A stretch of DNA of 64,000 nt, taken from the sequence record NC_052652.1; one strand, written 5' to 3'. A model generated the notes under the pieces. It worked only from the letters and a program-made list of their open reading frames with translations, searched no databases and was not told the origin of the DNA. The first letter of the stretch is position 1. Each line of letters starts with the position of its first letter. Positions 1 to 64,000 of this stretch are shown piece after piece. The position numbers and the translations under genes were made by a program. Source of the stretch: Escherichia phage vB_EcoM_PHB05.

Positions 1-816
1 ACACCAGTGAAATTTTATGCATCCATTGCAATTGGTACAAAATGGAGTGAAATTCCAGTTACGTGTTCAGACGTTGGTTATAATCCAGTAGGTACAGAAA
101 GTATTACAGGTATTTCTTCAACGTTTACAGGCTTTTTAGATACAGGTAACTTCTATCCGTTCTCTCCAGGTACAGATGTTGAAACAGATGCAGAATTCCG
201 TTCTCGTTTCAATGATAATATGGATGAAGCTAATGCTGCTACTCGTGCTGCTATTGTTAAAGCTCTATTACTGACAGATGGTGTGACAAAGGTTAAGATT
301 TATGATAACCCTACACTACACGATCAGGAACATGCTCCAGCTATGACATTCCAGACTATTGTGTATGGTGGTACAGCAGAAGAAGTTGCACAGGTTATTT
401 ATAATACTAAGCCTATTAACACATTAACTTATGGTACGACAGCAATTACTATCGTAACAGAAGATGGTGGTCAAGAAGTAATTCGTTTTTCTCCTGGTGA
501 TAATGCGGAATACTCACTTAAACTGGTATATCAAACTGGTAATGGTAGTGTGTTAAGTACAACAGAAAGAGAAAATATTGTTTCTGCTCTTGCAAACTTA
601 CAGGCTTATTTTGAATTAGGGTCAACAGTAACTAACGACCAGATAAAAGGTGTAATTTATTCTGCACTTGCGTTCGGACGCTTGACTTCTCTCCGTGTTT
701 ATGTTAAACTTAATACTGAGGATGACAGTAAATATAATGAGGGAGATATCACTCCAGCGTACAATGTTGTACCATCCTTTGACCTTGATAATATTTCCTA
801 CGAGTACGGAGTCTAA
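1..816 (+). CDS. Virion structural protein, probable baseplate component; reading frame is open to the window edge so the 5' end may lie outside
   Basis: Track ORF 7..816 (GTG at 7), same frame has no stop back to position 1; sits directly upstream of tail-fibre and fibre-chaperone genes in a P2-like J-I-H-G order. Confidence 0.4.
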   Translation, partial: TPVKFYASIAIGTKWSEIPVTCSDVGYNPVGTESITGISSTFTGFLDTGNFYPFSPGTDVETDAEFRSRFNDNMDEANAATRAAIVKALLLTDGVTKVKIYDNPTLHDQEHAPAMTFQTIVYGGTAEEVAQVIYNTKPINTLTYGTTAITIVTEDGGQEVIRFSPGDNAEYSLKLVYQTGNGSVLSTTERENIVSALANLQAYFELGSTVTNDQIKGVIYSALAFGRLTSLRVYVKLNTEDDSKYNEGDITPAYNVVPSFDLDNISYEYGV

Positions 817-818
817 AA

Positions 819-1448
819 ATGGCAGTGAGTGTTGACCATGTGACAACGTGGGATAGTATCAATGAAGATGTTAAAGACCTACTGATTGAAGATTTTAAAT
901 CTTCTCCGAACATTGTCAAACTACTCTATATCATTTCTAGCGAAAAACAAAAGATAGATCAGGCAATGATCTATCTTGCCAAACACCGCTTAATCTCTAC
1001 TGCAACTGGTAAGTATTTAGATCTTATTGGTGAAGAGATGGGGATGGAGAGAAATGGTGCTACGGATGAAGAGTATCGTACAATATTAAAAATCAGGGCT
1101 TATCGTGTTGCGTCTTCTGGTACGCGAGATGATATCATTGATATGTTCGCTCGTTTTACAGGAACAGAAAAAGAAACGATCAATACATACGTTGGATTAA
1201 ATAAAACATTCGACGTATTCTTTTATAATTTGTGTCTACAATCCGATCAGGCAGTAGCACAGTTACTTAACGTTTTCCCGATCCTAAGTAGTTATCGCTT
1301 AGGTGCGAAAGCGGGTGCAGCCTTTGGTTTCACTTCCTATTATGCCACAAAGCCACCTCATGGTATAGGTGGTTTAGGTTCTCTTTACACAGAGGCTGAA
1401 GGAGATGATACAGGGCGAATGACTATGCTGATAGCTCAAATAGAATAA
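819..1448 (+). CDS. Virion structural protein (baseplate or fibre-proximal), 209 aa
   Basis: Tightly packed between the putative baseplate gene and the tail fibre gene; no catalytic motif recognised. Confidence 0.35.
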   Translation: MAVSVDHVTTWDSINEDVKDLLIEDFKSSPNIVKLLYIISSEKQKIDQAMIYLAKHRLISTATGKYLDLIGEEMGMERNGATDEEYRTILKIRAYRVASSGTRDDIIDMFARFTGTEKETINTYVGLNKTFDVFFYNLCLQSDQAVAQLLNVFPILSSYRLGAKAGAAFGFTSYYATKPPHGIGGLGSLYTEAEGDDTGRMTMLIAQIE

Positions 1449-1461
1449 GGAGTTACTCTTA

Positions 1462-2442
1462 ATGGCAAAGCCACAATACTACCCTGACTGGGCGACACAA
1501 ACAGTAACCCTCCCAGGAACGGGAAACACAAACAAGATTAGACCAAAAGAAACCATCCGTAATGTCGGTATGGACTTTGGTCAGATTATGACTTGTGAAG
1601 AAATGAACTGGATCTTAAACAATATTGGGTCTTGGATTCGCTATATGCAAGATGAATTCTTCCCAACATTGCCTACTACATATCTTCCTATAGTCGGTAC
1701 TAAAATTACAATGGCAGGTGATGCTACAGGTGAAGTTACATGGAACGGTAATGCTGCTGTAACATTGTCTATTCAAGTCGTAGATAACAGCCATAATCAC
1801 TTATCAGCTAACATTACAGACGCAACATCAAACCAAGTTGTAGGGAATGTCCTTGTTAAGCGTGATAATGGTGGTGCTATCTATGCAGGTGATATTTACA
1901 CTTGTGGTACAGGTGCTACAGATCCTGCAACATTATTTTTTAGAAACTATAACGGACAAACAGTAGGCAATATGTCTTCTGAACCAGGTGCAGGTGGTCA
2001 ACTCTATATTTATAGAATAAATCCATCTACTGGAGGAACATCTTGTGGAGTTCGTTTGTATGATGCAGGTTATGTTTTAATAGACAATCCTCGTTCTAAT
2101 TCTGGTCAAGACACTGGCAATGGTAATGCTCTTGTAAGATTAGATTATCTTAACTCAAGACTAAACTCATTGCAAAGTACATTGCAAAATAATATTAACA
2201 ACGTTAATAGCAACTTGCAAGGCCAAATTAATAACATTAACAATAGAGTTTCTTCTGTTGTGTCTTCTATCCGTCTAGGTACACGTATTAAAGCTGGTGT
2301 ATCTGAATCTCCTTTCTATGCTGGTCACGTGATCACAGGCTGGGGTTTTGGTGATAAGAAAGAACTTCGTGGTGCTTGGTATTGGTCTGCTCCGCTACAA
2401 TATTACATTAATGGTAGGTGGATAACAGTAACCAACGTTTAG
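1462..2442 (+). CDS. Tail fibre protein, 326 aa
   Basis: Gly/Asn/Thr-rich, Asn/Gln-rich coiled segment (LNSRLNSLQSTLQNNINNVNSNLQGQINNINN); immediately followed by a tail-fibre assembly chaperone. Confidence 0.5.
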   Translation: MAKPQYYPDWATQTVTLPGTGNTNKIRPKETIRNVGMDFGQIMTCEEMNWILNNIGSWIRYMQDEFFPTLPTTYLPIVGTKITMAGDATGEVTWNGNAAVTLSIQVVDNSHNHLSANITDATSNQVVGNVLVKRDNGGAIYAGDIYTCGTGATDPATLFFRNYNGQTVGNMSSEPGAGGQLYIYRINPSTGGTSCGVRLYDAGYVLIDNPRSNSGQDTGNGNALVRLDYLNSRLNSLQSTLQNNINNVNSNLQGQINNINNRVSSVVSSIRLGTRIKAGVSESPFYAGHVITGWGFGDKKELRGAWYWSAPLQYYINGRWITVTNV

Positions 2443-2454
2443 TAAGGAGAACAC

Positions 2455-3006
2455 ATGAAAAAAGATGTTATTTACACTGGCTTTGAACTATATCAACCAG
2501 AATTGACAGAAGAAAATGTCATGTATCTTTCAATAGGTGCTGGTTTTCTTAAAGATAAAGATGGTAATGATTGGTACGAAATTCAGAAATATTTATCCAA
2601 AAATTACCCTGATGCCTATTTCTTAACTCTAGATCACAACAATGTAGTTGTTGCAGCTACGAAAGATGTTTCTACATATTTTCCCGCTGGTCTTACTGTT
2701 CTTGTAACATACAATGTTCCAGATAAGATAGAAGAAGAAAGCAACCTAGGATCGTGGAGATATGACAATGGTAAGTTTGTTTCTCATAATGGGTTTGCAA
2801 TAGAAGATGCCAACCTTAAAATGGAAAAAGAATTAACTTGGGCCACAAATCAAATATCTGCAATTCAAGATTTAGAGGAATTACAAGGTTTATCTGAAGA
2901 ACAAAAAGATTGGTTAGGAAAAGTTAAACTATATCGTGCAACACTGATTCAAATTAACGTTGAAGATGCACCTAATATAACTTGGCCTACAAGACCTAAG
3001 AAATAG
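2455..3006 (+). CDS. Tail fibre assembly chaperone (Tfa-like)
   Basis: C-terminal signature typical of the phage tail-fibre assembly family: ISAIQDLEELQGLSEEQKDWLGKVKLYRATLIQINVEDAPNITWPTRP; RBS AGGAG upstream. Confidence 0.65.
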   Translation: MKKDVIYTGFELYQPELTEENVMYLSIGAGFLKDKDGNDWYEIQKYLSKNYPDAYFLTLDHNNVVVAATKDVSTYFPAGLTVLVTYNVPDKIEEESNLGSWRYDNGKFVSHNGFAIEDANLKMEKELTWATNQISAIQDLEELQGLSEEQKDWLGKVKLYRATLIQINVEDAPNITWPTRPKK

Positions 3007-3015
3007 GGGTAATGT

Positions 3016-3357
3016 ATGGAGCTAACAGAAGTATGGGATATCGCTAAAGAGGCGATTATCCCTCTTATTGGTGTAATCTGGGTGGTCTTCAAACAGAAGA
3101 TAGATGATATAGCAAGTGATTTGGATAAAATGGAAGACAAATACCGTGAACTAGAAAAGAAGTTGGTGTTTGTTGAATCCACTTATGCTACCAAAGCAGA
3201 ACTTGCTCAAATGCTTAACCAGATCAACTCTACATTAATGGCAAATAATACTGCCTTAGAACAGAAAATTGAAAAAATAATGGATTTAAAAAATGCTCCT
3301 GTTCAATTAATGCTAGAGGAGATTACGAAGCGCACACAAAGTAAGGACAAAAATTAA
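3016..3357 (+). CDS. Hypothetical small protein with N-terminal hydrophobic helix and coiled coil, 113 aa
   Basis: IIPLIGVIWVVF hydrophobic segment then charged helical region; ATG overlaps next gene start (TAATG at 3357). Confidence 0.35.
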   Translation: MELTEVWDIAKEAIIPLIGVIWVVFKQKIDDIASDLDKMEDKYRELEKKLVFVESTYATKAELAQMLNQINSTLMANNTALEQKIEKIMDLKNAPVQLMLEEITKRTQSKDKN

Positions 3358-5771
3358 TGGCGAATTTTCCAACATATCCTGCTACGACACTAGAACAAGG
3401 TGTTGATCTGGTTATATTCTCGTCTAACCAGATGCATGATGTTATTAACGGGGATGCTACAGCAACTGTAGAAACCGAAACAGGTTTAATACCTACACTG
3501 CGTAAAGCACTTGTTGATAACTTCTTCTTTAAGAGTCCTGTTGCTTGGTCAGCAGGATCAACTGAAACTGTATTTAACCAGTTACGTTATTTTGAAAACG
3601 GCATCTTGAGTGGGTACTACTATGCCCCATCTGCCACTACTGCGAACCCTGTACCTATGCAGGGTACACCTGTAGGAGACAGTAACTGGACTCTGTATGC
3701 TCTTAAAACTGAACAGTTAGCTTCAGATGTGTATCCTTGGTATTTTAAAGGTGCTACAGGGTATGAGACAGAAATCAGTCCTCCTTATATCTTTGATAAT
3801 GCTATTGTCACCATTAACGGTGTAATTCAGATTCAGGGTGAAGCATTTACTATCAAAGATAGTAAAATTATTCTGGCAGAACCATTAGGTTTAGATCCGT
3901 CTACTGGTCTACCTAACAAATTGTTTGCTTTTATTGGTAAAACAACAGCCTCTACTTCTTACGTAGAGAAAAACCTTTTGTCATCTACCACTGGTGCAGC
4001 AATGGTTGGTCTTCCATCTGGAGGCAATCTGTTACAAGCTCAATACTTTGTAACGCCTGAGCAGTTTGGTGCAATTGGTGATGGAGTTACCGATGATACT
4101 CAAGCAATTCTAAAAACCATTACTTTCGCTAACACGAATAACATTCAAGTACGTGCAGATAAGAATTATAGATTCACAAGCTCAATTGCTATGTCTGGTA
4201 TTCGTTGGTATGGTGGTACATTCACTGGTAACGGTGGAACAATGATTTCTACTGTGTCCTGTTGGATTGAAAACGTTCGCTTTGAAAAATGTTATGTTAA
4301 GATGTTAGGTGGTGATTGCCGATTCTATCGTAATATCTTCTCCAACGCAACATCTACAGCAGCATTCTTAATGCAAGCAATGACAAGTGAAGGTACGTTG
4401 GACTTCAGTTACAACGAGATGTATGGTTGTAAATATGCGATCCTGCAACAAGGTACTGGAGAAGTAATGACCTATGGGCGTTACTCTAACAACTACATTC
4501 ACGATATCAAAGGTGATGCTATTGAACTTAACGTAGTTCAAAGACACTACACTGAAGGTTTGATCATCGAGAATAACCACATTGCTAACGTAGATGCTTC
4601 TGGACAAGGTGCAAACTGGGGTATTGGTATTGGTGTAGCAGGTAGTGGCCCATATGGTGTTGATGCTCCTGATTCACAATATGTACGTAACTTCAGTATC
4701 GTTGGAAATAGAGTTTACAATTGCCGTCAATGTCTACACGTTGAAATGGGTAAAAACTTCACAATACGTGATAACGAAGTTTATCCTAACACAGCAGTTT
4801 CAACAGGTACAGGTTTAACTACTTGTGGTGTTGCATTATACGGATGCCAAGACTTTGAAGTTGATGGTTTAACTGGTTATCTGCTTAATGATCCGTCTGT
4901 TTCAACACGCATGGTCTTTATTGACTGGGGTGTTAACGGTGGAAGATATGCGGGGCCACCAATTAACTTTACAATTAAGAATTTGGATATTCCAGAATCT
5001 TCGATTGAGATTGCAACGGCTGGATCAGACGCCTGGGAAAACTCTACAATTGTTAGTAACATCAATTGTAATGATTTTAAATGGCGTGGGCTACCATCTA
5101 GCTCTACTTTTAATAATATTCGTTGCCGTAGTATTGACTTTATTGGTCAACACGGAAGCGGAGAAGGAAGTGGTGGCGGTTTCTATGCTCGCAGCCAATT
5201 CACTTATATGAAGTGGGTAGGATGTACAGCACTTAGCGGAGATGAAACAACAGTTTCTTTTGCTAAAATCTACACGGATCGTTGCGATCAGGTTGGAAAT
5301 AACTTTGGTGTTCCAACTGCTGTTGATGGTACAGGTCATCGTGGGCCAGTCTTAACCACTATTTCTGAACAATATTTTACAGATTATGATGAATTCCCAG
5401 GTGGGCGTGACTTCCCTACTGGAACAGTTATTCATTGTGCAAGCGGTAAAAAACACGTTGTTACAGTAGGTGGTGCTTTCTTTAGTAATAAAGAGAAAAT
5501 AAAAGCAACTGTTACAGGTCAAACCTATCTACAGTCTAATGCTTTAAACTGGGCTAGTAATGGCTACGCTAAAGCGGCAGGTACTAAGATTGTTATTCCA
5601 GGTGCAGGAGCAAATGGTGGCGATCTTGTGACAACTATAGCACGTGCTACATATGTGACAAATAGTTTGTACACAATAGATATTGCAGATCCAATTGTAA
5701 CACCTACAGCAGAGAATACACAAATTAAAGCTCTGAACCCTGTTACTTTTGTTACTGTCAATAATGCTTAA
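3357..5771 (+). CDS. Tailspike / receptor-binding protein with pectate-lyase-like right-handed beta-helix (putative polysaccharide depolymerase), 804 aa
   Basis: Motif QFGAIGDGVTDDTQAI characteristic of the pectate-lyase superfamily N-cap; repeated N/G/T-rich strands typical of a beta-helix. Confidence 0.6.
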   Translation: MANFPTYPATTLEQGVDLVIFSSNQMHDVINGDATATVETETGLIPTLRKALVDNFFFKSPVAWSAGSTETVFNQLRYFENGILSGYYYAPSATTANPVPMQGTPVGDSNWTLYALKTEQLASDVYPWYFKGATGYETEISPPYIFDNAIVTINGVIQIQGEAFTIKDSKIILAEPLGLDPSTGLPNKLFAFIGKTTASTSYVEKNLLSSTTGAAMVGLPSGGNLLQAQYFVTPEQFGAIGDGVTDDTQAILKTITFANTNNIQVRADKNYRFTSSIAMSGIRWYGGTFTGNGGTMISTVSCWIENVRFEKCYVKMLGGDCRFYRNIFSNATSTAAFLMQAMTSEGTLDFSYNEMYGCKYAILQQGTGEVMTYGRYSNNYIHDIKGDAIELNVVQRHYTEGLIIENNHIANVDASGQGANWGIGIGVAGSGPYGVDAPDSQYVRNFSIVGNRVYNCRQCLHVEMGKNFTIRDNEVYPNTAVSTGTGLTTCGVALYGCQDFEVDGLTGYLLNDPSVSTRMVFIDWGVNGGRYAGPPINFTIKNLDIPESSIEIATAGSDAWENSTIVSNINCNDFKWRGLPSSSTFNNIRCRSIDFIGQHGSGEGSGGGFYARSQFTYMKWVGCTALSGDETTVSFAKIYTDRCDQVGNNFGVPTAVDGTGHRGPVLTTISEQYFTDYDEFPGGRDFPTGTVIHCASGKKHVVTVGGAFFSNKEKIKATVTGQTYLQSNALNWASNGYAKAAGTKIVIPGAGANGGDLVTTIARATYVTNSLYTIDIADPIVTPTAENTQIKALNPVTFVTVNNA

Positions 5772-5774
5772 TTA

Positions 5775-5796
5775 AAAGGGGCGAAAGCCCCTTTAT
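5775..5796 (+). terminator. Rho-independent terminator hairpin (GGGGCGAAAGCCCC, T-run)
   Basis: GC stem with GAAA-type loop followed by TTTAT directly after the stop of the 804-aa gene. Confidence 0.6.
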
Positions 5797-5811
5797 AAAA
5801 GGAGTAGTAAA

Positions 5812-7782
5812 GTGATTTTAACACGTCCAAATAGTGCCATTGCAGACATGGTAGAGTCTCGCTATAGAAAGCGTAGAAGTTTTGCAAGTGGTTTTACCTT
5901 AAGAGATGCTCGTGAAGCATTGCTCTTTGAAGCTGACGGTAACTACTATCAGTGGAAAGGTTCTCTACCTAAAGTTGTACCTGCTAACTCTACTCCTACA
6001 TCCACTGGAGGGATTTCAGATACAGCTTGGAAAAATGTGGGTAATGCAGATGACATTGCTCAAATAGAATCAGAATTAGATGCTATTGAAGCTGAAATTG
6101 AAGATCTTAGAGAATCCATCCCAGAAGCTGGTAAATCAGCTTACCAGATTGCCGTAGACAATGGTTTCCAAGGTACTGAGACACAGTGGTTGGCTTCTTT
6201 AAAAGGTGATCCAGGTGCTCCATTAAAGCTATTAGGGACACTATCTAATACCAACCAATTACCTACAAGTGGAAACAATGCAGGGGATGCATGGATTGTA
6301 GGCGAGGATATGTATGCTTGGGATGGTACTGCTTGGAGAAAAGTAAACTCACAGGGGCCAGAAGGTAAATCTGCTTATGAAGTATGGCTTGCAGCAGGAA
6401 ATGAAGGTACAGAACTAGATTATCTTGCTTCAATTAAAGGTGATAAAGGGGAGCCTGGCCCAGAGGGGCCACAAGGTGTGCCAGGTAACAATGCTAATGG
6501 TTTTGATTACCAAGGCGCAGCTAATTCCGTTTCAGATCTTCCTTCTGCATCTCATGGAAACACATCTCAAGCATGGAGTGTTGGTACATATCTATACGTG
6601 TCAAACGGTGTAGAATGGATCAATATGGGCGCTATAGTGGGGCCAAAAGGAGATAAAGGCGACAAAGGAGATAAGGGTAACACTGGTGATTCAGCTTATC
6701 AAGTCTGGTTAAATGCTGGTAACGTTGGTACTATTGACGAATATATTGCCTCTCTGAAAGGAGAAAAAGGTGATAAGGGAGACAAGGGTGATCAAGGTGC
6801 ACAGGGTATACAAGGCTTGACGGGGCCAACTGGTGCAGGGTTGACCATTATTGACATTCTGACTAGCACTTCTGAACTGCCACAAACTGGGGAAGATGGT
6901 GATGGTTATCTGATCAATAATGAACTTTGGGTCTGGTTGCAAGGAGCCACAGAGTGGACAAATGTTGGTCGTTTAGCTGGTACTCCAATCACTGCAAAAG
7001 GACACGTTGCGTTTGCAAGTGCGCTTCCTCCTACAGCCAATTACGGTGATGCTTATCTGACGGAAGATACAGGTCATCTTTACATTTACACCTATAATGA
7101 ACAAACTCAAACTGCTGAATATGTAGATATGGGTAGTTTGAAAGGTGATAAGGGTGAAAAAGGTGAGAAAGGTGACGCTGGTACTAACGGTACAGACGGT
7201 GCAACTTGGATTGTTAAAACAACAGATCCAATCTCTAGTGATGGTAAACAAGGTGATTATGCCTTTAATATCTCCACTGGCGAAGTGTTCTTAAAAACAT
7301 CTGCAACTGTCTGGACTTCTCAAGGTACACTACCTAGTATCACAGATGCACCTAGTGATGGTAAGACTTATGCTCGTAAAGATGGGGCATGGGAAGAACT
7401 CACTAATTCTGTAGATGGTCAAGATATAGTTCCAACAAAAGTAACAACTAATTTTATAGAGGTTACAGCATATACCAATAATTCTGTTACAGGGGACTGG
7501 ACACCTCCAGGAACACATAACATGAATGTGTTGAATCTTACTGGTAACGCTACTATAAAAGCATGGCCTGGTGTCGAAGATAGTACAAAACCTAAACCAT
7601 TCTCTGCAATAGTTTATCTTATCCAAGATGCCACTGGAGGTCGTACTGTTACTTTAGATCCATCTTACAAAGTAATTGGTTCCAGTGATATTAATACAGA
7701 TCCTAACGGAGTAACAATACTACAACTAACATATTGTGGTGTTGGCGATTACGTGGATGCTATTGTTGCTAAACGCACATAA
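5812..7782 (+). CDS. Tail fibre protein with collagen-like Gly-X-Y repeats, 656 aa (GTG start)
   Basis: Four collagen-like runs, e.g. GDKGEPGPEGPQGVPG, GPKGDKGDKGDKGNTGD, GEKGDKGDKGDQGAQGIQGLTGPTGAG, GDKGEKGEKGDAGTNGTDG; RBS AAAGGAG 8 nt upstream. Confidence 0.6.
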   Translation: MILTRPNSAIADMVESRYRKRRSFASGFTLRDAREALLFEADGNYYQWKGSLPKVVPANSTPTSTGGISDTAWKNVGNADDIAQIESELDAIEAEIEDLRESIPEAGKSAYQIAVDNGFQGTETQWLASLKGDPGAPLKLLGTLSNTNQLPTSGNNAGDAWIVGEDMYAWDGTAWRKVNSQGPEGKSAYEVWLAAGNEGTELDYLASIKGDKGEPGPEGPQGVPGNNANGFDYQGAANSVSDLPSASHGNTSQAWSVGTYLYVSNGVEWINMGAIVGPKGDKGDKGDKGNTGDSAYQVWLNAGNVGTIDEYIASLKGEKGDKGDKGDQGAQGIQGLTGPTGAGLTIIDILTSTSELPQTGEDGDGYLINNELWVWLQGATEWTNVGRLAGTPITAKGHVAFASALPPTANYGDAYLTEDTGHLYIYTYNEQTQTAEYVDMGSLKGDKGEKGEKGDAGTNGTDGATWIVKTTDPISSDGKQGDYAFNISTGEVFLKTSATVWTSQGTLPSITDAPSDGKTYARKDGAWEELTNSVDGQDIVPTKVTTNFIEVTAYTNNSVTGDWTPPGTHNMNVLNLTGNATIKAWPGVEDSTKPKPFSAIVYLIQDATGGRTVTLDPSYKVIGSSDINTDPNGVTILQLTYCGVGDYVDAIVAKRT

Positions 7783-7785
7783 TCA

Positions 7786-7807
7786 AAGCCCCTTCGGGGG
7801 CTTATTA
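7786..7807 (+). terminator. Rho-independent terminator hairpin (AAAGCCCC TTCG GGGGCTT)
   Basis: UUCG-type tetraloop hairpin plus T-rich tail after the stop at 7782. Confidence 0.6.
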
Positions 7808-7821
7808 TTTAAGGAGATTAA

Positions 7822-10641
7822 ATGTATCCTATTCCTTTATTTATGTCAACAACATCAGCTTCAGTAGTAACAGCTACATCTATAACCACTTCCTCTATTG
7901 GTATTGCAATAGTTGGTAGTAAAAAGCAACTGACATACACAGTTTCACCAGAAGATGGTGCGTTATTTGATATAGCTTTTTCATCTTCAGATAATACCAA
8001 AATGGTTATAGATAATAATGGTATGATGGAGTTTGTTGCTGAAGGCGGTTTTGATGCAATAATGACAGCTAAAAATAATTTAGGTGCTGTCTTAACTGAT
8101 CAATCTGGTGGCTATGCTTCAGAATTAAGTGTGTACACTGAAAGTCTGTCTGCTATGGATGCAGGAACTACTCAACAATTGGTTGCTACAATCAGTCCAG
8201 AAGGTGCTAAAGACCTTCCAGACATGGTGATTACGTACACCACAACAGATCCAGAAGTAGCTACTGTAAGTCCTACAGGGTTAATAACTGCTCTTAAAGA
8301 TGGTAGTTGCCGTATAGGTTGTACTGCAACTTATCAAGGAACAGTGGTGGCCTCTGATAGTTCTTATTTAGGTGTTAATGCTGTTCCTGTTATTTCTAAT
8401 GTAACAGCCGTGGCAAACAGCTATGGAGACATTCGTGTTGCTTGGGATGTAGCTGATCCGCTAGATGGTGATACTTATACTGTAGAAGTATTAGATTTAA
8501 GTAATAACAGTGTCCAGTGGACTACAACAACCACGAATACTCATGCTTACTTTGATATCTCTGACTCTATTCCTCTTTATGGGTTTGCTCCAACATACCT
8601 TAAAATTAGCGTTAAGAGCACCAAAGCAGCACCCGTTATCTTTAATAACTCAATAGCTACAGATGATTCGTTCATTAAAGAAGTTATTGTCTTTGCTGGA
8701 CAAGATAACGTAAATGCACACTTTACAGAACTATCTGGTGCAAATAAAGCAGTAATGAGTAGCACAACAACCCGTAATGCATATGCTACGCAACGTGGTT
8801 TAGCAAATGCTGAAGTTCTTCCGTTAAATGCAGCTTCTGGATCATCAGCAGCAGATAAATATGCAGATGATAAAGCCGGAACAGGTACACCAGACAACTA
8901 CTGGTATGATCTGGATAACGCAGCAGATGGGCCATGCTTAACTAATTTTATCACTAAAGTCACACCTTATGCAAGTAAGGTTAAAGCAATTATTTGGGGA
9001 CAAGGTGAAAATGATGCTGTATCAGCATCTTCGACTGTTGCAGGTAGATACAGTAACACTACACGTTACCATGATGCTACGATAGCTATCTTTGATAAGA
9101 TGCGTACAATAGTTCCTGCTTCTCAAGCAAAAATTGTTTGGCAGATCCTAGGACGTTCTTATCTATATGGTGTAGAAGTTAATGGTGTGGATTGGCAGAA
9201 ATACAGAAATGTACAAAGAACCATCTCTACAGCACGTGACGATGTTATCATTGGTTCTTGGGTGGATGGTGCTGAACGCTACAGTGGTTATGTTTATGAA
9301 GAAGGTATTGATGGTCGTATCCATTATATTTCTTCTGTATACCAAACAGCAGCTACAAAACTTGCTAAATCAGCAGCAGACGGTACAGACTTAACATCAA
9401 CATCACCTGTTTGGGTTGATATGGCTGTTCCAACTGGAGCAACAGCTATTTCCCAAGCTAATCAAGATACAATTTTAGCATGGGATGCTCAAGGTTATAG
9501 TAAACACTACTTCCGTAATATTAACGTCTTAACAGCATCTGTATTAACTGAACAAACGCTTAATACGAACAGTTATACGTTTACCTATGCAGATCAAGTA
9601 GAACAATATGGTTTTGCAGCAGGTACTACGATATTTGATGTTGCATATTATGACGAAGCAAATGATGTGTTATCTCCTTTAGTACGTTTTAATGTTAGCG
9701 TTACAGCAGGAAAAGTAGAAGATAAACCTGTCGTGATGGACTATGATTTGACGCAAGAAACTCTTCCATCAGATGTTAAGGTTAATGGTGGGAACTCTTT
9801 TGCTCGTGCCTCTGGAGATATACTTGTAGCCACTAACACCTTGGTTGCTCCGTTGGAGTATGTTGGTACTACCCCTGTAGGTAGACGTGTAACAGCTAAC
9901 ACAGCTACACAAATTTTTGTCAACAACGCCTTAACAAGTGCAAGCCCGTGGGTAAAGACCAACTTAACTGTTGCAGCTTCATCTGATAAATCTCCGGCTG
10001 GAACTACTGCTAATGTATTCAAATTAACTCCGACTACAACCTCTGGTAGTCATATCTTAACTGCAACATATACTAACGCGTACAACATATCTGCCGGACG
10101 TAACTGGTCTGCCTCTGTTTTCTTGAAAGCGAACGGGATTACTAAGGCCAAACTAAGATTAAAAGCAGGAACTGAAGTTAATGAGGGTACTTTTGATTTA
10201 GCAGCAGGTACATTCACAGGAAGTGAAGCTAATATTATATCTATGGGCAACGGTTGGTATCGTGCTATTCTGCATAAAACAGGGATAGCCAAACAGTCCT
10301 CCATAAGTTTTGAAATAATTGCCTTGGATGCAACTGGTGCGGAGATTTTCGCTGGAGATGGTACTAGTAACCTTGCAGTTTGGTTGCCACAGCTTGAAGG
10401 TGCTTCTACAGGAGAAACATCAAAAGCTGGATCGCCTTATGTCTGCACATATCCTGGAAATTTAGGAGGAGTATCCTTCACTATACCAAGGAACGGACAT
10501 ACTGGTGTGGATGTTTACTATTCCAACGGAGACGTTGTTCGTGATGTATTCTCTGGCACAGCATCTACTTGGACAATAAACTACTCCAGCTTGTACGATT
10601 GGGGATCAGTCTTTATTACAGGTTTGAAATATTACGACTAA
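7822..10641 (+). CDS. Large tail fibre / receptor-binding protein with Ig-like (BIG2-type) segment and SGNH/sialate-O-acetylesterase-like carbohydrate esterase region, 939 aa
   Basis: BIG2-like stretch (ATVSPTGLITALKDGSCRIGCTATYQG); esterase-like blocks VFAGQDNVNAHF and AIIWGQGENDA resembling GQSN and W-QGE blocks of O-acetylesterases. Confidence 0.5.
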   Translation: MYPIPLFMSTTSASVVTATSITTSSIGIAIVGSKKQLTYTVSPEDGALFDIAFSSSDNTKMVIDNNGMMEFVAEGGFDAIMTAKNNLGAVLTDQSGGYASELSVYTESLSAMDAGTTQQLVATISPEGAKDLPDMVITYTTTDPEVATVSPTGLITALKDGSCRIGCTATYQGTVVASDSSYLGVNAVPVISNVTAVANSYGDIRVAWDVADPLDGDTYTVEVLDLSNNSVQWTTTTTNTHAYFDISDSIPLYGFAPTYLKISVKSTKAAPVIFNNSIATDDSFIKEVIVFAGQDNVNAHFTELSGANKAVMSSTTTRNAYATQRGLANAEVLPLNAASGSSAADKYADDKAGTGTPDNYWYDLDNAADGPCLTNFITKVTPYASKVKAIIWGQGENDAVSASSTVAGRYSNTTRYHDATIAIFDKMRTIVPASQAKIVWQILGRSYLYGVEVNGVDWQKYRNVQRTISTARDDVIIGSWVDGAERYSGYVYEEGIDGRIHYISSVYQTAATKLAKSAADGTDLTSTSPVWVDMAVPTGATAISQANQDTILAWDAQGYSKHYFRNINVLTASVLTEQTLNTNSYTFTYADQVEQYGFAAGTTIFDVAYYDEANDVLSPLVRFNVSVTAGKVEDKPVVMDYDLTQETLPSDVKVNGGNSFARASGDILVATNTLVAPLEYVGTTPVGRRVTANTATQIFVNNALTSASPWVKTNLTVAASSDKSPAGTTANVFKLTPTTTSGSHILTATYTNAYNISAGRNWSASVFLKANGITKAKLRLKAGTEVNEGTFDLAAGTFTGSEANIISMGNGWYRAILHKTGIAKQSSISFEIIALDATGAEIFAGDGTSNLAVWLPQLEGASTGETSKAGSPYVCTYPGNLGGVSFTIPRNGHTGVDVYYSNGDVVRDVFSGTASTWTINYSSLYDWGSVFITGLKYYD

Positions 10642-10643
10642 TA

Positions 10644-10676
10644 AAAAAGGAGCCATTAGGCTCCTTTTCTTTTATC
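10644..10676. terminator. Bidirectional terminator between convergent gene blocks (AAAAAAGGAGCC ATT AGGCTCCTTTTCTTTT)
   Basis: Perfect 8-bp stem flanked by A-run upstream and T-run downstream; lies between the + strand stop at 10641 and the - strand stop at 10677. Confidence 0.65.
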
Positions 10677-11108
10677 TTAATCAGTGAAAATTACGCTCAC
10701 ATCTTCTTTAGAGAAGAGTTTATGATCTTCACCTTTTGTCTCAAGAGTTTCATACAGGTTAAGAAGTTCTGAAACATCTTTCTCTACCAGTTTCTTCAAT
10801 GTTGCAATTTTCTGTTTGCGACTCTTAATACGTTCAGCTACGACCTTACGTTGGTATCCAGCAGTACGATAACCTGAGAAAGTTACACCAGTAAGACTTG
10901 CAGTTACAGGATCGTAGTGACGTTCAATCTGAAATTTATTAAAAGGTACAGCGTCATCACGAATAATCTTACCGCCATTACTTACTTGACGAAGACCAGT
11001 AACTTGTTCCAGTCGTGCCATAGAAATCTTTGGAGACAGACCAGAGTCCAGGTTCATACCGTTGTTAATCAGTGCTTTCAGGGTGATTTTGCTGTTCAGT
11101 GTACTCAT
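10677..11108 (-). CDS. Hypothetical protein, 143 aa (start may be the internal Met at 11057)
   Basis: Track ORF; overlaps the upstream methyltransferase stop by 44 nt unless the internal ATG is used. Confidence 0.4.
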   Translation of the reverse strand: MSTLNSKITLKALINNGMNLDSGLSPKISMARLEQVTGLRQVSNGGKIIRDDAVPFNKFQIERHYDPVTASLTGVTFSGYRTAGYQRKVVAERIKSRKQKIATLKKLVEKDVSELLNLYETLETKGEDHKLFSKEDVSVIFTD

Positions 11109-11796
11109 TTAGTCGTTCCTCCGCTTGCTTAAAAATATTTACATCGGCTTCACAGCCTAAGTATTCTCTACCTGTTAAAAGTGCCGCAACTTGTGTTGTT
11201 GCACTTCCAGAGAAGAAGTCTAAGACTACATCTCCTTCGTTGGTATGTATATTAATAAGGTCACAAAACAAAGTCAAGTGTTTTTGTGTTGGATGAAAAC
11301 GATCTGCTCCTTGATAGATAGGATACTCAAACACACCCTTATGGTAGGAAGCATTGAAGGTTGGCTTCGAACCTTTAACACAAACAATAGCCATCTCTTT
11401 AGCGTTACTAAGGTAGTTAACACCACTATTGATGGGTACAGGGTTTGTTTTAATCCATTCAATAGTACGGAACATACGAAAACCAAGCGGTTCAAGGATT
11501 TCACGTAGCTCCTGGATCTTCCAGATATCATACCAAACTATGCAAGTACCACCTTTTCTAAGCACCCTATAGGCTTCTTTGAATACTTCTTTAAAGTAAG
11601 GAATATCTACAACGTCCCAGTCACCAAAGTTGTAAGATACACGGAATCTATCCGTATTTTTTCCAGTAGGCTCTCCAGATTGAAAATTTGTGTCACGAGA
11701 AATAGCATATGGTGGGTCAGTAAGAATCAAATCTACACTATTGCTTTCGAGGGTTTGCAGGTAGTTTAATGCAGTGTTGTTTACAAATTCGCTCAT
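11065..11796 (-). CDS. DNA N6-adenine methyltransferase (amino-methyltransferase, motif IV before motif I), 243 aa
   Basis: Catalytic motif LILTDPPYAI (DPPY) near N-terminus and AdoMet motif VLDFFSGSATT near C-terminus. Confidence 0.7.
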   Translation of the reverse strand: MSEFVNNTALNYLQTLESNSVDLILTDPPYAISRDTNFQSGEPTGKNTDRFRVSYNFGDWDVVDIPYFKEVFKEAYRVLRKGGTCIVWYDIWKIQELREILEPLGFRMFRTIEWIKTNPVPINSGVNYLSNAKEMAIVCVKGSKPTFNASYHKGVFEYPIYQGADRFHPTQKHLTLFCDLINIHTNEGDVVLDFFSGSATTQVAALLTGREYLGCEADVNIFKQAEERLNEYTEQQNHPESTD

Positions 11797-11810
11797 TATA
11801 TCTCCTTCAA

Positions 11811-11835
11811 AGAAAAGGAGCCGTTAGGCTCCTTA
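11811..11835 (-). terminator. Terminator hairpin (AAGGAGCC GTTA GGCTCCTT)
   Basis: 8-bp GC-rich stem; on the - strand it is followed by a T-rich tract after the stop at 11857. Confidence 0.5.
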
Positions 11836-11856
11836 TATTCACACAATATTTAACTA

Positions 11857-12804
11857 TTAGAAACAGTGCAGGAAGTTTCGACCATATTGCAAACCAATAG
11901 GAGCAAACGGGATATCATCATCGAAATCTTGAACAACAGGTTCTGGTTCTTTCGGTGCTGGCTCTTTCTTCTCTACTTTTTTAGTTTCTTTCTTAACTTC
12001 TTGTACTGGGGTAGACATTCCACGGATAGCCGCAGCTACTTTATCAGACAAAGCAAGAACTTCACGAGCAGCTTCAATAATCTCTTCTGCCGTTACAGTT
12101 TTACCTGTATGATCACGACAAGCGTTAAGAATTGCGTGTCCAACTGAAGCACCAAGATCATAGTCAGTCACATCAACACCACGATCTTTAGCAATTTCAG
12201 CTTTCAGAGTAACAGTTGCAGATTGTACCACACCAGCCAAATCGAAAGCATCACCTTTCACACCAGCACGTAGAAGCTCCAGAGCGCCGTTTACAGCGTG
12301 TCCTGTTTCAATCCCTACGGTATCACGTTTTTTGTAGTTAGGCTTGTTACCGTCATTATTAGATGGCTTATTTCCACCTTTTGAAGAGGATTGCGCTTGC
12401 TGAACACCTTCTGTTGAAAGAATAGTGATTTTACCTTTAGAGGAGTTGTAGTATGTTTTGCCATTCCATTCAGAAGGTTTAACATCCATAGTTAGTTCTA
12501 CACCTTTTTCGATAGTAACCCACTTATCACCATCTTTAACTTGCAGGTTTTCATGTTCTGGGTGCAGTTTAACTTCACCTAAGCTAACCCAAACACCTTT
12601 ATCATCAGCACCAGCACCTTTCTCTTTAATAAGCAGAGATGCTTTGTGAGTTGATTCAATTTTCTTATCTGGCTGACCTGCAACCTTAATATAAGAAACT
12701 TTCATTTCATCAAACTTATCTAGTTTGACATATTCGACAATACCTTCAGCCCAGAATGCTTCTTTTTTAGTACGACGGTCGATTTCAGAATTAATTACTG
12801 GCAT
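11857..12804 (-). CDS. Putative DNA-binding / replication accessory protein carrying an SSB-like acidic motif (DFDDDIPF), 315 aa
   Basis: Motif DFDDDIPF matches the bacterial SSB C-terminal tail but here is followed by 15 further residues; Lys/Glu-rich linker; no clear OB-fold seen by eye. Confidence 0.35.
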   Translation of the reverse strand: MPVINSEIDRRTKKEAFWAEGIVEYVKLDKFDEMKVSYIKVAGQPDKKIESTHKASLLIKEKGAGADDKGVWVSLGEVKLHPEHENLQVKDGDKWVTIEKGVELTMDVKPSEWNGKTYYNSSKGKITILSTEGVQQAQSSSKGGNKPSNNDGNKPNYKKRDTVGIETGHAVNGALELLRAGVKGDAFDLAGVVQSATVTLKAEIAKDRGVDVTDYDLGASVGHAILNACRDHTGKTVTAEEIIEAAREVLALSDKVAAAIRGMSTPVQEVKKETKKVEKKEPAPKEPEPVVQDFDDDIPFAPIGLQYGRNFLHCF

Positions 12805-12820
12805 AAATTCTCCTCTATAA

Positions 12821-13219
12821 TTACATTACTTTAACACAAAACTCTCGTAAAAGAGTAGCGTCAGTTTCTTCCAACAGGTATTTACCAAGACCAATACCAA
12901 ATCCTATTTCACCACTTTCAAAATGGAGAATTTGTATCTTTTCTCCACCAAGGTTAATTACTTTTGCTTTTCCAGGATTGTCCAAAACATCTCGTATTGT
13001 GTCCTGTAGTAGCATAAGTTCACGTTTTGTGATAGTGGTTTCAGATATCTCTTTGTCTTCTACCCGCACTGTTAAACGGTTGTATCCACCAAAGAGACAT
13101 AGTATTTGAATAAAAAAGGTATTATCTTGAGGTTCAACATCTTTTTTAGTTAGTTCAAGACGATTAGTTTCTCTACTATAGAACGTCTCGACTAAGATTT
13201 TAGAACGATTGTCTGTCAT
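12821..13219 (-). CDS. Hypothetical protein, 132 aa
   Basis: Track ORF in co-directional packed array; no motif recognised. Confidence 0.4.
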   Translation of the reverse strand: MTDNRSKILVETFYSRETNRLELTKKDVEPQDNTFFIQILCLFGGYNRLTVRVEDKEISETTITKRELMLLQDTIRDVLDNPGKAKVINLGGEKIQILHFESGEIGFGIGLGKYLLEETDATLLREFCVKVM

Positions 13220-13262
13220 TCAAGTTCTCATAATAACACATAATTGTAAGGTTTGTCAACAC

Positions 13263-13877
13263 TTAAATCTTAAATTCTTCGTTGTTAAACGAATCCAGTG
13301 TACGTACTTCTGGTTCTTTGGGAATGAAAACGTCTTTTACAAAGCGGAACATAGGGAAACGTTCTGCCATTTTACGGACGTGTGCTTCTTTACCTGTGTA
13401 TCGGTGATTAATAGTGCAAATATTAGTCTTCAATGCAAAGTCAAAATCTGGATGATATACATAATTTTGACCATCCCAGTAACACAGGCAAATAGCTACG
13501 TCAAAGTTCCATACGATTTCACTGCGTACACCCTCTTCCATGATCATAAAGTTAAACTTAAGATCTTTATAGTATGCTTCAAATACCCATTTCAAATGTG
13601 GTAGTTCGGCATAAGTGTGTTCTGTTTGCTTAGTAAGTTGTTTAACATTACGTGCACCAACACCCAACATCAAAAATTTCTCTACCAGTACGGTTGTATT
13701 GTGGTTAGGCATACGCAAGTAAATGTCAATATCTTGCGCAGGTGTTTCTAATCGCCAGTCGCGTACAGCGCCGCCAGCTACAATTGCAAACGGATCTACC
13801 AGTTGGCACATACGTAATACTTCTAAAGCGCGTACTTTTTGATCTTCAATATTCATATTTTCTCCTATCGTGTCCAC
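13263..13877 (-). CDS. Nucleotidyltransferase (Pol-beta superfamily, CCA-adding / poly(A) polymerase head-domain-like), 204 aa
   Basis: Signature GGAVRD followed by DIDIYL (GGxVRD...DxD) typical of the tRNA nucleotidyltransferase/PAP head domain; protein is much shorter than full-length CCA enzymes. Confidence 0.5.
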   Translation of the reverse strand: MDTIGENMNIEDQKVRALEVLRMCQLVDPFAIVAGGAVRDWRLETPAQDIDIYLRMPNHNTTVLVEKFLMLGVGARNVKQLTKQTEHTYAELPHLKWVFEAYYKDLKFNFMIMEEGVRSEIVWNFDVAICLCYWDGQNYVYHPDFDFALKTNICTINHRYTGKEAHVRKMAERFPMFRFVKDVFIPKEPEVRTLDSFNNEEFKI

Positions 13878-14461
13878 TCTTTATGTTGTTCTACATGCTC
13901 AAGCATTTCATTATACAGTGCTTTAAGATGTGGAACAACTCTTTCATCTTCAGTTTCAAAGAATTTTGTAAGCTGTTCTGCTTTAGCTTTCAACCAGCAA
14001 AGATGCGCTTCAATTTCAGTATTAAAACGCCCCAGCGTTTTCATGCGACCGTCTACTTTTATATTGGCTTTGTATTTATTACGATCTTTTTCGTAACTAC
14101 AGCCTACCATAGTTCCATGAGATCTTTTACTTACTCTATAAGCTAAGAACTTATTAAGATCTCCTGTTACTAAAAGACAGGTATCGGGAGAGTAAACCCT
14201 CCCTCCTATAATATCTTTATCAAGTTCTAAGTTTTCCCAGTTTTCCCAAGTTTGCAACCAGGAGTAGAAATTTGAGAACAGTTTCCATTCTTCACAAACC
14301 GTCACCCCCTTATAACAAGGATCACGTTCTTGTTGGCAAGGGGAGTAACACCTCCCCAACATAGCCATCCATTTCATATAATGCGGCGTTAGTTTCTTAC
14401 TACCAGGTAGCGTACTCTCGCCTTGCAAATCATTAATACCTTCACCATATACGGTAAGCAT
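13865..14461 (-). CDS. AP2-domain DNA-binding protein, likely HNH-family homing-endonuclease-like, 198 aa
   Basis: C-terminal AP2-like pattern KYKANIKVDGRMKTLGRFNTEIEAHLCW; N-terminal W/Y/C-rich motif MKWMAMLGRCYSP...YKGVTVCEEW common in phage AP2/HNH proteins. Confidence 0.45.
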   Translation of the reverse strand: MLTVYGEGINDLQGESTLPGSKKLTPHYMKWMAMLGRCYSPCQQERDPCYKGVTVCEEWKLFSNFYSWLQTWENWENLELDKDIIGGRVYSPDTCLLVTGDLNKFLAYRVSKRSHGTMVGCSYEKDRNKYKANIKVDGRMKTLGRFNTEIEAHLCWLKAKAEQLTKFFETEDERVVPHLKALYNEMLEHVEQHKEWTR

Positions 14462-14488
14462 AAAAACTCCTTTAAAATCAAAGAGATG

Positions 14489-17068
14489 TCAGTGACAACT
14501 GGCCCATGAGTTACCAACATCGTAACCAGCAGTGAGAGGTACATTAAGATTGTAATACTCACCAGCTTTATTAACAGCGATAGATGCTAATTCTCCAGCA
14601 CGACTGTAGGCTGTAAACCAACCACCTTTCGGAGATTCATGTACGTTAGCCCAAATCTTGCCAGTACGTTTCTCTTCCTCTTCTTTCCAGGCGTTAACTT
14701 TATCCAAACATTCTTTATCAATTTTCTTTTGTTCTTCTGGATCATCAACTTGAGTCCAACCTAAAGATTCTTTAGAGAACCATTTAAAATGAACCAGATC
14801 ACGAGTTACTTCAAGCTGTGCTTCATCGTGATATGCAATCATTTGTTGAACGAATGACTTATTTTTCCAGTCATCAACAAAAAAGTCAACAGCTAATCCT
14901 TCTTCTTCGATAAGATCGTCGTAGATAACCATTGCTCTTTTTGCACAAATAACACCACCACTCTGGAACAGAGAGTTAAGTATTGCGTGTGCAGATCGTG
15001 TAGGTACTTTCCTACCATCAATACCCAGAATGTATTTCTTACCTGTTTTAACCCAGAAATCATGCAGACGTTCTTTAAGAAGTGCAAGAGGTTTTGCAGC
15101 TTCCCAGAAAGCATCGTATACAAGCTGTCCTGTATACATATCACTACCAATAGTTTTTGCTACTTTTGCAGCTTGAGCACCATAAGTAATACCATACTTA
15201 ACAGATTTAGCAGGGCTTCGTTCAAACTTACGACCAATAGTATCAGAAATACGTCGAGCCATCATTGTATGAACATCATTAGGTTTTTCCAACAACAGAG
15301 CATTACAATATTCGTGTGGTTCCTGCTCGTACCGCCAACAGTAGTGTGATTCTATTTTTGCCTCAAGAGAATCAAAGTCATAACCAATTTGGAAGTATTT
15401 TGGAACTTCTACACCAAATAAGTTACGCATTTCATATCCGTACAGAGATGTTACACGTGGGATATTTGCTACTAACCTATGTTTCATACGAGACGTAGCT
15501 GCATCACACGTTGCAGCAGGAGTTGGTATACGACCATCAGCCCTTACTGCCGCCAGATAACCTTTATCGTAATCCTCTTCATCTTCTTCCCAATCAGCGC
15601 CACCCCCTAGAATAGAGTTTCTACGATGTTTATACGTAAGATACTGCACAATCTGCGTAGCATAAGGAAACTTTTCACCTAGTGCTTCCAAGTTAGGACA
15701 AATATCCTTCTCTTGCCCTTTTGTAAAGGAAGGGTTAGTAAGCACTTTAACACCACGACCTTTAGCTTTAGCAATACGATCTCTTAGTTTCCATTCCAAA
15801 GTTTCTGGTGTGCACTCCAGATGATCACATCTGTCCTGGCAGAAGTTAGATGCTAATGTTTGATCAACATAGTCACGAATAGCTTTCTCCATTTGTGCTT
15901 CATCTTTCTTAATCTTAGTGCCAGATTTAAGAGTGATATCTTTATCTTTATATTCAGATGGACTCCAACCTAAACCAACTAACCAATTTTTAATATGTGT
16001 AGTGTCGTCTAAAGTAGCAGGCACTGTAGGATCACAAATAGGTTCTTCTGCTGGAATAGGTAGTTTAAACTCTTTACCTAATGCAAATAACCACCAACCA
16101 TCTTCTTTTTGTACAAGTTCACCAGAATGTTTCTCTGCAAACTTTATCATGTTACTTGAAGGCTCACCATTCTTTTTAAACTGGAGTTTAGGTGGAATGA
16201 ATGATTTCAAATAACCTTTAGTAGCAGGTTTAGGAGGTAGCACAGGTTCTGCCTCTAAACGACATGCTTCCATTCGAGCATCCAGATCACGAATATTATC
16301 TTCTGCTTGTTTCATATTGAAAGCAAAGCCACGGTGCTCTTGACGTGTAATAATATCAGCTACACGTTGTTCTAAGTTAAATGGTTCAGACCACTTATTA
16401 TAATCACCCCACTCTTCCATCAAATAACGGAACACTGCGGTGTTAGCTTTGTTATCGTAAATACAGTAATACAGCATATCTGCTGCAAATGTTCTAAATC
16501 TTTCAGTTTCAGGAATGTTTTTTCTAAAATCAATTTTAACATCCCCTCCAGCTTTCTTAGATAACTCTGCCAGACTATGACCACCGAAGCGATCAGGGTT
16601 TAGTGTCTTACTTAAGATCATAGTATCACAAATTTCAATGTTACTATTACCCCAAGTATTGTACTTAATACTGTAGTTGAGTTTAAAAAATAATTTAATT
16701 GCCAGTAAGTCGAAGTTAATGATGTTGTGTCCAACTACTTTGGTAATTTTATAGTTTGAATTACCTTTAAATTTACCTGTTCCATTTACAAAATCAGGAA
16801 AATCTTTAAGAGGGAAATGGGTATATTCTAAATGCTCATATTCCTCCAGTCGGTATTCATACTTTCCGTCAGTCTCAATATACGGACGACCATCGAAAAG
16901 ATATTTATCACCATCATGGAAAGCAATAATCTCTCCAGTATCATGACTTTCACACACAATACAGTGCATTGCAAAACTATCTTTTAAACGATATGGACTT
17001 GCCAAGTAATCTACACTTTCGTCATTAAGCAAGTTGTTACTTTCAATGTCGAAAGTAAAAGCTCCCAT
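14489..17068 (-). CDS. DNA polymerase, family A (T7 gp5-like) with 3'-5' exonuclease domain, 859 aa
   Basis: Exo motif FDIESNNL at N-terminus; block TMILSKTLNPDRFGGHSLAELS parallels T7 gp5 TLVLSRLIHSNL...GSHALEAWG; size and Lys/Tyr-rich palm region consistent with Pol I family. Confidence 0.85.
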   Translation of the reverse strand: MGAFTFDIESNNLLNDESVDYLASPYRLKDSFAMHCIVCESHDTGEIIAFHDGDKYLFDGRPYIETDGKYEYRLEEYEHLEYTHFPLKDFPDFVNGTGKFKGNSNYKITKVVGHNIINFDLLAIKLFFKLNYSIKYNTWGNSNIEICDTMILSKTLNPDRFGGHSLAELSKKAGGDVKIDFRKNIPETERFRTFAADMLYYCIYDNKANTAVFRYLMEEWGDYNKWSEPFNLEQRVADIITRQEHRGFAFNMKQAEDNIRDLDARMEACRLEAEPVLPPKPATKGYLKSFIPPKLQFKKNGEPSSNMIKFAEKHSGELVQKEDGWWLFALGKEFKLPIPAEEPICDPTVPATLDDTTHIKNWLVGLGWSPSEYKDKDITLKSGTKIKKDEAQMEKAIRDYVDQTLASNFCQDRCDHLECTPETLEWKLRDRIAKAKGRGVKVLTNPSFTKGQEKDICPNLEALGEKFPYATQIVQYLTYKHRRNSILGGGADWEEDEEDYDKGYLAAVRADGRIPTPAATCDAATSRMKHRLVANIPRVTSLYGYEMRNLFGVEVPKYFQIGYDFDSLEAKIESHYCWRYEQEPHEYCNALLLEKPNDVHTMMARRISDTIGRKFERSPAKSVKYGITYGAQAAKVAKTIGSDMYTGQLVYDAFWEAAKPLALLKERLHDFWVKTGKKYILGIDGRKVPTRSAHAILNSLFQSGGVICAKRAMVIYDDLIEEEGLAVDFFVDDWKNKSFVQQMIAYHDEAQLEVTRDLVHFKWFSKESLGWTQVDDPEEQKKIDKECLDKVNAWKEEEEKRTGKIWANVHESPKGGWFTAYSRAGELASIAVNKAGEYYNLNVPLTAGYDVGNSWASCH

Positions 17069-17135
17069 TCTCCCTCCTTAAAATATTTCTAAAGTCTTAA
17101 TTTGTTAATACTGTACCATAAATTAATTGTTTTGT

Positions 17136-17155
17136 AAAGGGGCTTTCGCCCCTTC
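17136..17155 (-). terminator. Terminator-like hairpin (AAAGGGGC TTTC GCCCCTT)
   Basis: 7-bp GC stem with tetraloop between the genes at 17159 and 17068. Confidence 0.4.
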
Positions 17156-17158
17156 TTG

Positions 17159-17554
17159 TTATTTATTGTCAGCACTTAATTGTACTTTAATAAGGCAATT
17201 AGGGACACCATTGGTATTTCTCAAGCCTACACGGTCAATTTTAACTGTTCCTGTTAAGCCACTAAAAGTGGAAACAATGTTATTAATGTTTTCATCCTTA
17301 CTAGCGATATCAAGAACAACTTTATCACTAACATTTTTCAGCATGCGATCTACAAGCTCTCCCACAAAACCACTGGTAGTTTGAATGAGAAGGTATAGGC
17401 AACCATCCTCAAACCACAAATGTTCGCCATAAGCATAACCGTATGGTTCTAACTCCGATCCATCTTGAAATTTAAACTTGGCAATAGTTTTCGTATAATC
17501 ATACCCTAACGCAGAAGGGGATACCCCATAGAGGATATTTTCGTTGTCTTTCAT
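17159..17554 (-). CDS. Hypothetical protein, 131 aa (start trimmed to the internal ATG with RBS)
   Basis: Track ORF 17159..17683 overlaps the primase-helicase gene; internal Met (MKDNENILYG) at 17554 has RBS AAGGAGAGAAAT and follows the upstream stop. Confidence 0.4.
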   Translation of the reverse strand: MKDNENILYGVSPSALGYDYTKTIAKFKFQDGSELEPYGYAYGEHLWFEDGCLYLLIQTTSGFVGELVDRMLKNVSDKVVLDIASKDENINNIVSTFSGLTGTVKIDRVGLRNTNGVPNCLIKVQLSADNK

Positions 17555-17564
17555 ATTTCTCTCC

Positions 17565-19337
17565 TTAATAAGAACCATCAGGAATATTCTCTGGGTTACT
17601 TGTGTATTGATCGTAATCGTGAAGTGTCGCTGTTTTAATCTCATAGAAGAAACTACCTGCTGCACCAGTCTCTGAGAACTCACGGTTCTTTAGGATGTAG
17701 CAATATGTGCGGTTACGTTCCATAGGATCTTCAGCTTGTTTATCACGCTCCAGCGCAATTGTGATACCAGCACCTTTAGCAAGGAAGCTACTACCCATTG
17801 CATCATCTTCTACAATATGTTCATTACTATTGTTAGAAGACTTTTTAACGTGTGAAATTACAACAATGGTAATTGCGTACTCTTTCATAATGCGTTTGAG
17901 CCACGTCGCAAGTTCCTCTTGTTGTGACACGTCCATACCAGAAAGCAAGTCAGAATAAGGGTCGATAACAAGAATGGTTACTCCGAAATAAATAATCATT
18001 TCCAGAACCTTCTCTTTAATCACATCTACGTTAGCTCCACGATCATCACAAACATAGAAACGTGGTGTTCCATCTTCTCGTTCGTAAAAATCACGAATCT
18101 TTTCTTCATTATCTTTTAAAATCTTTTCCTTCTCTTCTTTTGTTTTACGGTGAAGAGGGATGTGCAAGAATGAAGACAATAAGTTACGAGAATACTTCTT
18201 ATACGTTGCCTCCAAAGATAAAATACCAAGAGTATGTTCTGGGTGTGCAAGAATAATGTGCTTTGTAATCTCGTTAACCAACAGTGTTTTACCGATACTT
18301 GTTTTTGCAAGTATAACAGTAATTTCTTCTTCTACCAAGCCTCCACCTAACATATTAGAAGCAACACGCATGAATGGAGGAAGGGTGATCATTTTAGCTT
18401 CCAGGCATTCCAAGGCTGCTTCATACAGTACGTTAGAAGCATAAACACCAGCAGGTGTGTACAGTTTAGCTTTGAAAAAACGATCAAGAAAGTGATCAAT
18501 TTTTCCTTCTACTAGTGCCTGGTTAGGATCTTTAACATCCGTTAGTTCCATCACATAAACTTTATTACGTGGTAAGATTTTAACACATTTCTCAACTGCT
18601 GCACGTCCAGCTTCATCATTATCCATACACAGAACAATCTTTTTAAATTGATCTAAAAATTTATAACGATGTTGAAGCTGCTTATGCAGAGATGTTTCGC
18701 CACAAGTACCAGATACTACAGCAGGAACAGGATATTTACCGCCCTTGTTATAATCTTTTAGCATCTGTGTTGCAGCCAGCATATCGTGTTCACCACCAAC
18801 GATTAGAATAGTACCGCTGTGGTTACGATATTTAAACTCCCCAAAAAGATCACAATCCTTTCCTGTTTCACCAATAGGATGTGAAAAATCTTTTGGATCG
18901 ATACGTTGTTTATACCCAGCAATATTGTAATCTTTAGTTGTAGGGTATAATGTTGAAATTACTTCGCCAGTAGCTTCATCGTACATATAGCGTACACCGA
19001 AAGGTTTAGAGATATCTTCACGAATACCGCGATAACCTTTTGGATTAGTTCCAGTGCTGGCTTTTAGCTTATCATGTACTTCTGGATTAAACTCACTACC
19101 CAAGATATCCTCCTCTTCAATTTCTTCGCCGTGTGCATTTAACCATTTTTGATCAGGGATAGTAAAGCCACAAGAAAAACAATGTGCGCCTCGATGGTCT
19201 TCATCGGCATCTAAGCCATATACCATCAAATTGTTTTGTGATCGATCACGCCCTCCTTTCATACAACGAGGACACCCAGTATGTCCTTCTTGACTTAGGT
19301 CAATGTTATACCCATATTTATTTACAACATAAGACAC
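17565..19337 (-). CDS. Bifunctional DNA primase-helicase (T7 gp4-like: zinc-binding domain, TOPRIM, DnaB-family helicase), 590 aa
   Basis: Zinc ribbon CPRC...CFSC; TOPRIM block ILIVGGEHDMLA...CMDNDEAGR; Walker A AKTSIGKT and Walker B-like VIDPYSDL in C-terminal half. Confidence 0.85.
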   Translation of the reverse strand: MSYVVNKYGYNIDLSQEGHTGCPRCMKGGRDRSQNNLMVYGLDADEDHRGAHCFSCGFTIPDQKWLNAHGEEIEEEDILGSEFNPEVHDKLKASTGTNPKGYRGIREDISKPFGVRYMYDEATGEVISTLYPTTKDYNIAGYKQRIDPKDFSHPIGETGKDCDLFGEFKYRNHSGTILIVGGEHDMLAATQMLKDYNKGGKYPVPAVVSGTCGETSLHKQLQHRYKFLDQFKKIVLCMDNDEAGRAAVEKCVKILPRNKVYVMELTDVKDPNQALVEGKIDHFLDRFFKAKLYTPAGVYASNVLYEAALECLEAKMITLPPFMRVASNMLGGGLVEEEITVILAKTSIGKTLLVNEITKHIILAHPEHTLGILSLEATYKKYSRNLLSSFLHIPLHRKTKEEKEKILKDNEEKIRDFYEREDGTPRFYVCDDRGANVDVIKEKVLEMIIYFGVTILVIDPYSDLLSGMDVSQQEELATWLKRIMKEYAITIVVISHVKKSSNNSNEHIVEDDAMGSSFLAKGAGITIALERDKQAEDPMERNRTYCYILKNREFSETGAAGSFFYEIKTATLHDYDQYTSNPENIPDGSY

Positions 19338-19349
19338 ATGATTCTCCTA

Positions 19350-19619
19350 CTAAAATGATTCGTTTGTCTCCATAATATATTGCATTTCCAAATCTTCCAT
19401 ATGTTTCTTAAATTGGTAAACAATTTCCGATGGGGAAATATCTATATCAAAAAGTTCTTTTGTACCAGAATAGAACCTAATACCATCAACAATAAGGCCA
19501 CCATAATAATCCCAATCACTTTCTCGTGAAAAAGGATTAGGTTCTTCATAATAGTAATCTACTTCAACAATAATAGGTTCTTTATTATCTTGTTTATACT
19601 CAAAATCAAAAGTGTTCAT
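19350..19619 (-). CDS. Hypothetical protein, 89 aa
   Basis: Track ORF; acidic/aromatic, no motif recognised. Confidence 0.35.
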   Translation of the reverse strand: MNTFDFEYKQDNKEPIIVEVDYYYEEPNPFSRESDWDYYGGLIVDGIRFYSGTKELFDIDISPSEIVYQFKKHMEDLEMQYIMETNESF

Positions 19620-20563
19620 TATAAATCCTCGATAAGCAGTCTGCGGGTTTCATTTAAATCATCAATATTGTAGTTATCTCTTACATACTTAGCAAGAGCT
19701 AATCCTTTCTCAATACAAACATCAGGAGATTCGATTAAGTATTCTACAATATCTTTCCACTCTTTAACTGAATCAGCAAAGAAGATTAGATCTTTAAATT
19801 CTTCAGTATAGTAGTTCTCTCGTGGAGAACAAACGAGTGGCAAACCTTTAGCACCAGCCTCAAGAATTTTTAAATTACTTTTGGCATTATTAAAATGATT
19901 ATTTACTAATGGAGCTATGGAGATTTGATGACCATCGTATGCTTCCATATAACACTCATAAGGACGAATACCTTCATAAACACAATCTGGTTGAATCTCT
20001 TCTTTAATTTGCAACCATTGAGCACTACTTAACTCTTCGTGATCTCTACGAAATCCACATAACGTTAAATCTTTACCAAAAGTAGGAAGAATTGCTAAAT
20101 CATGTTTATGTGTTTCACTTCCCGCCCAAACCAGTGGGCTTTTAGAATAACGATCTTTAGTAAGAACAAACTGCCCTTCATCAAAAGGTAGTCCGTTAGG
20201 CACAATATGTACATTATCATTGTATTGGCTTAATTCAACCTTTAATGCTGGAGTTGTTGTAGTTACAAGATCGCTTCTTTCAAGGAACCATTTTAGGTCA
20301 TCTCGGATTTGATTTTCAAATAATCCTTCCAACATATGCCCTTCAGGAATAATTAAAGAATCATCCAGATCCATTACCAATTTAAACCCAAGTTGTTTAA
20401 GAGCCAGGAAACCTGGCTTTCCACGAGTTGGTACTCCATTGAACACAAAAATATTATGCTTAGGATTAATGGTCAGTTTGCGTTTATATGGCAAAATGAT
20501 TCTATGAAAATCACATACACTATACCTTTCATGTCCACGTGTGTCAAGAATAATATTAGGCAT
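19619..20563 (-). CDS. Glycosyltransferase-like protein (GT-B fold suspected), paralogue 1, 314 aa
   Basis: Clear paralogy with the adjacent gene (shared blocks DFHRI, DEGQF-LTKDRYS, ISIAPLVNN-FNN-KSNLKILEAGAKGLP); KILEAGAKGLP resembles the GT4 E-x7-E region. Confidence 0.5.
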   Translation of the reverse strand: MPNIILDTRGHERYSVCDFHRIILPYKRKLTINPKHNIFVFNGVPTRGKPGFLALKQLGFKLVMDLDDSLIIPEGHMLEGLFENQIRDDLKWFLERSDLVTTTTPALKVELSQYNDNVHIVPNGLPFDEGQFVLTKDRYSKSPLVWAGSETHKHDLAILPTFGKDLTLCGFRRDHEELSSAQWLQIKEEIQPDCVYEGIRPYECYMEAYDGHQISIAPLVNNHFNNAKSNLKILEAGAKGLPLVCSPRENYYTEEFKDLIFFADSVKEWKDIVEYLIESPDVCIEKGLALAKYVRDNYNIDDLNETRRLLIEDL

Positions 20564-20574
20564 ATGGCTCCTTG

Positions 20575-21549
20575 TTAAAGACTTTCAATAACTTGACGAC
20601 GCAGTTCATTGGCATCTGCAAGATTATAATTAAGACGAACGTGTTCTGCAAGCATCATACCACGATCTTCTGTGTATCTAGGGTTCCTCATTAGCTTGAC
20701 AACTTCATAATGCCAAGATGCTTTAGAATCTGCATAGATAACAGCCTTTGCATCTACCGGATTGAAGTACGGCAGCACAGGAGAACAGATAATAGGAAGA
20801 CCCTTTGCACCTGCTTCCAAAATCTTCAAATTGCTTTTACAGTTGTTGAAGTCATTATCTACCAGAGGAGCAATTGCAATACTGTGACCGTCATACACAG
20901 ACATATACTCACCTAAATTTTTAATAGCTGGTTTATACTGTGCATTTGGAATTTTACGTTTTACTTTAACCCACTCCGCAGTAGTTAGATACTGACTATT
21001 ATTTCCAACAGGTGCAGAAGGATACACTTCATACCCTGCAATTGTCAATAGTGTATCATCAAATGTATTAGCTACAAGAGATAAATCAGGTTCATGGCTT
21101 GCTCCTCCAGCCCAAATAATAGGCGTGTCAGAATAACGGTCTTTTGTCAAAGTAAATTGACCTTCATCGTAAGGTAGTGCGTTTCTAATAACGACAACAT
21201 TACGATTTAAATGACGAATTTTGTAAGCCAGGTATTCTGTTGTTACAGTAACAACATCTGCTAACTTAATCATCTCTACAATAGTCTTTGAGTGATTAGT
21301 AAATACGCCAGCCATATAATGTTCAGGATTAAGCGAATAAAAGTCATCTAAATCAACAATAATCTTAACACCTTGTGCCTTCAGGCGTTTAACTTCGTCT
21401 GATCCACGAGAATACACTCTATTAAAAACTAAAACGTCTTTCTTAGGCTTAAACGTATTTCCCGCAAATGGCATTACAATACGATGGTAATCACAACCAC
21501 TGCCTAACTTATTATCACACTTAAGTACAGGAGTATTAGGATTTACCAT
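20575..21549 (-). CDS. Glycosyltransferase-like protein, paralogue 2 (start at internal ATG with RBS GAGGAGG), 324 aa
   Basis: Paralogue of 19619..20563; track ORF extends to 21588 but the Met at 21549 has a strong RBS and minimises overlap. Confidence 0.5.
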   Translation of the reverse strand: MVNPNTPVLKCDNKLGSGCDYHRIVMPFAGNTFKPKKDVLVFNRVYSRGSDEVKRLKAQGVKIIVDLDDFYSLNPEHYMAGVFTNHSKTIVEMIKLADVVTVTTEYLAYKIRHLNRNVVVIRNALPYDEGQFTLTKDRYSDTPIIWAGGASHEPDLSLVANTFDDTLLTIAGYEVYPSAPVGNNSQYLTTAEWVKVKRKIPNAQYKPAIKNLGEYMSVYDGHSIAIAPLVDNDFNNCKSNLKILEAGAKGLPIICSPVLPYFNPVDAKAVIYADSKASWHYEVVKLMRNPRYTEDRGMMLAEHVRLNYNLADANELRRQVIESL

Positions 21550-22222
21550 ATTTTTGAGCCTCCTCATAAGAGATAAAAGTTTTACCATTGCGAAGATCCT
21601 CCAGTGATTGTTTATATTGTTCCCAGTTTACACCAATCCCCTGTTCTTTCTCTTCTTTTGACAGATTCGCAAAAGGTAAAGGATTATCTCCAAACACATC
21701 GTCAGGATGGATAAACGCCATAATTCGAATAGGACATGGTACGCCGTGAATACCTCGGTTCAAACCTGCCAGTGGAACGCGCTGAATCCACTCTGCATCC
21801 TCATACCCATAGCCGTGGGTGTATGAGCGGAAATAGCCAGCTTTCTCAATAACTGCACGGGAATACATACCAAACTGGCACATGCCTAGTTCCCAAATAA
21901 CCACTTCACCTTCAATACCTTTTACTTTATCTTTAAAGTATTCAGGCATACCAAAGAAATCCCAGCCATTTTCCTTAGCCTGTTTTACAAAATATGTTTC
22001 CCAACCTGTCACAACCGGATAGCAATCATCATCAAAAATAAACCAGTAATCATACCCTTCATCATAAAACTTTTTCATCAGTTCATTACGGGCATATGCA
22101 ACACCTTTTCGTTCCCGATCATACTGTACAACAAAAGTAGCATTAGGATCAGTCACAAGATAATCTTTAAGAGGACGCTTACCTACAGTAATAACACCAA
22201 CACCAATTTTTGTATTTTCCAA
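21536..22222 (-). CDS. Glycosyltransferase, GT-A fold (DxD type), 228 aa
   Basis: DxD motif in YWFIFDDDCYP preceded by hydrophobic strand; GYGYEDAEW downstream; typical small GT-A layout. Confidence 0.5.
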   Translation of the reverse strand: MENTKIGVGVITVGKRPLKDYLVTDPNATFVVQYDRERKGVAYARNELMKKFYDEGYDYWFIFDDDCYPVVTGWETYFVKQAKENGWDFFGMPEYFKDKVKGIEGEVVIWELGMCQFGMYSRAVIEKAGYFRSYTHGYGYEDAEWIQRVPLAGLNRGIHGVPCPIRIMAFIHPDDVFGDNPLPFANLSKEEKEQGIGVNWEQYKQSLEDLRNGKTFISYEEAQKYGKS

Positions 22223-22231
22223 AATAACTCC

Positions 22232-22795
22232 TTAAATAATTTTATTCATGTCTTGACAATGTAAAAGGTGTGAAACAGCTTTTCTAGGATCATCATTACC
22301 TAAACGGTATGTGTGAAATAAATATAACCCACGTAGTAAACCTAGCCTTTTATTGTTAGCGTGTAATGCTTTAGAGAAAATTATATCAAACTGTATTGAT
22401 CTTTCCTCAAAAGGGATTTCATTCCACAGACTCTTACGAAAGAGAAGAAAGAATCCTGCTAAGATAGCATCTGTAGGTACTTCCTCTATTGAGTTTCCCC
22501 ATTCTAGATGTGCTCTTTTTGCAATCTCAATGTGGTGTAATATATTTGGATCTTCACTTCTTTCATTATTAAATAATTGATATGTTGATCCCAATCTATT
22601 ACAAGATGCACCAAGAACATCAAAATCAGGATTTGAACGGACTATTGATTCCAACCAAGCAGGTTGTTCTGGAAGAAGAAACATTGTATCAATGTCTCTT
22701 AGGCAAATCCAACTATCTTCTGGTAAGACACTTATTGTGTCATTGATACCTTTTCCAATATCTCCAGAAAGATAGGGAGTTATGTGAAATATCAT
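22232..22795 (-). CDS. Hypothetical protein, possibly a further glycosyltransferase-like enzyme, 187 aa
   Basis: Track ORF adjacent to the GT cluster; acidic motif ICLRDIDTMF could be a DxD-like site (weak). Confidence 0.3.
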   Translation of the reverse strand: MIFHITPYLSGDIGKGINDTISVLPEDSWICLRDIDTMFLLPEQPAWLESIVRSNPDFDVLGASCNRLGSTYQLFNNERSEDPNILHHIEIAKRAHLEWGNSIEEVPTDAILAGFFLLFRKSLWNEIPFEERSIQFDIIFSKALHANNKRLGLLRGLYLFHTYRLGNDDPRKAVSHLLHCQDMNKII

Positions 22796-22852
22796 ACTCC
22801 CTCCGTATTATTACTTTAGCATTTTTAGACTAAAAAGTCCAAATGGTTTTAC

Positions 22853-23047
22853 CTATTGATTACGTTTTGCGAGTTCCATTTGGATAGCTAAACTGTGATC
22901 TCGTGCTTCCATATACTCTTTATATGTTTCATTAAGATGATCACGACAAACATCACGCAGTTTAATCAGTTTATCTGTAGGGATACCACTAAGATCATCC
23001 CAAGATTTTACAACTTCACCAGTATCATTGATCCCAATGGTTTTCAT
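22853..23047 (-). CDS. Hypothetical small protein, 64 aa
   Basis: Track ORF in packed co-directional array. Confidence 0.3.
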   Translation of the reverse strand: MKTIGINDTGEVVKSWDDLSGIPTDKLIKLRDVCRDHLNETYKEYMEARDHSLAIQMELAKRNQ

Positions 23048-23303
23048 CTACAACCTCCTTAATTGCTACAGCACAGTTTTTGCAGATACACTGCCCTTTA
23101 CCTTTAGAAATCTGGATGTAAGGTTCATTTTCATCTTCGCCCTTACGTGAGTCATATATTACAGAATTAAAGCACACAACGCAAATATTTTTTAAGATTG
23201 TATACTTATCAACTTTCTTTTTTGTTTTAAAGTTAACTTCAATAACATCAGCCATCAGTGTAACACTCCCAGTATGTTGTTTTGTGACATAACCATAGAA
23301 CAT
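23025..23303 (-). CDS. Hypothetical Cys-rich small protein (possible zinc ribbon), 92 aa
   Basis: CVVCFN ... CICKNCAV cysteine pairs. Confidence 0.3.
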   Translation of the reverse strand: MFYGYVTKQHTGSVTLMADVIEVNFKTKKKVDKYTILKNICVVCFNSVIYDSRKGEDENEPYIQISKGKGQCICKNCAVAIKEVVDENHWDQ

Positions 23304-23533
23304 TCAACATTATCGTGACTACGTGAAAAACGTTCCCAAACATCTTCATCGACTCGTAAAGCTATACAAGGATAGACGTTATCATTGATCATTTCAATTG
23401 AATAAACATCCACATTGTCTTCGTCTTCGATGAACATCATTGCAAACTGTTCTAAATGTTTCCTAATGTAATGTACATCCTCTTCTGTAAGACCAATAAC
23501 AAGATAACTTGCAACGATAACGCCATCTTTCAT
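23255..23533 (-). CDS. Hypothetical small protein, 92 aa
   Basis: Track ORF. Confidence 0.3.
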   Translation of the reverse strand: MKDGVIVASYLVIGLTEEDVHYIRKHLEQFAMMFIEDEDNVDVYSIEMINDNVYPCIALRVDEDVWERFSRSHDNVECSMVMSQNNILGVLH

Positions 23534-23543
23534 CTATATCTCC

Positions 23544-24053
23544 TTAGCGATAGAATTGATGTTCTTTGTAGCGGTACACTAGAACCATATCTTTTTCCCA
23601 GTGTGCTCTTATTGTAGATTTTTTAAAGTATAATGCTCCTTTTGTAATATCTAATGCAATTCGTAGTTCTGGAAAATGGTTATCGAGATAAAGTAGACGT
23701 TCTGCTATAGCCTTAGCTTCCTTCCACTTATCGTGTTCCATAACGTTGAATGTCTTCGTGTAAGAGAATTGTCCTTTCTGAAACAAAACTTCTTTTATAG
23801 TATCAGGGAAATATGAATCTCTAGCCCTATTCAATACTACATTACCAACAGCAGACATACCGCGCTTTCCTTGATTACGACTTTCTGCATAGATTGCACA
23901 AGCTAATAGATTTTCTTTACTATCACGCTTTGTACACTTGTGAACTACTTTAGCAGTTTTTACGTTTGCAGCTTCGGCTTGCGCCACAACAGGTGTAAAT
24001 GTAAAAGCAGTTAAGGATAGTAACGCAATTGCGACAAAGGTTTTTATTGACAA
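23544..24053 (-). CDS. Secreted cell-wall hydrolase (SleB/Hydrolase_2-like), candidate endolysin, 169 aa
   Basis: N-terminal signal peptide (MSIKTFVAIALLSLTAFTFTPVVAQA); motif LACAIYAESRNQ...GMSAVGNVVLNR typical of SleB-family cell wall hydrolases. Confidence 0.55.
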   Translation of the reverse strand: MSIKTFVAIALLSLTAFTFTPVVAQAEAANVKTAKVVHKCTKRDSKENLLACAIYAESRNQGKRGMSAVGNVVLNRARDSYFPDTIKEVLFQKGQFSYTKTFNVMEHDKWKEAKAIAERLLYLDNHFPELRIALDITKGALYFKKSTIRAHWEKDMVLVYRYKEHQFYR

Positions 24054-24117
24054 ACTTGCCTCCTATTTTGTTAAACGAACTTTTATTGTAACACAGAAGA
24101 GGCTGTTTTGCAAGTGG

Positions 24118-24138
24118 AGGGGGATAATCCCCCCTCTT
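24118..24138 (-). terminator. Terminator-like hairpin (GAGGGGGG ATAAT CCCCCCTC)
   Basis: 8-bp perfect G/C stem in the 93-nt gap between genes. Confidence 0.45.
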
Positions 24139-24146
24139 AGACTCTG

Positions 24147-24749
24147 TTAGATATTGTAAACCTTTGTATGAGTTACTACACCATCTTCTACAAAATCAAT
24201 ACGTTCTTGATCCGTAACTAGTGCAGACAACACTTTAAATTTAATTTTTACACGCTCAAAAGCTGGTTGACCATCTTTAAGATAATTATGTTCAGTTGTC
24301 ACTGTCTTGTTTACAAAATCAACTTTTGCTTTACCGTTTTCGCGTAAGTGGAATGTTTTTCCTGCTTTATACACAATTTCAACATTACCTTCGAGAGTAA
24401 TTCCTTCAAAAAGTTCACCCTCTTCTTCATTTTCTTCACTTTTGAACAGACGACGAAATTCTTCCATATCAAGATAAACAACACCTTCAGAATAATTATC
24501 AGTAAGATATGTCTTACCACCCATTAGCCCGAAATATTGCCAGATTGCCGAATAAACATCACTAGATGATCCAAGGGTTTCTCTGAGTTTAGTTCCACGA
24601 ATTACTTCATAAACTTCAAAATTGAAACCAGCCTGCAAAGCATCAAACAGCACATCACTAACTTCTAAAGCATAATCTTGATTGTGTTCAATATCTACAA
24701 GAAAATTGCCGCTACGAATAAGTTTTTGACCTTCTAAAGTAATACCCAT
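24147..24749 (-). CDS. Hypothetical protein, 200 aa
   Basis: Track ORF; acidic run EENEEEGELFEG; no motif recognised. Confidence 0.4.
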   Translation of the reverse strand: MGITLEGQKLIRSGNFLVDIEHNQDYALEVSDVLFDALQAGFNFEVYEVIRGTKLRETLGSSSDVYSAIWQYFGLMGGKTYLTDNYSEGVVYLDMEEFRRLFKSEENEEEGELFEGITLEGNVEIVYKAGKTFHLRENGKAKVDFVNKTVTTEHNYLKDGQPAFERVKIKFKVLSALVTDQERIDFVEDGVVTHTKVYNI

Positions 24750-24777
24750 TGTTTTCTCCTCTTTTATTTCAAATATG

Positions 24778-24793
24778 CGCCCCGAAGGGCGCT
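24778..24793 (-). terminator. Terminator-like hairpin (GCGCCC CGAA GGGCGC)
   Basis: 6-bp GC stem with tetraloop immediately downstream (on - strand) of the TerD-like gene. Confidence 0.45.
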
Positions 24794-24813
24794 ATGATTT
24801 ATTACTTGACTTA

Positions 24814-25410
24814 TTACTCGAACCAATCGTCGCCAGCGCCGAACGCTTTAACTACATCGTAAATGTCAAGCCCAGCTTTACCCACACCATACGCTTTCAG
24901 TTTCCATTCACTATCTTCCCGTACCAGGGAGGCAACGTGGCAAATGGTGTTACCTGCAAGTTCTGGAGCCAAGAAGTCAAAGTCCAGCAGTTCAACATTA
25001 CGTTCATCATCGAAGATTTTAAGGAAACCTTCGGTAGCGTGACCAAGGCGTTTCTTACCCGTTTCGTCATCAATAGTAATTACAAATGCAATTTCCTGTG
25101 CTTCAGCAGAGATATTATCCAGTGTAACATCAATCTGCTCCATCTGTCCTACACCGTCACGAACATCTTCACCTGCAAAAGTAGAACGTTCAGGATCAAA
25201 TTTCTGCGCGTAGCACACCAGGTGACGAGGAGACAACAGTTCCGGCAGACCAGATGCATTGTGTCGGCAAATCAGAGCACTAACATCCAGATCCAGTTTT
25301 TCGTTAGATTTCCAAGAGAATTCCAGACGAATGCGTTTCAGTGCTGGTGCAATCTTTTTCAGAGAAACTTTTTCACTAGAACCTTTTTTCAGGGAAATTT
25401 TCTGAGTCAT
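24814..25410 (-). CDS. terD: TerD-domain stress protein (tellurium-resistance TerD family), 198 aa
   Basis: N-terminal ISLKKGSSEKVSLKK strand pair, LDLDVSALICRHN block and acidic Ca-binding-like segment (FAGEDVRDGVGQMEQIDVTLD, ITIDDETG) as in TerD/TerE proteins. Confidence 0.65.
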   Translation of the reverse strand: MTQKISLKKGSSEKVSLKKIAPALKRIRLEFSWKSNEKLDLDVSALICRHNASGLPELLSPRHLVCYAQKFDPERSTFAGEDVRDGVGQMEQIDVTLDNISAEAQEIAFVITIDDETGKKRLGHATEGFLKIFDDERNVELLDFDFLAPELAGNTICHVASLVREDSEWKLKAYGVGKAGLDIYDVVKAFGAGDDWFE

Positions 25411-25482
25411 AATTTATTATCTCCTTTGTTGTTAATTTACGTTGTCTATTTTACTAATCTTTTCTACAAAGTCAAGCGTTTT

Positions 25483-26277
25483 TTACGCTTTTGCTCCGAA
25501 TTTTTTAACCCACTCACCAAACTCTTCGGATAACAGCTTATCGTAAAGTTCTTCATCAGACAAGGACAAATCTGCAATACCGATAAAATCAACATTATCG
25601 TATTCTTTTGCCAAGTCTTTCAGGAATTTAAAGTTTGCATTACCTACACCAACCATAAACCAGTAAACAGGCGTATTGCGGTGTTTGTTCAGTAAGCTAC
25701 GTACTGCTGAAGTATCCATGTTCTCCCCGTCAGTTTGGAAGAAAATCATTGCAGGAGTACGATCAACTTGTGCATCAGTATCTACAACCTGTTCTACAAC
25801 AGTACGTGTTACTTCTACAAGTTCTTTTTTACCAGTTAGTTTAGCAAGGAAACCCTTAGCCGGGACTTCTTCATACTCAACGACTTCGCGTGTAATATTT
25901 TTCATAGGTACACTACCGAAGTATGTATCATAGATCTCTTGCATTACTGGAGCATAAGCAGTACCACCGTTGATGCAAACATTAGACATGCAAGAGCCGA
26001 CATAATCATCATACACACCAGCCGTTGCAGGAGGCAGTTCAAAAGAAGAACTATTGAAAGCCCACATGTCAATCTGTGCATTATCATCAAACTTCATACC
26101 AAACGGCAGCAGTTTACCTACAAAATCACTAACAGTGCCATCACGATACAGCTCACACATACTACCCGAAATATCTAAGGCGCTACCGACACGAAGAACA
26201 ACATCGTTAATCTTTTTCTTACGCAGAGATACAGTAAGAGTTTCTTGACGTTTTTTAAGACTGATTTTATTGGACAT
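25483..26277 (-). CDS. von Willebrand factor A (vWA) domain protein with TerD-like N-terminal strand (TerY/TerF-like), 264 aa
   Basis: MIDAS motif VGSALDISGSM (DxSxS); N-terminus ISLKKRQETLTVSLRK mirrors the TerD N-terminus. Confidence 0.55.
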   Translation of the reverse strand: MSNKISLKKRQETLTVSLRKKKINDVVLRVGSALDISGSMCELYRDGTVSDFVGKLLPFGMKFDDNAQIDMWAFNSSSFELPPATAGVYDDYVGSCMSNVCINGGTAYAPVMQEIYDTYFGSVPMKNITREVVEYEEVPAKGFLAKLTGKKELVEVTRTVVEQVVDTDAQVDRTPAMIFFQTDGENMDTSAVRSLLNKHRNTPVYWFMVGVGNANFKFLKDLAKEYDNVDFIGIADLSLSDEELYDKLLSEEFGEWVKKFGAKA

Positions 26278-26278
26278 A

Positions 26279-26548
26279 TTATTTCTCCTTTCTGAGTGTA
26301 ATGTTAGTAACTTCTAAATCCACTTCTACTACTTCTGTATCATATAAAATACAGTTAAGTTGACCTCTTTGTGAACCGTTCAGACACATTGCTTGGTTTG
26401 TATTAACCTTAATAAACACTAAGTTTCTGAACGTATCTAAACCAGATTCTTGATAGGCAACATAATATACAAATGTATCACCTGCGTCAAGTTCTCCAAA
26501 ACATTTAGGTTCATCTGATTTGTCGTCTTTGATATTAAATTTAAGCAC
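26279..26548 (-). CDS. Hypothetical small protein, 89 aa
   Basis: Track ORF. Confidence 0.3.
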   Translation of the reverse strand: MLKFNIKDDKSDEPKCFGELDAGDTFVYYVAYQESGLDTFRNLVFIKVNTNQAMCLNGSQRGQLNCILYDTEVVEVDLEVTNITLRKEK

Positions 26549-27104
26549 TGTCTTCTCCTTTACCTGCTCTCCAGCCTAAATAGAAAGCCTCTCTGGTGAT
26601 CTTTTGCAACTCGTTTAAAGAGATAGTTACAACTAAATCATCTTCAATTTCTAGCTTTGAGTCTTCTTCTGTCTCAATGCAAGTATTATGCACTTTGTGG
26701 TAAGGATTGTCAACACGTTTAAATTTATTATTTTCAGTGCTGAAGAAGCAATCTGGATCTTCTTCTCCATCACCCCAGCCCTGGTTAGGGTCTTCTTCAG
26801 ATCTTTCTGTTGGGATCTCCCCTGTAAAGTGCTCTTCTAATACCATAGCGATACCATCCCCAGGATCGGAAGAGAACATCAAATTACAAACTTCTTCCCA
26901 AGGCATAGACCACTTGAATCTTTTACGATTGCCATGTTTATCTTCTTCGTTAGAGAAAACACTACCATAGCTATCATAATTGCCATACATCTCTTCAACA
27001 ACTTTACCACCTTTCAAAAGAAATAGGTAGCAAGGAGAGCCATCGAAAGAGGTAGAAAGAGCAGCATTACCAGACTCTTTGCACAAGAAACTAAAACACC
27101 CCAT
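26541..27104 (-). CDS. Hypothetical acidic protein, 187 aa, C-terminal motif shared with the next gene
   Basis: C-terminal LNELQKITREAFYLGWRAGKGEDS resembles N-terminal LTREELQTIMEDAFIDGWKQGQESD of 27104..27304. Confidence 0.35.
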   Translation of the reverse strand: MGCFSFLCKESGNAALSTSFDGSPCYLFLLKGGKVVEEMYGNYDSYGSVFSNEEDKHGNRKRFKWSMPWEEVCNLMFSSDPGDGIAMVLEEHFTGEIPTERSEEDPNQGWGDGEEDPDCFFSTENNKFKRVDNPYHKVHNTCIETEEDSKLEIEDDLVVTISLNELQKITREAFYLGWRAGKGEDSA

Positions 27105-27304
27105 TATACACCAGCCTTAAGATCAACTAAAGCCAAAGTTGTTTCAGAATGTGTTTGCTCGTCTACAGGTGCAGTCATATGATAATACAAAAAGTCTTCG
27201 GCATCATACCAATCTGACTCTTGACCTTGTTTCCAACCATCAATGAAAGCATCTTCCATAATGGTTTGTAATTCTTCACGAGTTAAGTGAATATCTTTAT
27301 TCAT
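27104..27304 (-). CDS. Hypothetical small protein sharing the AF-x-GW motif, 66 aa
   Basis: See previous entry; translationally coupled. Confidence 0.3.
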   Translation of the reverse strand: MNKDIHLTREELQTIMEDAFIDGWKQGQESDWYDAEDFLYYHMTAPVDEQTHSETTLALVDLKAGV

Positions 27305-27537
27305 TACACATTCTCCTCTTTTACCAATTCCATCGTTGAACTATCAAAACCATCTTTAGAAGAATAGGTATAGACAGAACGTAGTTCTCGCAGGACAGTA
27401 AACACATTAGGATCATCTAACCAAGCATCCTGGAGGAGAACATAACGATCTTCATTGTCGTACTGGACAGCGATCATAGAACCAGACAGTTTGTAAATTT
27501 TAATATTCATAATATATTTCTCCTTAAAGTAGACCAC
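27304..27537 (-). CDS. Hypothetical small protein, 77 aa
   Basis: Track ORF. Confidence 0.3.
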   Translation of the reverse strand: MVYFKEKYIMNIKIYKLSGSMIAVQYDNEDRYVLLQDAWLDDPNVFTVLRELRSVYTYSSKDGFDSSTMELVKEENV

Positions 27538-28627
27538 GTTTAACAGTTTGAATCATACCATCTTCAAGAGATTGCACTTCTTGAATGTAATCAATACGAG
27601 CAGCACGGGCTTCAGTGTTGATCCGATTAGTTTCTTCCAACATTTTAACTAAGTTTTCTTGATCGCGACGTAATGTTTCAATATCCAATACTTGACGATT
27701 AGCAAGTTGCGTAGCTTCAATTTGGTTTTGTGCAGCCAGATCACTACCCATTGCAATAGCAGCATTAAACTCATTCAGTACATTGTTCTGTGTATCGGCT
27801 GCTTTCTTCTGGCGTAGACTTTCAATATACATAGAAAAGTTTGCAGAGTAAGCAGGAATAACATTATTCACAATATTACGGGCTGATCGCATCAAACTTG
27901 CAGATACTTTCTGCATACTTTGTACACGTGGCCCCATCTGAACACACAGTAAACGCAAGGCTTTCAGGTCTGCAATACGAATTTCAAGCAGATCCATAGT
28001 ATCACGAGTACGTTGACGCTCTTCTACTTCATTTTCAGGTAGTGTATTAAGGCGAACTTCTTCTTTTTCATAAGTAGCTGTTAGAAGCTCTATATCCCTG
28101 TTTAAGCTAAGAGCATATTTTGCAATAGCCTCTTCTAAACGTTGCAGATATCGTAAAGAATCTTCTTCTTTTTTCAAGTCTGTTTGGAGTGTCTTTACCA
28201 AACCTTCAATACGATTATTGATGGTGTCAAATTCTCCAAACAAATCTTCTTTCATACCTAATACTTTCTTAACTAACTTACCTAAGCCTTTAGATTGTTT
28301 AATAGAGTTAGGATCAAGTTGCTTTGCTTGCTTAATAAGTGCAGTTAAACGTTCACTCATTTCATCTCCCTGAGATGAACGCTGGTGTTTAAGCACTTCA
28401 GCATTAAGGTTACGAAGAGTAAGTCCTGCATCAGCACCAACTTGTTCAATCTCTTCACGAGACATTGGAGGCAGCATTTGTACAGGTCGTGCAACAGCAG
28501 GGGCATATACAGGGCTTGCATCCATAGCACTTGGAGCAAACAAAGACTTACTTTTTTCTGTTGTTGCCGTGAATACACTCATTTCAGACGGTTTGCTTTT
28601 TACGGCACTGATAAAAGGACTGGACAT
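27524..28627 (-). CDS. telA: TelA-like toxic-anion-resistance family protein (coiled-coil), 367 aa
   Basis: Length, predicted all-helical coiled-coil architecture with E/R/L-rich heptads and position next to TerD/TerC genes match TelA/KlaA family; assignment by resemblance, not verified. Confidence 0.5.
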   Translation of the reverse strand: MSSPFISAVKSKPSEMSVFTATTEKSKSLFAPSAMDASPVYAPAVARPVQMLPPMSREEIEQVGADAGLTLRNLNAEVLKHQRSSQGDEMSERLTALIKQAKQLDPNSIKQSKGLGKLVKKVLGMKEDLFGEFDTINNRIEGLVKTLQTDLKKEEDSLRYLQRLEEAIAKYALSLNRDIELLTATYEKEEVRLNTLPENEVEERQRTRDTMDLLEIRIADLKALRLLCVQMGPRVQSMQKVSASLMRSARNIVNNVIPAYSANFSMYIESLRQKKAADTQNNVLNEFNAAIAMGSDLAAQNQIEATQLANRQVLDIETLRRDQENLVKMLEETNRINTEARAARIDYIQEVQSLEDGMIQTVKRGLL

Positions 28628-28695
28628 TCAATTTCCTCCATATTCTTTAGTAGATGGTGATACCTCTGTACCACCATCATAACACAAATTAAGTA

Positions 28696-29547
28696 TTAAA
28701 CAAACATATCTAAATAATTTGTAGTAATAAATGCTCCATCTGCTTCCAGATTAACATAACCAGTAGCATTAGTGGTTAAGAAATCCAGATCGAAGGACTC
28801 TTTAACACCCCGTACCTCAACACGAGAGATATCGAATACAGGTAGTGTAACAGCCTCTTCGTGCAATACCGTACCTTTGTAGGTTGCCTTAATGATAAAC
28901 TTGATATTACCCGTTCCCGCATCATACAAAACACTTTCAAACCCTTTGAGAGTATACTTATCACCAGAAGTGAAGTGCAAAGTTGCTTTGTTTACAGTAC
29001 GTTTTTTACGAGGAGTTCCTTTCACACGTTTATGATCACTACGTTTTTTGTATTTAGGAGTGAATACAAACGATACACTCTCAAGAAAGGTATCAACATC
29101 AAGGATTTCAATATCCTCTGTTGCAGCAAATTTTGAAGTCGTTGCATCAAAATGCTTTCCCCTGCGATCATACATAAAGATATCAAACCGATCTTCTAAA
29201 TCAAACAAATTATGTATCTTAATTTCAGAATGCTTGCACATTGCAGCAACCTTAAACTCTTCAAAACGTGGGTGTTCTACAAGCTCTTCAAGTTTTACAC
29301 CAAAGACAGTATATTGTTTCGAAGTTTTTTCTGGCGTTGGCATTACAGAAGCATAATCACCGATTGCGCTTTTAAAGCAAAATTGTTCTTGACCTGTATT
29401 TTTACCAACGAATTTACAGTATTCGTCATCGTGCATACTTTCTTTGGTAGTACCAACAAACTCAAAACCATCCTTATTCTTCTCAAGAATTTCTTGATTA
29501 AAGATCCAACCTTCCAGGCGATACACTTTACCAACTTCTAGTTTCAT
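28696..29547 (-). CDS. Hypothetical protein, 283 aa
   Basis: Track ORF between TelA-like and lipoprotein genes; basic KR-rich linker; no motif recognised. Confidence 0.4.
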   Translation of the reverse strand: MKLEVGKVYRLEGWIFNQEILEKNKDGFEFVGTTKESMHDDEYCKFVGKNTGQEQFCFKSAIGDYASVMPTPEKTSKQYTVFGVKLEELVEHPRFEEFKVAAMCKHSEIKIHNLFDLEDRFDIFMYDRRGKHFDATTSKFAATEDIEILDVDTFLESVSFVFTPKYKKRSDHKRVKGTPRKKRTVNKATLHFTSGDKYTLKGFESVLYDAGTGNIKFIIKATYKGTVLHEEAVTLPVFDISRVEVRGVKESFDLDFLTTNATGYVNLEADGAFITTNYLDMFV

Positions 29548-29582
29548 CTGTTCCTCCTTCTTATTTAATCTGTATTAAATTA

Positions 29583-30188
29583 TTAACGGCGACGTGAGCT
29601 ACTAAAACTACGTTTCGACGAAGAATAACTTTTCGAAGACTTACTATAAGAGCTAATAGGGCTTGAGTAAGACTTACGAGCAGAGTAATCACTATTCACT
29701 TTTGTTGTTGATGGGCGTGAATACGTTTGTACACTTTGCTGCTTAATTGTGTTTTGTTTAGTTGTTGTATATGTATTCCCTTGTTTATCATAAAAACTAT
29801 GCTTTTGTGTTGTATATGATTTACTGTTAGTTGTAGGAGCAGCGTTGTTATTAATAATTGTTGTATTGCTACCGCCATCTCTATAACCACCACCGCCACT
29901 ATTACCACTCAACATATGACCAAGAAGCATACCTGTAGCAAATTCACCTACACCAGAAGAACCACTACCGCCTCCTTGCACAACAACTGTTGAAGGCTGT
30001 GCAGGTGCTGCTTGAACAACTTGAGGTGCAGGTTGATTTACATATTGTTCATCTACCATCTGATTTGGTGTTTGTTGGTAACGTTGGTTTTGTACATTTT
30101 CAGAATCATCACAACCTACCAGCAATGCACTGCCTAAAACAACTGCAACAATAAAAGATTTAATGTTTTTCATTTGTAACCCTCTCAT
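29583..30188 (-). CDS. Lipoprotein with glycine-zipper segment and S/Y/Q/N-rich low-complexity tail, 201 aa
   Basis: Signal peptide plus lipobox (ALLVGC); GMLLGHMLSG glycine zipper; extreme S/Y/T/K-rich C-terminus. Confidence 0.55.
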   Translation of the reverse strand: MRGLQMKNIKSFIVAVVLGSALLVGCDDSENVQNQRYQQTPNQMVDEQYVNQPAPQVVQAAPAQPSTVVVQGGGSGSSGVGEFATGMLLGHMLSGNSGGGGYRDGGSNTTIINNNAAPTTNSKSYTTQKHSFYDKQGNTYTTTKQNTIKQQSVQTYSRPSTTKVNSDYSARKSYSSPISSYSKSSKSYSSSKRSFSSSRRR

Positions 30189-30366
30189 TTAAAGTCTCAA
30201 CACAATTTTTAAAATCTCTAGAGAAACAATACATCTGTTCTCCGTTCCTGTTGATAGTAATTGTATGGTTATCAATATATGTTGTCAATATAAAAATCAA
30301 ACAAAATAGCCCTAAAGCAAAACAAATATTTTCAAACAGAATCCAAAGAACACGTAAAACCACCAT
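30160..30366 (-). CDS. Small membrane protein, 68 aa
   Basis: Single hydrophobic helix (ICFALGLFCLIFILTTYI). Confidence 0.3.
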   Translation of the reverse strand: MVVLRVLWILFENICFALGLFCLIFILTTYIDNHTITINRNGEQMYCFSRDFKNCVETLNERVTNEKH

Positions 30367-30382
30367 CAGATCACCTCAACAA

Positions 30383-30398
30383 AGCCCCCGAAGGGGCT
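30383..30398 (-). terminator. Terminator-like hairpin (AGCCCC CGAA GGGGCT)
   Basis: GC stem with tetraloop between the TerC-like gene and downstream genes. Confidence 0.4.
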
Positions 30399-30405
30399 TA
30401 ATGAA

Positions 30406-31383
30406 TTAAGCAACAGCCTGGTCTTCTTTTTCAGGGAAGATTAAACTTGCAATAACACCCAGCCCCAGAGTACCTAACACAATATACATACTGATCGTCG
30501 GATCAATGTGTGCTGGCAGGAAACTCACTTTTGCGTGCAGAGTTTCTGCAAATGGGTGATACATCAGTTTTACACCCACAAATACCAGGACTACGATAAC
30601 TGCTTTCTCCAGATGAACCAAATATTTCAGTGCAACACTAAGGACAAAGAACAGAGCACGTAGACCTAAAATTGCACACAGCATTGAAGAAAATACAAGC
30701 AGAGGTTCTTGTGTCACTGCAATTACTGCTGGAACAGAATCTACTGCAAAGATTACGTCAACCATTTCCATTACAAACACACAAACCAATGCAGGAGTTG
30801 CTACACGAACACCATTTTTGATTGTGAAGAACTTCTCACCATCCATCTGATCAGATACAGGGAACAGCTTACGAACAATGCGAGTAGCCCAGTGTTTAGA
30901 GTAATCAACTTCTGCGTCATTATCTCCAGCGAATACCATTTTAGCTGCACAGAAAAGGATGATCGCACCGAAGAAGATATTAACATACCAGCCCAAACTC
31001 AACAAGTAAGTGCCTACTGCTACAAACACACCTCGGAAGACAATCGCACCTGCAATACCCCAAAGTAGAATCTTGTGCTGCAAGTGTGTGCTTTTAATAC
31101 CAAAACTTGCGAATACTGCCACAAATACTACTAAGTTATCTACAGAAAGAGATTTCTCCAACACATACCCACTCAAGAACAAGCTCGCAAAATCAGCACC
31201 GTGTTGGAAGTATACAAAACCATAGTAGGCTAATGATACCCCAATCCAGAAAATTGACCAGCCAATTGCAGATTTAAATGAAATTTCTTTGTTTTCTCTG
31301 TGTCCAAAGAAATCAATACAAATCGACAAGACTAAAATACCCACTAAAACAACCACATCAATAATTGGGAAACCCAGTTGCAT
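30406..31383 (-). CDS. terC: TerC-family integral membrane protein, 325 aa
   Basis: Multiple TM helices and hallmark motif LEKSLSVDNLVVFVAVFASFG of the TerC/Alx family. Confidence 0.7.
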   Translation of the reverse strand: MQLGFPIIDVVVLVGILVLSICIDFFGHRENKEISFKSAIGWSIFWIGVSLAYYGFVYFQHGADFASLFLSGYVLEKSLSVDNLVVFVAVFASFGIKSTHLQHKILLWGIAGAIVFRGVFVAVGTYLLSLGWYVNIFFGAIILFCAAKMVFAGDNDAEVDYSKHWATRIVRKLFPVSDQMDGEKFFTIKNGVRVATPALVCVFVMEMVDVIFAVDSVPAVIAVTQEPLLVFSSMLCAILGLRALFFVLSVALKYLVHLEKAVIVVLVFVGVKLMYHPFAETLHAKVSFLPAHIDPTISMYIVLGTLGLGVIASLIFPEKEDQAVA

Positions 31384-31401
31384 TCTTTTCTCCTCTTTAA
31401 T

Positions 31402-31420
31402 GCGGAGGACAATCCTCCGC
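31402..31420 (-). terminator. Hairpin (GCGGAGGA CAAT CCTCCGC) upstream of the TerC-like gene, possible terminator of the preceding transcript
   Basis: 7-bp stem in the 77-nt intergenic gap. Confidence 0.35.
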
Positions 31421-31460
31421 TCTATGTCGTATACTATAAACTGTTTTTAAAGAAAGTCAA

Positions 31461-31709
31461 CTAGTTCAGTTCTGTAATTTTAAGTTTATCTTCTTTGTTA
31501 ATGATAGGGAAAGCTACAGCATCACCTACATCATCAATAAAGCAAACAGCAAGACCACCTTCCACTTTGCTAACCTGACCATTAAAGGCGTGATACGGGG
31601 CAGGAACAATATCTCCATCTTCAAGGAGAATAGCCTCATAAACCTTACCAACAGTACAATCACGAGTGTTTATAAATTTTTCAAGCACTTCAACATTTAC
31701 TTTACGCAT
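31461..31709 (-). CDS. Hypothetical small protein, 82 aa
   Basis: Track ORF. Confidence 0.35.
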   Translation of the reverse strand: MRKVNVEVLEKFINTRDCTVGKVYEAILLEDGDIVPAPYHAFNGQVSKVEGGLAVCFIDDVGDAVAFPIINKEDKLKITELN

Positions 31710-31724
31710 ATAAAAAATCCTCTC

Positions 31725-31931
31725 TTATTTGTTAGATTGAAAGATACCACGAAGTACCGCAAGAATGAACGTCACACAGACTACACTCCAAAACGTTACA
31801 GGAACATGATGCCAGTCTAAACCGATAATGTCAATCATATAGTTGTATGCTAAAAGCAGTAGCCAACTAGGGATTAACACAATCAAGAACACAACAATAA
31901 AACAACCTAATACTGCTAAAACACCTGCCAT
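31725..31931 (-). CDS. Small membrane protein, 68 aa
   Basis: Two hydrophobic helices (LAVLGCFIVVFLIVLIPSWLLLLAY; VTFWSVVCVTFILAVL). Confidence 0.35.
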   Translation of the reverse strand: MAGVLAVLGCFIVVFLIVLIPSWLLLLAYNYMIDIIGLDWHHVPVTFWSVVCVTFILAVLRGIFQSNK

Positions 31932-31940
31932 ACTTTCTCC

Positions 31941-32657
31941 TTATTTCAGTTTGTAAACAATTACATTTAAACCTTTGTTCACTAGAGTTTCTTCGATCAT
32001 AAGTTTTACAATATTCCAAGAACCTCCAGCCAAACCACAACCAAGCATTGGTAAACCTACAATTTTACCGCCTGAAGATACAACATCGTCTCCCATACTA
32101 TCTAACGCATTGTAGATAGCTTCATAATTCAGGTCACGCTTACCTTCCTCACGACGACTATAACCATATTGTCCATATAAATTATAAATTGTCAAATTGT
32201 TTTCTGTATACTTAGTAAACGTACCTAATTTTTTATAATCACCACGTTTAGTGGCACAATCTGCTTTAAACGCACCAGGCCACTTGCTTTTAATTTTTGG
32301 TGCAATACCACTACCCATAGTGCAAAAACAGTTACAGCAGTGTGCTATAGCGTCTATATCGCCTCTCTCGGCTGCTGCTAAAAGATCACCGTATACCTCA
32401 ATGATACCTGCTGGATAACTTGTTACAATTTCATCTTCCCAATACATTTTCTCTACACCACCGATCAGTGCAAAGTTTTGTGTAATGCGATCATCAATAT
32501 AGTTAAGACCTGAAACATACACAGCATATTCATCCTGTGCTGTAATGCCTTGTACACGAATTCTTAAGACACCATCTTTATCTGTTGCTACGCGCCCAAA
32601 ATCTTTTTCTGTAATATTGGTGATAGGATCTCCGAAAGTCGTCACTTTATTAGACAT
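31941..32657 (-). CDS. Macro-domain protein (Poa1p-like ADP-ribose-derivative processing enzyme), 238 aa from internal start
   Basis: Motif IDAIAHCCNCFCTMGSGIA matches the H-x-CN...MG-GIA signature of Poa1-type macro domains; start set at the Met with RBS AAGGGG, giving an 8-nt overlap with the upstream gene. Confidence 0.5.
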   Translation of the reverse strand: MSNKVTTFGDPITNITEKDFGRVATDKDGVLRIRVQGITAQDEYAVYVSGLNYIDDRITQNFALIGGVEKMYWEDEIVTSYPAGIIEVYGDLLAAAERGDIDAIAHCCNCFCTMGSGIAPKIKSKWPGAFKADCATKRGDYKKLGTFTKYTENNLTIYNLYGQYGYSRREEGKRDLNYEAIYNALDSMGDDVVSSGGKIVGLPMLGCGLAGGSWNIVKLMIEETLVNKGLNVIVYKLK

Positions 32658-33507
32658 AATAATCCCCTTTAACATTAGATTTGTTGATAATGTTGCTTTC
32701 AAAAAATTGACGCAGGAAATCAAAGTTCTCTTTGTATTTTTCAATATTATTGTAACCTTCTGCAAGGCAACCAAAGAACAGTTGTTCTACATAATACAAA
32801 GGAAGTTGTGAAAGTGCAATTTTAAAATCAACTTCGCTTTGACTCATTAGATACTTAATAGGACGAACCAAACATTTAGCATCAGTTTCTTGCTTAATCA
32901 TTTTAATAAAAGCTGCCAAGTTATTGATATAGTTGAAGTTAAGCGCAGCTTCGGTGTTGGCTTCTGTACCTTCATACTTTGCAAAGTACAGGAAAAACGT
33001 ATCGTTTTCAACACCTTCTTTGTCTAAAATTTCAATAAGTTTTTCTTCGTGTGTTCCTGTAATATTAACATCATCAATGAAAATCAGAGTTTTATTACCC
33101 CAGAAATCACGATTGATAGAGAAAGTGTCACCATCAATCAAAGCCTTACGATCTTCTTTGCTAAGAAATCCATAATCATTGATATAACTCACTTTACGAT
33201 GAACGATATCCCACTCTACTGCTTTACCTCCTTTGATAGAGATTAGGTAGTTGAGGTGATCTACAAAATGTTCAGATAACACTGTAGCTGCATTTTTCAC
33301 ATAGTTGTATGGAGATGGAATAACAACAAAACTTTCATTTACTAGTCGTTCTTCATATTTAGAAAAGAAACTTTCAGCCAGAATGCGTCCCATTCTTTTT
33401 GCTGCCTGGTTACTACCAAACTTTAGTTTGGAATAATCTGCAATGTTAAATTTTGCTTCCTTCAGGTTAGTAAAAGTATTAGCAAAATGTTGAATTTGAT
33501 TACGCAT
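32650..33507 (-). CDS. Phosphoribosyltransferase (type I PRTase fold) family protein, 285 aa
   Basis: PRPP-binding motif TLIFIDDVNITGTHEEKL (hydrophobic strand, two acidic residues, TG-T). Confidence 0.55.
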   Translation of the reverse strand: MRNQIQHFANTFTNLKEAKFNIADYSKLKFGSNQAAKRMGRILAESFFSKYEERLVNESFVVIPSPYNYVKNAATVLSEHFVDHLNYLISIKGGKAVEWDIVHRKVSYINDYGFLSKEDRKALIDGDTFSINRDFWGNKTLIFIDDVNITGTHEEKLIEILDKEGVENDTFFLYFAKYEGTEANTEAALNFNYINNLAAFIKMIKQETDAKCLVRPIKYLMSQSEVDFKIALSQLPLYYVEQLFFGCLAEGYNNIEKYKENFDFLRQFFESNIINKSNVKGDYYV

Positions 33508-34156
33508 TAATAAGTTCCTCTTTTTTAAGTTTAGCCAACAAATCTTCTGGATTAATAATATGACAGAACTTCATCCCTATGTCAACAGCTTTTCCATCAT
33601 AGATCAAACTATCTCCAACGTGTAAAATCTCCTCTGGTGCGAGATCAAACGTTACCATTTCATCAAAAGAGAGTTTAAAAAACCTAGGATCTGGTTTACA
33701 CAAGCAAAACTCATCAGAAAAATGCATAAAGTCAAATGGTAATTTTGTTAAGCCAGAATATACAGCTAAGAAACTACCTGGTACAAAATTAGTATTGCTC
33801 TTAATACTCAAAGAATAGGTTGAACTTAGCTCTTCCAACTTCTTGCAAAGCTCATGGTTCAATATTGGAGGATGTTTTATAAACATTGCTAAACAGTCTC
33901 TTTTTAATCCATCCACTTTATCAAGATCAATGTTCAAACGAGTAGAAAGTGTTTCCCAAGCATTCCTAGACGTTCCACAAATGCCTTTTTCTGCTTTTAA
34001 ATCCAGGAGAGTTTTTACCTCTTTATATACGGTAGCTGCTTCTGCCTCAGAACAAGAGGTATACTCGGCAATAACCTTGTTGCGTTCTTCTGCATACAAA
34101 GGATTAGCAGTAATAAGAGTATTCCATACATCAAAAGAAATATGCTTAACAGTCAT
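33500..34156 (-). CDS. HAD-superfamily hydrolase-like protein (phosphatase/nucleotidase-like), 218 aa from internal start
   Basis: N-terminal ISFDVWNTLI (motif I-like, second Asp replaced) and C-terminal HVGDSLIYDGKAVDIG (motif IV-like); start at the Met with RBS GGAGG. Confidence 0.45.
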   Translation of the reverse strand: MTVKHISFDVWNTLITANPLYAEERNKVIAEYTSCSEAEAATVYKEVKTLLDLKAEKGICGTSRNAWETLSTRLNIDLDKVDGLKRDCLAMFIKHPPILNHELCKKLEELSSTYSLSIKSNTNFVPGSFLAVYSGLTKLPFDFMHFSDEFCLCKPDPRFFKLSFDEMVTFDLAPEEILHVGDSLIYDGKAVDIGMKFCHIINPEDLLAKLKKEELINA

Positions 34157-34325
34157 TTTTAATCCTCCGTCCAAAAGAATATCATCTGCTTAATTTTATT
34201 AATCTCTTGACGTAGTAACTTTCCAGCATGTGCTTGATCTTTAAGATTTGCAGCAAGAGTTTCAAGCTCCGTTAGTTTTTCCTGGATAGCTTTATATTCA
34301 TCATCTGTAAGCATTTTCTTCCCCT

Positions 34326-34529
34326 TTAGAATGGTAATCTTTGTATATCACTTATCCCCACACCAAGAAGTCTAGCAATATCCTTATCTAAAAGCAACTC
34401 TTTTTGTTCTAAAATGTTAATCAGATCTCCTAATACTTCTTTAATGTCACGATCATTTTTAGCAACGTGACCACCTGCTGTATCAACTTTATCTTTAAAA
34501 ACAAAATAATGATCCATAATACCCTCCAT
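34326..34529 (-). CDS. Hypothetical small protein, 67 aa
   Basis: Track ORF. Confidence 0.3.
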   Translation of the reverse strand: MEGIMDHYFVFKDKVDTAGGHVAKNDRDIKEVLGDLINILEQKELLLDKDIARLLGVGISDIQRLPF

Positions 34530-34536
34530 ATAAATA

Positions 34537-34560
34537 AAGGAGGCTTTCGCCTCCTTTTAT
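34537..34560. terminator. Terminator hairpin flanked by A- and T-runs (AAAGGAGGC TTTC GCCTCCTTTT)
   Basis: Perfect 7-bp stem, symmetric A/T flanks. Confidence 0.55.
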
Positions 34561-34563
34561 CAC

Positions 34564-35724
34564 TTAGTAAGAACGACCACCAAACACATACTCTGTGTAG
34601 TTTTTACGTTCTTTGTTTTTAATAACAACTTCAATGTTGTTACCTTTATCATCGGTGAACATAAAGTGATAACCGTCACCACCCATTGTACGAATGTGTT
34701 TTTCATCATACGTTAGCAAGATACGGTCTACACCCCAGTAGTAGTCACCTTCTTCATCTTTATCTTCTACGGTAACGATCCCTTCCATTTCAGGAAGATG
34801 CTCTTCTCCTGACTTATGATCTACAGCTACAACATAACGATTACCGCTAAACAAACCTTGTGCTGTCATACCGTCAATATCGGTATCTGACGAAACATCC
34901 CCTGTACGATCTACACCGTTAACTTTCAGAAGTTTAACTTCTTTTGCAGCATAGCGGTGTTCAGTAATACTGATACCCATTAATGCAAGTGCATCAGAGA
35001 ATTTGTCATTAGGGTAACGGTTAAGTTCTTCTACTAATGACTGAACAATATCAAAGTTCAAATCCACGGAGAGATTATAAAGCGTTTCAAAATCTGGTAA
35101 GAAGGCTTTGTTCTCCAGATTTTTAGCCAGATAATCATCCATAGTAGCTTTAGGTAGTTTCTTATAGCTAAAACTGTAGAAAATACGGCTAGGACGATTA
35201 CGCAAAAATTCTGATACATAACCATCATTTTTAGTCAATACAAACAGCTTGTCATAACCACCAACACCATCCAGCAGGGTAAGCAGACCATCTTGTGCAT
35301 CTTTTTCAGCATACAGTTTATCAAATTCATCGATCATAATCATCACAGGTTGTGTGATTTTAGACATAAAATTGATAAAGCCTTCACCATTAAAAGCACT
35401 ACCGATAGAAATAGTAGGAATACCCATTTCACGAAGAGCAGAAGACAGCATTTTAGCTTGCAAAGTTTTACCGCTACCTTTCGTACCCTCAAGGAGAACA
35501 CCTGTGTTTTTACCTTTGCGGCTAAGGAACGTCTTGATAATACGTTCTGATTTATCATCAGTATCACCGTATGTTACTGAAGGGACTTCCATATCGTTTT
35601 TAGGATACAGGAAGAACTCGCCACTTTGAGTAACACCTACACCAAAAGTTCCTGCTGGAATTTCTTCAATATCTGTACCAGACTTCTGACGCAGGAAGAT
35701 TTGATTGCCGAATACTGTAAACAT
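34564..35724 (-). CDS. P-loop AAA+-type ATPase, copy A (RFC/clamp-loader-like motif layout), 386 aa
   Basis: Walker A GTKGSGKT, Walker B MIMIDEFDK, sensor-1-like VLTKNDG, arginine motif NRPSRIFY; paralogue of 50489..51616. Confidence 0.6.
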   Translation of the reverse strand: MFTVFGNQIFLRQKSGTDIEEIPAGTFGVGVTQSGEFFLYPKNDMEVPSVTYGDTDDKSERIIKTFLSRKGKNTGVLLEGTKGSGKTLQAKMLSSALREMGIPTISIGSAFNGEGFINFMSKITQPVMIMIDEFDKLYAEKDAQDGLLTLLDGVGGYDKLFVLTKNDGYVSEFLRNRPSRIFYSFSYKKLPKATMDDYLAKNLENKAFLPDFETLYNLSVDLNFDIVQSLVEELNRYPNDKFSDALALMGISITEHRYAAKEVKLLKVNGVDRTGDVSSDTDIDGMTAQGLFSGNRYVVAVDHKSGEEHLPEMEGIVTVEDKDEEGDYYWGVDRILLTYDEKHIRTMGGDGYHFMFTDDKGNNIEVVIKNKERKNYTEYVFGGRSY

Positions 35725-35744
35725 AGTTTTCTCCTCTATTTAAT

Positions 35745-36215
35745 TTAGTCAGATTCCCAAATGTTGTCTTTCTTAACCCACATTCGTTGATTATCTGAAC
35801 CTCTATAACGTTTCGTTGTTGGTTGATTCATATCATACTTACCATCTATCACTATGTCAACCAGTTTTTTAATTTTCTCTGGAATTTCTTCAAAAAGATA
35901 TCCTGTATATAAGACAATATCTTTTTTGTTTCCAAAACAATCTCTTACCTTCTCAAGAACATACTCTACAGTGTCAATGTTCTCTTTGTCAAGAGGTTCA
36001 CCACCTAAAACTGTTAATCCTTTAATGAAAGGTCGAGATAAATCTTCCAAGATAAGATCTAATGTTTCAGCAGTGAACTCTTGTCCGTAGTTATACGACC
36101 AGGCTTTCTGGTTAAAGCAGCCACGGCAACCGTGGCTACAACCGCTCACCCACAAAGAGCATCTTACACCGTCACCGTTGAGCATGTCAACAGGTTCATA
36201 TCCGGCGTAATTCAA
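35745..36215 (-). CDS. nrdG: Anaerobic ribonucleotide reductase activating protein (radical SAM)
   Basis: Cys cluster CSLWVSGCSHGCRGC near N-terminus; 156 aa; translationally coupled downstream of nrdD. Confidence 0.8.
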   Translation of the reverse strand: MNYAGYEPVDMLNGDGVRCSLWVSGCSHGCRGCFNQKAWSYNYGQEFTAETLDLILEDLSRPFIKGLTVLGGEPLDKENIDTVEYVLEKVRDCFGNKKDIVLYTGYLFEEIPEKIKKLVDIVIDGKYDMNQPTTKRYRGSDNQRMWVKKDNIWESD

Positions 36216-38011
36216 AAATGTTTCTCCCTTTCTAGTACCTCTTGCATTTTACCTTTATTATAAGGGCGAGAGTTAGGAGCAGAAAGGTATCCTGACACTC
36301 TTCTGATCACAGATATGGATTCTTCTTCATGATTACCGCAACTTGGACACTCGAAGCCTTTAGCCGTTGCTTTAAATTCACCATGAAAACCACATTTGAA
36401 ACACTGATCTACAGGTTGGTTCACGCCAAAATAAGGAATTTTATTGTAGGCATAATCTACAAGAGTTTCCAGTGCTTGCAAGTTATTTTTAAGGTTTGGT
36501 GTTTCTACATAACCTATGTTCCCACCATTGCTAATTTGTGCAAAACCTTCCTCATAATCCCACTTTTGGAACGGGGTAGTGTGCATCCATACAGGTTGAT
36601 GGAAAGAGTTTGTCAAGTAGTCACGATCAATAGAGCCAGGATAGCGATCATTTAATGCTTTGGCAAATTTATAGCACAAGGATTCTGCTGGTGTTCCATA
36701 CAAACTAAAAGCTAAACCAGAACGTTCTTTAAATGTGCAACAGATATCCTTCATATATTGAAGGATGTTTTTACCCATTGCTTTTGGATTGGTGTTATTT
36801 GGGTATAAAATCTCCATAGCTTCTGCTAAACCTACATAACCGATACTAATAGAGGCATAACCACCTTCAAATAGTTTACCAATCTCTTCATTAGCTTCTA
36901 GTCGAGCTAAAGCCCCTTCCATAAACAATGTAGGGTTTTGAGATGCTTTGGTATGTCTAATACGGTTAACACGTAGCATATGCGCCTTATACGCCATCTC
37001 CATATGTTGTTCCAACAGTTCAGTAAATAAGATGCCCTTTTCACGGGACTCTGCTGCAATGATAGGTAAATTTAAAGAAACTACGCCTAAGTTGAAACGA
37101 CCATCATATTTTTCACCTTGCTCTGTTGCGTAGTATGACAAGAAACTACGGCAACCCATGCTTGTGACGCGACCATCTGAAGATCCTGTAACTTCTTTGT
37201 TTAAAGGTACAGAAATAAAATCAGGATAAATGCGTTCAGCACAACACTCCATTGCCAGTTGCTTCAAATCATAGTTTGGATCGCCAGCTTTCATGTTAAC
37301 ACCATCTTCCAAGAAGAAGATAACTTTAGGGAACACAGGAGTTACCCTATCTTTTCCTAAGCCTTGTTTGTGCACCATTAGGTAGTTTTTAGCGATCATT
37401 CTACCAAAAGCAGAGGTATCCAAGCCTAAACTAATTGTTATAAAAGGTGACTGACCATTTACACTCATTAGGGTGTTCACCTGGTAGATTAAAGTTTGCA
37501 TTGCATCATAAACCTGTTTATCTACCATACGCATAGCAATATCATAATCACCAACGTCAGCATAGATTTTATTAAAACTTGCTTTAACGTATTGACTAAG
37601 CCCAGTATCAATATGTGCACAAGTTTGTCCACCATATTGGCTAGAAGCTACTGCTTGAATAATTTGAGTTAGAACAGTAGTTGCTACACCGATAGATTTT
37701 GGTTTTTCAATATGTGCATTACCAATACGGAAACCGTTCTCAAGCATATCTTGGTAATTTACCAGGCAACAATTAGTTAAAGGTGAGAGTAAATAATCTA
37801 AATCGTGAATGTGACCATACCCGCTTTTATGCCATTCTGCTAGATCTTCCGGTAAAATATGGGTCATTGCCATGTGCTTGCTCAGGATACCTGCTAGTAA
37901 GTCTCGGTGAGTATTAACAATCATTGCAGGTTTGTTTGCATTTTCACGAGTAAATTCTTCGGATGTTTGTTCGAGGAATCCGATTACATCCTCATATAGT
38001 TTTTGGGTCAT
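36212..38011 (-). CDS. nrdD: Anaerobic ribonucleoside-triphosphate reductase (class III RNR)
   Basis: C-terminal Zn ribbon CFKCG...CPSCG and glycyl-radical motif RVSGYL; 599 aa. Confidence 0.85.
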   Translation of the reverse strand: MTQKLYEDVIGFLEQTSEEFTRENANKPAMIVNTHRDLLAGILSKHMAMTHILPEDLAEWHKSGYGHIHDLDYLLSPLTNCCLVNYQDMLENGFRIGNAHIEKPKSIGVATTVLTQIIQAVASSQYGGQTCAHIDTGLSQYVKASFNKIYADVGDYDIAMRMVDKQVYDAMQTLIYQVNTLMSVNGQSPFITISLGLDTSAFGRMIAKNYLMVHKQGLGKDRVTPVFPKVIFFLEDGVNMKAGDPNYDLKQLAMECCAERIYPDFISVPLNKEVTGSSDGRVTSMGCRSFLSYYATEQGEKYDGRFNLGVVSLNLPIIAAESREKGILFTELLEQHMEMAYKAHMLRVNRIRHTKASQNPTLFMEGALARLEANEEIGKLFEGGYASISIGYVGLAEAMEILYPNNTNPKAMGKNILQYMKDICCTFKERSGLAFSLYGTPAESLCYKFAKALNDRYPGSIDRDYLTNSFHQPVWMHTTPFQKWDYEEGFAQISNGGNIGYVETPNLKNNLQALETLVDYAYNKIPYFGVNQPVDQCFKCGFHGEFKATAKGFECPSCGNHEEESISVIRRVSGYLSAPNSRPYNKGKMQEVLEREKHF

Positions 38012-38038
38012 TAATCCTCCGTGGAAAATAAAAGCCAG

Positions 38039-38063
38039 CTTAATGCTGGCTTTAGGGTGGATC
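38039..38063 (-). terminator. Terminator-like hairpin (AAAGCCAGC TTAAT GCTGGCTTT)
   Basis: 9-bp stem upstream of the nrdD start, downstream of the 38101 gene stop. Confidence 0.45.
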
Positions 38064-38100
38064 TTTATTTTAAATCTTTTTCGTAAGATTGTCCTTGATC

Positions 38101-39051
38101 TTAGTCAAGGTTTTTGGTAATACGTGTACAACCATCAGAAGTCAAACCGTCAACTTGAGTTTCCCAAGTACCATGAATATTTCGGAACAATGTTGTTACA
38201 CCTTTTGGTTCATTAATAATGATTGCCATAACAAGTTTAGGATCGATAACAGACATAATCTTTTCCTCAATACCCTCTGTAATAACATTATTGCGCACAA
38301 TATTAATTGCATCTTCTTGTACAGTAAGAACACTTACGTTCTTAAGAGTATATACCTGCTGTGTAGTGTAAATGATACGAACATAACTTACAGAACGAGT
38401 AGGCACAGGTTTACGCGGTCGGCGAAAACGTGGTTTTGGTGAAGATTCAGTTTTACTTTCATCTTTTGAATAATACTCCTCAAACAGTTTAGTAAATGTT
38501 TTTACATCAACTACAAACCGATCTTTCCGATATGGAGAATTCTTATGTGCACCATTAATACCACTGTTTTCATCGAAGAAAGTAATGTTTTCTTCAGTTG
38601 AATACATTAGATAATGATCTGCATTTTTCCAATGTGGTTGTGGACAACGAGGATTACAAACGGAAAGCAGATAACTAATATCTTCTTCCGTGGCATCAGT
38701 ATCCAGGAAACACGTATTATGCACAGTCAGTTGTACTTTTTCAGCCATATCTTTTTCTTTATCCTCTTTAGCAAGATATTCAGTACGAATAATCTCCAGA
38801 AAATTTTCAGGTGTTACTTCCATAAATGTATATTCAGGATGAAGTTCCATATATTCAAATCCACAACCATCTAACTGCTGTAGAAAGTTAGGGTAGAAGA
38901 ACAAATCATTAACACTGTGAATCAGATCATTGATTTCTGCTTCAGTTGTGTAACCAAAACTCTTGTGAATTGCTTCGTTAAGAATATGCAGGATACCCAT
39001 CTCTTCTGCTGCTTTTTTAACTTCCAGTTTATTAGCGTAAAATGCAATCAT
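38101..39051 (-). CDS. Hypothetical protein, 316 aa
   Basis: Track ORF; no motif recognised. Confidence 0.4.
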   Translation of the reverse strand: MIAFYANKLEVKKAAEEMGILHILNEAIHKSFGYTTEAEINDLIHSVNDLFFYPNFLQQLDGCGFEYMELHPEYTFMEVTPENFLEIIRTEYLAKEDKEKDMAEKVQLTVHNTCFLDTDATEEDISYLLSVCNPRCPQPHWKNADHYLMYSTEENITFFDENSGINGAHKNSPYRKDRFVVDVKTFTKLFEEYYSKDESKTESSPKPRFRRPRKPVPTRSVSYVRIIYTTQQVYTLKNVSVLTVQEDAINIVRNNVITEGIEEKIMSVIDPKLVMAIIINEPKGVTTLFRNIHGTWETQVDGLTSDGCTRITKNLD

Positions 39052-39068
39052 TATGTTCTCCTTCTAAA

Positions 39069-39503
39069 TTAGTTTAAAATTTCTTTTGCAATGGTAGAAG
39101 CAAGTTTTCCATCATATTGATTCGGATACTCTGCTTTAAGGTGTTTCATCATATCTGGCATTTTCTTGCCTGTCAAGGCAAATTCTTCAGCAATAGCGCG
39201 AAGATCATCTTCAGATAGCATTTCTGGTAAATATTTTTCAAGAGTGGTGATATCACGCATAGCTCGCTCACATTTGCTAATAGAGGCATTAACTTTCTTA
39301 AGCGAGTCTAGTTCCTCTTTAGCGTGTGCAATACCAATCTTAACAATGTTAATCATAATATCGTCTTCTGATTTGTTTAGATTTGCCTTTTGAGTACGAG
39401 CAAGGTCAAACTCACCAATAATATTAGTTAACAAAGCAAAAGCACCCTTATCGGTTGTACGTGCTAAGATACGATCTGCTTTCATTTGTGTCACAATAGA
39501 CAT
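39069..39503 (-). CDS. GatB/YqeY-domain protein, 144 aa
   Basis: C-terminal block LEKYLPEMLSEDDLRAIAEEFALTGKK...DGKLASTIAKEILN matches the YqeY family pattern (EEYLP..LSEEE...GK.V...VK..L). Confidence 0.5.
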   Translation of the reverse strand: MSIVTQMKADRILARTTDKGAFALLTNIIGEFDLARTQKANLNKSEDDIMINIVKIGIAHAKEELDSLKKVNASISKCERAMRDITTLEKYLPEMLSEDDLRAIAEEFALTGKKMPDMMKHLKAEYPNQYDGKLASTIAKEILN

Positions 39504-39515
39504 TCTATTCTCCTT

Positions 39516-40088
39516 TTATTTGCTAATGCTTTGAATGTTATTTACAACACGGTTTATTGCCAGTGAAGCCCTAGGCTCTGCAATACCTGTTGCATAGATA
39601 TAAGGATGACCTCTTGGAGACTCCCTCATACCGAATGAACCTAATTCTAAACCATATTCATCCTCTACGTCAACCCCAATATTAGTGGGTACTAAATATG
39701 TTTTAACTCCATAGTAAGTAGAGAAGAAACAGCGCATAGCGTTAGCATACTCTTCAATTGTAGCATCAGGGTAGAACTCAATCAACTCCAATTTCAAGAA
39801 AATATTAAAATGGGTATCATCTAAATTTTCTTCTGTACGGTAACATGGCGTTAGTGCCATATACGGATTACCTGCTGCAAATTCAAAACCATCCTTCTCC
39901 ATTTGCAGGAAAGATTGTTCTGCACTAGCTACATAGTATTTACCGTTAGGATGCCCTAATGGGCGATCCTCTTTATTTTCTGGTAGTGTGTACGCCAGTA
40001 TATCAGCATCCACGAGATATGGAACTTCCAACATTTGTGCAAACCGACCATAGTAATCAATAGCTTGAGCTATTACTGCAACATTCAT
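39516..40088 (-). CDS. Class II aminoacyl-tRNA-synthetase-like catalytic core (stand-alone amino-acid ligase-like), 190 aa
   Basis: Motif-2-like CYRTEE...THFNIFLKLEL and motif-3-like GMRESPRGHPYIYATGIAEPR; no anticodon-binding domain. Confidence 0.4.
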   Translation of the reverse strand: MNVAVIAQAIDYYGRFAQMLEVPYLVDADILAYTLPENKEDRPLGHPNGKYYVASAEQSFLQMEKDGFEFAAGNPYMALTPCYRTEENLDDTHFNIFLKLELIEFYPDATIEEYANAMRCFFSTYYGVKTYLVPTNIGVDVEDEYGLELGSFGMRESPRGHPYIYATGIAEPRASLAINRVVNNIQSISK

Positions 40089-40336
40089 GATCGACCTCCA
40101 TTGCGGAATGCACGTTTAGTAATGTTTGACATAGTGATCAAATCTTGAAGCGTCATATCAGGAAAATGCTGTTCAAGAACACCTTCAACAGCGCCTACAA
40201 TATCTGATAACTCAATAAGTTGCATCAGCTTGCAATCTTGATCAATAGCATCCTGAAGTTCATAAAGCTCTTCTTGAATCTTAGCAACAGAACCATAGTC
40301 CTCTTTGCTAATCTCCTTCAAATGATACCCTGCCAC
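40085..40336 (-). CDS. MazG/HisE-like all-alpha nucleotide pyrophosphohydrolase, 83 aa
   Basis: Acidic helices IQEELYELQDAI and IELSDIVGAVEGVL resemble the E-x2-E...E-x2-D metal-binding pattern of MazG-like NTP-PPases. Confidence 0.4.
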   Translation of the reverse strand: MAGYHLKEISKEDYGSVAKIQEELYELQDAIDQDCKLMQLIELSDIVGAVEGVLEQHFPDMTLQDLITMSNITKRAFRNGGRS

Positions 40337-40346
40337 TTTAACCCCC

Positions 40347-43121
40347 TTAGTTTACCAGTTTATTTATATCTGGTAAAAGATTTATTTCACCTAAGAAATC
40401 ACCTTCACCTTCCTCTAGCCAACTCTCATATGCTTGTGCATGATTATAGTTACCATCAAAAGAATCTGCAACAAATTTTTCTACAGTTTTTCGAGATGTG
40501 CCAGCGCCAAATACACCAAGTTTAATACCATTGATCGGTAAAGTGGTGCTTGTGGGTACTTTCTCTGTTGCAACACGGTTGATATCTATAATCTCCTGTA
40601 CGGTTGTATTCCATTGTAAGCATTTAACACAACGGGTGTGCGCTACATACAGTAGGTTTCGCTCTGCCTCTTCTAGTCCTACCCATTCACCAGTCTTTTT
40701 ATCATAGTTGGAAGGAAAATCATTAGCAACAATAACCTGATCCCACTCCAAACCTTTAGACTTATGTGCTGTAGTCAGTGTGACTTTTGCTGTAGGAGAA
40801 TTTCTATGCGTTCTAAGTGTATGTGCTATAGTGTTTGCCTTACCAGAAACTACAATGTTTAACAAGCGTTTAGCATCTGGATCAGCCTCTGCACACTCAA
40901 CAAATTCATTCCAGTCTGCGTAAGGTAATACAGTTTCATGTTTTACTTTCTCAATATCTCCTCTCCGAAGAGCATTAACACTATCTACCATAGAGATAAA
41001 ATCCCTGGTATCTACGTTAATAATAATTTCTTCCCCATCTGCAATACGATCCATTGCCTCCATAAGCAAGGTTAAATTCTTGCGAAAGATGATAGTGTAA
41101 GGTTTTGTATAGTCTACAACATCTGATTTGTAGCTACCTACTACAGTATCAAAGCCTTTACCAACCAAAGGATGACGCAAAGGTTCTTTATCACTTAAAA
41201 TCATATTCGCAATGTTTGCCACTTTGGGGCCAAAACGGAAGCAAGCAGTTAATGGAAGCTCTGCCCCATACTTAGCTGTTTCAATCATCATATTAGAGCT
41301 ACCTCTAAATTGATAAATGCAGTTATGGCTAAGAATTTCATTGCCAAAGAAGTTAGCAGTATCCTCTACTTCAATATCATAATAGATACCATCACTATCT
41401 ACAATGTCCACAATTTCTTCTGCCGTTACAGTATCACCATCTTTTACCAACACAGACATGCCTTTAAACAAACCCGCTGCCGGAATTAAATTATATTTGG
41501 CAGTGTTCACAGAGGACATGCATTCTTTTAAAGATGCAAACGGAACTATTTCAAGGATCTTTTGTGCAAAACTCAATGCTTCACGATAAGAATTGAAATA
41601 TTTACGTACACGGTAACGACCTTCCAATTTAGCAACACTTACACTTACACCTGCTTCAATGAGTGAAGCATAGATTGGCATTTCACTTTCTGTCCACTCA
41701 AAGCTAACTTGTGTTCCTTTACAACCTTGTGCTCGCAAAGTCACTGTTAACATTTTTCTTGCATCTACTGTACAATTGATGCTGTGCCAATGTGGATAAG
41801 CAAAATGATAATCTTTATCCTCTAAAAGTTTAAAACCATTTTGTCCGAATTGTTCAAAGATATTGTTGATCCTTTCTTGATTAATACCGCGTGAACTTGC
41901 CTCAAATACACAAGTAGGAATGCCATATTGTAAACTGTATGCCATTTCTTTTTCCATAGCAGCTTCACGGTTTTCAACAATATCCAACACCCACAACTTC
42001 TGTGCTTTTTCAGAACGTGTACGTTGCCCCAGTTTAGAAAAACCTTCTTTATCATCGAATTTGTTAGTGATCCCTACTCGGAAACCTAAATCTTTTCTCC
42101 ACATTAGGTATACCACCATCTGATCATCTTTCAGAACATAAGGTGAAGCCCAAATACGATGGTTATGTGTCATATCTAAAGTCTTACCTTTAGCAGTAAT
42201 AATATTCCTACCTTTTGTACGTGTAGATAAAGTTTTATTTGTTACTTTTCTAAATGTAACTTTACCGTTAGAATAAGACTCTACCTTATCACCGATTTGC
42301 AGGTCTTTCATTGTAACCTGACCATTTTCGGTATTAAGTACCGTGTTTTCTGACACACATTGGAATTCATCACCAACTACCACAATTTGTTTGGCAGATT
42401 TAGCATTCCGCAGAATAGACAAGAATGCAGGGTTAACATCCTGGAATTCATCCCCAAAAATAATGTCATAACCAAGATCAGCACCAGACAATTCAAACAA
42501 TTTTACATAGGTGTCATGCGTCATCAAAGTATCTGTGTTAGGGTCAATGCGCTCTCGCCACAATTGTTTTGCATACTTAACTACTTCTGTAATTAGTTTG
42601 TGTTCGTTAATACCTTTTCTTTTAATATCTGCAAGATGTACACTAGGAAAATGTTTACGGCTGATAAAAGGATCATCCGAAAATTCAAACTTACCTACGG
42701 TTTGCTTGATCATTAAACCAATCATAGCACGAGTTAAAAGTGTTTTCCCTCGTTTATCAATAAGATTATTAATCTTAAATTTCTTTGCTATCTCACTACC
42801 TGTACCTGCAACGTTAACATACTGTCCTTCTGGTCGTGACAGTTTTGCACGTAAACGATGATCCAGGAATTGATAGCAAATGGAATGCAATGTACGGCAT
42901 TCTACATTTGGTGGCATCTTACGCCGTGCTTCTTCTGCCATGCTTTTATTGAAAGCTAAGTAAAGAATGCGATCTTCTGTACTGTTAGCCAGCAAATAAA
43001 GTGTTGACGTTTTTCCTGATCCAGATTTAGCTTGGATAGTTAAAAACCGATGATCTGGAAAAGCCTCCTTAATAGCTGTTTGCTCTTCTGTTGGAGTAAA
43101 ACTCAACTCTTTCTTAGCCAT
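40347..43121 (-). CDS. UvrD/PcrA-like SF1 DNA helicase precursor containing an intein in motif III, 924 aa from Met-14
   Basis: Walker A AKSGSGKT, motif II IIFGDEFQD, motif III split as VVVGDEFQ | intein | CIYQFRGSS; start at internal ATG to avoid overlap. Confidence 0.75.
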   Translation of the reverse strand: MAKKELSFTPTEEQTAIKEAFPDHRFLTIQAKSGSGKTSTLYLLANSTEDRILYLAFNKSMAEEARRKMPPNVECRTLHSICYQFLDHRLRAKLSRPEGQYVNVAGTGSEIAKKFKINNLIDKRGKTLLTRAMIGLMIKQTVGKFEFSDDPFISRKHFPSVHLADIKRKGINEHKLITEVVKYAKQLWRERIDPNTDTLMTHDTYVKLFELSGADLGYDIIFGDEFQDVNPAFLSILRNAKSAKQIVVVGDEFQCVSENTVLNTENGQVTMKDLQIGDKVESYSNGKVTFRKVTNKTLSTRTKGRNIITAKGKTLDMTHNHRIWASPYVLKDDQMVVYLMWRKDLGFRVGITNKFDDKEGFSKLGQRTRSEKAQKLWVLDIVENREAAMEKEMAYSLQYGIPTCVFEASSRGINQERINNIFEQFGQNGFKLLEDKDYHFAYPHWHSINCTVDARKMLTVTLRAQGCKGTQVSFEWTESEMPIYASLIEAGVSVSVAKLEGRYRVRKYFNSYREALSFAQKILEIVPFASLKECMSSVNTAKYNLIPAAGLFKGMSVLVKDGDTVTAEEIVDIVDSDGIYYDIEVEDTANFFGNEILSHNCIYQFRGSSNMMIETAKYGAELPLTACFRFGPKVANIANMILSDKEPLRHPLVGKGFDTVVGSYKSDVVDYTKPYTIIFRKNLTLLMEAMDRIADGEEIIINVDTRDFISMVDSVNALRRGDIEKVKHETVLPYADWNEFVECAEADPDAKRLLNIVVSGKANTIAHTLRTHRNSPTAKVTLTTAHKSKGLEWDQVIVANDFPSNYDKKTGEWVGLEEAERNLLYVAHTRCVKCLQWNTTVQEIIDINRVATEKVPTSTTLPINGIKLGVFGAGTSRKTVEKFVADSFDGNYNHAQAYESWLEEGEGDFLGEINLLPDINKLVN
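41322..42359 (-). mobile_element. Intein (about 346 aa) inserted in helicase motif III, with probable endonuclease-sized insert
   Basis: Begins with Cys (CVSENTVL), block B MTHNHRI, C-terminal block GIYYDIEVEDTANFFGNEILSHN followed by +1 Cys; flanking exteins rejoin into a canonical motif III. Confidence 0.7.
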
Positions 43122-43122
43122 T

Positions 43123-43599
43123 TCAACCTCTCTTAATTTGTTTAACAAGCATAGGAACAAAATCTCGTTTTAAAATTTGTTCAATAATATGATCAGGTAG
43201 CTGTTGGAAATTATAATTAAACGCTACTGTCTCACCTTTAGGTGTTTCTACCCGCACATATAGCATGTTACGAAGTTTATCCACTTGTGCTGTATATTCT
43301 AAACCACGTAATTGATGCATTGCAAACATCAAATCCTCAGTTTCAGTTTGGAATCTATCCCTTGTTTGCATCAAGGATAAGGCAAAAGGTAGATTTTCCC
43401 TAAGAGCCACCTTCTTAGGCACTAGTGAAGGGAAATACTCCCCAATAACTTCCTGTGTAAGCTGAATACACTCTTTTTCAAGCTGGTTTTGTTCCTTGAG
43501 TTCACAAACACTTTTTTGTAAAGTGTTAACCTCTTTTTGCAAAGCTGCTAGTTGAGCACTTAACTTTCTTTTTTGATTACGACCGAAACGTTTAGACAT
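43123..43599 (-). CDS. Hypothetical protein, 158 aa
   Basis: Track ORF; coiled-coil N-terminus. Confidence 0.4.
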   Translation of the reverse strand: MSKRFGRNQKRKLSAQLAALQKEVNTLQKSVCELKEQNQLEKECIQLTQEVIGEYFPSLVPKKVALRENLPFALSLMQTRDRFQTETEDLMFAMHQLRGLEYTAQVDKLRNMLYVRVETPKGETVAFNYNFQQLPDHIIEQILKRDFVPMLVKQIKRG

Positions 43600-43607
43600 A
43601 TTTCCCC

Positions 43608-44123
43608 CTAGTAAAACCCCTTAACAATTTGTATTAACTCGGCACAACGGTTGACCAACTTTTCATCGTACAATACACGTTGTGGCATATGTTGTATAAT
43701 ATACTCCATTTGCTCATGCCATGTCCACTTTTCTTTTTTGTCCGGGATAACATCACTAGCACGAGAATTATCTTTTAATGTTTGTATAATCCAATTGCTT
43801 GGAAAGTGCTCTCCACCTTTCTTAAATGGTTTATAGTGGCCTAGAGTGAATTGAGAATCCCCTGTTAGAGCACCCAATTTATTTAGATGGATAATCAAAC
43901 TACGAAACACATAATATTCATAGATGTTATCCACCGTATAGCAAGCATAATATTTCAAGATGCCCTTATCTCGCGGATACTTACCAACATCCAGATTACA
44001 CCAGTTGACATTTTCTGGATCATAGTGGTGTTCCTTAAGCCATATTTCTCTTTCATCAAAGTCTGGATATATTACCGCCCTGCTTACAGAGTCAACAAGT
44101 GGAGATTGAGCATCAAAAAACAT
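43608..44123 (-). CDS. Hypothetical protein, 171 aa
   Basis: Track ORF. Confidence 0.4.
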   Translation of the reverse strand: MFFDAQSPLVDSVSRAVIYPDFDEREIWLKEHHYDPENVNWCNLDVGKYPRDKGILKYYACYTVDNIYEYYVFRSLIIHLNKLGALTGDSQFTLGHYKPFKKGGEHFPSNWIIQTLKDNSRASDVIPDKKEKWTWHEQMEYIIQHMPQRVLYDEKLVNRCAELIQIVKGFY

Positions 44124-44145
44124 TATATTTTTCCTTATTGGTTTA

Positions 44146-44511
44146 TTAAACGTTTTCTAAATCTTTTAAGGCATTACCCAACGTTAGAACAATAACATCG
44201 TTTGCTGCCTCTTCCCCATTGATATTGGTGAAATTTGGTGTGACAAAAGTAACCATATAAAACTCGTCCACCTGGAAGACAGCAATAACACCGTCCATCT
44301 TAACATCTTGACGAAAGGAAAAACCAAGCATCTTCTCTTGCAAAGGCATATCCCCTTCCTTCATTACTGCCAGGGAGTTTTCAGGAATGTTATATTTATC
44401 TGCTCCGATGTAGATGTACGTAATGTTATCTTTATCGTGATGATACAGGGTTGCTTTTTCCATATCTAAACCTGACAGATCAAATACGTTAATTTCTTGT
44501 GTAGTCTTCAT
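44146..44511 (-). CDS. Hypothetical protein, 121 aa (internal start with RBS GGAGG)
   Basis: Track ORF 44146..44586 trimmed to the Met at 44511. Confidence 0.35.
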   Translation of the reverse strand: MKTTQEINVFDLSGLDMEKATLYHHDKDNITYIYIGADKYNIPENSLAVMKEGDMPLQEKMLGFSFRQDVKMDGVIAVFQVDEFYMVTFVTPNFTNINGEEAANDVIVLTLGNALKDLENV

Positions 44512-44875
44512 AAATATCCTCCCAAATCCAATAATCATCTGTGTAAGTAGGATGCCTTTTATCCCACTCTGTTCTAGCCCAAGCAACCGCTGCTACCAAC
44601 ACATCACCATGACAAGGTTGAGGTGCGCAGAAGCAAACTAAGTCTTTCCCTTCTAATTCTAACAAATCCTCAAGAGTGATTTTACCACAACGAATTTGTT
44701 CCCACAACCACTCTTTATATCTTTGTATAGTTGACCCTCGTGGTTCATCATCCTTTAACTTAAAAGGATTTGCAAACTTTGAGGCTTTTAACCCCATATG
44801 AGGCATAGCTTTGCCAATGTACACTGCACCTTCAGGTATTACTTTACCTAAGTGGTAAAAATTTAATACTTTCAT
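44489..44875 (-). CDS. DUF4326-like protein, 128 aa
   Basis: Motif GKDLVCFCAPQPCHGDVL (C-x-C-x-P-x2-CH) preceded by NPF, characteristic of DUF4326; start at MKVLNFYHLGK. Confidence 0.45.
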   Translation of the reverse strand: MKVLNFYHLGKVIPEGAVYIGKAMPHMGLKASKFANPFKLKDDEPRGSTIQRYKEWLWEQIRCGKITLEDLLELEGKDLVCFCAPQPCHGDVLVAAVAWARTEWDKRHPTYTDDYWIWEDIYEDYTRN

Positions 44876-44876
44876 A

Positions 44877-45227
44877 TTAACCCAAACACATCTGTGCAAT
44901 CAAGCCCTGTATAAATTTATTAGCTTCTTTACTGTCGTAGTCAGTCTCTTCTGGATATCCATCTTCATCGTACACAACTGTACCTTCAATATACCCTGCC
45001 TCAATTAAGGCGCGGATCATATCAAATTGCCAGCATGAGTTACCAAATGGACGTTTACCATTAAAACACTCTTCTTCTCTCCATAACGTAGAGAGTAGTT
45101 GTCGGAAATATTCCCGTACAGTGACAGTACCAAGATCTGAATCCTCAAACATAACATCCAAGGCATCAGGATTGCTTTTCTCTACATAAGGAATATATTT
45201 AACACCATTAATAGTTACATCAAGCAT
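44877..45227 (-). CDS. Hypothetical protein, 116 aa
   Basis: Track ORF. Confidence 0.35.
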   Translation of the reverse strand: MLDVTINGVKYIPYVEKSNPDALDVMFEDSDLGTVTVREYFRQLLSTLWREEECFNGKRPFGNSCWQFDMIRALIEAGYIEGTVVYDEDGYPEETDYDSKEANKFIQGLIAQMCLG

Positions 45228-45590
45228 TTATTTCTCCTTATCATCATATTCTAGGAACATATCTGCACGATATGCTTTACGCTCTTCAAACTTAGCAGGA
45301 TCTACAACAATAAGCAATACAAGGTTAACATCTAAATACTTCTTAACAAATAGAAATAAATCTTTTCCACAGTTAAAACCTACACCAGTATAGGCATCCC
45401 CATATTGATCTACTGATTTAATCTTCTTACTAACCGTACACTCTATGCTATTCTTTTCTTCTTGGTATAAGGCTTTCCCACCCCAATATGTAAAGAATTT
45501 AGTACCGTCAGCACCAAGTTTAAAACCCTCTGTTGCATGTCCAGCAAATGAAAGTAAACATAACCAAGTGATCATCAGGTACTTTAGCAT
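45228..45590 (-). CDS. Putative secreted protein, 120 aa
   Basis: Signal-peptide-like N-terminus MLKYLMITWLCLLSFAGHA at the internal start. Confidence 0.35.
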   Translation of the reverse strand: MLKYLMITWLCLLSFAGHATEGFKLGADGTKFFTYWGGKALYQEEKNSIECTVSKKIKSVDQYGDAYTGVGFNCGKDLFLFVKKYLDVNLVLLIVVDPAKFEERKAYRADMFLEYDDKEK

Positions 45591-45591
45591 T

Positions 45592-46074
45592 TTAACCACC
45601 CAATTGCAAATGTTTAGAAAGAACAATATCCCATTGATCACCACAACCGTTATCTATGCGGAACATAATGTACGTATCATCTTCTTCTACAACATATAAC
45701 ACCTCATAGGAATTACAACAGCCTTCCCAATTTTTAACAGCCTCTGGTGTATCATGTGTAAAAATTTCATTACCATCATATGACCAAAACAAAGGGGTGA
45801 GGTTTTCGAACGTCAGTGAAGTAGGGTTCACTTCATCTTTAACTGCTTCCTCATACTCCTTATGCGTTTGTACTGCTTTAGTTAGTGTACTCATGTCTAT
45901 CTCCTTTTCTCCTTCTTGACTATGGAGGATAGCGAACTCTCTAAACTCCACTTCACGCCATGTTTTCAGGTAGTGCTTTATAATTTTATCAACATCTGCC
46001 TGTTCAACATTACTTTTCAAGCAATAGTAATCATGGTCTTCACCCATTCTACCCCATATGCTATACATTGTCAT
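45592..46074 (-). CDS. Hypothetical protein, 160 aa
   Basis: Track ORF. Confidence 0.4.
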   Translation of the reverse strand: MTMYSIWGRMGEDHDYYCLKSNVEQADVDKIIKHYLKTWREVEFREFAILHSQEGEKEIDMSTLTKAVQTHKEYEEAVKDEVNPTSLTFENLTPLFWSYDGNEIFTHDTPEAVKNWEGCCNSYEVLYVVEEDDTYIMFRIDNGCGDQWDIVLSKHLQLGG

Positions 46075-46342
46075 CTGATTGATCCTTTACATTGTTCTTG
46101 GCATACACAGGAATAACATCATTATGATCTTTATTACTTTCATCTGTTAAAGCCCAAAACAACTTACCTGCTGGATGTTTAAAGATGTAAGCAATAGGTT
46201 CCTCTTCCTGGGCTTCTTTGCTACGGATACCATCCCGCCAGGCAAGCCAAGTGTAGATCATCACTTCTTGACGTTCTTCTTCGTTAGGCCACATATGTGG
46301 TGGAAAGTTTTTATCAAACCATTGCTTAAATTCTTCAGTCAT
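46061..46342 (-). CDS. Hypothetical protein, 93 aa
   Basis: Track ORF. Confidence 0.35.
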   Translation of the reverse strand: MTEEFKQWFDKNFPPHMWPNEEERQEVMIYTWLAWRDGIRSKEAQEEEPIAYIFKHPAGKLFWALTDESNKDHNDVIPVYAKNNVKDQSDDNV

Positions 46343-46517
46343 AGTCTACTCCTTGGCGTACAAAGTTAACTTCTGCTTCTTTCAGCTTTGACACTTCTAC
46401 ATAACCACCATGATCATCTTTAATCCATTCTTTTCCTTTACGGATGATAACAGGATACGTAGAGTGAGTAAGTTTAGGTACAGATCTTTTTGTTTTAGTG
46501 ATAGAAATGTTTTGCAT
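46335..46517 (-). CDS. Hypothetical small protein, 60 aa
   Basis: Track ORF. Confidence 0.3.
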   Translation of the reverse strand: MQNISITKTKRSVPKLTHSTYPVIIRKGKEWIKDDHGGYVEVSKLKEAEVNFVRQGVDYD

Positions 46518-46577
46518 AGTAGTCTCCTTAGTAAATTTTACATAGAGTCTAGATTATTTAGTAGGTAAAGTCAATAA

Positions 46578-46844
46578 TTAATTACTGTTAGATCTGTATT
46601 CTGTCTTCCATTCGCAATGGTAAACTTCAACAGGTTCTAACTTCCAGTGTTCAGGAACTAATTCAGGGCAATATCTACAAAAGAGAAATAGATAGATAAT
46701 TAAGACAGGTATTAAATAGTAAAATGGTATACGATCATAACCATACTTACGAGATAACATGTAGACATATAGATAGGGTATAACAATTAAACCTATAACT
46801 ATAAGTAAGAAGAGAAGTATAAACCTCAGTGTAGTAACATCCAT
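46578..46844 (-). CDS. Small membrane protein (two TM helices), 88 aa
   Basis: LRFILLFLLIVIGLIVIPYLYVYML and IPVLIIYLFLFC hydrophobic helices. Confidence 0.35.
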   Translation of the reverse strand: MDVTTLRFILLFLLIVIGLIVIPYLYVYMLSRKYGYDRIPFYYLIPVLIIYLFLFCRYCPELVPEHWKLEPVEVYHCEWKTEYRSNSN

Positions 46845-47008
46845 AGTATTCTCCTATACAGTAATATACTCTGTTCCTGCCCCTCCATGAGTGACAGGAA
46901 CAATATCTATAGAGAATACTAACTCGCTTCGCTCGTCACCTTTCAGGTTTAGGGTAGCATGTTTTTCTGAAAAAGTCAATACTCTCCACAAAACTTTACA
47001 AAATGTTT

Positions 47009-47281
47009 TTACATAGGTACAACAGAGTCTGTTTTGAAGTCGTACATATGATTTACACCTGTGATTTTTGACATAGAGATTGCACGTTTAGCACCTGCAA
47101 TTACCTGGTCTGTCTTCTTAATCTCTTCACGGAACTTACGTACAGTTAGAGAGAAGAAACGATGATCCATCCATTGACGATTCACACGATCACGCTTGAA
47201 GTGACGGAAATCTTCAATCTGTTTATTGCGCAATCGGCGCAGTACATGCAATAATTTATAGTAAGGGTGTTTATTTTTCAT
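47009..47281 (-). CDS. Hypothetical basic protein, 90 aa
   Basis: Arg/Lys-rich (RRLRNKQIEDFRHFKRDRVNRQW). Confidence 0.35.
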   Translation of the reverse strand: MKNKHPYYKLLHVLRRLRNKQIEDFRHFKRDRVNRQWMDHRFFSLTVRKFREEIKKTDQVIAGAKRAISMSKITGVNHMYDFKTDSVVPM

Positions 47282-47284
47282 AAT

Positions 47285-47713
47285 TTATTCTCCAAATCGA
47301 AAATCGTCAATATCATCAAACCATACACAATGGCGAGTCCTTTCTTTTTCTGTTGCAGACATTGTTTCAACAGCTTTAGGACTAAGCACAACAGGAATGT
47401 AACGAACAGGTCGTTCATAATAGTAGCCATACTTTTCTGTATTAGCTGCCTCAAAGACTTTACGGCGTTCTTCAAGATCTTCTATGGTGAATCCTACCAT
47501 ATAACCATCATGTTTGCTACCCCATCCTTCCTCACTTTCAACAATCGGGATATAAAAGCCGTTACGCGTCCCTGACGCTGGTTCTTCTTGAGCCTGAAGG
47601 CAAGCCTCCCATCCTGCTTTAAAGACGTTATAGAGCGATTTACGCACGTTATGAGTGCCGCTTTCGCTTGCTGGATAGAGTTCATTAAATTTGTCTTGGA
47701 TTTGTTGCGTCAT
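47285..47713 (-). CDS. Hypothetical protein, 142 aa
   Basis: Track ORF. Confidence 0.4.
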   Translation of the reverse strand: MTQQIQDKFNELYPASESGTHNVRKSLYNVFKAGWEACLQAQEEPASGTRNGFYIPIVESEEGWGSKHDGYMVGFTIEDLEERRKVFEAANTEKYGYYYERPVRYIPVVLSPKAVETMSATEKERTRHCVWFDDIDDFRFGE

Positions 47714-47856
47714 ACTCGCCCCTTAGTGATTATTTGACCAGCTAAACAAATAGCTTGTAGTACAATAAAGAAGTAGCCTAATTTTACACTACCTAATACC
47801 CAGAATGCAATGTTTGCAAACAAACAGAAAGCAATATTAAGTCTAAAGAATAACAT
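47710..47856 (-). CDS. Small hydrophobic peptide (about 48 aa), not in ORF track
   Basis: ATG at 47856 with RBS AAGGGG; translation MLFFRLNIAFCLFANIAFWVLGSVKLGYFFIVLQAICLAGQIITKGRV; stop overlaps next start (ATGA). Confidence 0.3.
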   Translation of the reverse strand: MLFFRLNIAFCLFANIAFWVLGSVKLGYFFIVLQAICLAGQIITKGRV

Positions 47857-48123
47857 TTAATCCCCTTCATATTTAGGTAAAGGCATATATGCCACAATAG
47901 GAGGGTAATCAAAGTGAAAATGATGGTTCACCACAATAATCTTACCAGACATACTTTTATGCACTTCACAATACCCTTTTCCACCATCTTCCATTACCAC
48001 CACATACTCACCTAGTGGGATATCGTATGGATCTTCTACTTTTACCCATCCTGTCATTTTGTAAACTCCTCGTAGTAAGGTAAAGCCTTGATCAGTTGTT
48101 CTGAAGTGCCATTTTGCACCCAC
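47857..48123 (-). CDS. Hypothetical protein, 88 aa
   Basis: Track ORF. Confidence 0.35.
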   Translation of the reverse strand: MGAKWHFRTTDQGFTLLRGVYKMTGWVKVEDPYDIPLGEYVVVMEDGGKGYCEVHKSMSGKIIVVNHHFHFDYPPIVAYMPLPKYEGD

Positions 48124-48189
48124 GTAACACCATTGTCAACAGAAACATACCCTTTTTTGTCAATAAATTTACGCAGACAGCCAGTGAAC

Positions 48190-48369
48190 TTATTTTTGTA
48201 GATCATTTCTTCTTTCCTTTTTGATTACAGCCCCATCACTCCCTTGCCAAACTTCCGATCTGAATTCCATCTCAAACCACTCACCACCGCAAAAACGGCT
48301 ATGTTCAACACGTCTATCTTCCTTCATTGCTTCTTTAGCTTCGATAGAAGTTAGTTCGATGTTTTGCAT
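48190..48369 (-). CDS. Hypothetical small protein, about 59 aa (first gene of the leftward block)
   Basis: Track ORF 48190..48543 trimmed to internal Met (MQNIELTS) with RBS AAAGGAG. Confidence 0.25.
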   Translation of the reverse strand: MQNIELTSIEAKEAMKEDRRVEHSRFCGGEWFEMEFRSEVWQGSDGAVIKKERRNDLQK

Positions 48370-48487
48370 TTGTTTTTCTCCTTTCATTTGGTGTGCGTTA
48401 ATCTTAACAAAATAAAAATGTATGTCAATACTTGATTTGAAATTAGTTTCTGGTACTCTGTGTGTATCGTAACAAAAGAGGTTAGAT

Positions 48488-48778
48488 ATGAACATCACAC
48501 TAGCAACTAAGAATATTACAGAAACTTTCGATGGTTTTGGCATTATTATTGCTGTTCATGGACATAACGAAAAATGGTTAGCCTCTTTTGAAGAGGACAA
48601 AGAACGCAATGTACGTTTGAATGCACCAATCAAAGTTTTACACCAGGTAGGTGAGAATAAGAAACAATGGAGATCATACAAAGAGTGGAACATTACAAAC
48701 GAATTAATACACAAACTTGACAAAGTGATAAACATGTTCGACAATGCACCAAGCAGTGCAAAACGTGTTTTACTATAA
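48488..48778 (+). CDS. Hypothetical protein, 96 aa
   Basis: Track ORF; first gene of rightward block. Confidence 0.4.
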   Translation: MNITLATKNITETFDGFGIIIAVHGHNEKWLASFEEDKERNVRLNAPIKVLHQVGENKKQWRSYKEWNITNELIHKLDKVINMFDNAPSSAKRVLL

Positions 48779-48789
48779 AGGAGAGTGAT

Positions 48790-49143
48790 ATGAAAATTGT
48801 ACACGATGAAATTCAATTTGAAGAGAGTGATCTTCTTGATCTGGATGTGACACTAAGTAAACTGATCTACAACGCACTTTCTGCATATCGTGCAAAAGTG
48901 ATAGCCACAAACAATGTTAAAATTCCTAGCGGGTTACTTCGTCGGATGTACCCACACGCTAAAGGTGACTATCTACCTTATATGGAAGAACGAGCAGCAA
49001 TACACTGGTTAGAAATTCTTGAAAAAATGGAGTCCTCTTTTAAGGATTCAACTCCACCTGAAGAAGTTAATGAAAAACAACGGCAAGAGCGTTTAGAAGG
49101 TCGTATTTTGTTTGCTAAGTATTTCCATAATTTGTGGAGCTAA
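48790..49143 (+). CDS. Hypothetical protein, 117 aa
   Basis: Track ORF, RBS AAGGAGAG upstream. Confidence 0.4.
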   Translation: MKIVHDEIQFEESDLLDLDVTLSKLIYNALSAYRAKVIATNNVKIPSGLLRRMYPHAKGDYLPYMEERAAIHWLEILEKMESSFKDSTPPEEVNEKQRQERLEGRILFAKYFHNLWS

Positions 49144-49241
49144 ACATATCTGGTAAAATCACTTATATGTTCTTAGTATACTTGTGTAAAGAAGTTATCT
49201 AACAGGTGTTGAGTGGACTATTAAATTAGGAGGGCTTTAAT

Positions 49242-49580
49242 ATGTTTAGTAAAGAAATGAGAGAAGTAATTGCCACTTTGGTAGTTGATCATGGTGTTGA
49301 AGTTGAGCGTCACGTTTGGAACGATGAACCTCCTTTCTTCGATTTGGCATCACGAGCTAAAAGTCATATGCACCTGCTGGAAGACGGTAATGAGTTTGTT
49401 CTCCGTATGCGTTATGATCGAGAGTTTCGAATTCCGCTTGACACTGAACCAGATGGTGTAGTAATGTGGTTGGCAGAACATTTCGCATACGATGCACTAC
49501 ATGGAAGAAGTTTTGGTAATGAGCGTTGGGATGCCATTTGTCGTAAGCATAATATTGAACCAGAGTACGGGAGTATGTAA
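49242..49580 (+). CDS. Hypothetical protein, 112 aa
   Basis: Track ORF. Confidence 0.4.
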   Translation: MFSKEMREVIATLVVDHGVEVERHVWNDEPPFFDLASRAKSHMHLLEDGNEFVLRMRYDREFRIPLDTEPDGVVMWLAEHFAYDALHGRSFGNERWDAICRKHNIEPEYGSM

Positions 49581-49831
49581 TGTTAAGTATCAAACCTAAA
49601 ATGATAACAGAAGACGAAGCAGACTTTATTTTCAAATGTGGGCGTGTATGGAGAGAATTCACAAAAGGGAATGAAGTGGTTGTTGTTGTCGAACACAAGA
49701 TATCTATCCAGGATCTGTTTGGACAATATGTTGATGTTATTAAATTAGGTATTGACAAGGGTTTAGTTGAGGTGTTAACATTAGATCAAGTTGAAGCAGA
49801 GCACCTCGATAAAGTGGTGGTTGAATTTTAA
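49580..49831 (+). CDS. Hypothetical protein, 83 aa
   Basis: Track ORF, start overlaps previous stop. Confidence 0.35.
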   Translation: MLSIKPKMITEDEADFIFKCGRVWREFTKGNEVVVVVEHKISIQDLFGQYVDVIKLGIDKGLVEVLTLDQVEAEHLDKVVVEF

Positions 49832-49851
49832 AATACAGACGGGAGAAAGGT

Positions 49852-50025
49852 ATGAGTTTCTTTGTTACAGTATTTATGGCTATCTGGATTGTAGTCTCAC
49901 TCGTTCTTTTCCTGGTGGGTTGTCTGGAAGAGATTAAGAAAGCGATTATTTGCGGTTTCTTTGGCTTTATTATCTCTCCTGCCTGGATGTGGTTCTTCAT
50001 TATGATTGGTTTCCTTAAAAGGTAA
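49852..50025 (+). CDS. Small membrane peptide (about 57 aa), not in ORF track; coordinates approximate (+/-1)
   Basis: RBS GGGAGAAAGG then ATG; translation MSFFVTVFMAIWIVVSLVLFLVGCLEEIKKAIICGFFGFIISPAWMWFFIMIGFLKR. Confidence 0.3.
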   Translation: MSFFVTVFMAIWIVVSLVLFLVGCLEEIKKAIICGFFGFIISPAWMWFFIMIGFLKR

Positions 50026-50039
50026 GTGAGGAATAAAGA

Positions 50040-50477
50040 ATGAGTAAAACAAACGCAATCGCAGATAAAGCAACGGATGTACTTCTGAACATGGTTAACG
50101 TCACTATTCAAACAATGAGTGATGTTGTAGAGTTTGGAAAACAACAAATTCCAGAAGTAATCCATCAATTACTAGTGTGGAAAGCAGTATCCGCAGGTTT
50201 ATGGCAACTTTTTAGTATTTGCTTTATGTTTATTACTTTTATTGCTGTGCGGAACCTCGTAAAAGCAATTAAAGATAAAGAATGCCTGTGGTCACGAGAT
50301 CGCTATGGTGAAGTATCTGCTTTACCTATTGTTGGTCTTGTTGTCTGTGCTTTCTTTTTCTTTTTAGGATTTGTTATTTTCTTTTCGAATTTTGATTGGC
50401 TAAAAATCATTATTGCACCAAAAGTGTATCTGATTGAATTTGCTGCTGATTTAATTCGTTCATCTCAACAAAAATAA
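50040..50477 (+). CDS. Membrane protein, 145 aa
   Basis: Two long hydrophobic helices (LWQLFSICFMFITFIAV; LPIVGLVVCAFFFFLGFVIFF). Confidence 0.4.
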   Translation: MSKTNAIADKATDVLLNMVNVTIQTMSDVVEFGKQQIPEVIHQLLVWKAVSAGLWQLFSICFMFITFIAVRNLVKAIKDKECLWSRDRYGEVSALPIVGLVVCAFFFFLGFVIFFSNFDWLKIIIAPKVYLIEFAADLIRSSQQK

Positions 50478-50488
50478 AAGGGGTTAAA

Positions 50489-51616
50489 ATGAAATACACG
50501 ATTTATGGTGATATTGTAAGTGTAAATAAAGATATGGGTGTGGAATCTAATTATCTTCCACCTGGATTCTATACTGTTAGTCGTGATCCCCTTGGCAATT
50601 ATTTTTTAAGCCGTGGTAATCTAACAGGTGTACCGGATGTTCTGTATGGTGAAACAGAAAAACGAGCAAATCACGTTATCCGTACATTCCATCGCCGGAG
50701 TGCACAAGGTAAAAATACAGGTTTGCTTCTGACAGGAACTAAGGGCAGTGGTAAAACTATGTTAGCCAAGCTCATTAGTCGTGACCTTGTAGAAGAAGGT
50801 ATTCCAACTATTATGGTTACTCAAGCCTACAGTGATGCTAATTTCATTGAACTTATTAGCAAGATCACCGACAAAGCAGTGATTATTTTTGACGAGTTTG
50901 ATAAAGTATATGAGAAGAAACAAGATCAAGAAGCACTTCTCACTTTGTTAGATGGTACTGGCAGTGGTAATAAACTGTTTATTCTAACTAAAAACAGTGG
51001 CTTTATCTCTGAATTCTTTCTAAATCGTCCTAGTCGTGTGTTTTATAATTTTAATTATGATAAAATCTCACTAGAAACTATGATTGACTATTTAGATAAA
51101 AACCTGGATAACAAAGCACACTTTGATAATTTCCAAAGACTTTGGGATGTAAGTTTAGAGTTGTCCTTTGATGTGATCCAAGGTATAGTAGAAGAACTTA
51201 ATTTCTACCCTGATTTATCCTTTAAAGAATGCATCTCTATGATGGGCGTTTCTTTGGGTGGTGGTAATAAATGGGATATCAGTAGCGTTATTATTAATGG
51301 AAAACTTCAGAAAGTTAGCTGGGTATCTAGTTGGCATAACTTTACACCTGCAATCTTTTTAGGTGGCTCGTGCACACTAGACGTGTACTTGTCATCTCCA
51401 AGTGATGCAGATTCTAAAGAAGCCCTTGCTAATAGCTCTTACGTGGTTTTTGATGATGAAGGCGATGCTCGAATTCCGTTGAATGCGACAAAAATGAAAG
51501 CAGACCTTATCACAGGCGGTAAAATCGTTGTGTTTAGTGATGATCCAGAAGATTCTTTCCGTATTGTTCTGGAACCAACTATCACCAATGGTGCAACTTT
51601 GGCAAGTGTGTTTTAA
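50489..51616 (+). CDS. P-loop AAA+-type ATPase, copy B (paralogue of 34564..35724), 375 aa
   Basis: Walker A GTKGSGKT, Walker B VIIFDEFDK, ILTKNSG, NRPSRVFY; N-terminal 80 aa and ATPase core align with copy A, C-terminal third diverges. Confidence 0.6.
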   Translation: MKYTIYGDIVSVNKDMGVESNYLPPGFYTVSRDPLGNYFLSRGNLTGVPDVLYGETEKRANHVIRTFHRRSAQGKNTGLLLTGTKGSGKTMLAKLISRDLVEEGIPTIMVTQAYSDANFIELISKITDKAVIIFDEFDKVYEKKQDQEALLTLLDGTGSGNKLFILTKNSGFISEFFLNRPSRVFYNFNYDKISLETMIDYLDKNLDNKAHFDNFQRLWDVSLELSFDVIQGIVEELNFYPDLSFKECISMMGVSLGGGNKWDISSVIINGKLQKVSWVSSWHNFTPAIFLGGSCTLDVYLSSPSDADSKEALANSSYVVFDDEGDARIPLNATKMKADLITGGKIVVFSDDPEDSFRIVLEPTITNGATLASVF

Positions 51617-51632
51617 GTAAGCCAGCAAATAA

Positions 51633-51656
51633 AAACCCGCTTCGGCGGGTTTTCTT
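51633..51656 (+). terminator. Rho-independent terminator (AAACCCGC TTCG GCGGGTTTTCTTG)
   Basis: 8-bp stem, UUCG loop, T-run. Confidence 0.65.
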
Positions 51657-51690
51657 GTATTGATGCCAGATTTAATAAAAGGAGTAGTAG

Positions 51691-52863
51691 ATGGTAGCAC
51701 TAAAATCATGGGAACAATATAAAGAAGAATTAATACCCCTTGCTAAAAATCACAATATTCAAATCTTGGGTTATGTTGGTGAATGGAAAGGGAACAAGAC
51801 TAAACTTAAGCTATCTTGCCCTAAACATGGAGAGTGGAACACCACGAACATTAATGATTTTAAGAAGGGACGTGGTTGTCCTATCTGTTCTGGTAAGAAG
51901 CCGTTAACATGGGAAACAGAATTGCCGATCTTGGAAGAGATAGCACAGAAGAGGGGGTATCAGGTGTTAGGGTACGTGGGAGAATGGAAAGGGAATAAAA
52001 CAAAACTTGATTTGTTGTGTCATTGTGGTAATAAATGGGATACTACAAGTATTAACAATTTTAAACGTGGTAGCGGTTGTCCACAATGTAAGAGGGAGAG
52101 ACAAACAATGTCCGACGATCAACATATTGCAGATTTCTTTTCTACAGGGGAATTTAAGGAAGGCACTATCTTCACCAATACAGGGAAACGTAACAAGCGT
52201 GATGCAGTATGGATGGTTGAGTGTCCTGTTTGCTCCCATGATGAATATGTTCAAGCAGGTGTTTGTGATGGTAAATTTTACTCTGCAGGACATAACCTTA
52301 AACAAGGGTATATTCCGTGTCGTTGTGGGAACTATCAGTATACAGAAGACCAGATCACCTATAGGGTAAAAAAGGAAGTAGAAGGGAAAGGGTATGTCTG
52401 GGTAGATTGGATTACCAAACCCTCTTCTATAGGTAAGTTTAAATATCTTTGTCTTGTGCATGGTGAGCAGATAGGGAGTGCTCGTAATTTATTAAGCCTC
52501 GGTCAAGGTTGTCCACAGTGTGCTGGTCATAATCAACAGCAATTATATATTAATATTGTTAAAGATAATGGTATTATAGTTGCTCTTAAGTTTGGTATAT
52601 CTAAAGATAGCGATAGACGATTAAACGGTCAAAATAGCCGTAATCTGTTTTTTATGGAGCGTATTTGTTTATATGATTTTAGCACAGTGAAACAATGTAG
52701 GGCTGCTGAAAGAGCTATAAAGAAAAAATTAAAAACTGGTATTTTAACGGCAAGAGAGTTGAAAGATGGTTATACAGAAACAGTAAGTGTTTCTGATTTG
52801 GAAAATCTTCAAAAAATTATTACACAATATGGTGGCAAATTAGTATACAGTAAGGAGGTGTAA
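51691..52863 (+). CDS. Tandem zinc-ribbon-repeat protein with C-terminal GIY-YIG/T5orf172-like domain (putative nuclease), 390 aa
   Basis: Repeated modules GYVGEWKGNKTKL-L-C-HGEW-TT-IN-FK-G-GCP-C (four copies, paired cysteines); C-terminal IVALKFGISKDSDRRL resembles the T5orf172 signature. Confidence 0.4.
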   Translation: MVALKSWEQYKEELIPLAKNHNIQILGYVGEWKGNKTKLKLSCPKHGEWNTTNINDFKKGRGCPICSGKKPLTWETELPILEEIAQKRGYQVLGYVGEWKGNKTKLDLLCHCGNKWDTTSINNFKRGSGCPQCKRERQTMSDDQHIADFFSTGEFKEGTIFTNTGKRNKRDAVWMVECPVCSHDEYVQAGVCDGKFYSAGHNLKQGYIPCRCGNYQYTEDQITYRVKKEVEGKGYVWVDWITKPSSIGKFKYLCLVHGEQIGSARNLLSLGQGCPQCAGHNQQQLYINIVKDNGIIVALKFGISKDSDRRLNGQNSRNLFFMERICLYDFSTVKQCRAAERAIKKKLKTGILTARELKDGYTETVSVSDLENLQKIITQYGGKLVYSKEV

Positions 52864-53415
52864 ATGCGGATTACTGATAAGTATGTGTTCTTCTTCTCGG
52901 CAAAAGATGAATTTAGCAACTGGTATCTATCATCTTTTATTGAACCTTTAGCACCCAAGTATAATAATTCTATTACAAGTTCTGTTGAATTTACTTGTGT
53001 GGAACAATATATGATGTGGAGAAAAGCATGTTTGTTTTATGATTACAGTATTGCATCTTCTATTTTAACCGGAGATCTAAGATATACAGGAGAAAAAGAA
53101 CAAGCATATTATAAACGACTAGGCAGATTAGTTAAAGATTATGATGAAGATACCTGGGCTTCTTTACGGGAGAAGATTGTCAAGCGTGGTTTGTATCTTA
53201 AATACACACAAAATGAAGATCTCAAAAATAAACTTATCGCTTACGCAGATAAGGAGTTCGTAGAGGCAAGCCCCTATGATTCTATTTATGGTATCAAAAT
53301 GGGGATGTGGGATCGGGACGTGGAAAATAAGGATTGTTGGAAAGGACAAAATCTTTTAGGAAAATGGCATACAGACCTTGCTGTTTATCTAAAATCACAA
53401 TCTGATATTTCCTGA
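52864..53415 (+). CDS. NADAR-domain protein (YbiA-like), 183 aa
   Basis: Motif FFFSAKDEFSNWYLSSF ... FTCVEQYMMWRKACLFYD matches the NADAR/DUF1768 signature (FF..SNW...F.S.EQ.mM..KA..F.D). Confidence 0.6.
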   Translation: MRITDKYVFFFSAKDEFSNWYLSSFIEPLAPKYNNSITSSVEFTCVEQYMMWRKACLFYDYSIASSILTGDLRYTGEKEQAYYKRLGRLVKDYDEDTWASLREKIVKRGLYLKYTQNEDLKNKLIAYADKEFVEASPYDSIYGIKMGMWDRDVENKDCWKGQNLLGKWHTDLAVYLKSQSDIS

Positions 53416-53631
53416 TATTTTGAAAATTTTTATTTTTATAAAAAGGGGTGTGGGTTTCATGTACGGAAATCCACCCTCTGAATAATATATCCAGAGTAAG
53501 TAGTATTCTATACCCTGTTAATAAAGTATTTAATTTGTTTGTTGGACTATGGTATCTGATCTTTAAAAGGCATACTATCTCTTAACTACTACTTATAACA
53601 GAACAGTAAAATCATTTTTATAAAAAGTACA

Positions 53632-53845
53632 AAATTATTTAAAGTTTTTACAGATTTTTGGATACAAATTTTGAAAATGAAAAGTTCAAGTTTGGTCAAA
53701 ATTATTTAAAGTTTTTGTACGTATTTCTATCCAGATTTTGAAAATGAAAACTTCAATTTTTTAAAAATTCCCCAGTTTATTTAAAGTTTTTTTGCCTTTT
53801 TCCGTAGAAAAATCAAAAATGAAAAGTTCAATTTCGTGTTTTTAT
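53632..53845. repeat. Three tandem direct repeats of about 68 bp (core ATTATTTAAAGTTTTT ... ATTTTGAAAATGAAAAGTTCAA)
   Basis: Core strings TATTTAAAGTTTTT and TTTTGAAAATGAAAAGTTCAA each recur three times at about 68-bp spacing. Confidence 0.6.
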
Positions 53846-53857
53846 GGGTATGCGTAT

Positions 53858-53975
53858 GATAATCATTCTCATTTGTAAATGAGAATCATTATCATTTAAT
53901 TATGTAAATGATAAGCATTCTCACTAAGAGAATGAGAATCATTAGCAAATGAGAATTTTTCTCATTTAGAGAATA
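53858..53975. promoter_or_regulatory. Array of Fur-box-like palindromes (AATGAGAAT C ATTCTCATT and GATAATCATT units)
   Basis: TGATAATCATTCTCATTTGTAAATGAGAATCATTATCATTT... contains several overlapping near-matches to the enterobacterial Fur box GATAATGATAATCATTATC. Confidence 0.45.
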
Positions 53976-54228
53976 ACGCGCAGGGGCGGTGTTTGTCTCG
54001 CGCTCCCGTGTCCCCTCGCCATACAATAAGAATAGCATAACCAACAACAAAAGCAAGCGATTATTTTTATCTTTACATTTCTTTACAAATTTATTTTGGA
54101 CGAGCTACCGGCGATCAACCTTCCAACCAGTGCCCCCTGGTATGTTAGCCCCGCCTTTACGCCGTGGGGGTGGCGTTTCCTCTTCTGTATGTAAAACAGT
54201 ATAAGCCCGATCCCTGGGCTTGTCAAGA

Positions 54229-54495
54229 TTATTTTTTGTTTTCTTGCCAGGAAAGGACACCTAACCAAAAATACATATCGCCCCGCGCCCCTGGCGGGAT
54301 CTTGCTTTCCCCGCCGCCACTGCAAGCCCATAAATAACCATTTACGAACGTATCAAAGTGATCTATCTCTTCCACCTTATGATCGCCCAGGTTGAGAACG
54401 GTTTCAACCTTTAAGCCCGTTGCGCTTGCTACCTGGTGCACCGTGCCGCCTTGCCAGCCCAATGAGTGCATGAGATGTAAAGGAGTATTTGTCAT
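54229..54495 (-). CDS. Early-block small protein (leftward gene of divergent promoter pair), 88 aa
   Basis: Track ORF; preceded on the - strand by a TTGCTA-17-TATTAT promoter, a GC stem-loop and AGAAAGGG RBS, the same cassette layout as the + strand early genes. Confidence 0.4.
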   Translation of the reverse strand: MTNTPLHLMHSLGWQGGTVHQVASATGLKVETVLNLGDHKVEEIDHFDTFVNGYLWACSGGGESKIPPGARGDMYFWLGVLSWQENKK

Positions 54496-54516
54496 GGTAT
54501 CGCCCTTTCTTTGATG

Positions 54517-54575
54517 TGCGCCCTGGTTGGCGCGGTAGAAAGATAATAGCCGTTTCCTTTATAGATAGCAAGCAA
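54517..54575 (-). promoter_or_regulatory. Leftward early promoter (TTGCTA -17- TATTAT) plus leader stem-loop (GCGCC AACCAG GGCGC)
   Basis: Read on the - strand; mirrors the + strand cassette architecture. Confidence 0.45.
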
Positions 54576-54605
54576 AAAAGAAATGAAAAAAAGATTAAAA
54601 AAATG

Positions 54606-54658
54606 GTTGACGTTCCTCACCTGGTAGCGTAGTATTCATCTTGTCGAGGGGGCAATAG
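54606..54658 (+). promoter_or_regulatory. Rightward early promoter (TTGACG -17- TAGTAT) plus leader hairpin (GGCA ATAG TGCC)
   Basis: Divergent from the previous promoter; followed by RBS and ATG at 54689. Confidence 0.5.
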
Positions 54659-54688
54659 TGCCGCTCATAACAGAAGAGAGAAATAATC

Positions 54689-54961
54689 ATGGCATCATAT
54701 AGCGCATCAATGATCGTAATGGGTATCACTGGTAAACCTATGCGCGGTGGCGGATCTTTCGCTAATATTAATATTGATGGGCGTTTATCCCTGGATGCAG
54801 CGATCACAGTGGCACGGGAAACATTTAAAAAAGAATGTAATTTCAATAAACAAGATTATCTCGGTTTCGCTATTGAAAAAACCGCGCGCTTTGTGGATTA
54901 TAAAAGCCCGAAAATGATTGATACTACACTAAAAGCGCAAGATGTAGCGTTTTTGCTTTAA
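54689..54961 (+). CDS. Early small protein, 90 aa
   Basis: Track ORF with promoter and RBS. Confidence 0.45.
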   Translation: MASYSASMIVMGITGKPMRGGGSFANINIDGRLSLDAAITVARETFKKECNFNKQDYLGFAIEKTARFVDYKSPKMIDTTLKAQDVAFLL

Positions 54962-54964
54962 GGC

Positions 54965-55025
54965 TTGACACTGAAAAATATTTTGGTAATATATACCACA
55001 TAAGGCGGGGAAATGGTTTCCCGCC
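54965..55025 (+). promoter_or_regulatory. Early promoter (TTGACA -17- TAATAT) followed by conserved leader stem-loop GGCGGGGAAATGGTTTCCCGCC
   Basis: Exact -35 consensus, 17-bp spacer, stem-loop at about 55004..55025, then CAAAGAAAGGG RBS and ATG 55048. Confidence 0.6.
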
Positions 55026-55047
55026 AAATCAAAGAAAGGGTAATGCA

Positions 55048-55410
55048 ATGAGCAAGCAAATCAATACTATCATGTTTAATCTGGTATCTTTCCGCGATGA
55101 CGTGAAAAACCTTTCGCGTGATGCAGTGGATGCACGGATCGAAAGCTATCGCACACAGATCGCAACGTTACCGCTGAAACGTGATCAACATGCCGCTAAT
55201 ATGATGCTTGATGCTATGATTAAAAAGATGATTCAATGTGATCTTACCATGGCTTATGAATATGCTGGCGATCTCTTTGTAACATATAGCAAGCCCGTTC
55301 CAGGTATGAGCACCACGGAAGAATTGCATGCCTTAAATCTGCGACAAGATGCATGGGATAACATGCGCCGTGTTATGGTATGGGTAGAAAGCGGTAAAAT
55401 TTACGAATAA
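55048..55410 (+). CDS. Early small protein, 120 aa
   Basis: Track ORF with cassette upstream. Confidence 0.45.
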   Translation: MSKQINTIMFNLVSFRDDVKNLSRDAVDARIESYRTQIATLPLKRDQHAANMMLDAMIKKMIQCDLTMAYEYAGDLFVTYSKPVPGMSTTEELHALNLRQDAWDNMRRVMVWVESGKIYE

Positions 55411-55416
55411 AAACGG

Positions 55417-55471
55417 TTGACATTGCACTAAAACCTGATAAGCTATCTTAAAGCGGGAATAGTTCCCGCTT
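55417..55471 (+). promoter_or_regulatory. Promoter-like TTGACA plus stem-loop AAGCGGGAATAGTTCCCGCTT
   Basis: -35 exact; -10 weak (TAAGCT); hairpin variant with compensatory changes. Confidence 0.4.
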
Positions 55472-55488
55472 ACATAGGATAAAACTTT

Positions 55489-55635
55489 ATGAAACAATAT
55501 GTAATGAGTATTCACACCAAAAACGGCGCTACTGTTACGACTCCGGCACGGTTTGCACTTGTAAACCGTTGCAAGAGACTAAAACGAGAGTTAAAAAATA
55601 ACCGTGCAACGGGCTTTAAACGCTGGGGAGGATAA
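55489..55635 (+). CDS. Small basic peptide (48 aa), not in ORF track
   Basis: ATG follows the stem-loop and AGGAT RBS; translation MKQYVMSIHTKNGATVTTPARFALVNRCKRLKRELKNNRATGFKRWGG. Confidence 0.3.
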   Translation: MKQYVMSIHTKNGATVTTPARFALVNRCKRLKRELKNNRATGFKRWGG

Positions 55636-55637
55636 TC

Positions 55638-55898
55638 TTGTTTTTTCTAAAAGTTTTTGATAATGTGATCGCTTTTGAACATGCTACAACGTTCGACCTG
55701 GCGAGATACGCTATCAGGTTTAAAGATAATGTTTATCCCCGTGCTGGCGGCGGTTACACTATTTTTAATCATCGCAACGCGCAACTGACTGATATAACTA
55801 ATCCAGGCCCTGGAGTGTATCGCATAGGCTGGCTACCGTCAAAAGACGCTGCAAGCATGTTTAAGGTATGTAAACTACTAACAGAAGAGGCGAACTAG
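55638..55898 (+). CDS. Early small protein, 86 aa (TTG start per ORF track)
   Basis: Track ORF; GGGGAGGA RBS 6 nt upstream of the TTG. Confidence 0.35.
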   Translation: MFFLKVFDNVIAFEHATTFDLARYAIRFKDNVYPRAGGGYTIFNHRNAQLTDITNPGPGVYRIGWLPSKDAASMFKVCKLLTEEAN

Positions 55899-55899
55899 C

Positions 55900-56445
55900 A
55901 TGGGGCGTGAATATGTGATCCAGTCCTGGGTAAAGCATGACGCAAATGATCCGCGCATAATACCAGATGACATGATCGATCACATGGTAGGGTATAGCGG
56001 GGAGCAGATAGGAAATCGAGCGGCAAAGAGCAACGGCAACACCAGGACGAGATCCGTTCGCCCTGGATGGCTGGCGAATGGTAATGCTGACATTGCAAGC
56101 GCCGCAGATCCAAGCGATGACGCTAAAAATAATCCCTTATACAGCATTGATCCGGCTTTTAAGGTGTTGGAAGAGTATCCCGCTAAATTAGCCGCACTAG
56201 ATAAGGCATACGCAGAAAAGCGCATGGCATGGACTGTATACAACACCGCTAAAATGGTGCTAGATGCAAAACTAATTAAAGCCCAGGAGAAGATCAATAA
56301 ACTTGTCACCATAGCGCAAGAGGAAGACCAGGAGGAAGAGGAAGAAATCATGCCTAACCTGGAAGAGGAAGAGATCCAGCCATACACGCCGACAGAAGAG
56401 GAAAAAATACAAGCCTTAAAAAATTATAAAAATTGTATTGTGTAA
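55900..56445 (+). CDS. Early protein with strongly acidic C-terminal tail, 181 aa
   Basis: C-terminus QEEDQEEEEEIMPNLEEEEIQPYTPTEEEKI; coiled-coil middle region. Confidence 0.45.
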   Translation: MGREYVIQSWVKHDANDPRIIPDDMIDHMVGYSGEQIGNRAAKSNGNTRTRSVRPGWLANGNADIASAADPSDDAKNNPLYSIDPAFKVLEEYPAKLAALDKAYAEKRMAWTVYNTAKMVLDAKLIKAQEKINKLVTIAQEEDQEEEEEIMPNLEEEEIQPYTPTEEEKIQALKNYKNCIV

Positions 56446-56448
56446 GGC

Positions 56449-56507
56449 TTGACATATGCAAACAAGCCCCGTAATATGTACCACATAGAGCGGGGCAACC
56501 CCCCTCA
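56449..56507 (+). promoter_or_regulatory. Early promoter (TTGACA -17- TAATAT) plus stem-loop variant (GAGCGGGG CAA CCCCCCTC)
   Basis: Cassette copy immediately upstream of the consensus promoter at 56528. Confidence 0.45.
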
Positions 56508-56527
56508 AAGGTGAAATAAAAAATCAC

Positions 56528-56555
56528 TTGACAACTGAAATCAGTAAGCTATAAT
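56528..56555 (+). promoter_or_regulatory. Consensus sigma70 promoter (TTGACA -16- TATAAT), no leader hairpin
   Basis: Both hexamers are exact consensus; about 37 nt upstream of ATG 56593. Confidence 0.6.
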
Positions 56556-56592
56556 GCTTATATAAATTGAAGCGTTACTAAGGAATAAAATC

Positions 56593-56958
56593 ATGGCTAA
56601 AAATATTAATGTTTCCGCTTATGCTACCATGGCTAACACGGCTAAAATTGAACTGTCCAGCATTGAAGCGGTGCATATTAGCGCCCGTCGCTGGTTTCAA
56701 AAATCTTATGGTAACACTTATTTCTCTTTGATGGTTGACGTTGAGATCGGCGGTAAACTGATTGAAGTCGTTAACGTTCCGTTTCAATATGGTTATGGTG
56801 ATCATTTTGATACCGTTGCCCTAGAAGAGTTTAGCAAGGTTATCAACCTGGAAGGTAAAGACTTTTCAAATTATGCTTACCTTTCCAGTTTTTGCCGTGA
56901 CAATGGGATCGCTGTATACAGCCATGCAAGCGATGTTAAACGTAAAAAAGATCTATAA
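56593..56958 (+). CDS. Early small protein, 121 aa
   Basis: Track ORF with AAGGAAT RBS. Confidence 0.45.
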   Translation: MAKNINVSAYATMANTAKIELSSIEAVHISARRWFQKSYGNTYFSLMVDVEIGGKLIEVVNVPFQYGYGDHFDTVALEEFSKVINLEGKDFSNYAYLSSFCRDNGIAVYSHASDVKRKKDL

Positions 56959-57047
56959 AAAGCATTGACAGCACGAATAAAAAGTGTAAAATGTTTCATA
57001 TCAGGACGGGGAACGGTTTCCCCCTCCTAACAAGGAGAGAAATAAAA

Positions 57048-57230
57048 ATGGCTAAATGCACTATCTGTAAGAAAGAAATAGTATTAGTTCCAAGTGCCCG
57101 TGAACGTGCCGCTAAGTTCGGTGGCAAACCGTCAGACTATACGAAAATGTTTACTACCCATGCAGCTTGCCAGGTAGCAAAACGTTCACAAGAAAGCGTA
57201 GAATTAATGCGTAAACTTTCCAAAAAATAA
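57048..57230 (+). CDS. Early small protein with CxxC...HxxC (possible zinc-binding), 60 aa
   Basis: Start at Met-20 of track ORF 56991..57230, just after stem-loop and AGGAGAG RBS; CTICKK ... HAACQ. Confidence 0.4.
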   Translation: MAKCTICKKEIVLVPSARERAAKFGGKPSDYTKMFTTHAACQVAKRSQESVELMRKLSKK

Positions 57231-57315
57231 TATTGACAAAGTATTTTATTATTATATAATGGTTTACATCGAGAGCGGGAATAGTTCCCGCCTCACTGAA
57301 AAAGAGATTAACATC

Positions 57316-57555
57316 ATGGCTAAATCTAAAATGTACAACGGTCACAAAAATAAAACTCATTGGAATGTAAGCCTTTGGATTAATAACGATCCAGGTTTTT
57401 ATAATATGGCAAAAGAATTTATAGCCGTGAACAACAATAAAGATAACGCCGCGCGTGAAATGATGTCATTACTTAACGAAATGGGCCAAAATACTACGCC
57501 AGATGGCTATAAATTCAGTAAAACCAGTATCCGCGCCGCTATGGTAGGAATGTAA
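57316..57555 (+). CDS. Early small protein, 79 aa
   Basis: Start at Met-20 of track ORF 57259..57555, after the stem-loop; RBS AAAGAGA. Confidence 0.4.
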   Translation: MAKSKMYNGHKNKTHWNVSLWINNDPGFYNMAKEFIAVNNNKDNAAREMMSLLNEMGQNTTPDGYKFSKTSIRAAMVGM

Positions 57556-57564
57556 TAAAAGCAG

Positions 57565-57624
57565 TTGACAACGTTTTTTAATCTGGTATAGTTTATCACA
57601 TAGGGCGGGAAATGGTTTCCCGCC
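57565..57624 (+). promoter_or_regulatory. Early promoter (TTGACA -16- TATAGT) plus stem-loop GGCGGGAAATGGTTTCCCGCC
   Basis: Cassette copy; ATG at 57647. Confidence 0.55.
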
Positions 57625-57646
57625 AAATGAAAGAAAGGTTATCATT

Positions 57647-57874
57647 ATGGCTATCGTTATTGTTCGCGTATCCGGCACGGTTGGAATCTCCCAGGTAGTA
57701 GCAGTTATCACCGAGAAGAAAGGGGATGATCTTCACTCCTCCTTGAATAGCTGGGCGGTCGCTAATTTCGGGCAATGGTCGAGCGTTGAGTATATCGAAT
57801 CCTACCAGGTGCCAACGATTAGCCTAACCGATCTGAATGTTGATCGCTTGTTGTGCCTGGATGGATTAAACTAA
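57647..57874 (+). CDS. Early small protein, 75 aa
   Basis: Track ORF with cassette. Confidence 0.45.
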   Translation: MAIVIVRVSGTVGISQVVAVITEKKGDDLHSSLNSWAVANFGQWSSVEYIESYQVPTISLTDLNVDRLLCLDGLN

Positions 57875-57961
57875 AAATAATCTTGACAAGATAACTAAAA
57901 TCAGTAAAATGTAATGCATAGGGCGGCAATAGTGCCGCTCATAGTAAGAGAGATTATCAAA

Positions 57962-58177
57962 ATGGCTAATATCCGCACACTGTTAAAAAATGCAAGTCAA
58001 GTTTTATTTTCAGATGACGAGTATTTCAACAAAGACATTACAGGCGTGAAAAATTTAAAAGACGTGAAGGATGTTATCGGTATCCGTGGATCTTTACGTA
58101 AAGGTGACATATACGGTAACAAGGTGCAATATAAACTATCAAAAGATTATGATTTTACTTTGACAATTATTTCATAA
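57962..58177 (+). CDS. Early small protein, 71 aa
   Basis: Start at Met-17 of track ORF 57914..58177, after promoter TTGACA (57883) and stem-loop GCGGCA ATAG TGCCGC. Confidence 0.4.
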   Translation: MANIRTLLKNASQVLFSDDEYFNKDITGVKNLKDVKDVIGIRGSLRKGDIYGNKVQYKLSKDYDFTLTIIS

Positions 58178-58266
58178 AACTACTTGCAAACCTGGTAAAA
58201 TAAAGTAAACTATATTCATTAAGGCGGTGGAATAGCCCACCGCCTAACAAAGAGAAGAGGAAACAT

Positions 58267-58437
58267 CATGATCACTTTCGCTACCCGTGAAGCCGCTCGC
58301 AACGTTGCACGTAAAGTTAACGCCGCCAACCTAGGCGCTACGCTTAAAGCCCCGGTGAAAGATGAATCAGGAAAATGGATCTTTCCTGGTCTGCGTCACG
58401 CTGATAAGCTGGGGACATTAACGTTAAAAAATAAATA
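58267..58437 (+). CDS. Early small basic protein (56 aa), not in ORF track
   Basis: Follows stem-loop GGCGGTGG AATAGC CCACCGCC and RBS AGAGGAAAC; frame checked start to stop. Confidence 0.35.
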
Positions 58438-58569
58438 ATATCCGCTTGACAGTAGCATCATTTATAAGTAAAGTAACAACAACGGCGGGAAAATTATTGG
58501 TTATATATTGCAAGCATGATCATAACTTTAGCAAAATATCATAAAGTAGCGTAATTAAGAGGAAGAAAC

Positions 58570-58707
58570 ATGAACGCATCACAGCAGATCGAAAAATTCA
58601 ACCGCAGCAAGGCGCGTAAAGATTGGAACGAAGAGATCACCAAAAAAGGTGACAAGCGGAACAAAACAAAGAGAGATCGCAGCACAAAAAGATACTGGAA
58701 CGAATAA
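58570..58707 (+). CDS. Small highly basic peptide (45 aa), not in ORF track
   Basis: RBS AAGAGGAAG then ATG; K/R-rich translation MNASQQIEKFNRSKARKDWNEEITKKGDKRNKTKRDRSTKRYWNE. Confidence 0.3.
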   Translation: MNASQQIEKFNRSKARKDWNEEITKKGDKRNKTKRDRSTKRYWNE

Positions 58708-58710
58708 CAA

Positions 58711-58737
58711 AAAAAGGGCGCAATAAGCGCCCTTTTA
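58711..58737 (+). terminator. Rho-independent terminator (AAAGGGCGC AATAA GCGCCCTTTT)
   Basis: 9-bp stem plus T-run. Confidence 0.6.
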
Positions 58738-58826
58738 GCTTATATAGAGGCTTGTTACCCATAGGCAATGGTAACGCCAGGGCAAGCCTATAAATCAACG
58801 TTAGACGGCTTTACAGGAGCTTTAAA

Positions 58827-59009
58827 ATGAGATTAGAAGAAATAAGCAAGGCACTAGCCCAGGGGCAAAGGTTAAACGCCCGTTATCGTGATCAATATGG
58901 CTTTATAACTAGCGGCGTGATCCTGGGGATTGAAGACAATAAGATTTTTATTGACACGTTGAAAAACGTTGTATATAGTGACAATATAATCTCAATAAAA
59001 CATATATGA
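58827..59009 (+). CDS. Early small protein, 60 aa
   Basis: Track ORF; RBS ACAGGAG. Confidence 0.4.
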   Translation: MRLEEISKALAQGQRLNARYRDQYGFITSGVILGIEDNKIFIDTLKNVVYSDNIISIKHI

Positions 59010-59017
59010 GGCAAGAA

Positions 59018-59419
59018 ATGAAAAAATTATTGATCGCTGGTTTAATCTCTTTTGGCATGGTTGGAACATCTAGCGCGGCGATATCCTCCACAGTAGCAGA
59101 ATTAAGCGCCGTTGATGCAATGGAAAACGTCATGATCATTAATAATGCGATCCCCGATGAAATCATGGAGGATTCACACATGATCGCTTATGGTGCTGTT
59201 ACACAATTAACGGCAAAAATAGATAAATCTATTGTTAATGGCTTAAATGAAGATGTACCATGTGAAATTATTACCAGTGTGCTAACGACTCAAAATTTTA
59301 CGCCGTGGCTAAAAAGTATTCAAAAGGTACACAGCACCGCCGCAGATCGTAGCAATGAAAAACTAGTGTCAGCACTTGCAACGTATACCCTAGCAAAATG
59401 TACCGAGATAAAAGGTTGA
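59018..59419 (+). CDS. Secreted/periplasmic small protein with signal peptide, 133 aa
   Basis: MKKLLIAGLISFGMVGTSSAA signal peptide; start at Met-5 of the track ORF with GAGG RBS. Confidence 0.45.
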   Translation: MKKLLIAGLISFGMVGTSSAAISSTVAELSAVDAMENVMIINNAIPDEIMEDSHMIAYGAVTQLTAKIDKSIVNGLNEDVPCEIITSVLTTQNFTPWLKSIQKVHSTAADRSNEKLVSALATYTLAKCTEIKG

Positions 59420-59466
59420 CAATATAGAAAGCACGTTATAAGATACACACAACAAAGGAGAACTAC

Positions 59467-59769
59467 ATGAACGGCATAGCTAAAACGTTTTTTCTTTTTT
59501 CTGGTGTAAATGATCCATCAATAAAAGTCGATAGTGTAAAAGAAAACAATACTATCACCGCTAAATTGTTTCAAGATGAAACAAATAACGTGCTAATCAT
59601 TAATCTTAAAGAAATAACGAAAGGTTATTATACTATTGCTTACCATGCGATCTATCATGCGGGTACTAGTGAGGAAGTGCAAACAAGCAACAACGAAAGC
59701 GCGGCGCTACCTGGTGATCTGGTGCTGGGCGTTATCAGTTCAATTGTCAATGATTTTTTTAAGGAGTAA
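59467..59769 (+). CDS. Early small protein, 100 aa
   Basis: Track ORF; promoter TTGACA at 59416 and RBS AAAGGAG. Confidence 0.45.
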   Translation: MNGIAKTFFLFSGVNDPSIKVDSVKENNTITAKLFQDETNNVLIINLKEITKGYYTIAYHAIYHAGTSEEVQTSNNESAALPGDLVLGVISSIVNDFFKE

Positions 59770-59773
59770 AACC

Positions 59774-59869
59774 ATGCCCTATTTACATTTATTTTTCGGT
59801 ATCTTATTGACAGGATCTTTTTTCTTCTGTATGCTTGTTTCTATTGTAAACCACGTTTTAAGACATTAA
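59774..59869 (+). CDS. Small hydrophobic peptide (31 aa)
   Basis: RBS AAGGAG 8 nt upstream; MPYLHLFFGILLTGSFFFCMLVSIVNHVLRH; part of track ORF 59636..59869. Confidence 0.3.
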   Translation: MPYLHLFFGILLTGSFFFCMLVSIVNHVLRH

Positions 59870-60098
59870 GGAAACAGCATGAAAATTATTCCCGTACAGT
59901 ATAGCGTAATAAATCCAGCATATGAGGAAGGAAGGAAAACAAGCATGGCTTTATGTTGTATTACTACTATAGCCATGTTATTATATATTGTGTTTTAATA
60001 GGTTTTATAGTTGTACGCTTTAAAGGCTTGACAATTTTTTGTTATGCTTTAAAATATATCTTGAAAACGGCAAAGGCCGCAAACAAAAGGGTAAAATT

Positions 60099-60422
60099 AT
60101 GAAATCTGTGATCGGTGTTTATTTGGATAACTCTGATTTTTTCTATCATCGTGCGCGTTTCCTTGATGCGATTGAAATGATAGAATCAGGCTTTAAAGAG
60201 TATCGCCTTGCACATGATGACCTGGAAGCATTACAGGGCAATAGTGTTTTTACATTGCAAGCTAAAGCACTATGTAAAAGCCGGATCGACATTGCGAGCA
60301 AAAAGATAGAACGCGGCATGTCCTGGTTACGCACCGCAGAAATTAACATGGGGCAATGGTACGGCGAAAACTTAGAAAATAAACTCACTTTTGTAAATGT
60401 AGAAAATATTAAAGATTATTGA
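60099..60422 (+). CDS. Early small protein, 107 aa
   Basis: Start at Met-21 of track ORF 60039..60422; promoter TTGACA at 60028. Confidence 0.4.
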   Translation: MKSVIGVYLDNSDFFYHRARFLDAIEMIESGFKEYRLAHDDLEALQGNSVFTLQAKALCKSRIDIASKKIERGMSWLRTAEINMGQWYGENLENKLTFVNVENIKDY

Positions 60423-60485
60423 TTGACAGCACACCTGATAAGTAATATATTGTATCTCATAGAGCGGGGAAATGGTTTCCCCGCC
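60423..60485 (+). promoter_or_regulatory. Early promoter (TTGACA -17- TATATT) plus stem-loop GCGGGGAAATGGTTTCCCCGC
   Basis: Cassette copy; ATG at 60505. Confidence 0.55.
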
Positions 60486-60504
60486 TTAACAGAAGAGATA
60501 AGAT

Positions 60505-60789
60505 ATGAAGATCACAAAAGCACTTTCCAACTATGCAGCACGTCGCGGCTTATGCTTATCCGTTGAAAACTTAGAGAAAGAAGATTTTTTGTGCTTTTGG
60601 GAGCTTGAGAATGATAATGAGTGGATCTTCTCTTATTCTATCTGCAAAGATCAAAATGGTTGCTTGTTAACCTGGCGCGGTAATATCTATTTGCCGGAAG
60701 AAATAAAACAAGAATTACCAGGCACGATCATGACTGAGAAACAGCTTAAGGAAGTGATCAATTTTGTAGGGCAAAACATTAAAAAATAA
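60505..60789 (+). CDS. Early small protein, 94 aa
   Basis: Track ORF with cassette. Confidence 0.45.
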   Translation: MKITKALSNYAARRGLCLSVENLEKEDFLCFWELENDNEWIFSYSICKDQNGCLLTWRGNIYLPEEIKQELPGTIMTEKQLKEVINFVGQNIKK

Positions 60790-60873
60790 TTTGACAGTAG
60801 GCAAACAACGTAGTAAAGTTTACCACATAGGGCGGGAAATGGTTTCCCGCTCACAGCAGAAGAGAAACAAATC

Positions 60874-61044
60874 ATGATCCCGACTATGTTTTACGTATCG
60901 CGCAAAGGTCACAATATTTTTTGGTCTGAAGATTTAAATGAAGCCATGACGTTTGCCCGTGATCGTGTTGCTATCGGTGGCGTTAATATTACCGTAACCG
61001 ATGAAAACGGCATTGAATACTATAACGGCGACGATGAAGAGTAA
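60874..61044 (+). CDS. Early small acidic protein (56 aa), not in ORF track
   Basis: Follows promoter TTGACA (60791) and stem-loop GGCGGGAAATGGTTTCCCGC; frame checked. Confidence 0.35.
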   Translation: MIPTMFYVSRKGHNIFWSEDLNEAMTFARDRVAIGGVNITVTDENGIEYYNGDDEE

Positions 61045-61092
61045 TTAATAAGGCGGGGGGAGTATTCCCCGCCATCAATAAAGAGGTAAATC

Positions 61093-61401
61093 ATGAAAAT
61101 ATCTTTGGACGTTGCAATCAAGGCCATCGAATCCGGTTACACCCTGGTAAAAGATGATAAGGCTAAAATAGTGCATCATGTTAACAAGGAAACAGGCGAA
61201 AGCATGATCACATATAAAGCCGCCTATTTTCTCCAATCAGTAGCAGATCCGCGCGTACAACGCCAGGTTACGGCGGCTATTGCTAAAAAATTATGTGCTT
61301 TACAGGGTACAAGTTTTAACGAGATCCCGCCGTGTTTTGACTGGGCGAGCTTGAAAAATAGTTTGACAATATGCGGTTATCTGGTAATATATACCACATA
61401 A
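61093..61401 (+). CDS. Early small protein, 102 aa
   Basis: Track ORF; preceded by stem-loop GGCGGGG GGAGTA TTCCCCGCC and AGAGG RBS. Confidence 0.45.
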   Translation: MKISLDVAIKAIESGYTLVKDDKAKIVHHVNKETGESMITYKAAYFLQSVADPRVQRQVTAAIAKKLCALQGTSFNEIPPCFDWASLKNSLTICGYLVIYTT

Positions 61402-61423
61402 GGCGGGGAAATGGTTTCCCGCC
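61364..61423 (+). promoter_or_regulatory. Early promoter (TTGACA -17- TAATAT) plus stem-loop GGCGGGGAAATGGTTTCCCGCC; promoter lies inside the 3' end of the preceding ORF
   Basis: Cassette copy nearly identical to the one at 54965. Confidence 0.55.
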
Positions 61424-61441
61424 AGAATAGAGAGAACTAAA

Positions 61442-61546
61442 ATGATTATTCTTACCATGATGTGCGCGGCGGTTATTATTCCTTTGATAACGCTTATTGT
61501 TTCTGAGATCGATGATCTTCTCTTTGAAAGAAGTTTAAAAAAGTAA
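61442..61546 (+). CDS. Small hydrophobic peptide (34 aa), not in ORF track
   Basis: MIILTMMCAAVIIPLITLIVSEIDDLLFERSLKK; follows cassette and RBS AGAGAGAA. Confidence 0.3.
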   Translation: MIILTMMCAAVIIPLITLIVSEIDDLLFERSLKK

Positions 61547-61626
61547 TTGACAACGGCTAATAAGCTGATAATATGTATCACATAGGGCGGGGCAATAAGG
61601 CAACGCCCACTAATGAGGGTAGCATC

Positions 61627-61731
61627 ATGTTAGAGAAAATTTTCACGGTTGTAATAGTGGGCCTGGCGTTATCGGTTGGAGTGATTGCAACTATGGCTAA
61701 CATGATCCTATCTTCCCACGGTATCGGCTAA
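61627..61731 (+). CDS. Small hydrophobic peptide (34 aa), not in ORF track
   Basis: MLEKIFTVVIVGLALSVGVIATMANMILSSHGIG; follows promoter TTGACA (61547) and stem-loop. Confidence 0.3.
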   Translation: MLEKIFTVVIVGLALSVGVIATMANMILSSHGIG

Positions 61732-61745
61732 AAGAGAAACACAAC

Positions 61746-62132
61746 ATGAAAACAGAAATCATTATTGAAATCATCAACGGTTATAAAGAAGCCTTTATTT
61801 TTGCTGAATCAGCAAGGGATCATGAAGGTAATTTTATTGATAACTTAGACGATTATGATTTTTCAGATCAAGCCCATCAACGGATCATTAATGACGTAGC
61901 GGCTTATTGTGATGCCAATGATGCTGCTATCTCTGAGGCAATGAGCGACGGCGCAACAGCAAACCAGATCGGGAATGATTTACATTTTACCCGTAACGGT
62001 CACGGCGTAGGTTTTTGGGATCGCCCTGAAATATACACTACTAACACCGCCAACCGCCTAACAAATGCAGCTAGATTAATGCCATCGGTGCATGCTTACA
62101 TTGGTGAAGATAATTTGATTTATATTGAATAA
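61746..62132 (+). CDS. Early small acidic protein, 128 aa
   Basis: Track ORF. Confidence 0.45.
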   Translation: MKTEIIIEIINGYKEAFIFAESARDHEGNFIDNLDDYDFSDQAHQRIINDVAAYCDANDAAISEAMSDGATANQIGNDLHFTRNGHGVGFWDRPEIYTTNTANRLTNAARLMPSVHAYIGEDNLIYIE

Positions 62133-62138
62133 AAAGTG

Positions 62139-62197
62139 TTGACACCGATCCCCAATATGGTATTATTTACCACGTAGGCGGGAAATGGTTTCCCGCC
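62139..62197 (+). promoter_or_regulatory. Early promoter (TTGACA -17- TATTAT) plus stem-loop GGCGGGAAATGGTTTCCCGCC
   Basis: Cassette copy; ATG at 62222. Confidence 0.55.
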
Positions 62198-62221
62198 AGG
62201 TAATCAAAAAAGGTAAACATT

Positions 62222-62611
62222 ATGCGCAACCTGGTTTCTGTTTCTAACGTTGAAAAATTTCAATCCTTGCAGGGTATCATTAACAACGTAGCGCCTTTTT
62301 TAGTCAATGGCTTGATTGCAAAGATGAAAAATAAACATCATGCGGCATGGTCTGCTTATTGCTTTGATAATGATGAAAAAGCGGCTGAAATGATGTTAAA
62401 TATGCTTTTGGATAGTGTAGAATCATCTTTACCGGAAAACATCGCAGAAGAGATCACCTATCGTTATAATATGGCGATCACTTACCAGGAGGTTGCGCAA
62501 TTCAACATGATGGATGATGACGAACAACAGGATCAAGAAATGTTCTGGGAGTATGCTGATCGTCAATCGGCTTTTGATGAAAAGTTAGCGATGTATTATA
62601 ATGAATATTAA
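62222..62611 (+). CDS. Early small acidic protein, 129 aa
   Basis: Track ORF with cassette. Confidence 0.45.
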   Translation: MRNLVSVSNVEKFQSLQGIINNVAPFLVNGLIAKMKNKHHAAWSAYCFDNDEKAAEMMLNMLLDSVESSLPENIAEEITYRYNMAITYQEVAQFNMMDDDEQQDQEMFWEYADRQSAFDEKLAMYYNEY

Positions 62612-62622
62612 TACACGGTAAA

Positions 62623-62653
62623 AGAAAGGGGCGCACTAAGCGCCCTTTTTTGT
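62623..62653 (+). terminator. Rho-independent terminator (AAAGGGGCGC ACTAA GCGCCCTTTTTTG)
   Basis: Perfect GC stem and T6 run closing the early block. Confidence 0.65.
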
Positions 62654-63189
62654 ATTCTTTTTTCACGATGGAAACAACACGTAAAAAATAGGCGTAAAGG
62701 TGGCGTAAAACCATCTAAAACCGACTGTAACCGCTTAAACAGGGTAACAATGAGTAATCACCTTACCAGGATGAAAAAGCTGTTATAAAGCTATTTAGAG
62801 CGTTTAAAGCACACAGGAAATAATTTGCTTTTTATCTTGCCTTTTATTCTGCTTTTGATTATTATTATGGAACGGGCGGCACCTGGGGACAGGGGAAGAT
62901 AATCACCGGAAGATCCCGCTATATATTGATAGCTTCTACCTATTAAACAACAAAACATCAAAGAAATAAACTATCAAATCTTTTTACCTAAATAAAGATG
63001 ATAACTTTTACCTATCAAAAACGTTCACCGAAAAAAGTGAATAGATCGCGGTATTGAGCTAATCAAGGAGCAGATGAATAACCATACCATGAAGATCATA
63101 AGGCGCTTACAGCGTGTTTTAGACCGCTTATTTTTAATTTCTTCATGCAACTATCTGGCAAAAACAGCCTTTTTCTTGTCTTTCCTCTT

Positions 63190-63260
63190 AAATAATAATC
63201 ATTCTCATTTATAGCTGATTATTTATGCAATAAACTGAATAATATAATAATGATAATCAT
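63190..63260. promoter_or_regulatory. Second Fur-box-like element (AATAATAATCATTCTCATTT ... AATGATAATCATTCTT)
   Basis: Same TAATCATTCTCATT core as at 53862; lies on the far side of the early block. Confidence 0.4.
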
Positions 63261-63616
63261 TCTTAACTTAAGGCCATCTAACCTATAAAATAATAAGCTA
63301 TCTAACTAAATTAAAGCTAATTATCTCACCTTTATTTATAACTTACTGTTATTATCTCATTGATAACCTTATATTAAACAACAATAACTAATATAAATCA
63401 TTACCAAACTAAATATAATCTATCTAACCTTTAAAACTATAACTATAATCTATCGAATTGTTGCACAAAGTAACTATTAAATTGTTAGTAACATTACTAA
63501 ATAATTAATATCCTATCTATTTATGATCTAATCTTTACCTTACTATCTATTACCTAAATAATCATTTCATACAATAATTATAACAAGAAATATAATTAGC
63601 AAGCGTATCATTAGCA

Positions 63617-63790
63617 GCCTATGCCGGACACATAGGCGGCTAATAATAACGCAACTACACATCCCACATAATAACCATCACCGATAGTTATTATTTGTGC
63701 TTATGTAGCTTGCAACAACTGCAAGCGCAACAATATACATGGTATATTGTATCCCTTACATTGTTGCGGTGCGTTATTATTAGCTAATGT
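63617..63790. repeat. Nested inverted repeats in AT-rich non-coding DNA
   Basis: Outer 13-bp arms CTAATAATAACGC / GCGTTATTATTAG, inner 9-bp arms CGCAACAAT / ATTGTTGCG, central palindrome CAATATACATGGTATATTG; plus hairpin GCCTATG-N7-CATAGGC. Confidence 0.5.
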
Positions 63791-64000
63791 TTGGAACATT
63801 GGCTATAATATAAGCTATCCAATAATAAACATAGGGAAAATGACACTGATGATCATAATGCGCCACCTTCCAGGGGGCGCTATGTGAACACAAAGAAACC
63901 TTTCTTGTCAAGAAAAATATTACCATTATTGCGCAAAATTATTTATATATGAATAGATGGTTTTTCATACTATTGCCCCCATATAGCTTATCATTTGTTG

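What the first reader, a model, noticed from the sequence alone, without database searches (positions are those of the whole stretch)
24814..34174. Phage-encoded Ter-like stress-response cluster (TerD, vWA, TelA-like, TerC plus PRTase, HAD and macro-domain genes)
Within about 9.4 kb on the - strand lie genes whose products carry hallmarks of TerD (24814..25410), a vWA protein with a TerD-like N-terminus (25483..26277), a TelA-like coiled-coil protein (27524..28627), a TerC-family membrane protein with the EKSLSVDN motif (30406..31383), a glycine-zipper lipoprotein, a Poa1-type macro domain, a phosphoribosyltransferase and a HAD-like hydrolase. This composition mirrors the chromosomal Ter/tellurite-resistance neighbourhoods that comparative genomics has linked to metal sensing, membrane stress and synthesis of a nucleoside-like metabolite. 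Finding the ensemble inside a lytic phage, interleaved with unannotatable small genes, suggests the phage manipulates host membrane or ion homeostasis, or carries an uncharacterised defence/counter-defence module. None of the intervening hypothetical proteins has a recognisable function, so the system may include novel components.
Basis: partly seen in the sequence, partly recalled or inferred. Interest (0 to 1): 0.85.

Follow-up and report, generated by a model that had tools for sequence, protein, structure and literature searches.

The report
Phage-borne Ter stress-response gene cluster
A phi92-like lytic E. coli phage carries a compact copy of the bacterial "tellurite-resistance" (Ter) membrane and metal stress system; the genes are real and conserved, but they were already annotated and discussed in the literature and their role in the phage is untested.

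Summary
Pfam finds TerD, vWA-TerF-like, TelA, TerC, PRTase_3, a HAD hydrolase and a macro domain at the stated coordinates on the minus strand. The window is a Justusliebigvirus (phi92-like) genome.

Six genes form a real module: HAD, PRTase_3, TerC, TelA, vWA-TerF-like and TerD. They keep their order in three Stephanstirmvirinae lineages. The same six recur, shuffled, in two unrelated viral contigs, and subsets sit beside the HAD-PRTase_3 pair in four more. Two Bacteroidetes loci place the pair among Ter genes.

The macro gene is probably not part of the module. It is TARG1/DarG-like, not Poa1-type, and is homologous to T4 Tk.4/AdfM, an anti-DarTG2 factor. The intervening "hypothetical" genes are lineage-specific or unlinked to Ter, so they are not hidden components.

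The most likely function, inferred by homology only, is an early-expressed system for inner-membrane and divalent-cation homeostasis that protects the infected cell and excludes rival phages and colicins, as plasmid ter operons do.

Novelty is low. GenBank records and papers from 2015 and 2021 already note these genes, and a 2021 review proposes the same function. Interest is moderate because Ter biochemistry is unsolved and this phage group infects E. coli K-12.

The parts
33500..34156 (-). HAD-superfamily hydrolase, the obligate upstream partner of the PRTase. The ORF extends to a TTG at 34174. Motif I is D-V-W-N-T, so the Asp+2 general acid/base is missing.
   Evidence: Pfam Hydrolase E 4.7e-5. 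PDB 2om6 at 8.6e-9 shares the FDVWNTL motif. The gene lies directly upstream of PRTase_3 in all but two of the phage, plasmid and bacterial loci examined; the exceptions are the near-identical L047 and L048. The nucleophile Asp, Thr, SN, K and GD...D are invariant, and Asp+2 is never present (A7).
32650..33507 (-). PRTase_3 (ComF-like phosphoribosyltransferase). It overlaps the HAD stop codon and the macro start codon.
   Evidence: Pfam PF15610 at 1.1e-41. The PRPP loop L-I-F-I-D-D-V-x-I-T-G-T-H is invariant across 7 homologues (A1). No relative has a solved structure.
31941..32657 (-). Macro-domain protein (alternative start at 32675): an ~85-aa N-terminal extension plus a TARG1/DarG-like macro domain. 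It is a probable AdfM-like counter-defence gene and not core Ter.
   Evidence: Pfam Macro 3e-7. PADLOC and NCBIfam match the DarG macro part at ~1e-13. PDB 5e3b, 2fg1 and TARG1 match at 3e-15 to 3e-10. It is 30% identical over 139 aa to T4 Tk.4/AdfM, E 1e-17. The N-terminal extension is a separate gene in KP13-26 and absent in tuntematon.
31725..31931 (-). 68-aa protein with two hydrophobic segments, upstream of TerC. It is conserved in all three Stephanstirmvirinae lineages. One record calls it 'holin'.
   Evidence: PHROG of unknown function.
31461..31709 (-). 82-aa protein of unknown function, weakly conserved.
31384..31460 (-). terC upstream region: a sigma70-like promoter (TTGACT-16-TATAGT) followed by an 8-bp stem-loop and a Shine-Dalgarno sequence.
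   Evidence: The GTTGAC box and the stem-loop are kept in three lineages, with compensatory changes in 5 of 8 pairs (A4). No Rfam family matches.
30406..31383 (-). TerC/Alx-family integral membrane protein, a predicted divalent-cation exporter.
   Evidence: Pfam TerC 7.5e-39. TIGR03718 at 323 bits, above its cutoff. About 9-10 hydrophobic segments. It is 47% identical to IncHI2 ter-operon TerC and 38% to K-12 Alx.
30384..30397 (-). GC-rich hairpin (GCCCCTTCGGGGGC) followed by TTTGTTG, a terminator-like site just after terC.
   Evidence: Read directly from the sequence. The consensus scan did not list it, and terminator-like sites in the region are no more frequent than in shuffles.
30160..30366 (-). 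68-aa single-pass membrane protein downstream of TerC, conserved in all three lineages.
   Evidence: Weak DUF6693 hit at 2.9e-4, below cutoff.
29583..30188 (-). Lipoprotein with an LVGC lipobox, Asp at +2 and a Gly-rich segment. It is seen only in Justusliebigvirus and is not a core part.
   Evidence: tblastn finds nothing in tuntematon or KP13-26, although the low-complexity filter may hide weak similarity.
28696..29547 (-). 283-aa ORFan. Only its C-terminal ~100 aa is weakly conserved in sister lineages. Not a core part.
   Evidence: Only 2 protein clusters in 5.8 billion. No Pfam or PDB hit. Partial tblastn matches only.
27524..28627 (-). TelA (toxic-anion-resistance family), an all-alpha protein with long helices.
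   Evidence: Pfam TelA 5.1e-34. It is 74-79% identical in sister lineages. Homologues occur in 243 phage records. The AF2 model has low confidence (pLDDT 59) and shows three long helices.
26279..27537 (-). Four filler genes of 77, 66, 187 and 89 aa. The 187-aa protein belongs to a widespread phage family that is not linked to Ter.
25483..26277 (-). vWA-TerF-like protein with an intact MIDAS motif (D-I-S-G-S ... T ... D).
   Evidence: Pfam PF10138 at 1.7e-38. It is 28% identical to the C-terminal vWA part of IncHI2 TerF, E 2.8e-23. It is the most frequent Ter neighbour of HAD-PRTase_3 in other viral loci.
25448..25475 (-). Sigma70-like promoter (TTGACT-16-TAAAAT) upstream of terD.
   Evidence: It is conserved in KP13-26 (A5).
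24814..25410 (-). TerD-domain protein with a shortened acidic loop.
   Evidence: Pfam TerD 5.1e-28. Klebsiella TerD 2kxt at 8.6e-15. The canonical G-D-G-D-D-E loop is reduced to G-(Q/S/N)-(M/L)-E in all three lineages (A2).
24777..24792 (-). GC hairpin (GCGCCCCGAAGGGCGC, palindromic) after terD, a terminator-like site at the cluster boundary.
34536..34557 (-). Terminator-like hairpin after the upstream AAA ATPase gene. It marks the upstream boundary of the region.

Best explanation
The region holds a phage-borne Ter module of six genes: HAD, PRTase_3, TerC, TelA, vWA-TerF-like and TerD. It is interrupted by unrelated accessory genes, one of which is an AdfM-like macrodomain counter-defence gene.

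Shown here:
- The six proteins belong to the Ter-associated families and keep their metal-binding or catalytic motifs.
- They keep their order across three Stephanstirmvirinae lineages.
- The same six families recur together, in other orders, in unrelated phages. The HAD-PRTase_3 pair also lies among TerD, vWA and TerC genes in two Bacteroidetes contigs.
- terC and terD each have a conserved host-type promoter-like site.

Inferred:
- Early in infection, host RNA polymerase transcribes the genes.
- TerC inserts into the inner membrane as a divalent-cation (Mn2+/Zn2+/Ca2+-type) exporter.
- TerD and the MIDAS-bearing vWA protein act as cytoplasmic metal- or ligand-binding partners, and TelA acts as a membrane-associated helical protein.
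- PRTase_3 and its HAD partner make a small ribosylated (nucleoside-like) compound that serves as ligand or cofactor.
- The net effect is to stabilise the infected cell's membrane and ion balance and to exclude superinfecting phages and pore-forming colicins. These are the phenotypes that plasmid ter operons confer.

The macro protein most likely acts separately, removing DarT2-type ADP-ribose from phage DNA.
For: - Domain assignments.
- Motif conservation: PRPP loop, HAD motifs, MIDAS and EKSLSVDN.
- Synteny with 50-95% amino-acid identity in Phapecoctavirus tuntematon and Klebsiella phage KP13-26.
- Independent recurrence in IMG/VR contigs: L041 has TerC-TelA-TerD-x-vWA-HAD-YopX-PRTase_3. 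L040 has TelA-YqeY-HAD-PRTase_3-vWA-x-TerC(DUF475)-TerD. L036, L032, L038 and L045 carry subsets.
- Bacterial Ter loci with the same pair.
- The phage TerC is closer to ter-operon TerC (47%) than to Alx (38%).
- Conserved promoter-like sites before terC and terD.
- Literature: plasmid ter needs terC, terD and terZ for phage inhibition and colicin resistance. A terC deletion in K. pneumoniae enlarges plaques and lowers Zn, Mn and tellurite tolerance. TerC-TerD is the minimal functional unit (PMC12054061).
- A review has already proposed superinfection exclusion for phage Ter systems (PMC7824862).
- telA is induced in envelope stress.
- Phage terD operons are highly transcribed in gut jumbo phages, next to pspA-like and Ca-ATPase genes (PMC12880540).
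- Macro as counter-defence: E 1e-17 to T4 Tk.4/AdfM, which T4 needs against DarTG2. The same phage carries a NADAR protein 99% identical to Bas60's NADAR gene (bas60_0111), which I take to be the experimentally anti-DarTG1 AdfN(Bas60).
Against: - No experiment exists on any phage Ter gene, so the function rests on homology to bacterial systems whose own biochemistry is unresolved.
- TerB, the TerZ/TerA paralogues and the ATP-grasp enzymes of classical ter loci were not found among the cluster ORFs.
- The phage TerD has lost most of the acidic Ca2+-binding loop.
- The HAD partner lacks Asp+2, so a simple nucleotidase step is doubtful.
- The HAD-PRTase_3 pair also occurs alone, in Rhizobiaceae plasmids and chromosomes and in several phages with no Ter gene within 10-14 kb. 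Coupling is therefore frequent but not obligatory.
- None of the six proteins hits a PADLOC defence model.
- Promoter-like and terminator-like hits in the region are no more frequent than in shuffled sequence.
- The macro gene is translationally coupled to PRTase_3 in this lineage, so a shared pathway is not excluded.
Confidence: 0.5

Rival explanations
1. This is metal housekeeping for the phage rather than exclusion. TerC exports or delivers Mn2+, Zn2+ or Ca2+ to tune the cytoplasmic metal pool, or to metalate periplasmic proteins, for the phage's own enzymes. TerD, vWA and TelA serve as buffers or regulators.
For: - TerC falls in the TerC/Alx metal-homeostasis subfamily above the curated cutoff.
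- K-12 Alx is annotated as a Mn2+ exporter.
- K. pneumoniae terC affects Zn and Mn tolerance.
- TerC alone is carried by many smaller phages that show no TelA or PRTase_3 hit in my searches.
- A P-type cation ATPase lies next to HAD-PRTase_3 in L022.
- Ca-ATPase and terD genes are co-expressed in gut jumbo phages.
- A secreted SleB-like hydrolase gene lies ~760 bp downstream of terD.
Against: - It does not explain why TelA, vWA and HAD-PRTase_3 travel with TerC in several lineages.
- No metal-dependent phage enzyme is shown to need it.
- It overlaps with the best explanation rather than excluding it.
Confidence: 0.2
2. The cluster is a counter-defence island. HAD, PRTase_3 and the macro domain act together on NAD/ADP-ribose-derived molecules or modifications from host immunity. 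The membrane Ter proteins protect the inner membrane from depolarising abortive-infection effectors rather than from rival phages.
For: - The HAD, PRTase_3 and macro genes overlap end to end in this lineage.
- The macro domain is homologous to the DarG macro domain and to T4 AdfM.
- A macro gene lies 7-8 kb from the pair in L032 and in Xanthomonas phage XaC1.
- NMN adenylyltransferase/Nudix or cytidylyltransferase-like genes follow the pair in a Rhizobium phage and in L041.
- Plasmid ter protects against pore-forming colicins.
Against: - The macro gene is absent near the pair in most lineages.
- In KP13-26 a separate 187-aa gene, matching the window protein's N-terminal extension, lies between PRTase_3 and the macro gene.
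- The pair's consistent neighbours are vWA-TerF-like, TerD, TelA and TerC, not NAD enzymes.
- The pair also sits in bacterial Ter loci and alone on Rhizobium plasmids, where a counter-defence role makes little sense.
Confidence: 0.15
3. The genes benefit the host during persistent, non-lytic carriage of the phage. They act as a moron-like set giving tolerance to tellurite, xenobiotics or oxidative stress, which helps infected lineages survive.
For: - Phapecoctavirus and Justusliebigvirus genomes form one cluster (55 predictions) among the 373 'persistent virulent phage' genomes found in E. coli isolate assemblies.
- Near-identical genomes are deposited under Campylobacter and Serratia hosts.
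- The jumbo-phage review raises this possibility.
Against: - No tellurite or stress phenotype is reported for these phages.
- The phages are virulent and no temperate functions are known for them.
- The idea does not explain the same module in many unrelated lytic jumbo phages.
Confidence: 0.1
4. The genes are decaying or hitch-hiking bacterial DNA with no function in the phage.
For: - The TerD acidic loop is degenerate.
- HAD scores below Pfam's cutoff.
- Classical components (TerB, ATP-grasp) were not found among the cluster ORFs.
Against: - All reading frames are intact.
- Amino-acid identity is 50-95% across three lineages whose filler genes have turned over.
- Catalytic and metal-binding residues are invariant.
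- The altered TerD loop is itself conserved.
- The module has been assembled independently in other phages.
Confidence: 0.03

Closest known systems
Plasmid and chromosomal ter determinants (terZABCDEF with terWXY and biosynthetic genes; IncHI2 R478-type plasmids, E. coli O157, Klebsiella)
   Same: - TerC is 47% identical over its full length.
- A vWA domain like the C-terminus of TerF is present.
- A TerD-domain protein is present, and its only tblastn match in the IncHI2 ter locus is the unnamed TerD-family gene between two vWA genes in the terW/terY region (28%).
- A PRTase and a HAD-type gene are associated with the membrane genes.
   Different: - No TerB, TerA, TerZ or TerE paralogues, no ATP-grasp, no aldolase, no StiP-family protease and no TerY/PP2C (the kinase normally grouped with these lies outside the IncHI2 stretch I fetched).
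- The PRTase is a different family (PRTase_3) with no detectable similarity to the IncHI2 PRTase.
- TelA is present, whereas in plasmids it belongs to a separate kilA/telAB system.
- vWA and TerD are separate genes rather than a TerF fusion.
- The TerD acidic loop is shortened.
Phage-encoded Ter systems described by Iyer, Anantharaman and Aravind (jumbo-phage review, 2021), and the terC/terF-vWA/terD/telA cluster of Klebsiella phage phiKp34
   Same: The component list is the same (PRTase, HAD, TerD, TerC, TerF-type vWA, TelA), and so is the proposed role in competition with superinfecting phages.
   Different: - This instance is in a ~146-kb non-jumbo myovirus.
- The review names Acinetobacter phage ME3 and the Caulobacter phages and mentions 'certain other related smaller tailed phages' only in passing.
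- Here the module is split by filler genes and an AdfM-like macro gene.
Bacillus subtilis yceCDEFGH envelope-stress operon (from established knowledge: three TerD paralogues, TerC-family YceF, YceG, TelA-family YceH; sigmaW regulon)
   Same: TerD, TerC and TelA occur together as an envelope-stress unit without TerB (the sigmaW context is in PMC3498285, listed).
   Different: - yce has no PRTase/HAD pair and no TerF-type vWA.
- yce is under ECF sigma-factor control, whereas the phage genes have sigma70-like promoters.
T4 Tk.4 / AdfM (anti-DarT factor Macrodomain) and the DarG2 antitoxin macro domain
   Same: The macro domain is 30% identical over 139 aa to Tk.4 (E 1e-17). It hits the DarG models at ~1e-13. 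It is an orphan macrodomain in a lytic phage that also carries an anti-DarT1 NADAR protein.
   Different: - It has an extra ~85-aa N-terminal domain of unknown function.
- It lacks DarG's C-terminal DarT-binding domain.
- Like SCO6735 and BT1257, it has Ala where I recall TARG1 having its catalytic Asp (GCGLAGG motif).
- Its activity is untested.
TerY-P anti-phage defence system (TerY vWA, PP2C phosphatase, Ser/Thr kinase)
   Same: It shares a vWA protein of the Ter world. In the Tannerella contig L022 a TerY/PP2C/kinase triad lies directly upstream of the same HAD-PRTase_3 pair.
   Different: The window has no TerY_C domain, PP2C or kinase, and none of its proteins hits a PADLOC TerY-P model.

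Membership tests
Ter stress-response system (Anantharaman/Iyer/Aravind sense) | TerD-domain protein | tested here: met
   Pfam PF02342 at 5.1e-28, above cutoff. Klebsiella TerD 2kxt at 8.6e-15.
Ter stress-response system (Anantharaman/Iyer/Aravind sense) | TerC-family membrane protein | tested here: met
   Pfam PF03741 at 7.5e-39. TIGR03718 at 323 bits against a cutoff of 246. 47% identical to ter-operon TerC.
Ter stress-response system (Anantharaman/Iyer/Aravind sense) | TelA and a TerF/TerY-type vWA protein as sub-membrane components | tested here: met
   TelA at 5.1e-34 and vWA-TerF-like at 1.7e-38. The MIDAS residues are present.
Ter stress-response system (Anantharaman/Iyer/Aravind sense) | Linked PRTase plus HAD 'nucleoside-like metabolite' genes | tested here: met
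   PRTase_3 at 1.1e-41. The HAD partner is adjacent in nearly every locus. The pair lies inside bacterial Ter loci L022 and L023. Caveat: HAD lacks Asp+2.
Ter stress-response system (Anantharaman/Iyer/Aravind sense) | TerB and ATP-grasp amidoligases, as in classical ter loci | tested here: not met
   No TerB or ATP-grasp hit among the 20 cluster ORFs scanned with Pfam. These genes are present in the IncHI2 locus. They are accessory and are not required by the family definition used.
Ter stress-response system (Anantharaman/Iyer/Aravind sense) | Ca2+-binding acidic motif of TerD (GDN-x-TG-x-GDGDDE, recalled from the Klebsiella TerD structure work) | tested here: inconclusive
   The DLD motif and one Asp and one Glu are kept, but GDGDDE is reduced to G-(Q/S/N)-(M/L)-E in all three phage lineages. 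Metal binding cannot be judged from sequence.
Ter stress-response system (Anantharaman/Iyer/Aravind sense) | Phenotype: tellurite resistance, phage inhibition, colicin resistance | not testable with these tools
   This needs expression or deletion experiments. No published test on phage Ter genes turned up in my searches.
TerY-P defence system | TerY (vWA plus TerY_C), PP2C phosphatase and Ser/Thr kinase triad | tested here: not met
   No such domains in the cluster. No PADLOC hit for the vWA protein.
AdfM / DarG2-type DNA ADP-ribosylglycohydrolase macrodomain | Macro fold of the TARG1/DarG class, homologous to T4 Tk.4 | tested here: met
   BLASTP against Tk.4 gives E 1e-17. DarG models match at ~1e-13, although far below the equivalog cutoff of 250 bits because only the macro part matches. 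PDB TARG1-class hits.
AdfM / DarG2-type DNA ADP-ribosylglycohydrolase macrodomain | Removes ADP-ribose from thymidine in ssDNA and is required on DarTG2 hosts | not testable with these tools
   Shown genetically only for T4 AdfM.
Poa1-type macro domain (ADP-ribose 1''-phosphate phosphatase) | Closest similarity to Poa1p-family macro domains | tested here: not met
   The Poa1-type structure 6lfu matches at only E 0.018 over a partial stretch, against 3e-15 for SCO6735 and BT1257 and 3e-10 for TARG1.
HAD phosphatase (classical) | Motif I D-x-D-x-T, with Asp+2 as general acid/base | tested here: not met
   Motif I is D-V-W-N-T. Asp+2 is W, Y or L in all 11 family members aligned, while motifs II-IV are intact. 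The PDB relative 2om6 has the same motif.

The most novel reading that the evidence does not exclude
The six-gene phage module may be a minimal, self-contained Ter machine. In this reading a phage-made ribosylated small molecule (from PRTase_3 and an atypical HAD enzyme) controls a TerC-TerD-vWA-TelA membrane complex. That complex shields the infected cell from superinfecting phages and from membrane-depolarising abortive-infection effectors, and may also support the persistent carriage seen for these genera. Because it sits in phages that infect E. coli K-12, it could finally expose the biochemical function of Ter systems, which has been unknown since the 1990s.
Probability: 0.15. Interest if true: 0.75.

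Novelty: already known. Interest (0 to 1): 0.35.

Why it matters
Ter operons are common in pathogens and on large resistance plasmids. They have been linked to phage inhibition, colicin resistance and survival in macrophages, yet how they work is still unknown.

A stripped-down six-gene version recurs in unrelated lytic phages. One such phage group plates on E. coli K-12. This offers a small, genetically tractable system for asking what TerC, TerD, TelA, the TerF-type vWA protein and the PRTase-HAD pair do together.

For phage therapy, phi92-like phages are used in cocktails. It helps to know that their 'tellurite resistance' genes are ancestral phage accessory genes and not recently captured plasmid resistance genes. 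TerC is only 47% identical to plasmid TerC.

Separating the macro gene as a likely anti-DarTG2 factor adds a testable counter-defence candidate.

Tried and rejected
- **Hidden Ter components among the hypothetical genes.** PHROGs, Pfam, PADLOC and NCBIfam gave nothing for them.
  - u283 has only two protein clusters worldwide.
  - u187 homologues sit in phage replication regions without Ter genes. I rejected these genes as Ter parts.
- **TelA fold.** The AF2 model had low confidence (pLDDT 59). Foldseek gave only generic helical bundles at E > 0.004, TM < 0.35 (designed bundles, AhlC/ClyA toxins, BAR domains). No conclusion was drawn.
- **Atd1.** This anti-TIR factor is reported in these genera, but it is a MazG-like enzyme and not in this cluster.
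- **Link to the IncHI2 ter biosynthetic genes.** Neither the phage PRTase nor HAD matches them.
- **Riboswitch upstream of terC** (alx and mntP carry yybP-ykoY, from my own knowledge). There is no Rfam match at E <= 1 across 24000-36000.
- **Single-operon reading.** I rejected it because of internal promoter-like and terminator-like sites. However, consensus scans were no better than shuffles overall.
- **Anantharaman et al. 2012.** The paper (PMC4104200) could not be read because it is not held. Statements about it come from papers that cite it.

Full report
**Identity of the window**

The 12 kb around the finding is 97.6-99% identical to the 30 best-matching Escherichia phage genomes, all about 146-150 kb. 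The best match is vB_EcoM_AMO3598; others include ECGD1, BME3, PaulScherrer (Bas60) and muut. phi92 itself carries a 98.8%-identical TerC. The annotated records place these phages in Stephanstirmvirinae, genus Justusliebigvirus. The genes of interest lie in a long minus-strand block (GC skew). On one side are four glycosyltransferase genes and a SleB-like hydrolase gene. On the other are an AAA ATPase and the anaerobic ribonucleotide reductase genes nrdD and nrdG.

**Check of the observation**

Pfam supports them as follows:
- TerD, E 5e-28
- vWA-TerF-like, E 1.7e-38
- TelA, E 5e-34
- TerC, E 7.5e-39
- Macro, E 3e-7
- PRTase_3, E 1.1e-41
- HAD, E 4.7e-5

The HAD score is below Pfam's cutoff. 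It is backed by a match to PDB 2om6 at 8.6e-9 and by conserved HAD motifs. TerC passes the curated cutoff of the TerC/Alx subfamily. TerD aligns end to end with Klebsiella TerD. The 201-aa ORF has a signal peptide, an LVGC lipobox and a Gly-rich stretch.

Three details need correcting:
- The macro domain is closest to SCO6735, BT1257 and TARG1 (3e-15 to 3e-10) and to the DarG macro domain. Its match to Poa1-type enzymes is weak (E 0.018).
- The vWA protein has no TerD-domain hit.
- The HAD gene more likely starts at the ATG at 34156.

**Is it a module or a coincidence?**

Three lines of evidence say module.

First, synteny. In Phapecoctavirus tuntematon and in Klebsiella phage KP13-26 the order is kept: HAD, PRTase_3, macro, a 68-aa membrane protein, TerC, a second 68-aa membrane protein, TelA, vWA, TerD. 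Amino-acid identities are 50-95%. The genes in between turn over. tblastn finds no homologue of the lipoprotein in either relative. Only the C-terminus of the 283-aa protein persists. The 187-aa and 89-aa genes are missing from KP13-26.

Second, independent recurrence. A pattern scan of IMG/VR with a PRTase_3 alignment returned 21 loci.
- Outside Stephanstirmvirinae, a HAD gene is directly upstream of the PRTase in all but two near-identical loci.
- In six of roughly thirteen distinct lineages, Ter genes lie within 10 kb on the same strand.
- Pfam confirmed two compact arrangements in other gene orders. L041 reads TerC, TelA, TerD, x, vWA-TerF-like, HAD, YopX, PRTase_3. L040 reads TelA, YqeY, HAD, PRTase_3, vWA-TerF-like, x, TerC/DUF475, TerD.

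Third, the bacterial counterpart. A scan of 100,044 species genomes found the pair mostly alone in Rhizobiaceae (plasmid pRL10). In two Bacteroidetes MAG contigs, however, it sits inside Ter loci:
- L022: three TerD genes, two vWA genes, TerY, PP2C, a kinase, HAD, PRTase_3, then a P-type cation ATPase.
- L023: two TerD genes, OmpA, HAD, PRTase_3, OmpA, TerC.

Each of these families occurs in fewer than 0.5% of phage records. Repeated co-localisation at that rarity is far from chance. The coupling is frequent but not obligatory. Xanthomonas phage XaC1, a Rhizobium phage and CcrColossus have the pair with no Ter gene within 14 kb.

**What is not part of the module**

The macro gene accompanies the pair closely only in Stephanstirmvirinae. 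Elsewhere it appears just twice, 7-8 kb away, in L032 and in Xanthomonas phage XaC1. Its macro domain is 30% identical over 139 residues to T4 Tk.4 (E 1e-17). A 2025 preprint renamed Tk.4 AdfM after showing that T4 needs it to plate on DarTG2 hosts.

The window also encodes a NADAR protein at 52864-53415 (Pfam 3.4e-36). It is 99% identical to bas60_0111. I take that gene to be the AdfN(Bas60) that neutralises DarT1 experimentally. A phage that carries one orphan DarG-type enzyme plausibly carries the other. I therefore read the macro gene as a counter-defence gene lodged in the cluster.

The other unknown genes fare as follows:
- The 283-aa protein is a genus-restricted ORFan.
- The 187-aa protein belongs to a large, strongly conserved phage family with no known fold. 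Its other members lie in replication regions without Ter genes.

The suggestion that the intervening genes are novel Ter components is therefore not supported. The two conserved 68-aa membrane proteins flanking terC are a possible exception.

**Anatomy and regulation**

The HAD, PRTase_3 and macro genes overlap end to end. terC is preceded by TTGACT-16-TATAGT and an 8-bp stem-loop. The -35 box and the stem are kept in three lineages, with compensatory changes in 5 of 8 pairs, although only three distinct sequences were available. terD is preceded by TTGACT-16-TAAAAT, which is conserved in KP13-26. GC hairpins followed by T-rich runs lie after the AAA gene, after terC and after terD.

This points to several early, host-polymerase-driven units rather than one operon. 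Two cautions apply. Consensus hits in the region are no more frequent than in shuffled sequence, and no transcript data exist. No Rfam family matches.

**Sequence features that bear on mechanism**

- The PRPP-binding loop of the PRTase is invariant.
- The HAD partner keeps the nucleophile Asp, Thr, S-N, Lys and the G-D...D motif. In all 11 members aligned it has W, Y or L where phosphatases have the Asp+2 general acid/base. The usual 'nucleotidase' step is therefore uncertain.
- The vWA MIDAS motif is intact.
- The phage TerD keeps the DLD motif, but its acidic loop is cut from GDGDDE to G-x-x-E. That change is conserved across the three lineages.
- TerC is 47% identical to the ter-operon TerC of IncHI2 plasmids and 38% to K-12 Alx.
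- The vWA protein matches the C-terminal part of TerF.
- Neither the PRTase nor the HAD resembles the IncHI2 biosynthetic genes.

**Most likely function**

Nothing has been tested in a phage, so this step is inference from bacterial Ter systems.
- Plasmid ter determinants confer phage inhibition and colicin resistance, and these require terC, terD and terZ.
- TerC-TerD is reported as the minimal functional unit.
- A K. pneumoniae terC deletion lowers Zn, Mn and tellurite tolerance and enlarges phage plaques.
- TelA genes belong to envelope-stress regulons.
- In gut jumbo phages, terD operons are highly transcribed next to pspA-like and Ca-ATPase genes.

I therefore favour an early-expressed system for membrane and divalent-cation homeostasis. 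It would keep the infected cell productive and exclude rival phages and colicins, with the PRTase-HAD product acting as a ligand. This matches what Iyer, Anantharaman and Aravind proposed for jumbo phages.

The rivals are:
- pure metal housekeeping;
- a counter-defence island that includes the macro gene;
- host benefit during persistent carriage, since these two genera form a sizeable cluster among the 'persistent virulent phages' found in E. coli isolates;
- non-function, which conservation argues strongly against.

**Novelty**

The cluster is already annotated in many GenBank records as tellurite resistance, TerC, vWA, PRTase, macrodomain and HAD. A 2015 metagenomic study of a therapeutic cocktail lists phi92 gp172, gp173 and gp178 as TerD and tellurite-resistance proteins. 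Phage Ter systems are discussed in a 2021 review and in a Klebsiella phage paper.

This analysis adds four things:
- a six-gene core defined by recurrence;
- removal of the macro gene and the filler genes from the system;
- the atypical HAD motif and the shortened TerD loop;
- evidence that terC alleles have been exchanged between genera.

The finding is real but known. Its remaining value is as a tractable entry point into Ter biochemistry.

Noticed in passing
window 52864-53415 (+): NADAR-domain protein (Pfam 3.4e-36), 99% identical to PaulScherrer bas60_0111. I take this to be AdfN(Bas60), which has been shown experimentally to neutralise DarT1. Together with the AdfM-like macro gene, the phage may counter both DarTG types.
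   Followed up: yes
[not shown]
   Followed up: partly
window 30406-31383 (-), L007 13629-14603: terC shows allele exchange between genera. Some Phapecoctavirus genomes (tuntematon, ECO340P1, BI-EHEC, phiWec179) carry a TerC 93-95% identical to this one, while most carry a 72% allele, and the flanking genes are only 50-65% identical. The promoter plus stem-loop cassette upstream of terC resembles the promoter-early-stem-loop elements that I recall being implicated in module shuffling in T4-type phages.
   Followed up: partly
window 33500-34156 (-) and alignment A7: In the whole HAD family that partners PRTase_3, the Asp+2 of motif I is replaced by W, Y or L (D-V-W-N-T), as in the uncharacterised PDB entry 2om6. 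All other HAD motifs are invariant. The chemistry may not be that of a standard phosphatase.
   Followed up: yes
L022 1-14633 (MAG contig assigned to Tannerella): One contig joins three TerD genes, two vWA genes and a TerY/PP2C/kinase triad (the TerY-P defence architecture) directly to the HAD-PRTase_3 pair and a P-type cation ATPase. Gut jumbo phages of Bacteroides carry terD and Ca-ATPase genes, so this contig could be phage DNA binned into a bacterial MAG.
   Followed up: no
window 23544-24053 (-): SleB-like cell-wall hydrolase (Pfam Hydrolase_2, 5.8e-20) with an N-terminal signal peptide, ~760 bp downstream of terD. It is annotated as the endolysin in related phages. A secreted endolysin next to a membrane-homeostasis cluster may be worth a look.
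   Followed up: no
window 34564-35724 (-) and 50489-51616 (+): There are two AAA+ ATPase genes of similar size (386 and 375 aa), annotated as 'ATPase or Zn metalloprotease' or 'FtsH-like protease' in relatives. The first borders the cluster, is present in KP13-26 and is absent at that position in tuntematon. A CapR-homology/T5orf172 protein lies at 51691-52863.
   Followed up: no
search result (records MG065639, MG065645, MG065656, MG065689, OK210077): Genomes 97.9-98.9% identical to this E. coli phage are deposited as Campylobacter phages and as a Serratia phage. This could mean mislabelled hosts, contamination, or the persistent carriage reported for these genera.
   Followed up: no
window 29583-30188 (-): The lipoprotein has Asp at position +2 after the lipobox Cys. 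From general knowledge, this is the E. coli inner-membrane retention signal. It also has a Gly-zipper-like segment and a long Ser/Thr-rich basic tail. It was found only in Justusliebigvirus and could be a separate surface or exclusion factor.
   Followed up: no
window 39069-39503 (-); L040 8813-9256: A YqeY-like (GatB C-terminal-like) gene occurs 5 kb upstream of the cluster here, and directly between TelA and HAD in the unrelated viral contig L040. This may be coincidence.
   Followed up: no

What the first reader, a model, noticed from the sequence alone, without database searches (positions are those of the whole stretch)
34564..35724. Two paralogous AAA+-like ATPases on opposite strands (34564..35724 and 50489..51616)
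The two proteins share an 80-aa N-terminal domain and an ATPase core (GTKGSGKT, DEFDK, TKN-G, NRPSR-FY) but diverge in the C-terminal third. The motif order resembles clamp-loader/RFC-type AAA+ modules, yet the replication module here is T7-like, which normally needs no clamp loader. Divergent paralogues 15 kb apart may be subunits of a hetero-oligomeric machine or functionally diverged remodelers.
Basis: seen in the sequence. Interest (0 to 1): 0.55.

Follow-up and report, generated by a model that had tools for sequence, protein, structure and literature searches.

The report
Two paralogous phage AAA ATPases
A phi92-like E. coli phage carries two diverged copies of a very widespread but uncharacterised phage AAA ATPase that looks like a protein-remodelling ring motor, not a DNA clamp loader; the genes are real but already annotated and fairly ordinary.

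Summary
ORFs 34564..35724(-) (386 aa, "A") and 50489..51616(+) (375 aa, "B") are clear paralogues: 47% identity over 254 aa, E=1e-81, and every quoted motif is present. The window is a phi92-like coliphage (Justusliebigvirus, 99% identical to PD06), where both genes are already annotated "ATPase".

Both belong to PHROG 2376, a phage family with at least 3,300 50%-identity clusters. They share three domains: a small N-terminal beta domain, an AAA core with lid, and a variable C-terminal beta domain. Sequence hallmarks and structural neighbours place them in the classic AAA clade (Bcs1, Rpt/Mpa, FtsH, Cdc48), not the RFC/clamp-loader clade. The hallmarks are PF00004 above its cut-off, an RPGR second region of homology, an LLTLLDG motif, an aromatic pore-loop residue and no invariant sensor-2 arginine.

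The sister genus has only the B-type gene at the same position, so A is an extra, old paralogue. The copies differ most in the N- and C-terminal domains, and each has its own terminator-like hairpin.

The function is inferred, not shown. They are most likely ring-forming remodelling ATPases with different clients. A heteromer and partnership with the phage's orphan HslV-like peptidase both remain untested. Interest is low to moderate.

The parts
34564..35724 (-). ATPase A gene (386 aa; PD06 gp056 orthologue), stop codon included
   Evidence: ORF list. PHROG 2376 E=3.5e-104 over the full length. PF00004 29.4 bits against a cut-off of 21.2. AlphaFold model pLDDT 86.5.
35590..35724 (-). A: N-terminal five-strand beta domain (residues 1-45)
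   Evidence: Secondary structure of the model. Conserved LP.G.Y.V motif.
34969..35508 (-). A: AAA alpha/beta core and four-helix lid (about residues 73-252). Walker A K86, Walker B D132/E133, pore-loop F111, sensor-1 N166, arginines R177/R180.
   Evidence: Invariant columns of alignment A2, model, Foldseek PDB neighbours.
34567..34968 (-). A: C-terminal beta-rich domain (about residues 253-386) with an acidic insert and the tail ...GGRSY
   Evidence: Model. Orthologue alignment A3. hhalign against the B-type C-terminus E=9e-5. Tail survey.
34536..34557 (-). Terminator-like hairpin ending 7 nt after the stop codon of A
   Evidence: Consensus scan: 9-bp stem with 5 GC pairs, followed by a T run. 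Pattern match only.
35832..35860 (-). Sigma-70-like site (TTGACA-17-TATGAT, 11/12) inside the 3' part of nrdG, about 108 nt upstream of the start of A
   Evidence: Consensus scan. The number of sites in the region does not exceed the shuffles, so this is only a lead.
50489..51616 (+). ATPase B gene (375 aa; Phi92_gp221 / PD06 gp024 orthologue), stop codon included
50489..50623 (+). B: N-terminal five-strand beta domain (residues 1-45)
   Evidence: Model secondary structure.
50714..51253 (+). B: AAA alpha/beta core and lid (residues 76-255). Walker A K89, Walker B D135/E136, pore-loop Y114, sensor-1 N169, arginines R180/R183.
   Evidence: Invariant columns of A1, column frequencies, model.
51254..51613 (+). 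B: C-terminal beta-rich domain (residues 256-375) with the flexible tail ...ASVF
   Evidence: Model, pLDDT below 50 for residues 366-375. Alignment A4. Tail survey.
51632..51653 (+). Terminator-like hairpin starting 16 nt after the stop codon of B
   Evidence: Consensus scan: AAAACCCGCTTCGGCGGGTTTT followed by a T-rich tail. Pattern match only.

Best explanation
A and B are old paralogues of one phage-specific family of classic-clade AAA ATPases (PHROG 2376).

Inferred mechanism: each protein assembles into a ring, probably a homo-hexamer. ATP bound by the Walker A lysine and Walker B Asp-Glu of one subunit is sensed by the two invariant arginines of the neighbouring subunit (RP[GS]R). Hydrolysis cycles then move a conserved aromatic residue at the pore-loop-1 position (F111 in A, Y114 in B) that lines the central channel. 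This lets the ring grip and remodel, or partly unfold, a client protein or protein complex.

The small N-terminal beta domain, and the C-terminal beta domain with its flexible aromatic-ended tail, would select clients or partners. The paralogues keep the motor (58% identity) but have diverged in these two domains (23% and 13% identity). Each gene is followed by its own terminator-like hairpin. B lies in the divergent arm of small genes. A lies behind nrdD-nrdG in the DNA/nucleotide-metabolism arm. The most likely arrangement is therefore two homo-oligomeric remodelers with different clients or timing.

Shown here: paralogy, family membership, the AAA fold, intact catalytic motifs, the domain layout and the gene contexts. 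Inferred only: ring formation, protein (rather than DNA) clients, and separate roles.
For: - Paralogy: E=1e-81.
- Family: both match PHROG 2376 over the full length. A profile of the family finds 3,327 50%-identity cluster representatives at E<=1e-30, nearly all 350-400 aa.
- Classic AAA, sequence: PF00004 is above its gathering score for both. A profile search of the PDB hits p97/Cdc48 D2, VAT, AFG2, NVL, Rix7 and Bcs1, and aligns LLTLLDG with LLTLMDG and RPGR with RPGR.
- Catalytic residues: G/K/T of Walker A, D-E of Walker B, sensor-1 T..N and both arginines are invariant in 58/58 sequences.
- Pore loop: F, Y or W in 53/58 sequences, followed by x-G/D.
- Models: pLDDT 88.5 and 86.5, with the same three-domain layout.
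- Divergence is concentrated in the end domains.
- History: the A clade has bootstrap 100 and the B clade 98. They join with a third 368-aa lineage at 53%.
- Gene position: Phapecoctavirus has a single gene, syntenic with B.
- Transcription signals: terminator-like hairpins follow both genes.
- General knowledge: characterised classic-clade AAA proteins remodel proteins.
Against: - No experiment on any family member was found.
- The pore-loop-1 segment is about 6 residues shorter, and the pore-loop-2 segment about 12 residues shorter, than in p97.
- The models show no short helix between beta2 and alpha2, which is the structural hallmark of the classic clade. A threading mechanism is therefore uncertain.
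- Gene contexts in other phages are often replication modules. In a crAss-like phage the order is primase, resolvase, ATPase, exonuclease. In Staphylococcus phage CF9 the gene follows helicase, primase, RNase H and RecJ. These contexts would also fit a DNA-directed role.
- Oligomeric state, ATPase activity and clients are all untested.
Confidence: 0.55

Rival explanations
1. Replication accessory factor acting on DNA-bound machines. This would be a clamp loader (RFC-like), or a DnaC-like helicase loader or initiator-type switch.
For: - Weak HMM hits to clamp-loader PHROGs (E=1e-8 for B) and DnaC-like loader PHROGs (E=1e-6).
- Weak hits to Hda, DnaC-like PRK08116 and IstB in NCBIfam, all far below their cut-offs.
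- The topology is minimal, without clade-specific insertions.
- Family members sit in replication blocks of a crAss-like phage and of Staphylococcus phage CF9.
- PMC7886860 lists an AAA+ ATPase among the four conserved replication-block genes of crAss-like phages.
- A lies in the same-strand arm as PolA, the primase-helicase and the ribonucleotide reductases.
Against: - There is no SRC motif. The family consensus is RPGR.
- There is no invariant sensor-2 arginine in the lid.
- The domain after the lid is beta-rich, not a helical collar.
- No helical insert of the initiator type lies between alpha2 and beta3.
- No sliding clamp is annotated in the parts of the PD06 genome that were inspected.
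- The replisome is of the T7 type, with a gp4-like primase-helicase and PolA, and such helicases load themselves (general knowledge).
- RFC and DnaC are absent from the top 50 Foldseek hits for A.
- B sits among small genes, away from the replication genes.
Confidence: 0.2
2. A and B are subunits of one hetero-oligomeric ring, like Pex1/Pex6 or the Rpt subunits.
For: - All 8 listed records with a close A homologue (at least 75% identity) have a second match, so A co-occurs with B there. The same is seen on three IMG/VR contigs.
- The motor module is well conserved between the two (58% identity), and both keep all catalytic residues.
Against: - The B type occurs alone in Phapecoctavirus. The only family gene looked at in a third 154-kb lineage also sits in a B-like early arm. 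Most family members appear to be single-copy.
- The two genes lie 15 kb apart on opposite strands, and each is followed by a terminator-like hairpin.
- Neither paralogue shows the catalytic degeneration common in obligate hetero-hexamers.
Confidence: 0.12
3. One or both ATPases are the unfoldase partner of the phage's own orphan HslV/20S-like peptidase. Together they would form a phage-encoded ATP-dependent protease. The aromatic C-terminal tail would be the docking element, as HbYX/GQYL tails or the HslU C-terminus are in known systems.
For: - PD06 encodes a 'peptidase HslV family' protein (gp186) with PF00227 at 24.4 bits, just above the 22.4-bit cut-off. No HslU is annotated.
- The HslV-like gene is found in 105 Escherichia phage records. 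That is the same count as for the ATPase, and the two lists overlap in the records shown.
- PMC7823757 reports a Salmonella jumbo phage with HslV-like genes and no HslU. I did not check whether that phage carries this ATPase family.
- The structural neighbours of A include the proteasomal ATPases Rpt and Mpa, with alignments of 290-369 columns that extend beyond the AAA module.
- 114 of 198 family members end in F, Y or W after a low-confidence tail.
Against: - The co-occurrence seen is essentially one lineage, so it can be explained by shared ancestry.
- The ATPase family is abundant in Lactococcus, Lactobacillus, Bacillus, Staphylococcus and crAss-like phages, none of which had an HslV-like hit.
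- Aeromonas phage 4L372D has the HslV-like pair, but the ATPase at its B-like position is of the AAA_5/MoxR type.
- The genes are not adjacent. In PD06 the peptidase is about 95-110 kb from either ATPase.
- crAss-like members lack the C-terminal domain and tail altogether.
Confidence: 0.08
4. The family works with NAD/ADP-ribose or tRNA-repair functions, for example as a counter-defence accessory, because it often sits next to such genes.
For: - In 80 IMG/VR loci the commonest neighbours are an NMNAT-Nudix protein (26 loci), a small protein cluster that includes the window's Macro-domain protein (19) and NAMPT (17). NAMPT is typically directly upstream on the same strand.
- A tRNA gene lies within 3 kb in 26 of 73 loci.
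- A gene annotated as tRNA-splicing ligase lies directly upstream in Cronobacter phage 009.
- tRNA-Met lies directly downstream in Lactococcus phage phiL47.
- In the window a Macro-domain gene lies 1.8 kb downstream of A.
Against: - Many of those loci come from related environmental phages, so the counts are not independent.
- In PD06 the genes annotated NAMPT and PRPP synthetase are tens of kb from both ATPases.
- There is no tRNA gene in the window.
- Accessory genes of large phages cluster anyway.
- No biochemical logic links a classic AAA ring to these enzymes.
Confidence: 0.05

Closest known systems
Classic AAA family (Pfam PF00004), with Bcs1 as the nearest solved structure
   Different: Pore loops 1 and 2 are shorter than in p97. 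No short helix is predicted before pore loop 1. There is no Bcs1-specific domain: full-length Bcs1 aligns over only ~197 residues. The N-terminal 45-aa beta domain and the C-terminal beta domain have no detectable relatives.
Proteasomal ATPases (PAN, Rpt1-6, Mpa/ARC)
   Same: A small beta domain lies N-terminal to a classic AAA module, and a flexible C-terminal tail ends in an aromatic or hydrophobic residue. Foldseek alignments to Rpt and Mpa chains span 290-369 columns. The phage genome also carries a proteasome/HslV-like peptidase.
   Different: There is no coiled coil. An extra ~110-130-aa beta domain lies between the lid and the tail. The tail is not a canonical HbYX motif: A ends in ...RSY and B in ...SVF. 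No partnership with the peptidase has been shown, and it is not conserved across the family.
RFC / clamp-loader clade AAA+
   Different: The family consensus is RPGR, not SRC. There is no sensor-2 arginine and no helical collar domain. No clamp is annotated in the genome. Conserved aromatic pore-loop and LLTLLDG motifs are present.
PHROG 2376 'ATPase', including the AAA+ ATPase in the replication block of crAss-like phages
   Same: Both window proteins match the PHROG over its full length. The ATPase of crAss-like phage cr130_1 aligns to the family profile with E=2e-32 over the N domain, AAA core and lid.
   Different: The crAss-like member (259 aa) lacks the C-terminal domain. I did not verify whether it equals the 'ATP_43b' gene of PMC7886860. 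No member has a known function.

Membership tests
Classic AAA ATPases (PF00004) | Pfam model matched above its gathering score | tested here: met
   A scores 29.4 bits and B 38.9 bits against a cut-off of 21.2. Nearly all homologues carry a precomputed PF00004 hit.
Classic AAA ATPases (PF00004) | Walker A GxxGxGKT, Walker B hhhhDE and sensor-1 Asn | tested here: met
   These residues are invariant in 58/58 sequences. In B they are G83/G86/G88/K89, D135/E136 and T167/N169. The equivalent residues are present in A.
Classic AAA ATPases (PF00004) | Second region of homology with two arginines (RPGR-type) and the LLxxMDG-type motif | tested here: met
   R180 and R183 are invariant, and the consensus is NRPGRIFY. 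LTLLDG is invariant or nearly so. Both align to the same motifs of p97 D2.
Classic AAA ATPases (PF00004) | Short helix inserted between beta2 and alpha2, ahead of pore loop 1 (structural hallmark of the clade) | tested here: not met
   The models show only a 6-residue loop between strand 107-110 and helix 117-125 in B, and the same in A. The family is ~6 residues shorter than p97 at this point. This rests on predicted models, not on solved structures.
Classic AAA ATPases (PF00004) | Aromatic pore-loop-1 residue | tested here: met
   F, Y or W in 53/58 sequences at B position 114, followed by x-G/D. A has F111 and B has Y114.
Classic AAA ATPases (PF00004) | Ring oligomer with ATPase activity | not testable with these tools
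   This needs biochemistry or EM. No multimer prediction was available.
RFC / clamp-loader clade | SRC arginine-finger motif | tested here: not met
   A and B read RPSR[IV] and the family consensus is RPGR. There is no conserved Cys.
RFC / clamp-loader clade | Sensor-2 arginine in the lid | tested here: not met
   No invariant Arg or Lys occurs between B residues 193 and 255. An Arg at position 239 is present in 78% of sequences. A has it, and B has Phe there.
RFC / clamp-loader clade | C-terminal helical collar domain | tested here: not met
   In both models the domain after the lid is beta-rich.
RFC / clamp-loader clade | A sliding clamp encoded with it | tested here: inconclusive
   No clamp is annotated in PD06 positions 8239-149506. 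Positions 1-8238 were not inspected, and no profile search for clamps was run.
Initiator / helicase-loader clade (DnaA, DnaC, Cdc6) | Helical insert (ISM) between alpha2 and beta3 | tested here: not met
   Only 4 residues separate helix 117-125 from strand 130-134 in the B model. NCBIfam hits to Hda and DnaC-like models score 16-30 bits against cut-offs of ~190.
HslU/ClpX and other pre-sensor-1 hairpin clades | Beta-hairpin before sensor 1 | tested here: not met
PHROG 2376 (phage 'ATPase') | Full-length match to the family profile | tested here: met
   A: E=3.5e-104, profile positions 2-359 of 363. B: E=1e-107, positions 1-357 of 363.
Bcs1 | Bcs1-specific domain N-terminal to the AAA module | tested here: not met
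   Full-length mouse Bcs1 (6ukp_A, 366 residues) aligns over only 197 residues, which is the AAA part. The phage N domain is a 45-aa beta unit with no sequence relatives in the PDB. Transmembrane segments were not predicted.

The most novel reading that the evidence does not exclude
The two AAA ATPases are the missing unfoldase partners of the orphan HslV/20S-like peptidase encoded elsewhere in phi92-like genomes. Together they would form a phage-built, proteasome-like ATP-dependent protease. The conserved aromatic C-terminal tails would dock on the peptidase, and the two paralogues would supply two substrate specificities, for example early host-protein clearance versus turnover during replication.
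Probability: 0.08. Interest if true: 0.75.

Novelty: new member of a known kind. Interest (0 to 1): 0.3.

Why it matters
The two genes themselves are already annotated as 'ATPase' in dozens of phi92-like genomes, so the finding as stated is modest. The family behind them is worth more attention.
- It has at least 3,300 clusters at 50% identity.
- It spans coliphages, jumbo phages, phages of lactic acid bacteria, Bacillus and Staphylococcus phages, and crAss-like gut phages.
- One member carries an intein.
- No member has a known function.

Placing the family in the classic, protein-remodelling AAA clade rather than among clamp or helicase loaders changes which experiments make sense. Substrate trapping is more appropriate than DNA-loading assays. 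The phi92-like phages offer a natural paired system, with two paralogues that share a motor but differ in their end domains, for finding the clients.

Tried and rejected
- The AlphaFold-database fold library (afdb50) was not available.
- Separate fold searches of the N- and C-terminal domains were not possible. Profile searches of the PDB with the N domain and both C-terminal domain types gave nothing significant.
- NCBIfam gave only sub-threshold generic P-loop hits.
- Literature searches found no functional study. 'phrog_2376' returned no papers. Searches for phi92 plus ATPase and for phage AAA+ early genes found nothing relevant. The rV5 genome paper does not mention the ATPase.
- I looked for informative domain fusions among long family members. 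There was only an uncharacterised N-terminal extension and one LAGLIDADG intein.
It found only bacterial contamination.
- I tested whether the HslV-bearing Aeromonas phage 4L372D carries the family at the B-like position. Its ATPase there is of the AAA_5/MoxR type and matches only at the P-loop.
- I tested for a tRNA link in the window. There are no tRNA genes.
- I tested whether the TelA/TerC neighbours of A recur with the family. They occur only in phi92-like loci.
- I considered acquisition of A from jumbo phages. NJ trees place A, B and a third lineage together apart from the jumbo-phage clade, but with only 53-71% bootstrap support.
Full report
**The observation**

34564..35724 on the minus strand encodes 386 aa (called A here). 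50489..51616 on the plus strand encodes 375 aa (called B). BLASTP between them gives 47% identity over 254 residues, E=1e-81, so they are paralogues beyond doubt. The quoted motifs GTKGSGKT, DEFDK, LTKN.G and NRPSR.FY are present in both.

Identity varies by region:

| Region | Identity A vs B |
|---|---|
| N-terminal beta domain | 23% |
| Linker and first helix | 39% |
| AAA alpha/beta core | 58% |
| Lid | 46% |
| C-terminal third | 13% |

The C-terminal thirds are probably still homologous. Alignments of A-type and B-type orthologue tails match at E=9e-5 over 113 columns, though at only 59% probability. Both proteins also match the same PHROG profile from end to end.

**Where the window comes from**

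The region is 99% identical to Escherichia phage vB_vPM_PD06 and about 98% identical to many other phi92-like myoviruses (Justusliebigvirus, Stephanstirmvirinae). In PD06 the genes are gp056 and gp024 (Phi92_gp221), both annotated 'ATPase'.

- A lies directly behind nrdD-nrdG, in the long minus-strand arm that also holds PolA, a primase-helicase, a large helicase and ribonucleotide reductase genes.
- B lies in the divergently transcribed arm of mostly small genes. A 145-aa ORF with no Pfam hit precedes it. A 390-aa protein with three CapR domains and a T5orf172 domain follows it.
- Each gene is followed at once by a strong terminator-like hairpin, at 34557-34536 (-) and 51632-51653 (+).
- An 11/12 sigma-70-like site lies about 108 nt upstream of A, inside nrdG. 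These are pattern matches only.

**What the proteins are**

Both match PHROG 2376 ('ATPase') over the full length, with E=1e-104 and 1e-107. Both pass Pfam's gathering score for the classic AAA family PF00004.

A 58-sequence alignment shows the invariant positions:
- the Walker A glycines, lysine and threonine;
- the Walker B Asp-Glu;
- a Lys and a Gln just after Walker B;
- LTLLDG;
- the sensor-1 Thr..Asn;
- two arginines in the motif NRP[GS]R.

A profile of this alignment finds p97/Cdc48 D2, VAT, AFG2, NVL, Rix7 and Bcs1 in the PDB. LLTLLDG aligns with LLTLMDG, and RPGR with RPGR.

The position equivalent to pore loop 1 holds F, Y or W in 53 of 58 sequences, followed by x-G/D. No arginine is invariant in the lid, so there is no sensor-2.

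AlphaFold models built on these alignments are confident, with pLDDT 88.5 for B and 86.5 for A. Both show the same layout:
- five short strands in residues ~1-45;
- a linker with an invariant Tyr-Gly;
- the AAA alpha/beta domain;
- a four-helix lid;
- a beta-rich C-terminal domain of ~110-130 residues, ending in a low-confidence tail.

**Clade assignment and its limits**

The evidence favours the classic AAA clade over the clamp-loader clade.
- There is no SRC motif.
- There is no sensor-2 arginine.
- There is no helical collar.
- No clamp is annotated in the inspected parts of the PD06 genome.

Two points cut the other way. The models lack the short helix before pore loop 1 that typifies classic AAA proteins. 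Both pore-loop segments are also shorter than in p97. The topology is minimal, which explains the weak clamp-loader and DnaC-like profile hits. The models show neither the initiator-type helical insert nor a pre-sensor-1 hairpin.

**The family**

A full HMM scan of 1.84 billion cluster representatives finds 3,327 proteins at E<=1e-30. Nearly all are 350-400 aa and match the whole profile. Isolated phages carrying the family include:
- Phapecoctavirus;
- GAP32, BF and Yen9-04-type jumbo phages;
- Agrobacterium phage Atu_ph07;
- Lactococcus 949-like phages;
- Lactobacillus and Bacillus Herelleviridae;
- Staphylococcus Sextaecvirus;
- Acinetobacter, Proteus and Aeromonas phages;
- crAss-like phages.

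The cr130_1 crAss-like ATPase is a true member (E=2e-32) but lacks the C-terminal domain. It sits between primase, resolvase and exonuclease genes. A published survey lists an AAA+ ATPase among the four conserved replication-block genes of crAss-like phages (PMC7886860). I did not verify that it is the same gene.

No informative domain fusion was found, and one member carries a LAGLIDADG intein. Of 198 full-length members, 114 end in F, Y or W. The ending is often a pattern like Y-x-[YW]-x-D-A-F. A ends in ...GGRSY and B in ...ASVF. This looks like a docking peptide, but its partner is unknown.

**History of the two copies**

In neighbour-joining trees of the N domain plus AAA region, the A clade has bootstrap 100 and the B clade 98. 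The two group with a third 368-aa lineage, apart from the jumbo-phage clade, with moderate support. That support is 53%, rising to 71% when one more sequence is included.

Phapecoctavirus, the sister genus, has one gene, at the position of B and followed by the same endonuclease. The third lineage's gene also sits just after a divergent switch among small genes. Every listed record with a close A homologue also has a second match.

B is therefore the ancestral positional copy. A is an additional old paralogue, kept in phi92-like phages and their Klebsiella relatives.

**Gene neighbourhoods elsewhere**

I examined 80 IMG/VR loci.
- The commonest neighbours are an NMNAT-Nudix fusion (26 loci), a small protein cluster that includes the window's Macro-domain protein (19) and NAMPT (17). 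NAMPT is typically directly upstream on the same strand. rIIA/rIIB-like and FEN/RNase H-like genes, identified by eye only, also recur.
- A tRNA gene lies within 3 kb in 26 of 73 loci and within 1 kb in 17.
- A gene annotated as tRNA-splicing ligase lies directly upstream in Cronobacter phage 009.
- tRNA-Met lies directly downstream in Lactococcus phage phiL47.

In the window, A is followed by a HAD-like hydrolase (below the Pfam cut-off), a ComF-like PRTase, a Macro-domain protein, TerC and TelA. The TerC/TelA link is confined to phi92-like loci. The window has no tRNA genes. In PD06 the NAMPT-like and PRPP-synthetase-like genes lie far from both ATPases. Many of the environmental loci are related to each other, so I treat these associations as leads, not evidence of function.

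**The HslV-like peptidase**

PD06 encodes, outside the window, a proteasome/HslV-like peptidase (gp186; PF00227 at 24.4 bits, just above the 22.4-bit cut-off). No HslU is annotated. Its homologues occur in the same 105 Escherichia phage records that carry the ATPase. They also occur in Vibrio, Aeromonas and Shewanella phages.

One such phage, Aeromonas phage 4L372D, has an AAA_5/MoxR-type ATPase at the B-like position. It is not a member of this family. Most lineages that carry the ATPase show no HslV-like hit. A classic AAA ring with an N-terminal beta domain and an aromatic tail would be a natural partner for such a peptidase. The idea is therefore kept as the most novel reading, but its support is weak.

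**Conclusion**

The clamp-loader comparison is not supported.

The best-supported mechanism is a ring-forming classic AAA remodelling motor in two versions. The versions share the engine and differ in the client-binding end domains and in transcription unit. That mechanism is inferred from family membership and motif conservation. No experiment on any member was found. The genes are known and annotated. The contribution here is the clade assignment, the domain anatomy, the order of duplication and the size of the family.

Noticed in passing
window 27524..34174 (-): TelA 27524..28627, TerC 30406..31383, Macro 31941..32774, PRTase_3 32650..33507, HAD-like 33500..34174: Directly downstream of ATPase A lies a run of genes typical of bacterial Ter/TelA stress-response neighbourhoods. 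They are TelA, TerC, a ComF-like phosphoribosyltransferase, a Macro-domain protein annotated 'phosphatase' in PD06, and a HAD-like hydrolase (24.3 bits, below the Pfam cut-off of 26.4). What this set does in a lytic coliphage is unexplained.
   Followed up: partly
window 51691..52863 (+): The gene after ATPase B encodes a 390-aa protein with three CapR homology domains (E=3e-43) and a weak T5orf172 domain. It is annotated 'endonuclease'. The same gene follows the single ATPase in Phapecoctavirus, so the pair is conserved.
   Followed up: partly
window 34536..34557 (-) and 51632..51653 (+): Both ATPase genes are followed within 7-16 nt by strong GC-rich hairpins with T runs. This suggests that each ends a transcription unit.
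   Followed up: no
window 36212..38011 (-): nrdD is one intact 599-aa ORF here. In PD06 it is annotated as two CDS, and the alignment breaks into two pieces with ~290 extra bases. That suggests an insertion (intron or other element) in PD06 that this phage lacks.
   Followed up: no
PD06 NC_052653.1 126454..127598 (outside the window; locus L089 23455..24599): phi92-like and phAPEC8-like phages encode an orphan proteasome/HslV-like peptidase next to a 164-aa protein, with no HslU annotated. In Aeromonas phage 4L372D the two adjacent genes are both annotated 'peptidase HslV family', but only one of them had a Pfam Proteasome hit.
   Followed up: partly
PD06 NC_052653.1 98686..101384 (outside the window; locus L088 45687..48385): Adjacent genes are annotated nicotinamide phosphoribosyltransferase (577 aa) and ribose-phosphate pyrophosphokinase. 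From memory, this pair resembles a published phage NAD+-reconstitution pathway. It was not checked here.
   Followed up: no
IMG/VR loci L027, L051, L053, L057, L066, L074, L075 and others, positions ~3700-9000: There is a recurrent same-strand gene order: NMNAT-Nudix, a small protein clustering with the window's Macro-domain protein, NAMPT, then the family ATPase. It occurs in many environmental phage contigs, often after genes that by eye look like rIIA/rIIB. tRNA arrays lie within 1-3 kb in about a third of the loci.
   Followed up: partly
protein P0328 (727 aa, family member from the representative library): A LAGLIDADG homing-endonuclease intein interrupts the AAA domain of one family member. 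This is in line with the report that crAss-like phages carry introns in their AAA ATPase gene (PMC7886860).
   Followed up: no
Aeromonas phage 4L372D NC_048771.1 35831..36982 (locus L095): At the position that corresponds to ATPase B (second arm after the divergent switch, followed by a large endonuclease), this distant relative has an AAA_5/MoxR-type ATPase instead. This may be a non-orthologous replacement.
   Followed up: partly
C-termini of family members (window 34567..34600 and 51584..51613): 114 of 198 family members end in F, Y or W, and 47 have Asp at the third-last position, often giving ...D-A-F. The tails have low model confidence. This looks like a conserved docking peptide with an unknown partner.
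   Followed up: partly
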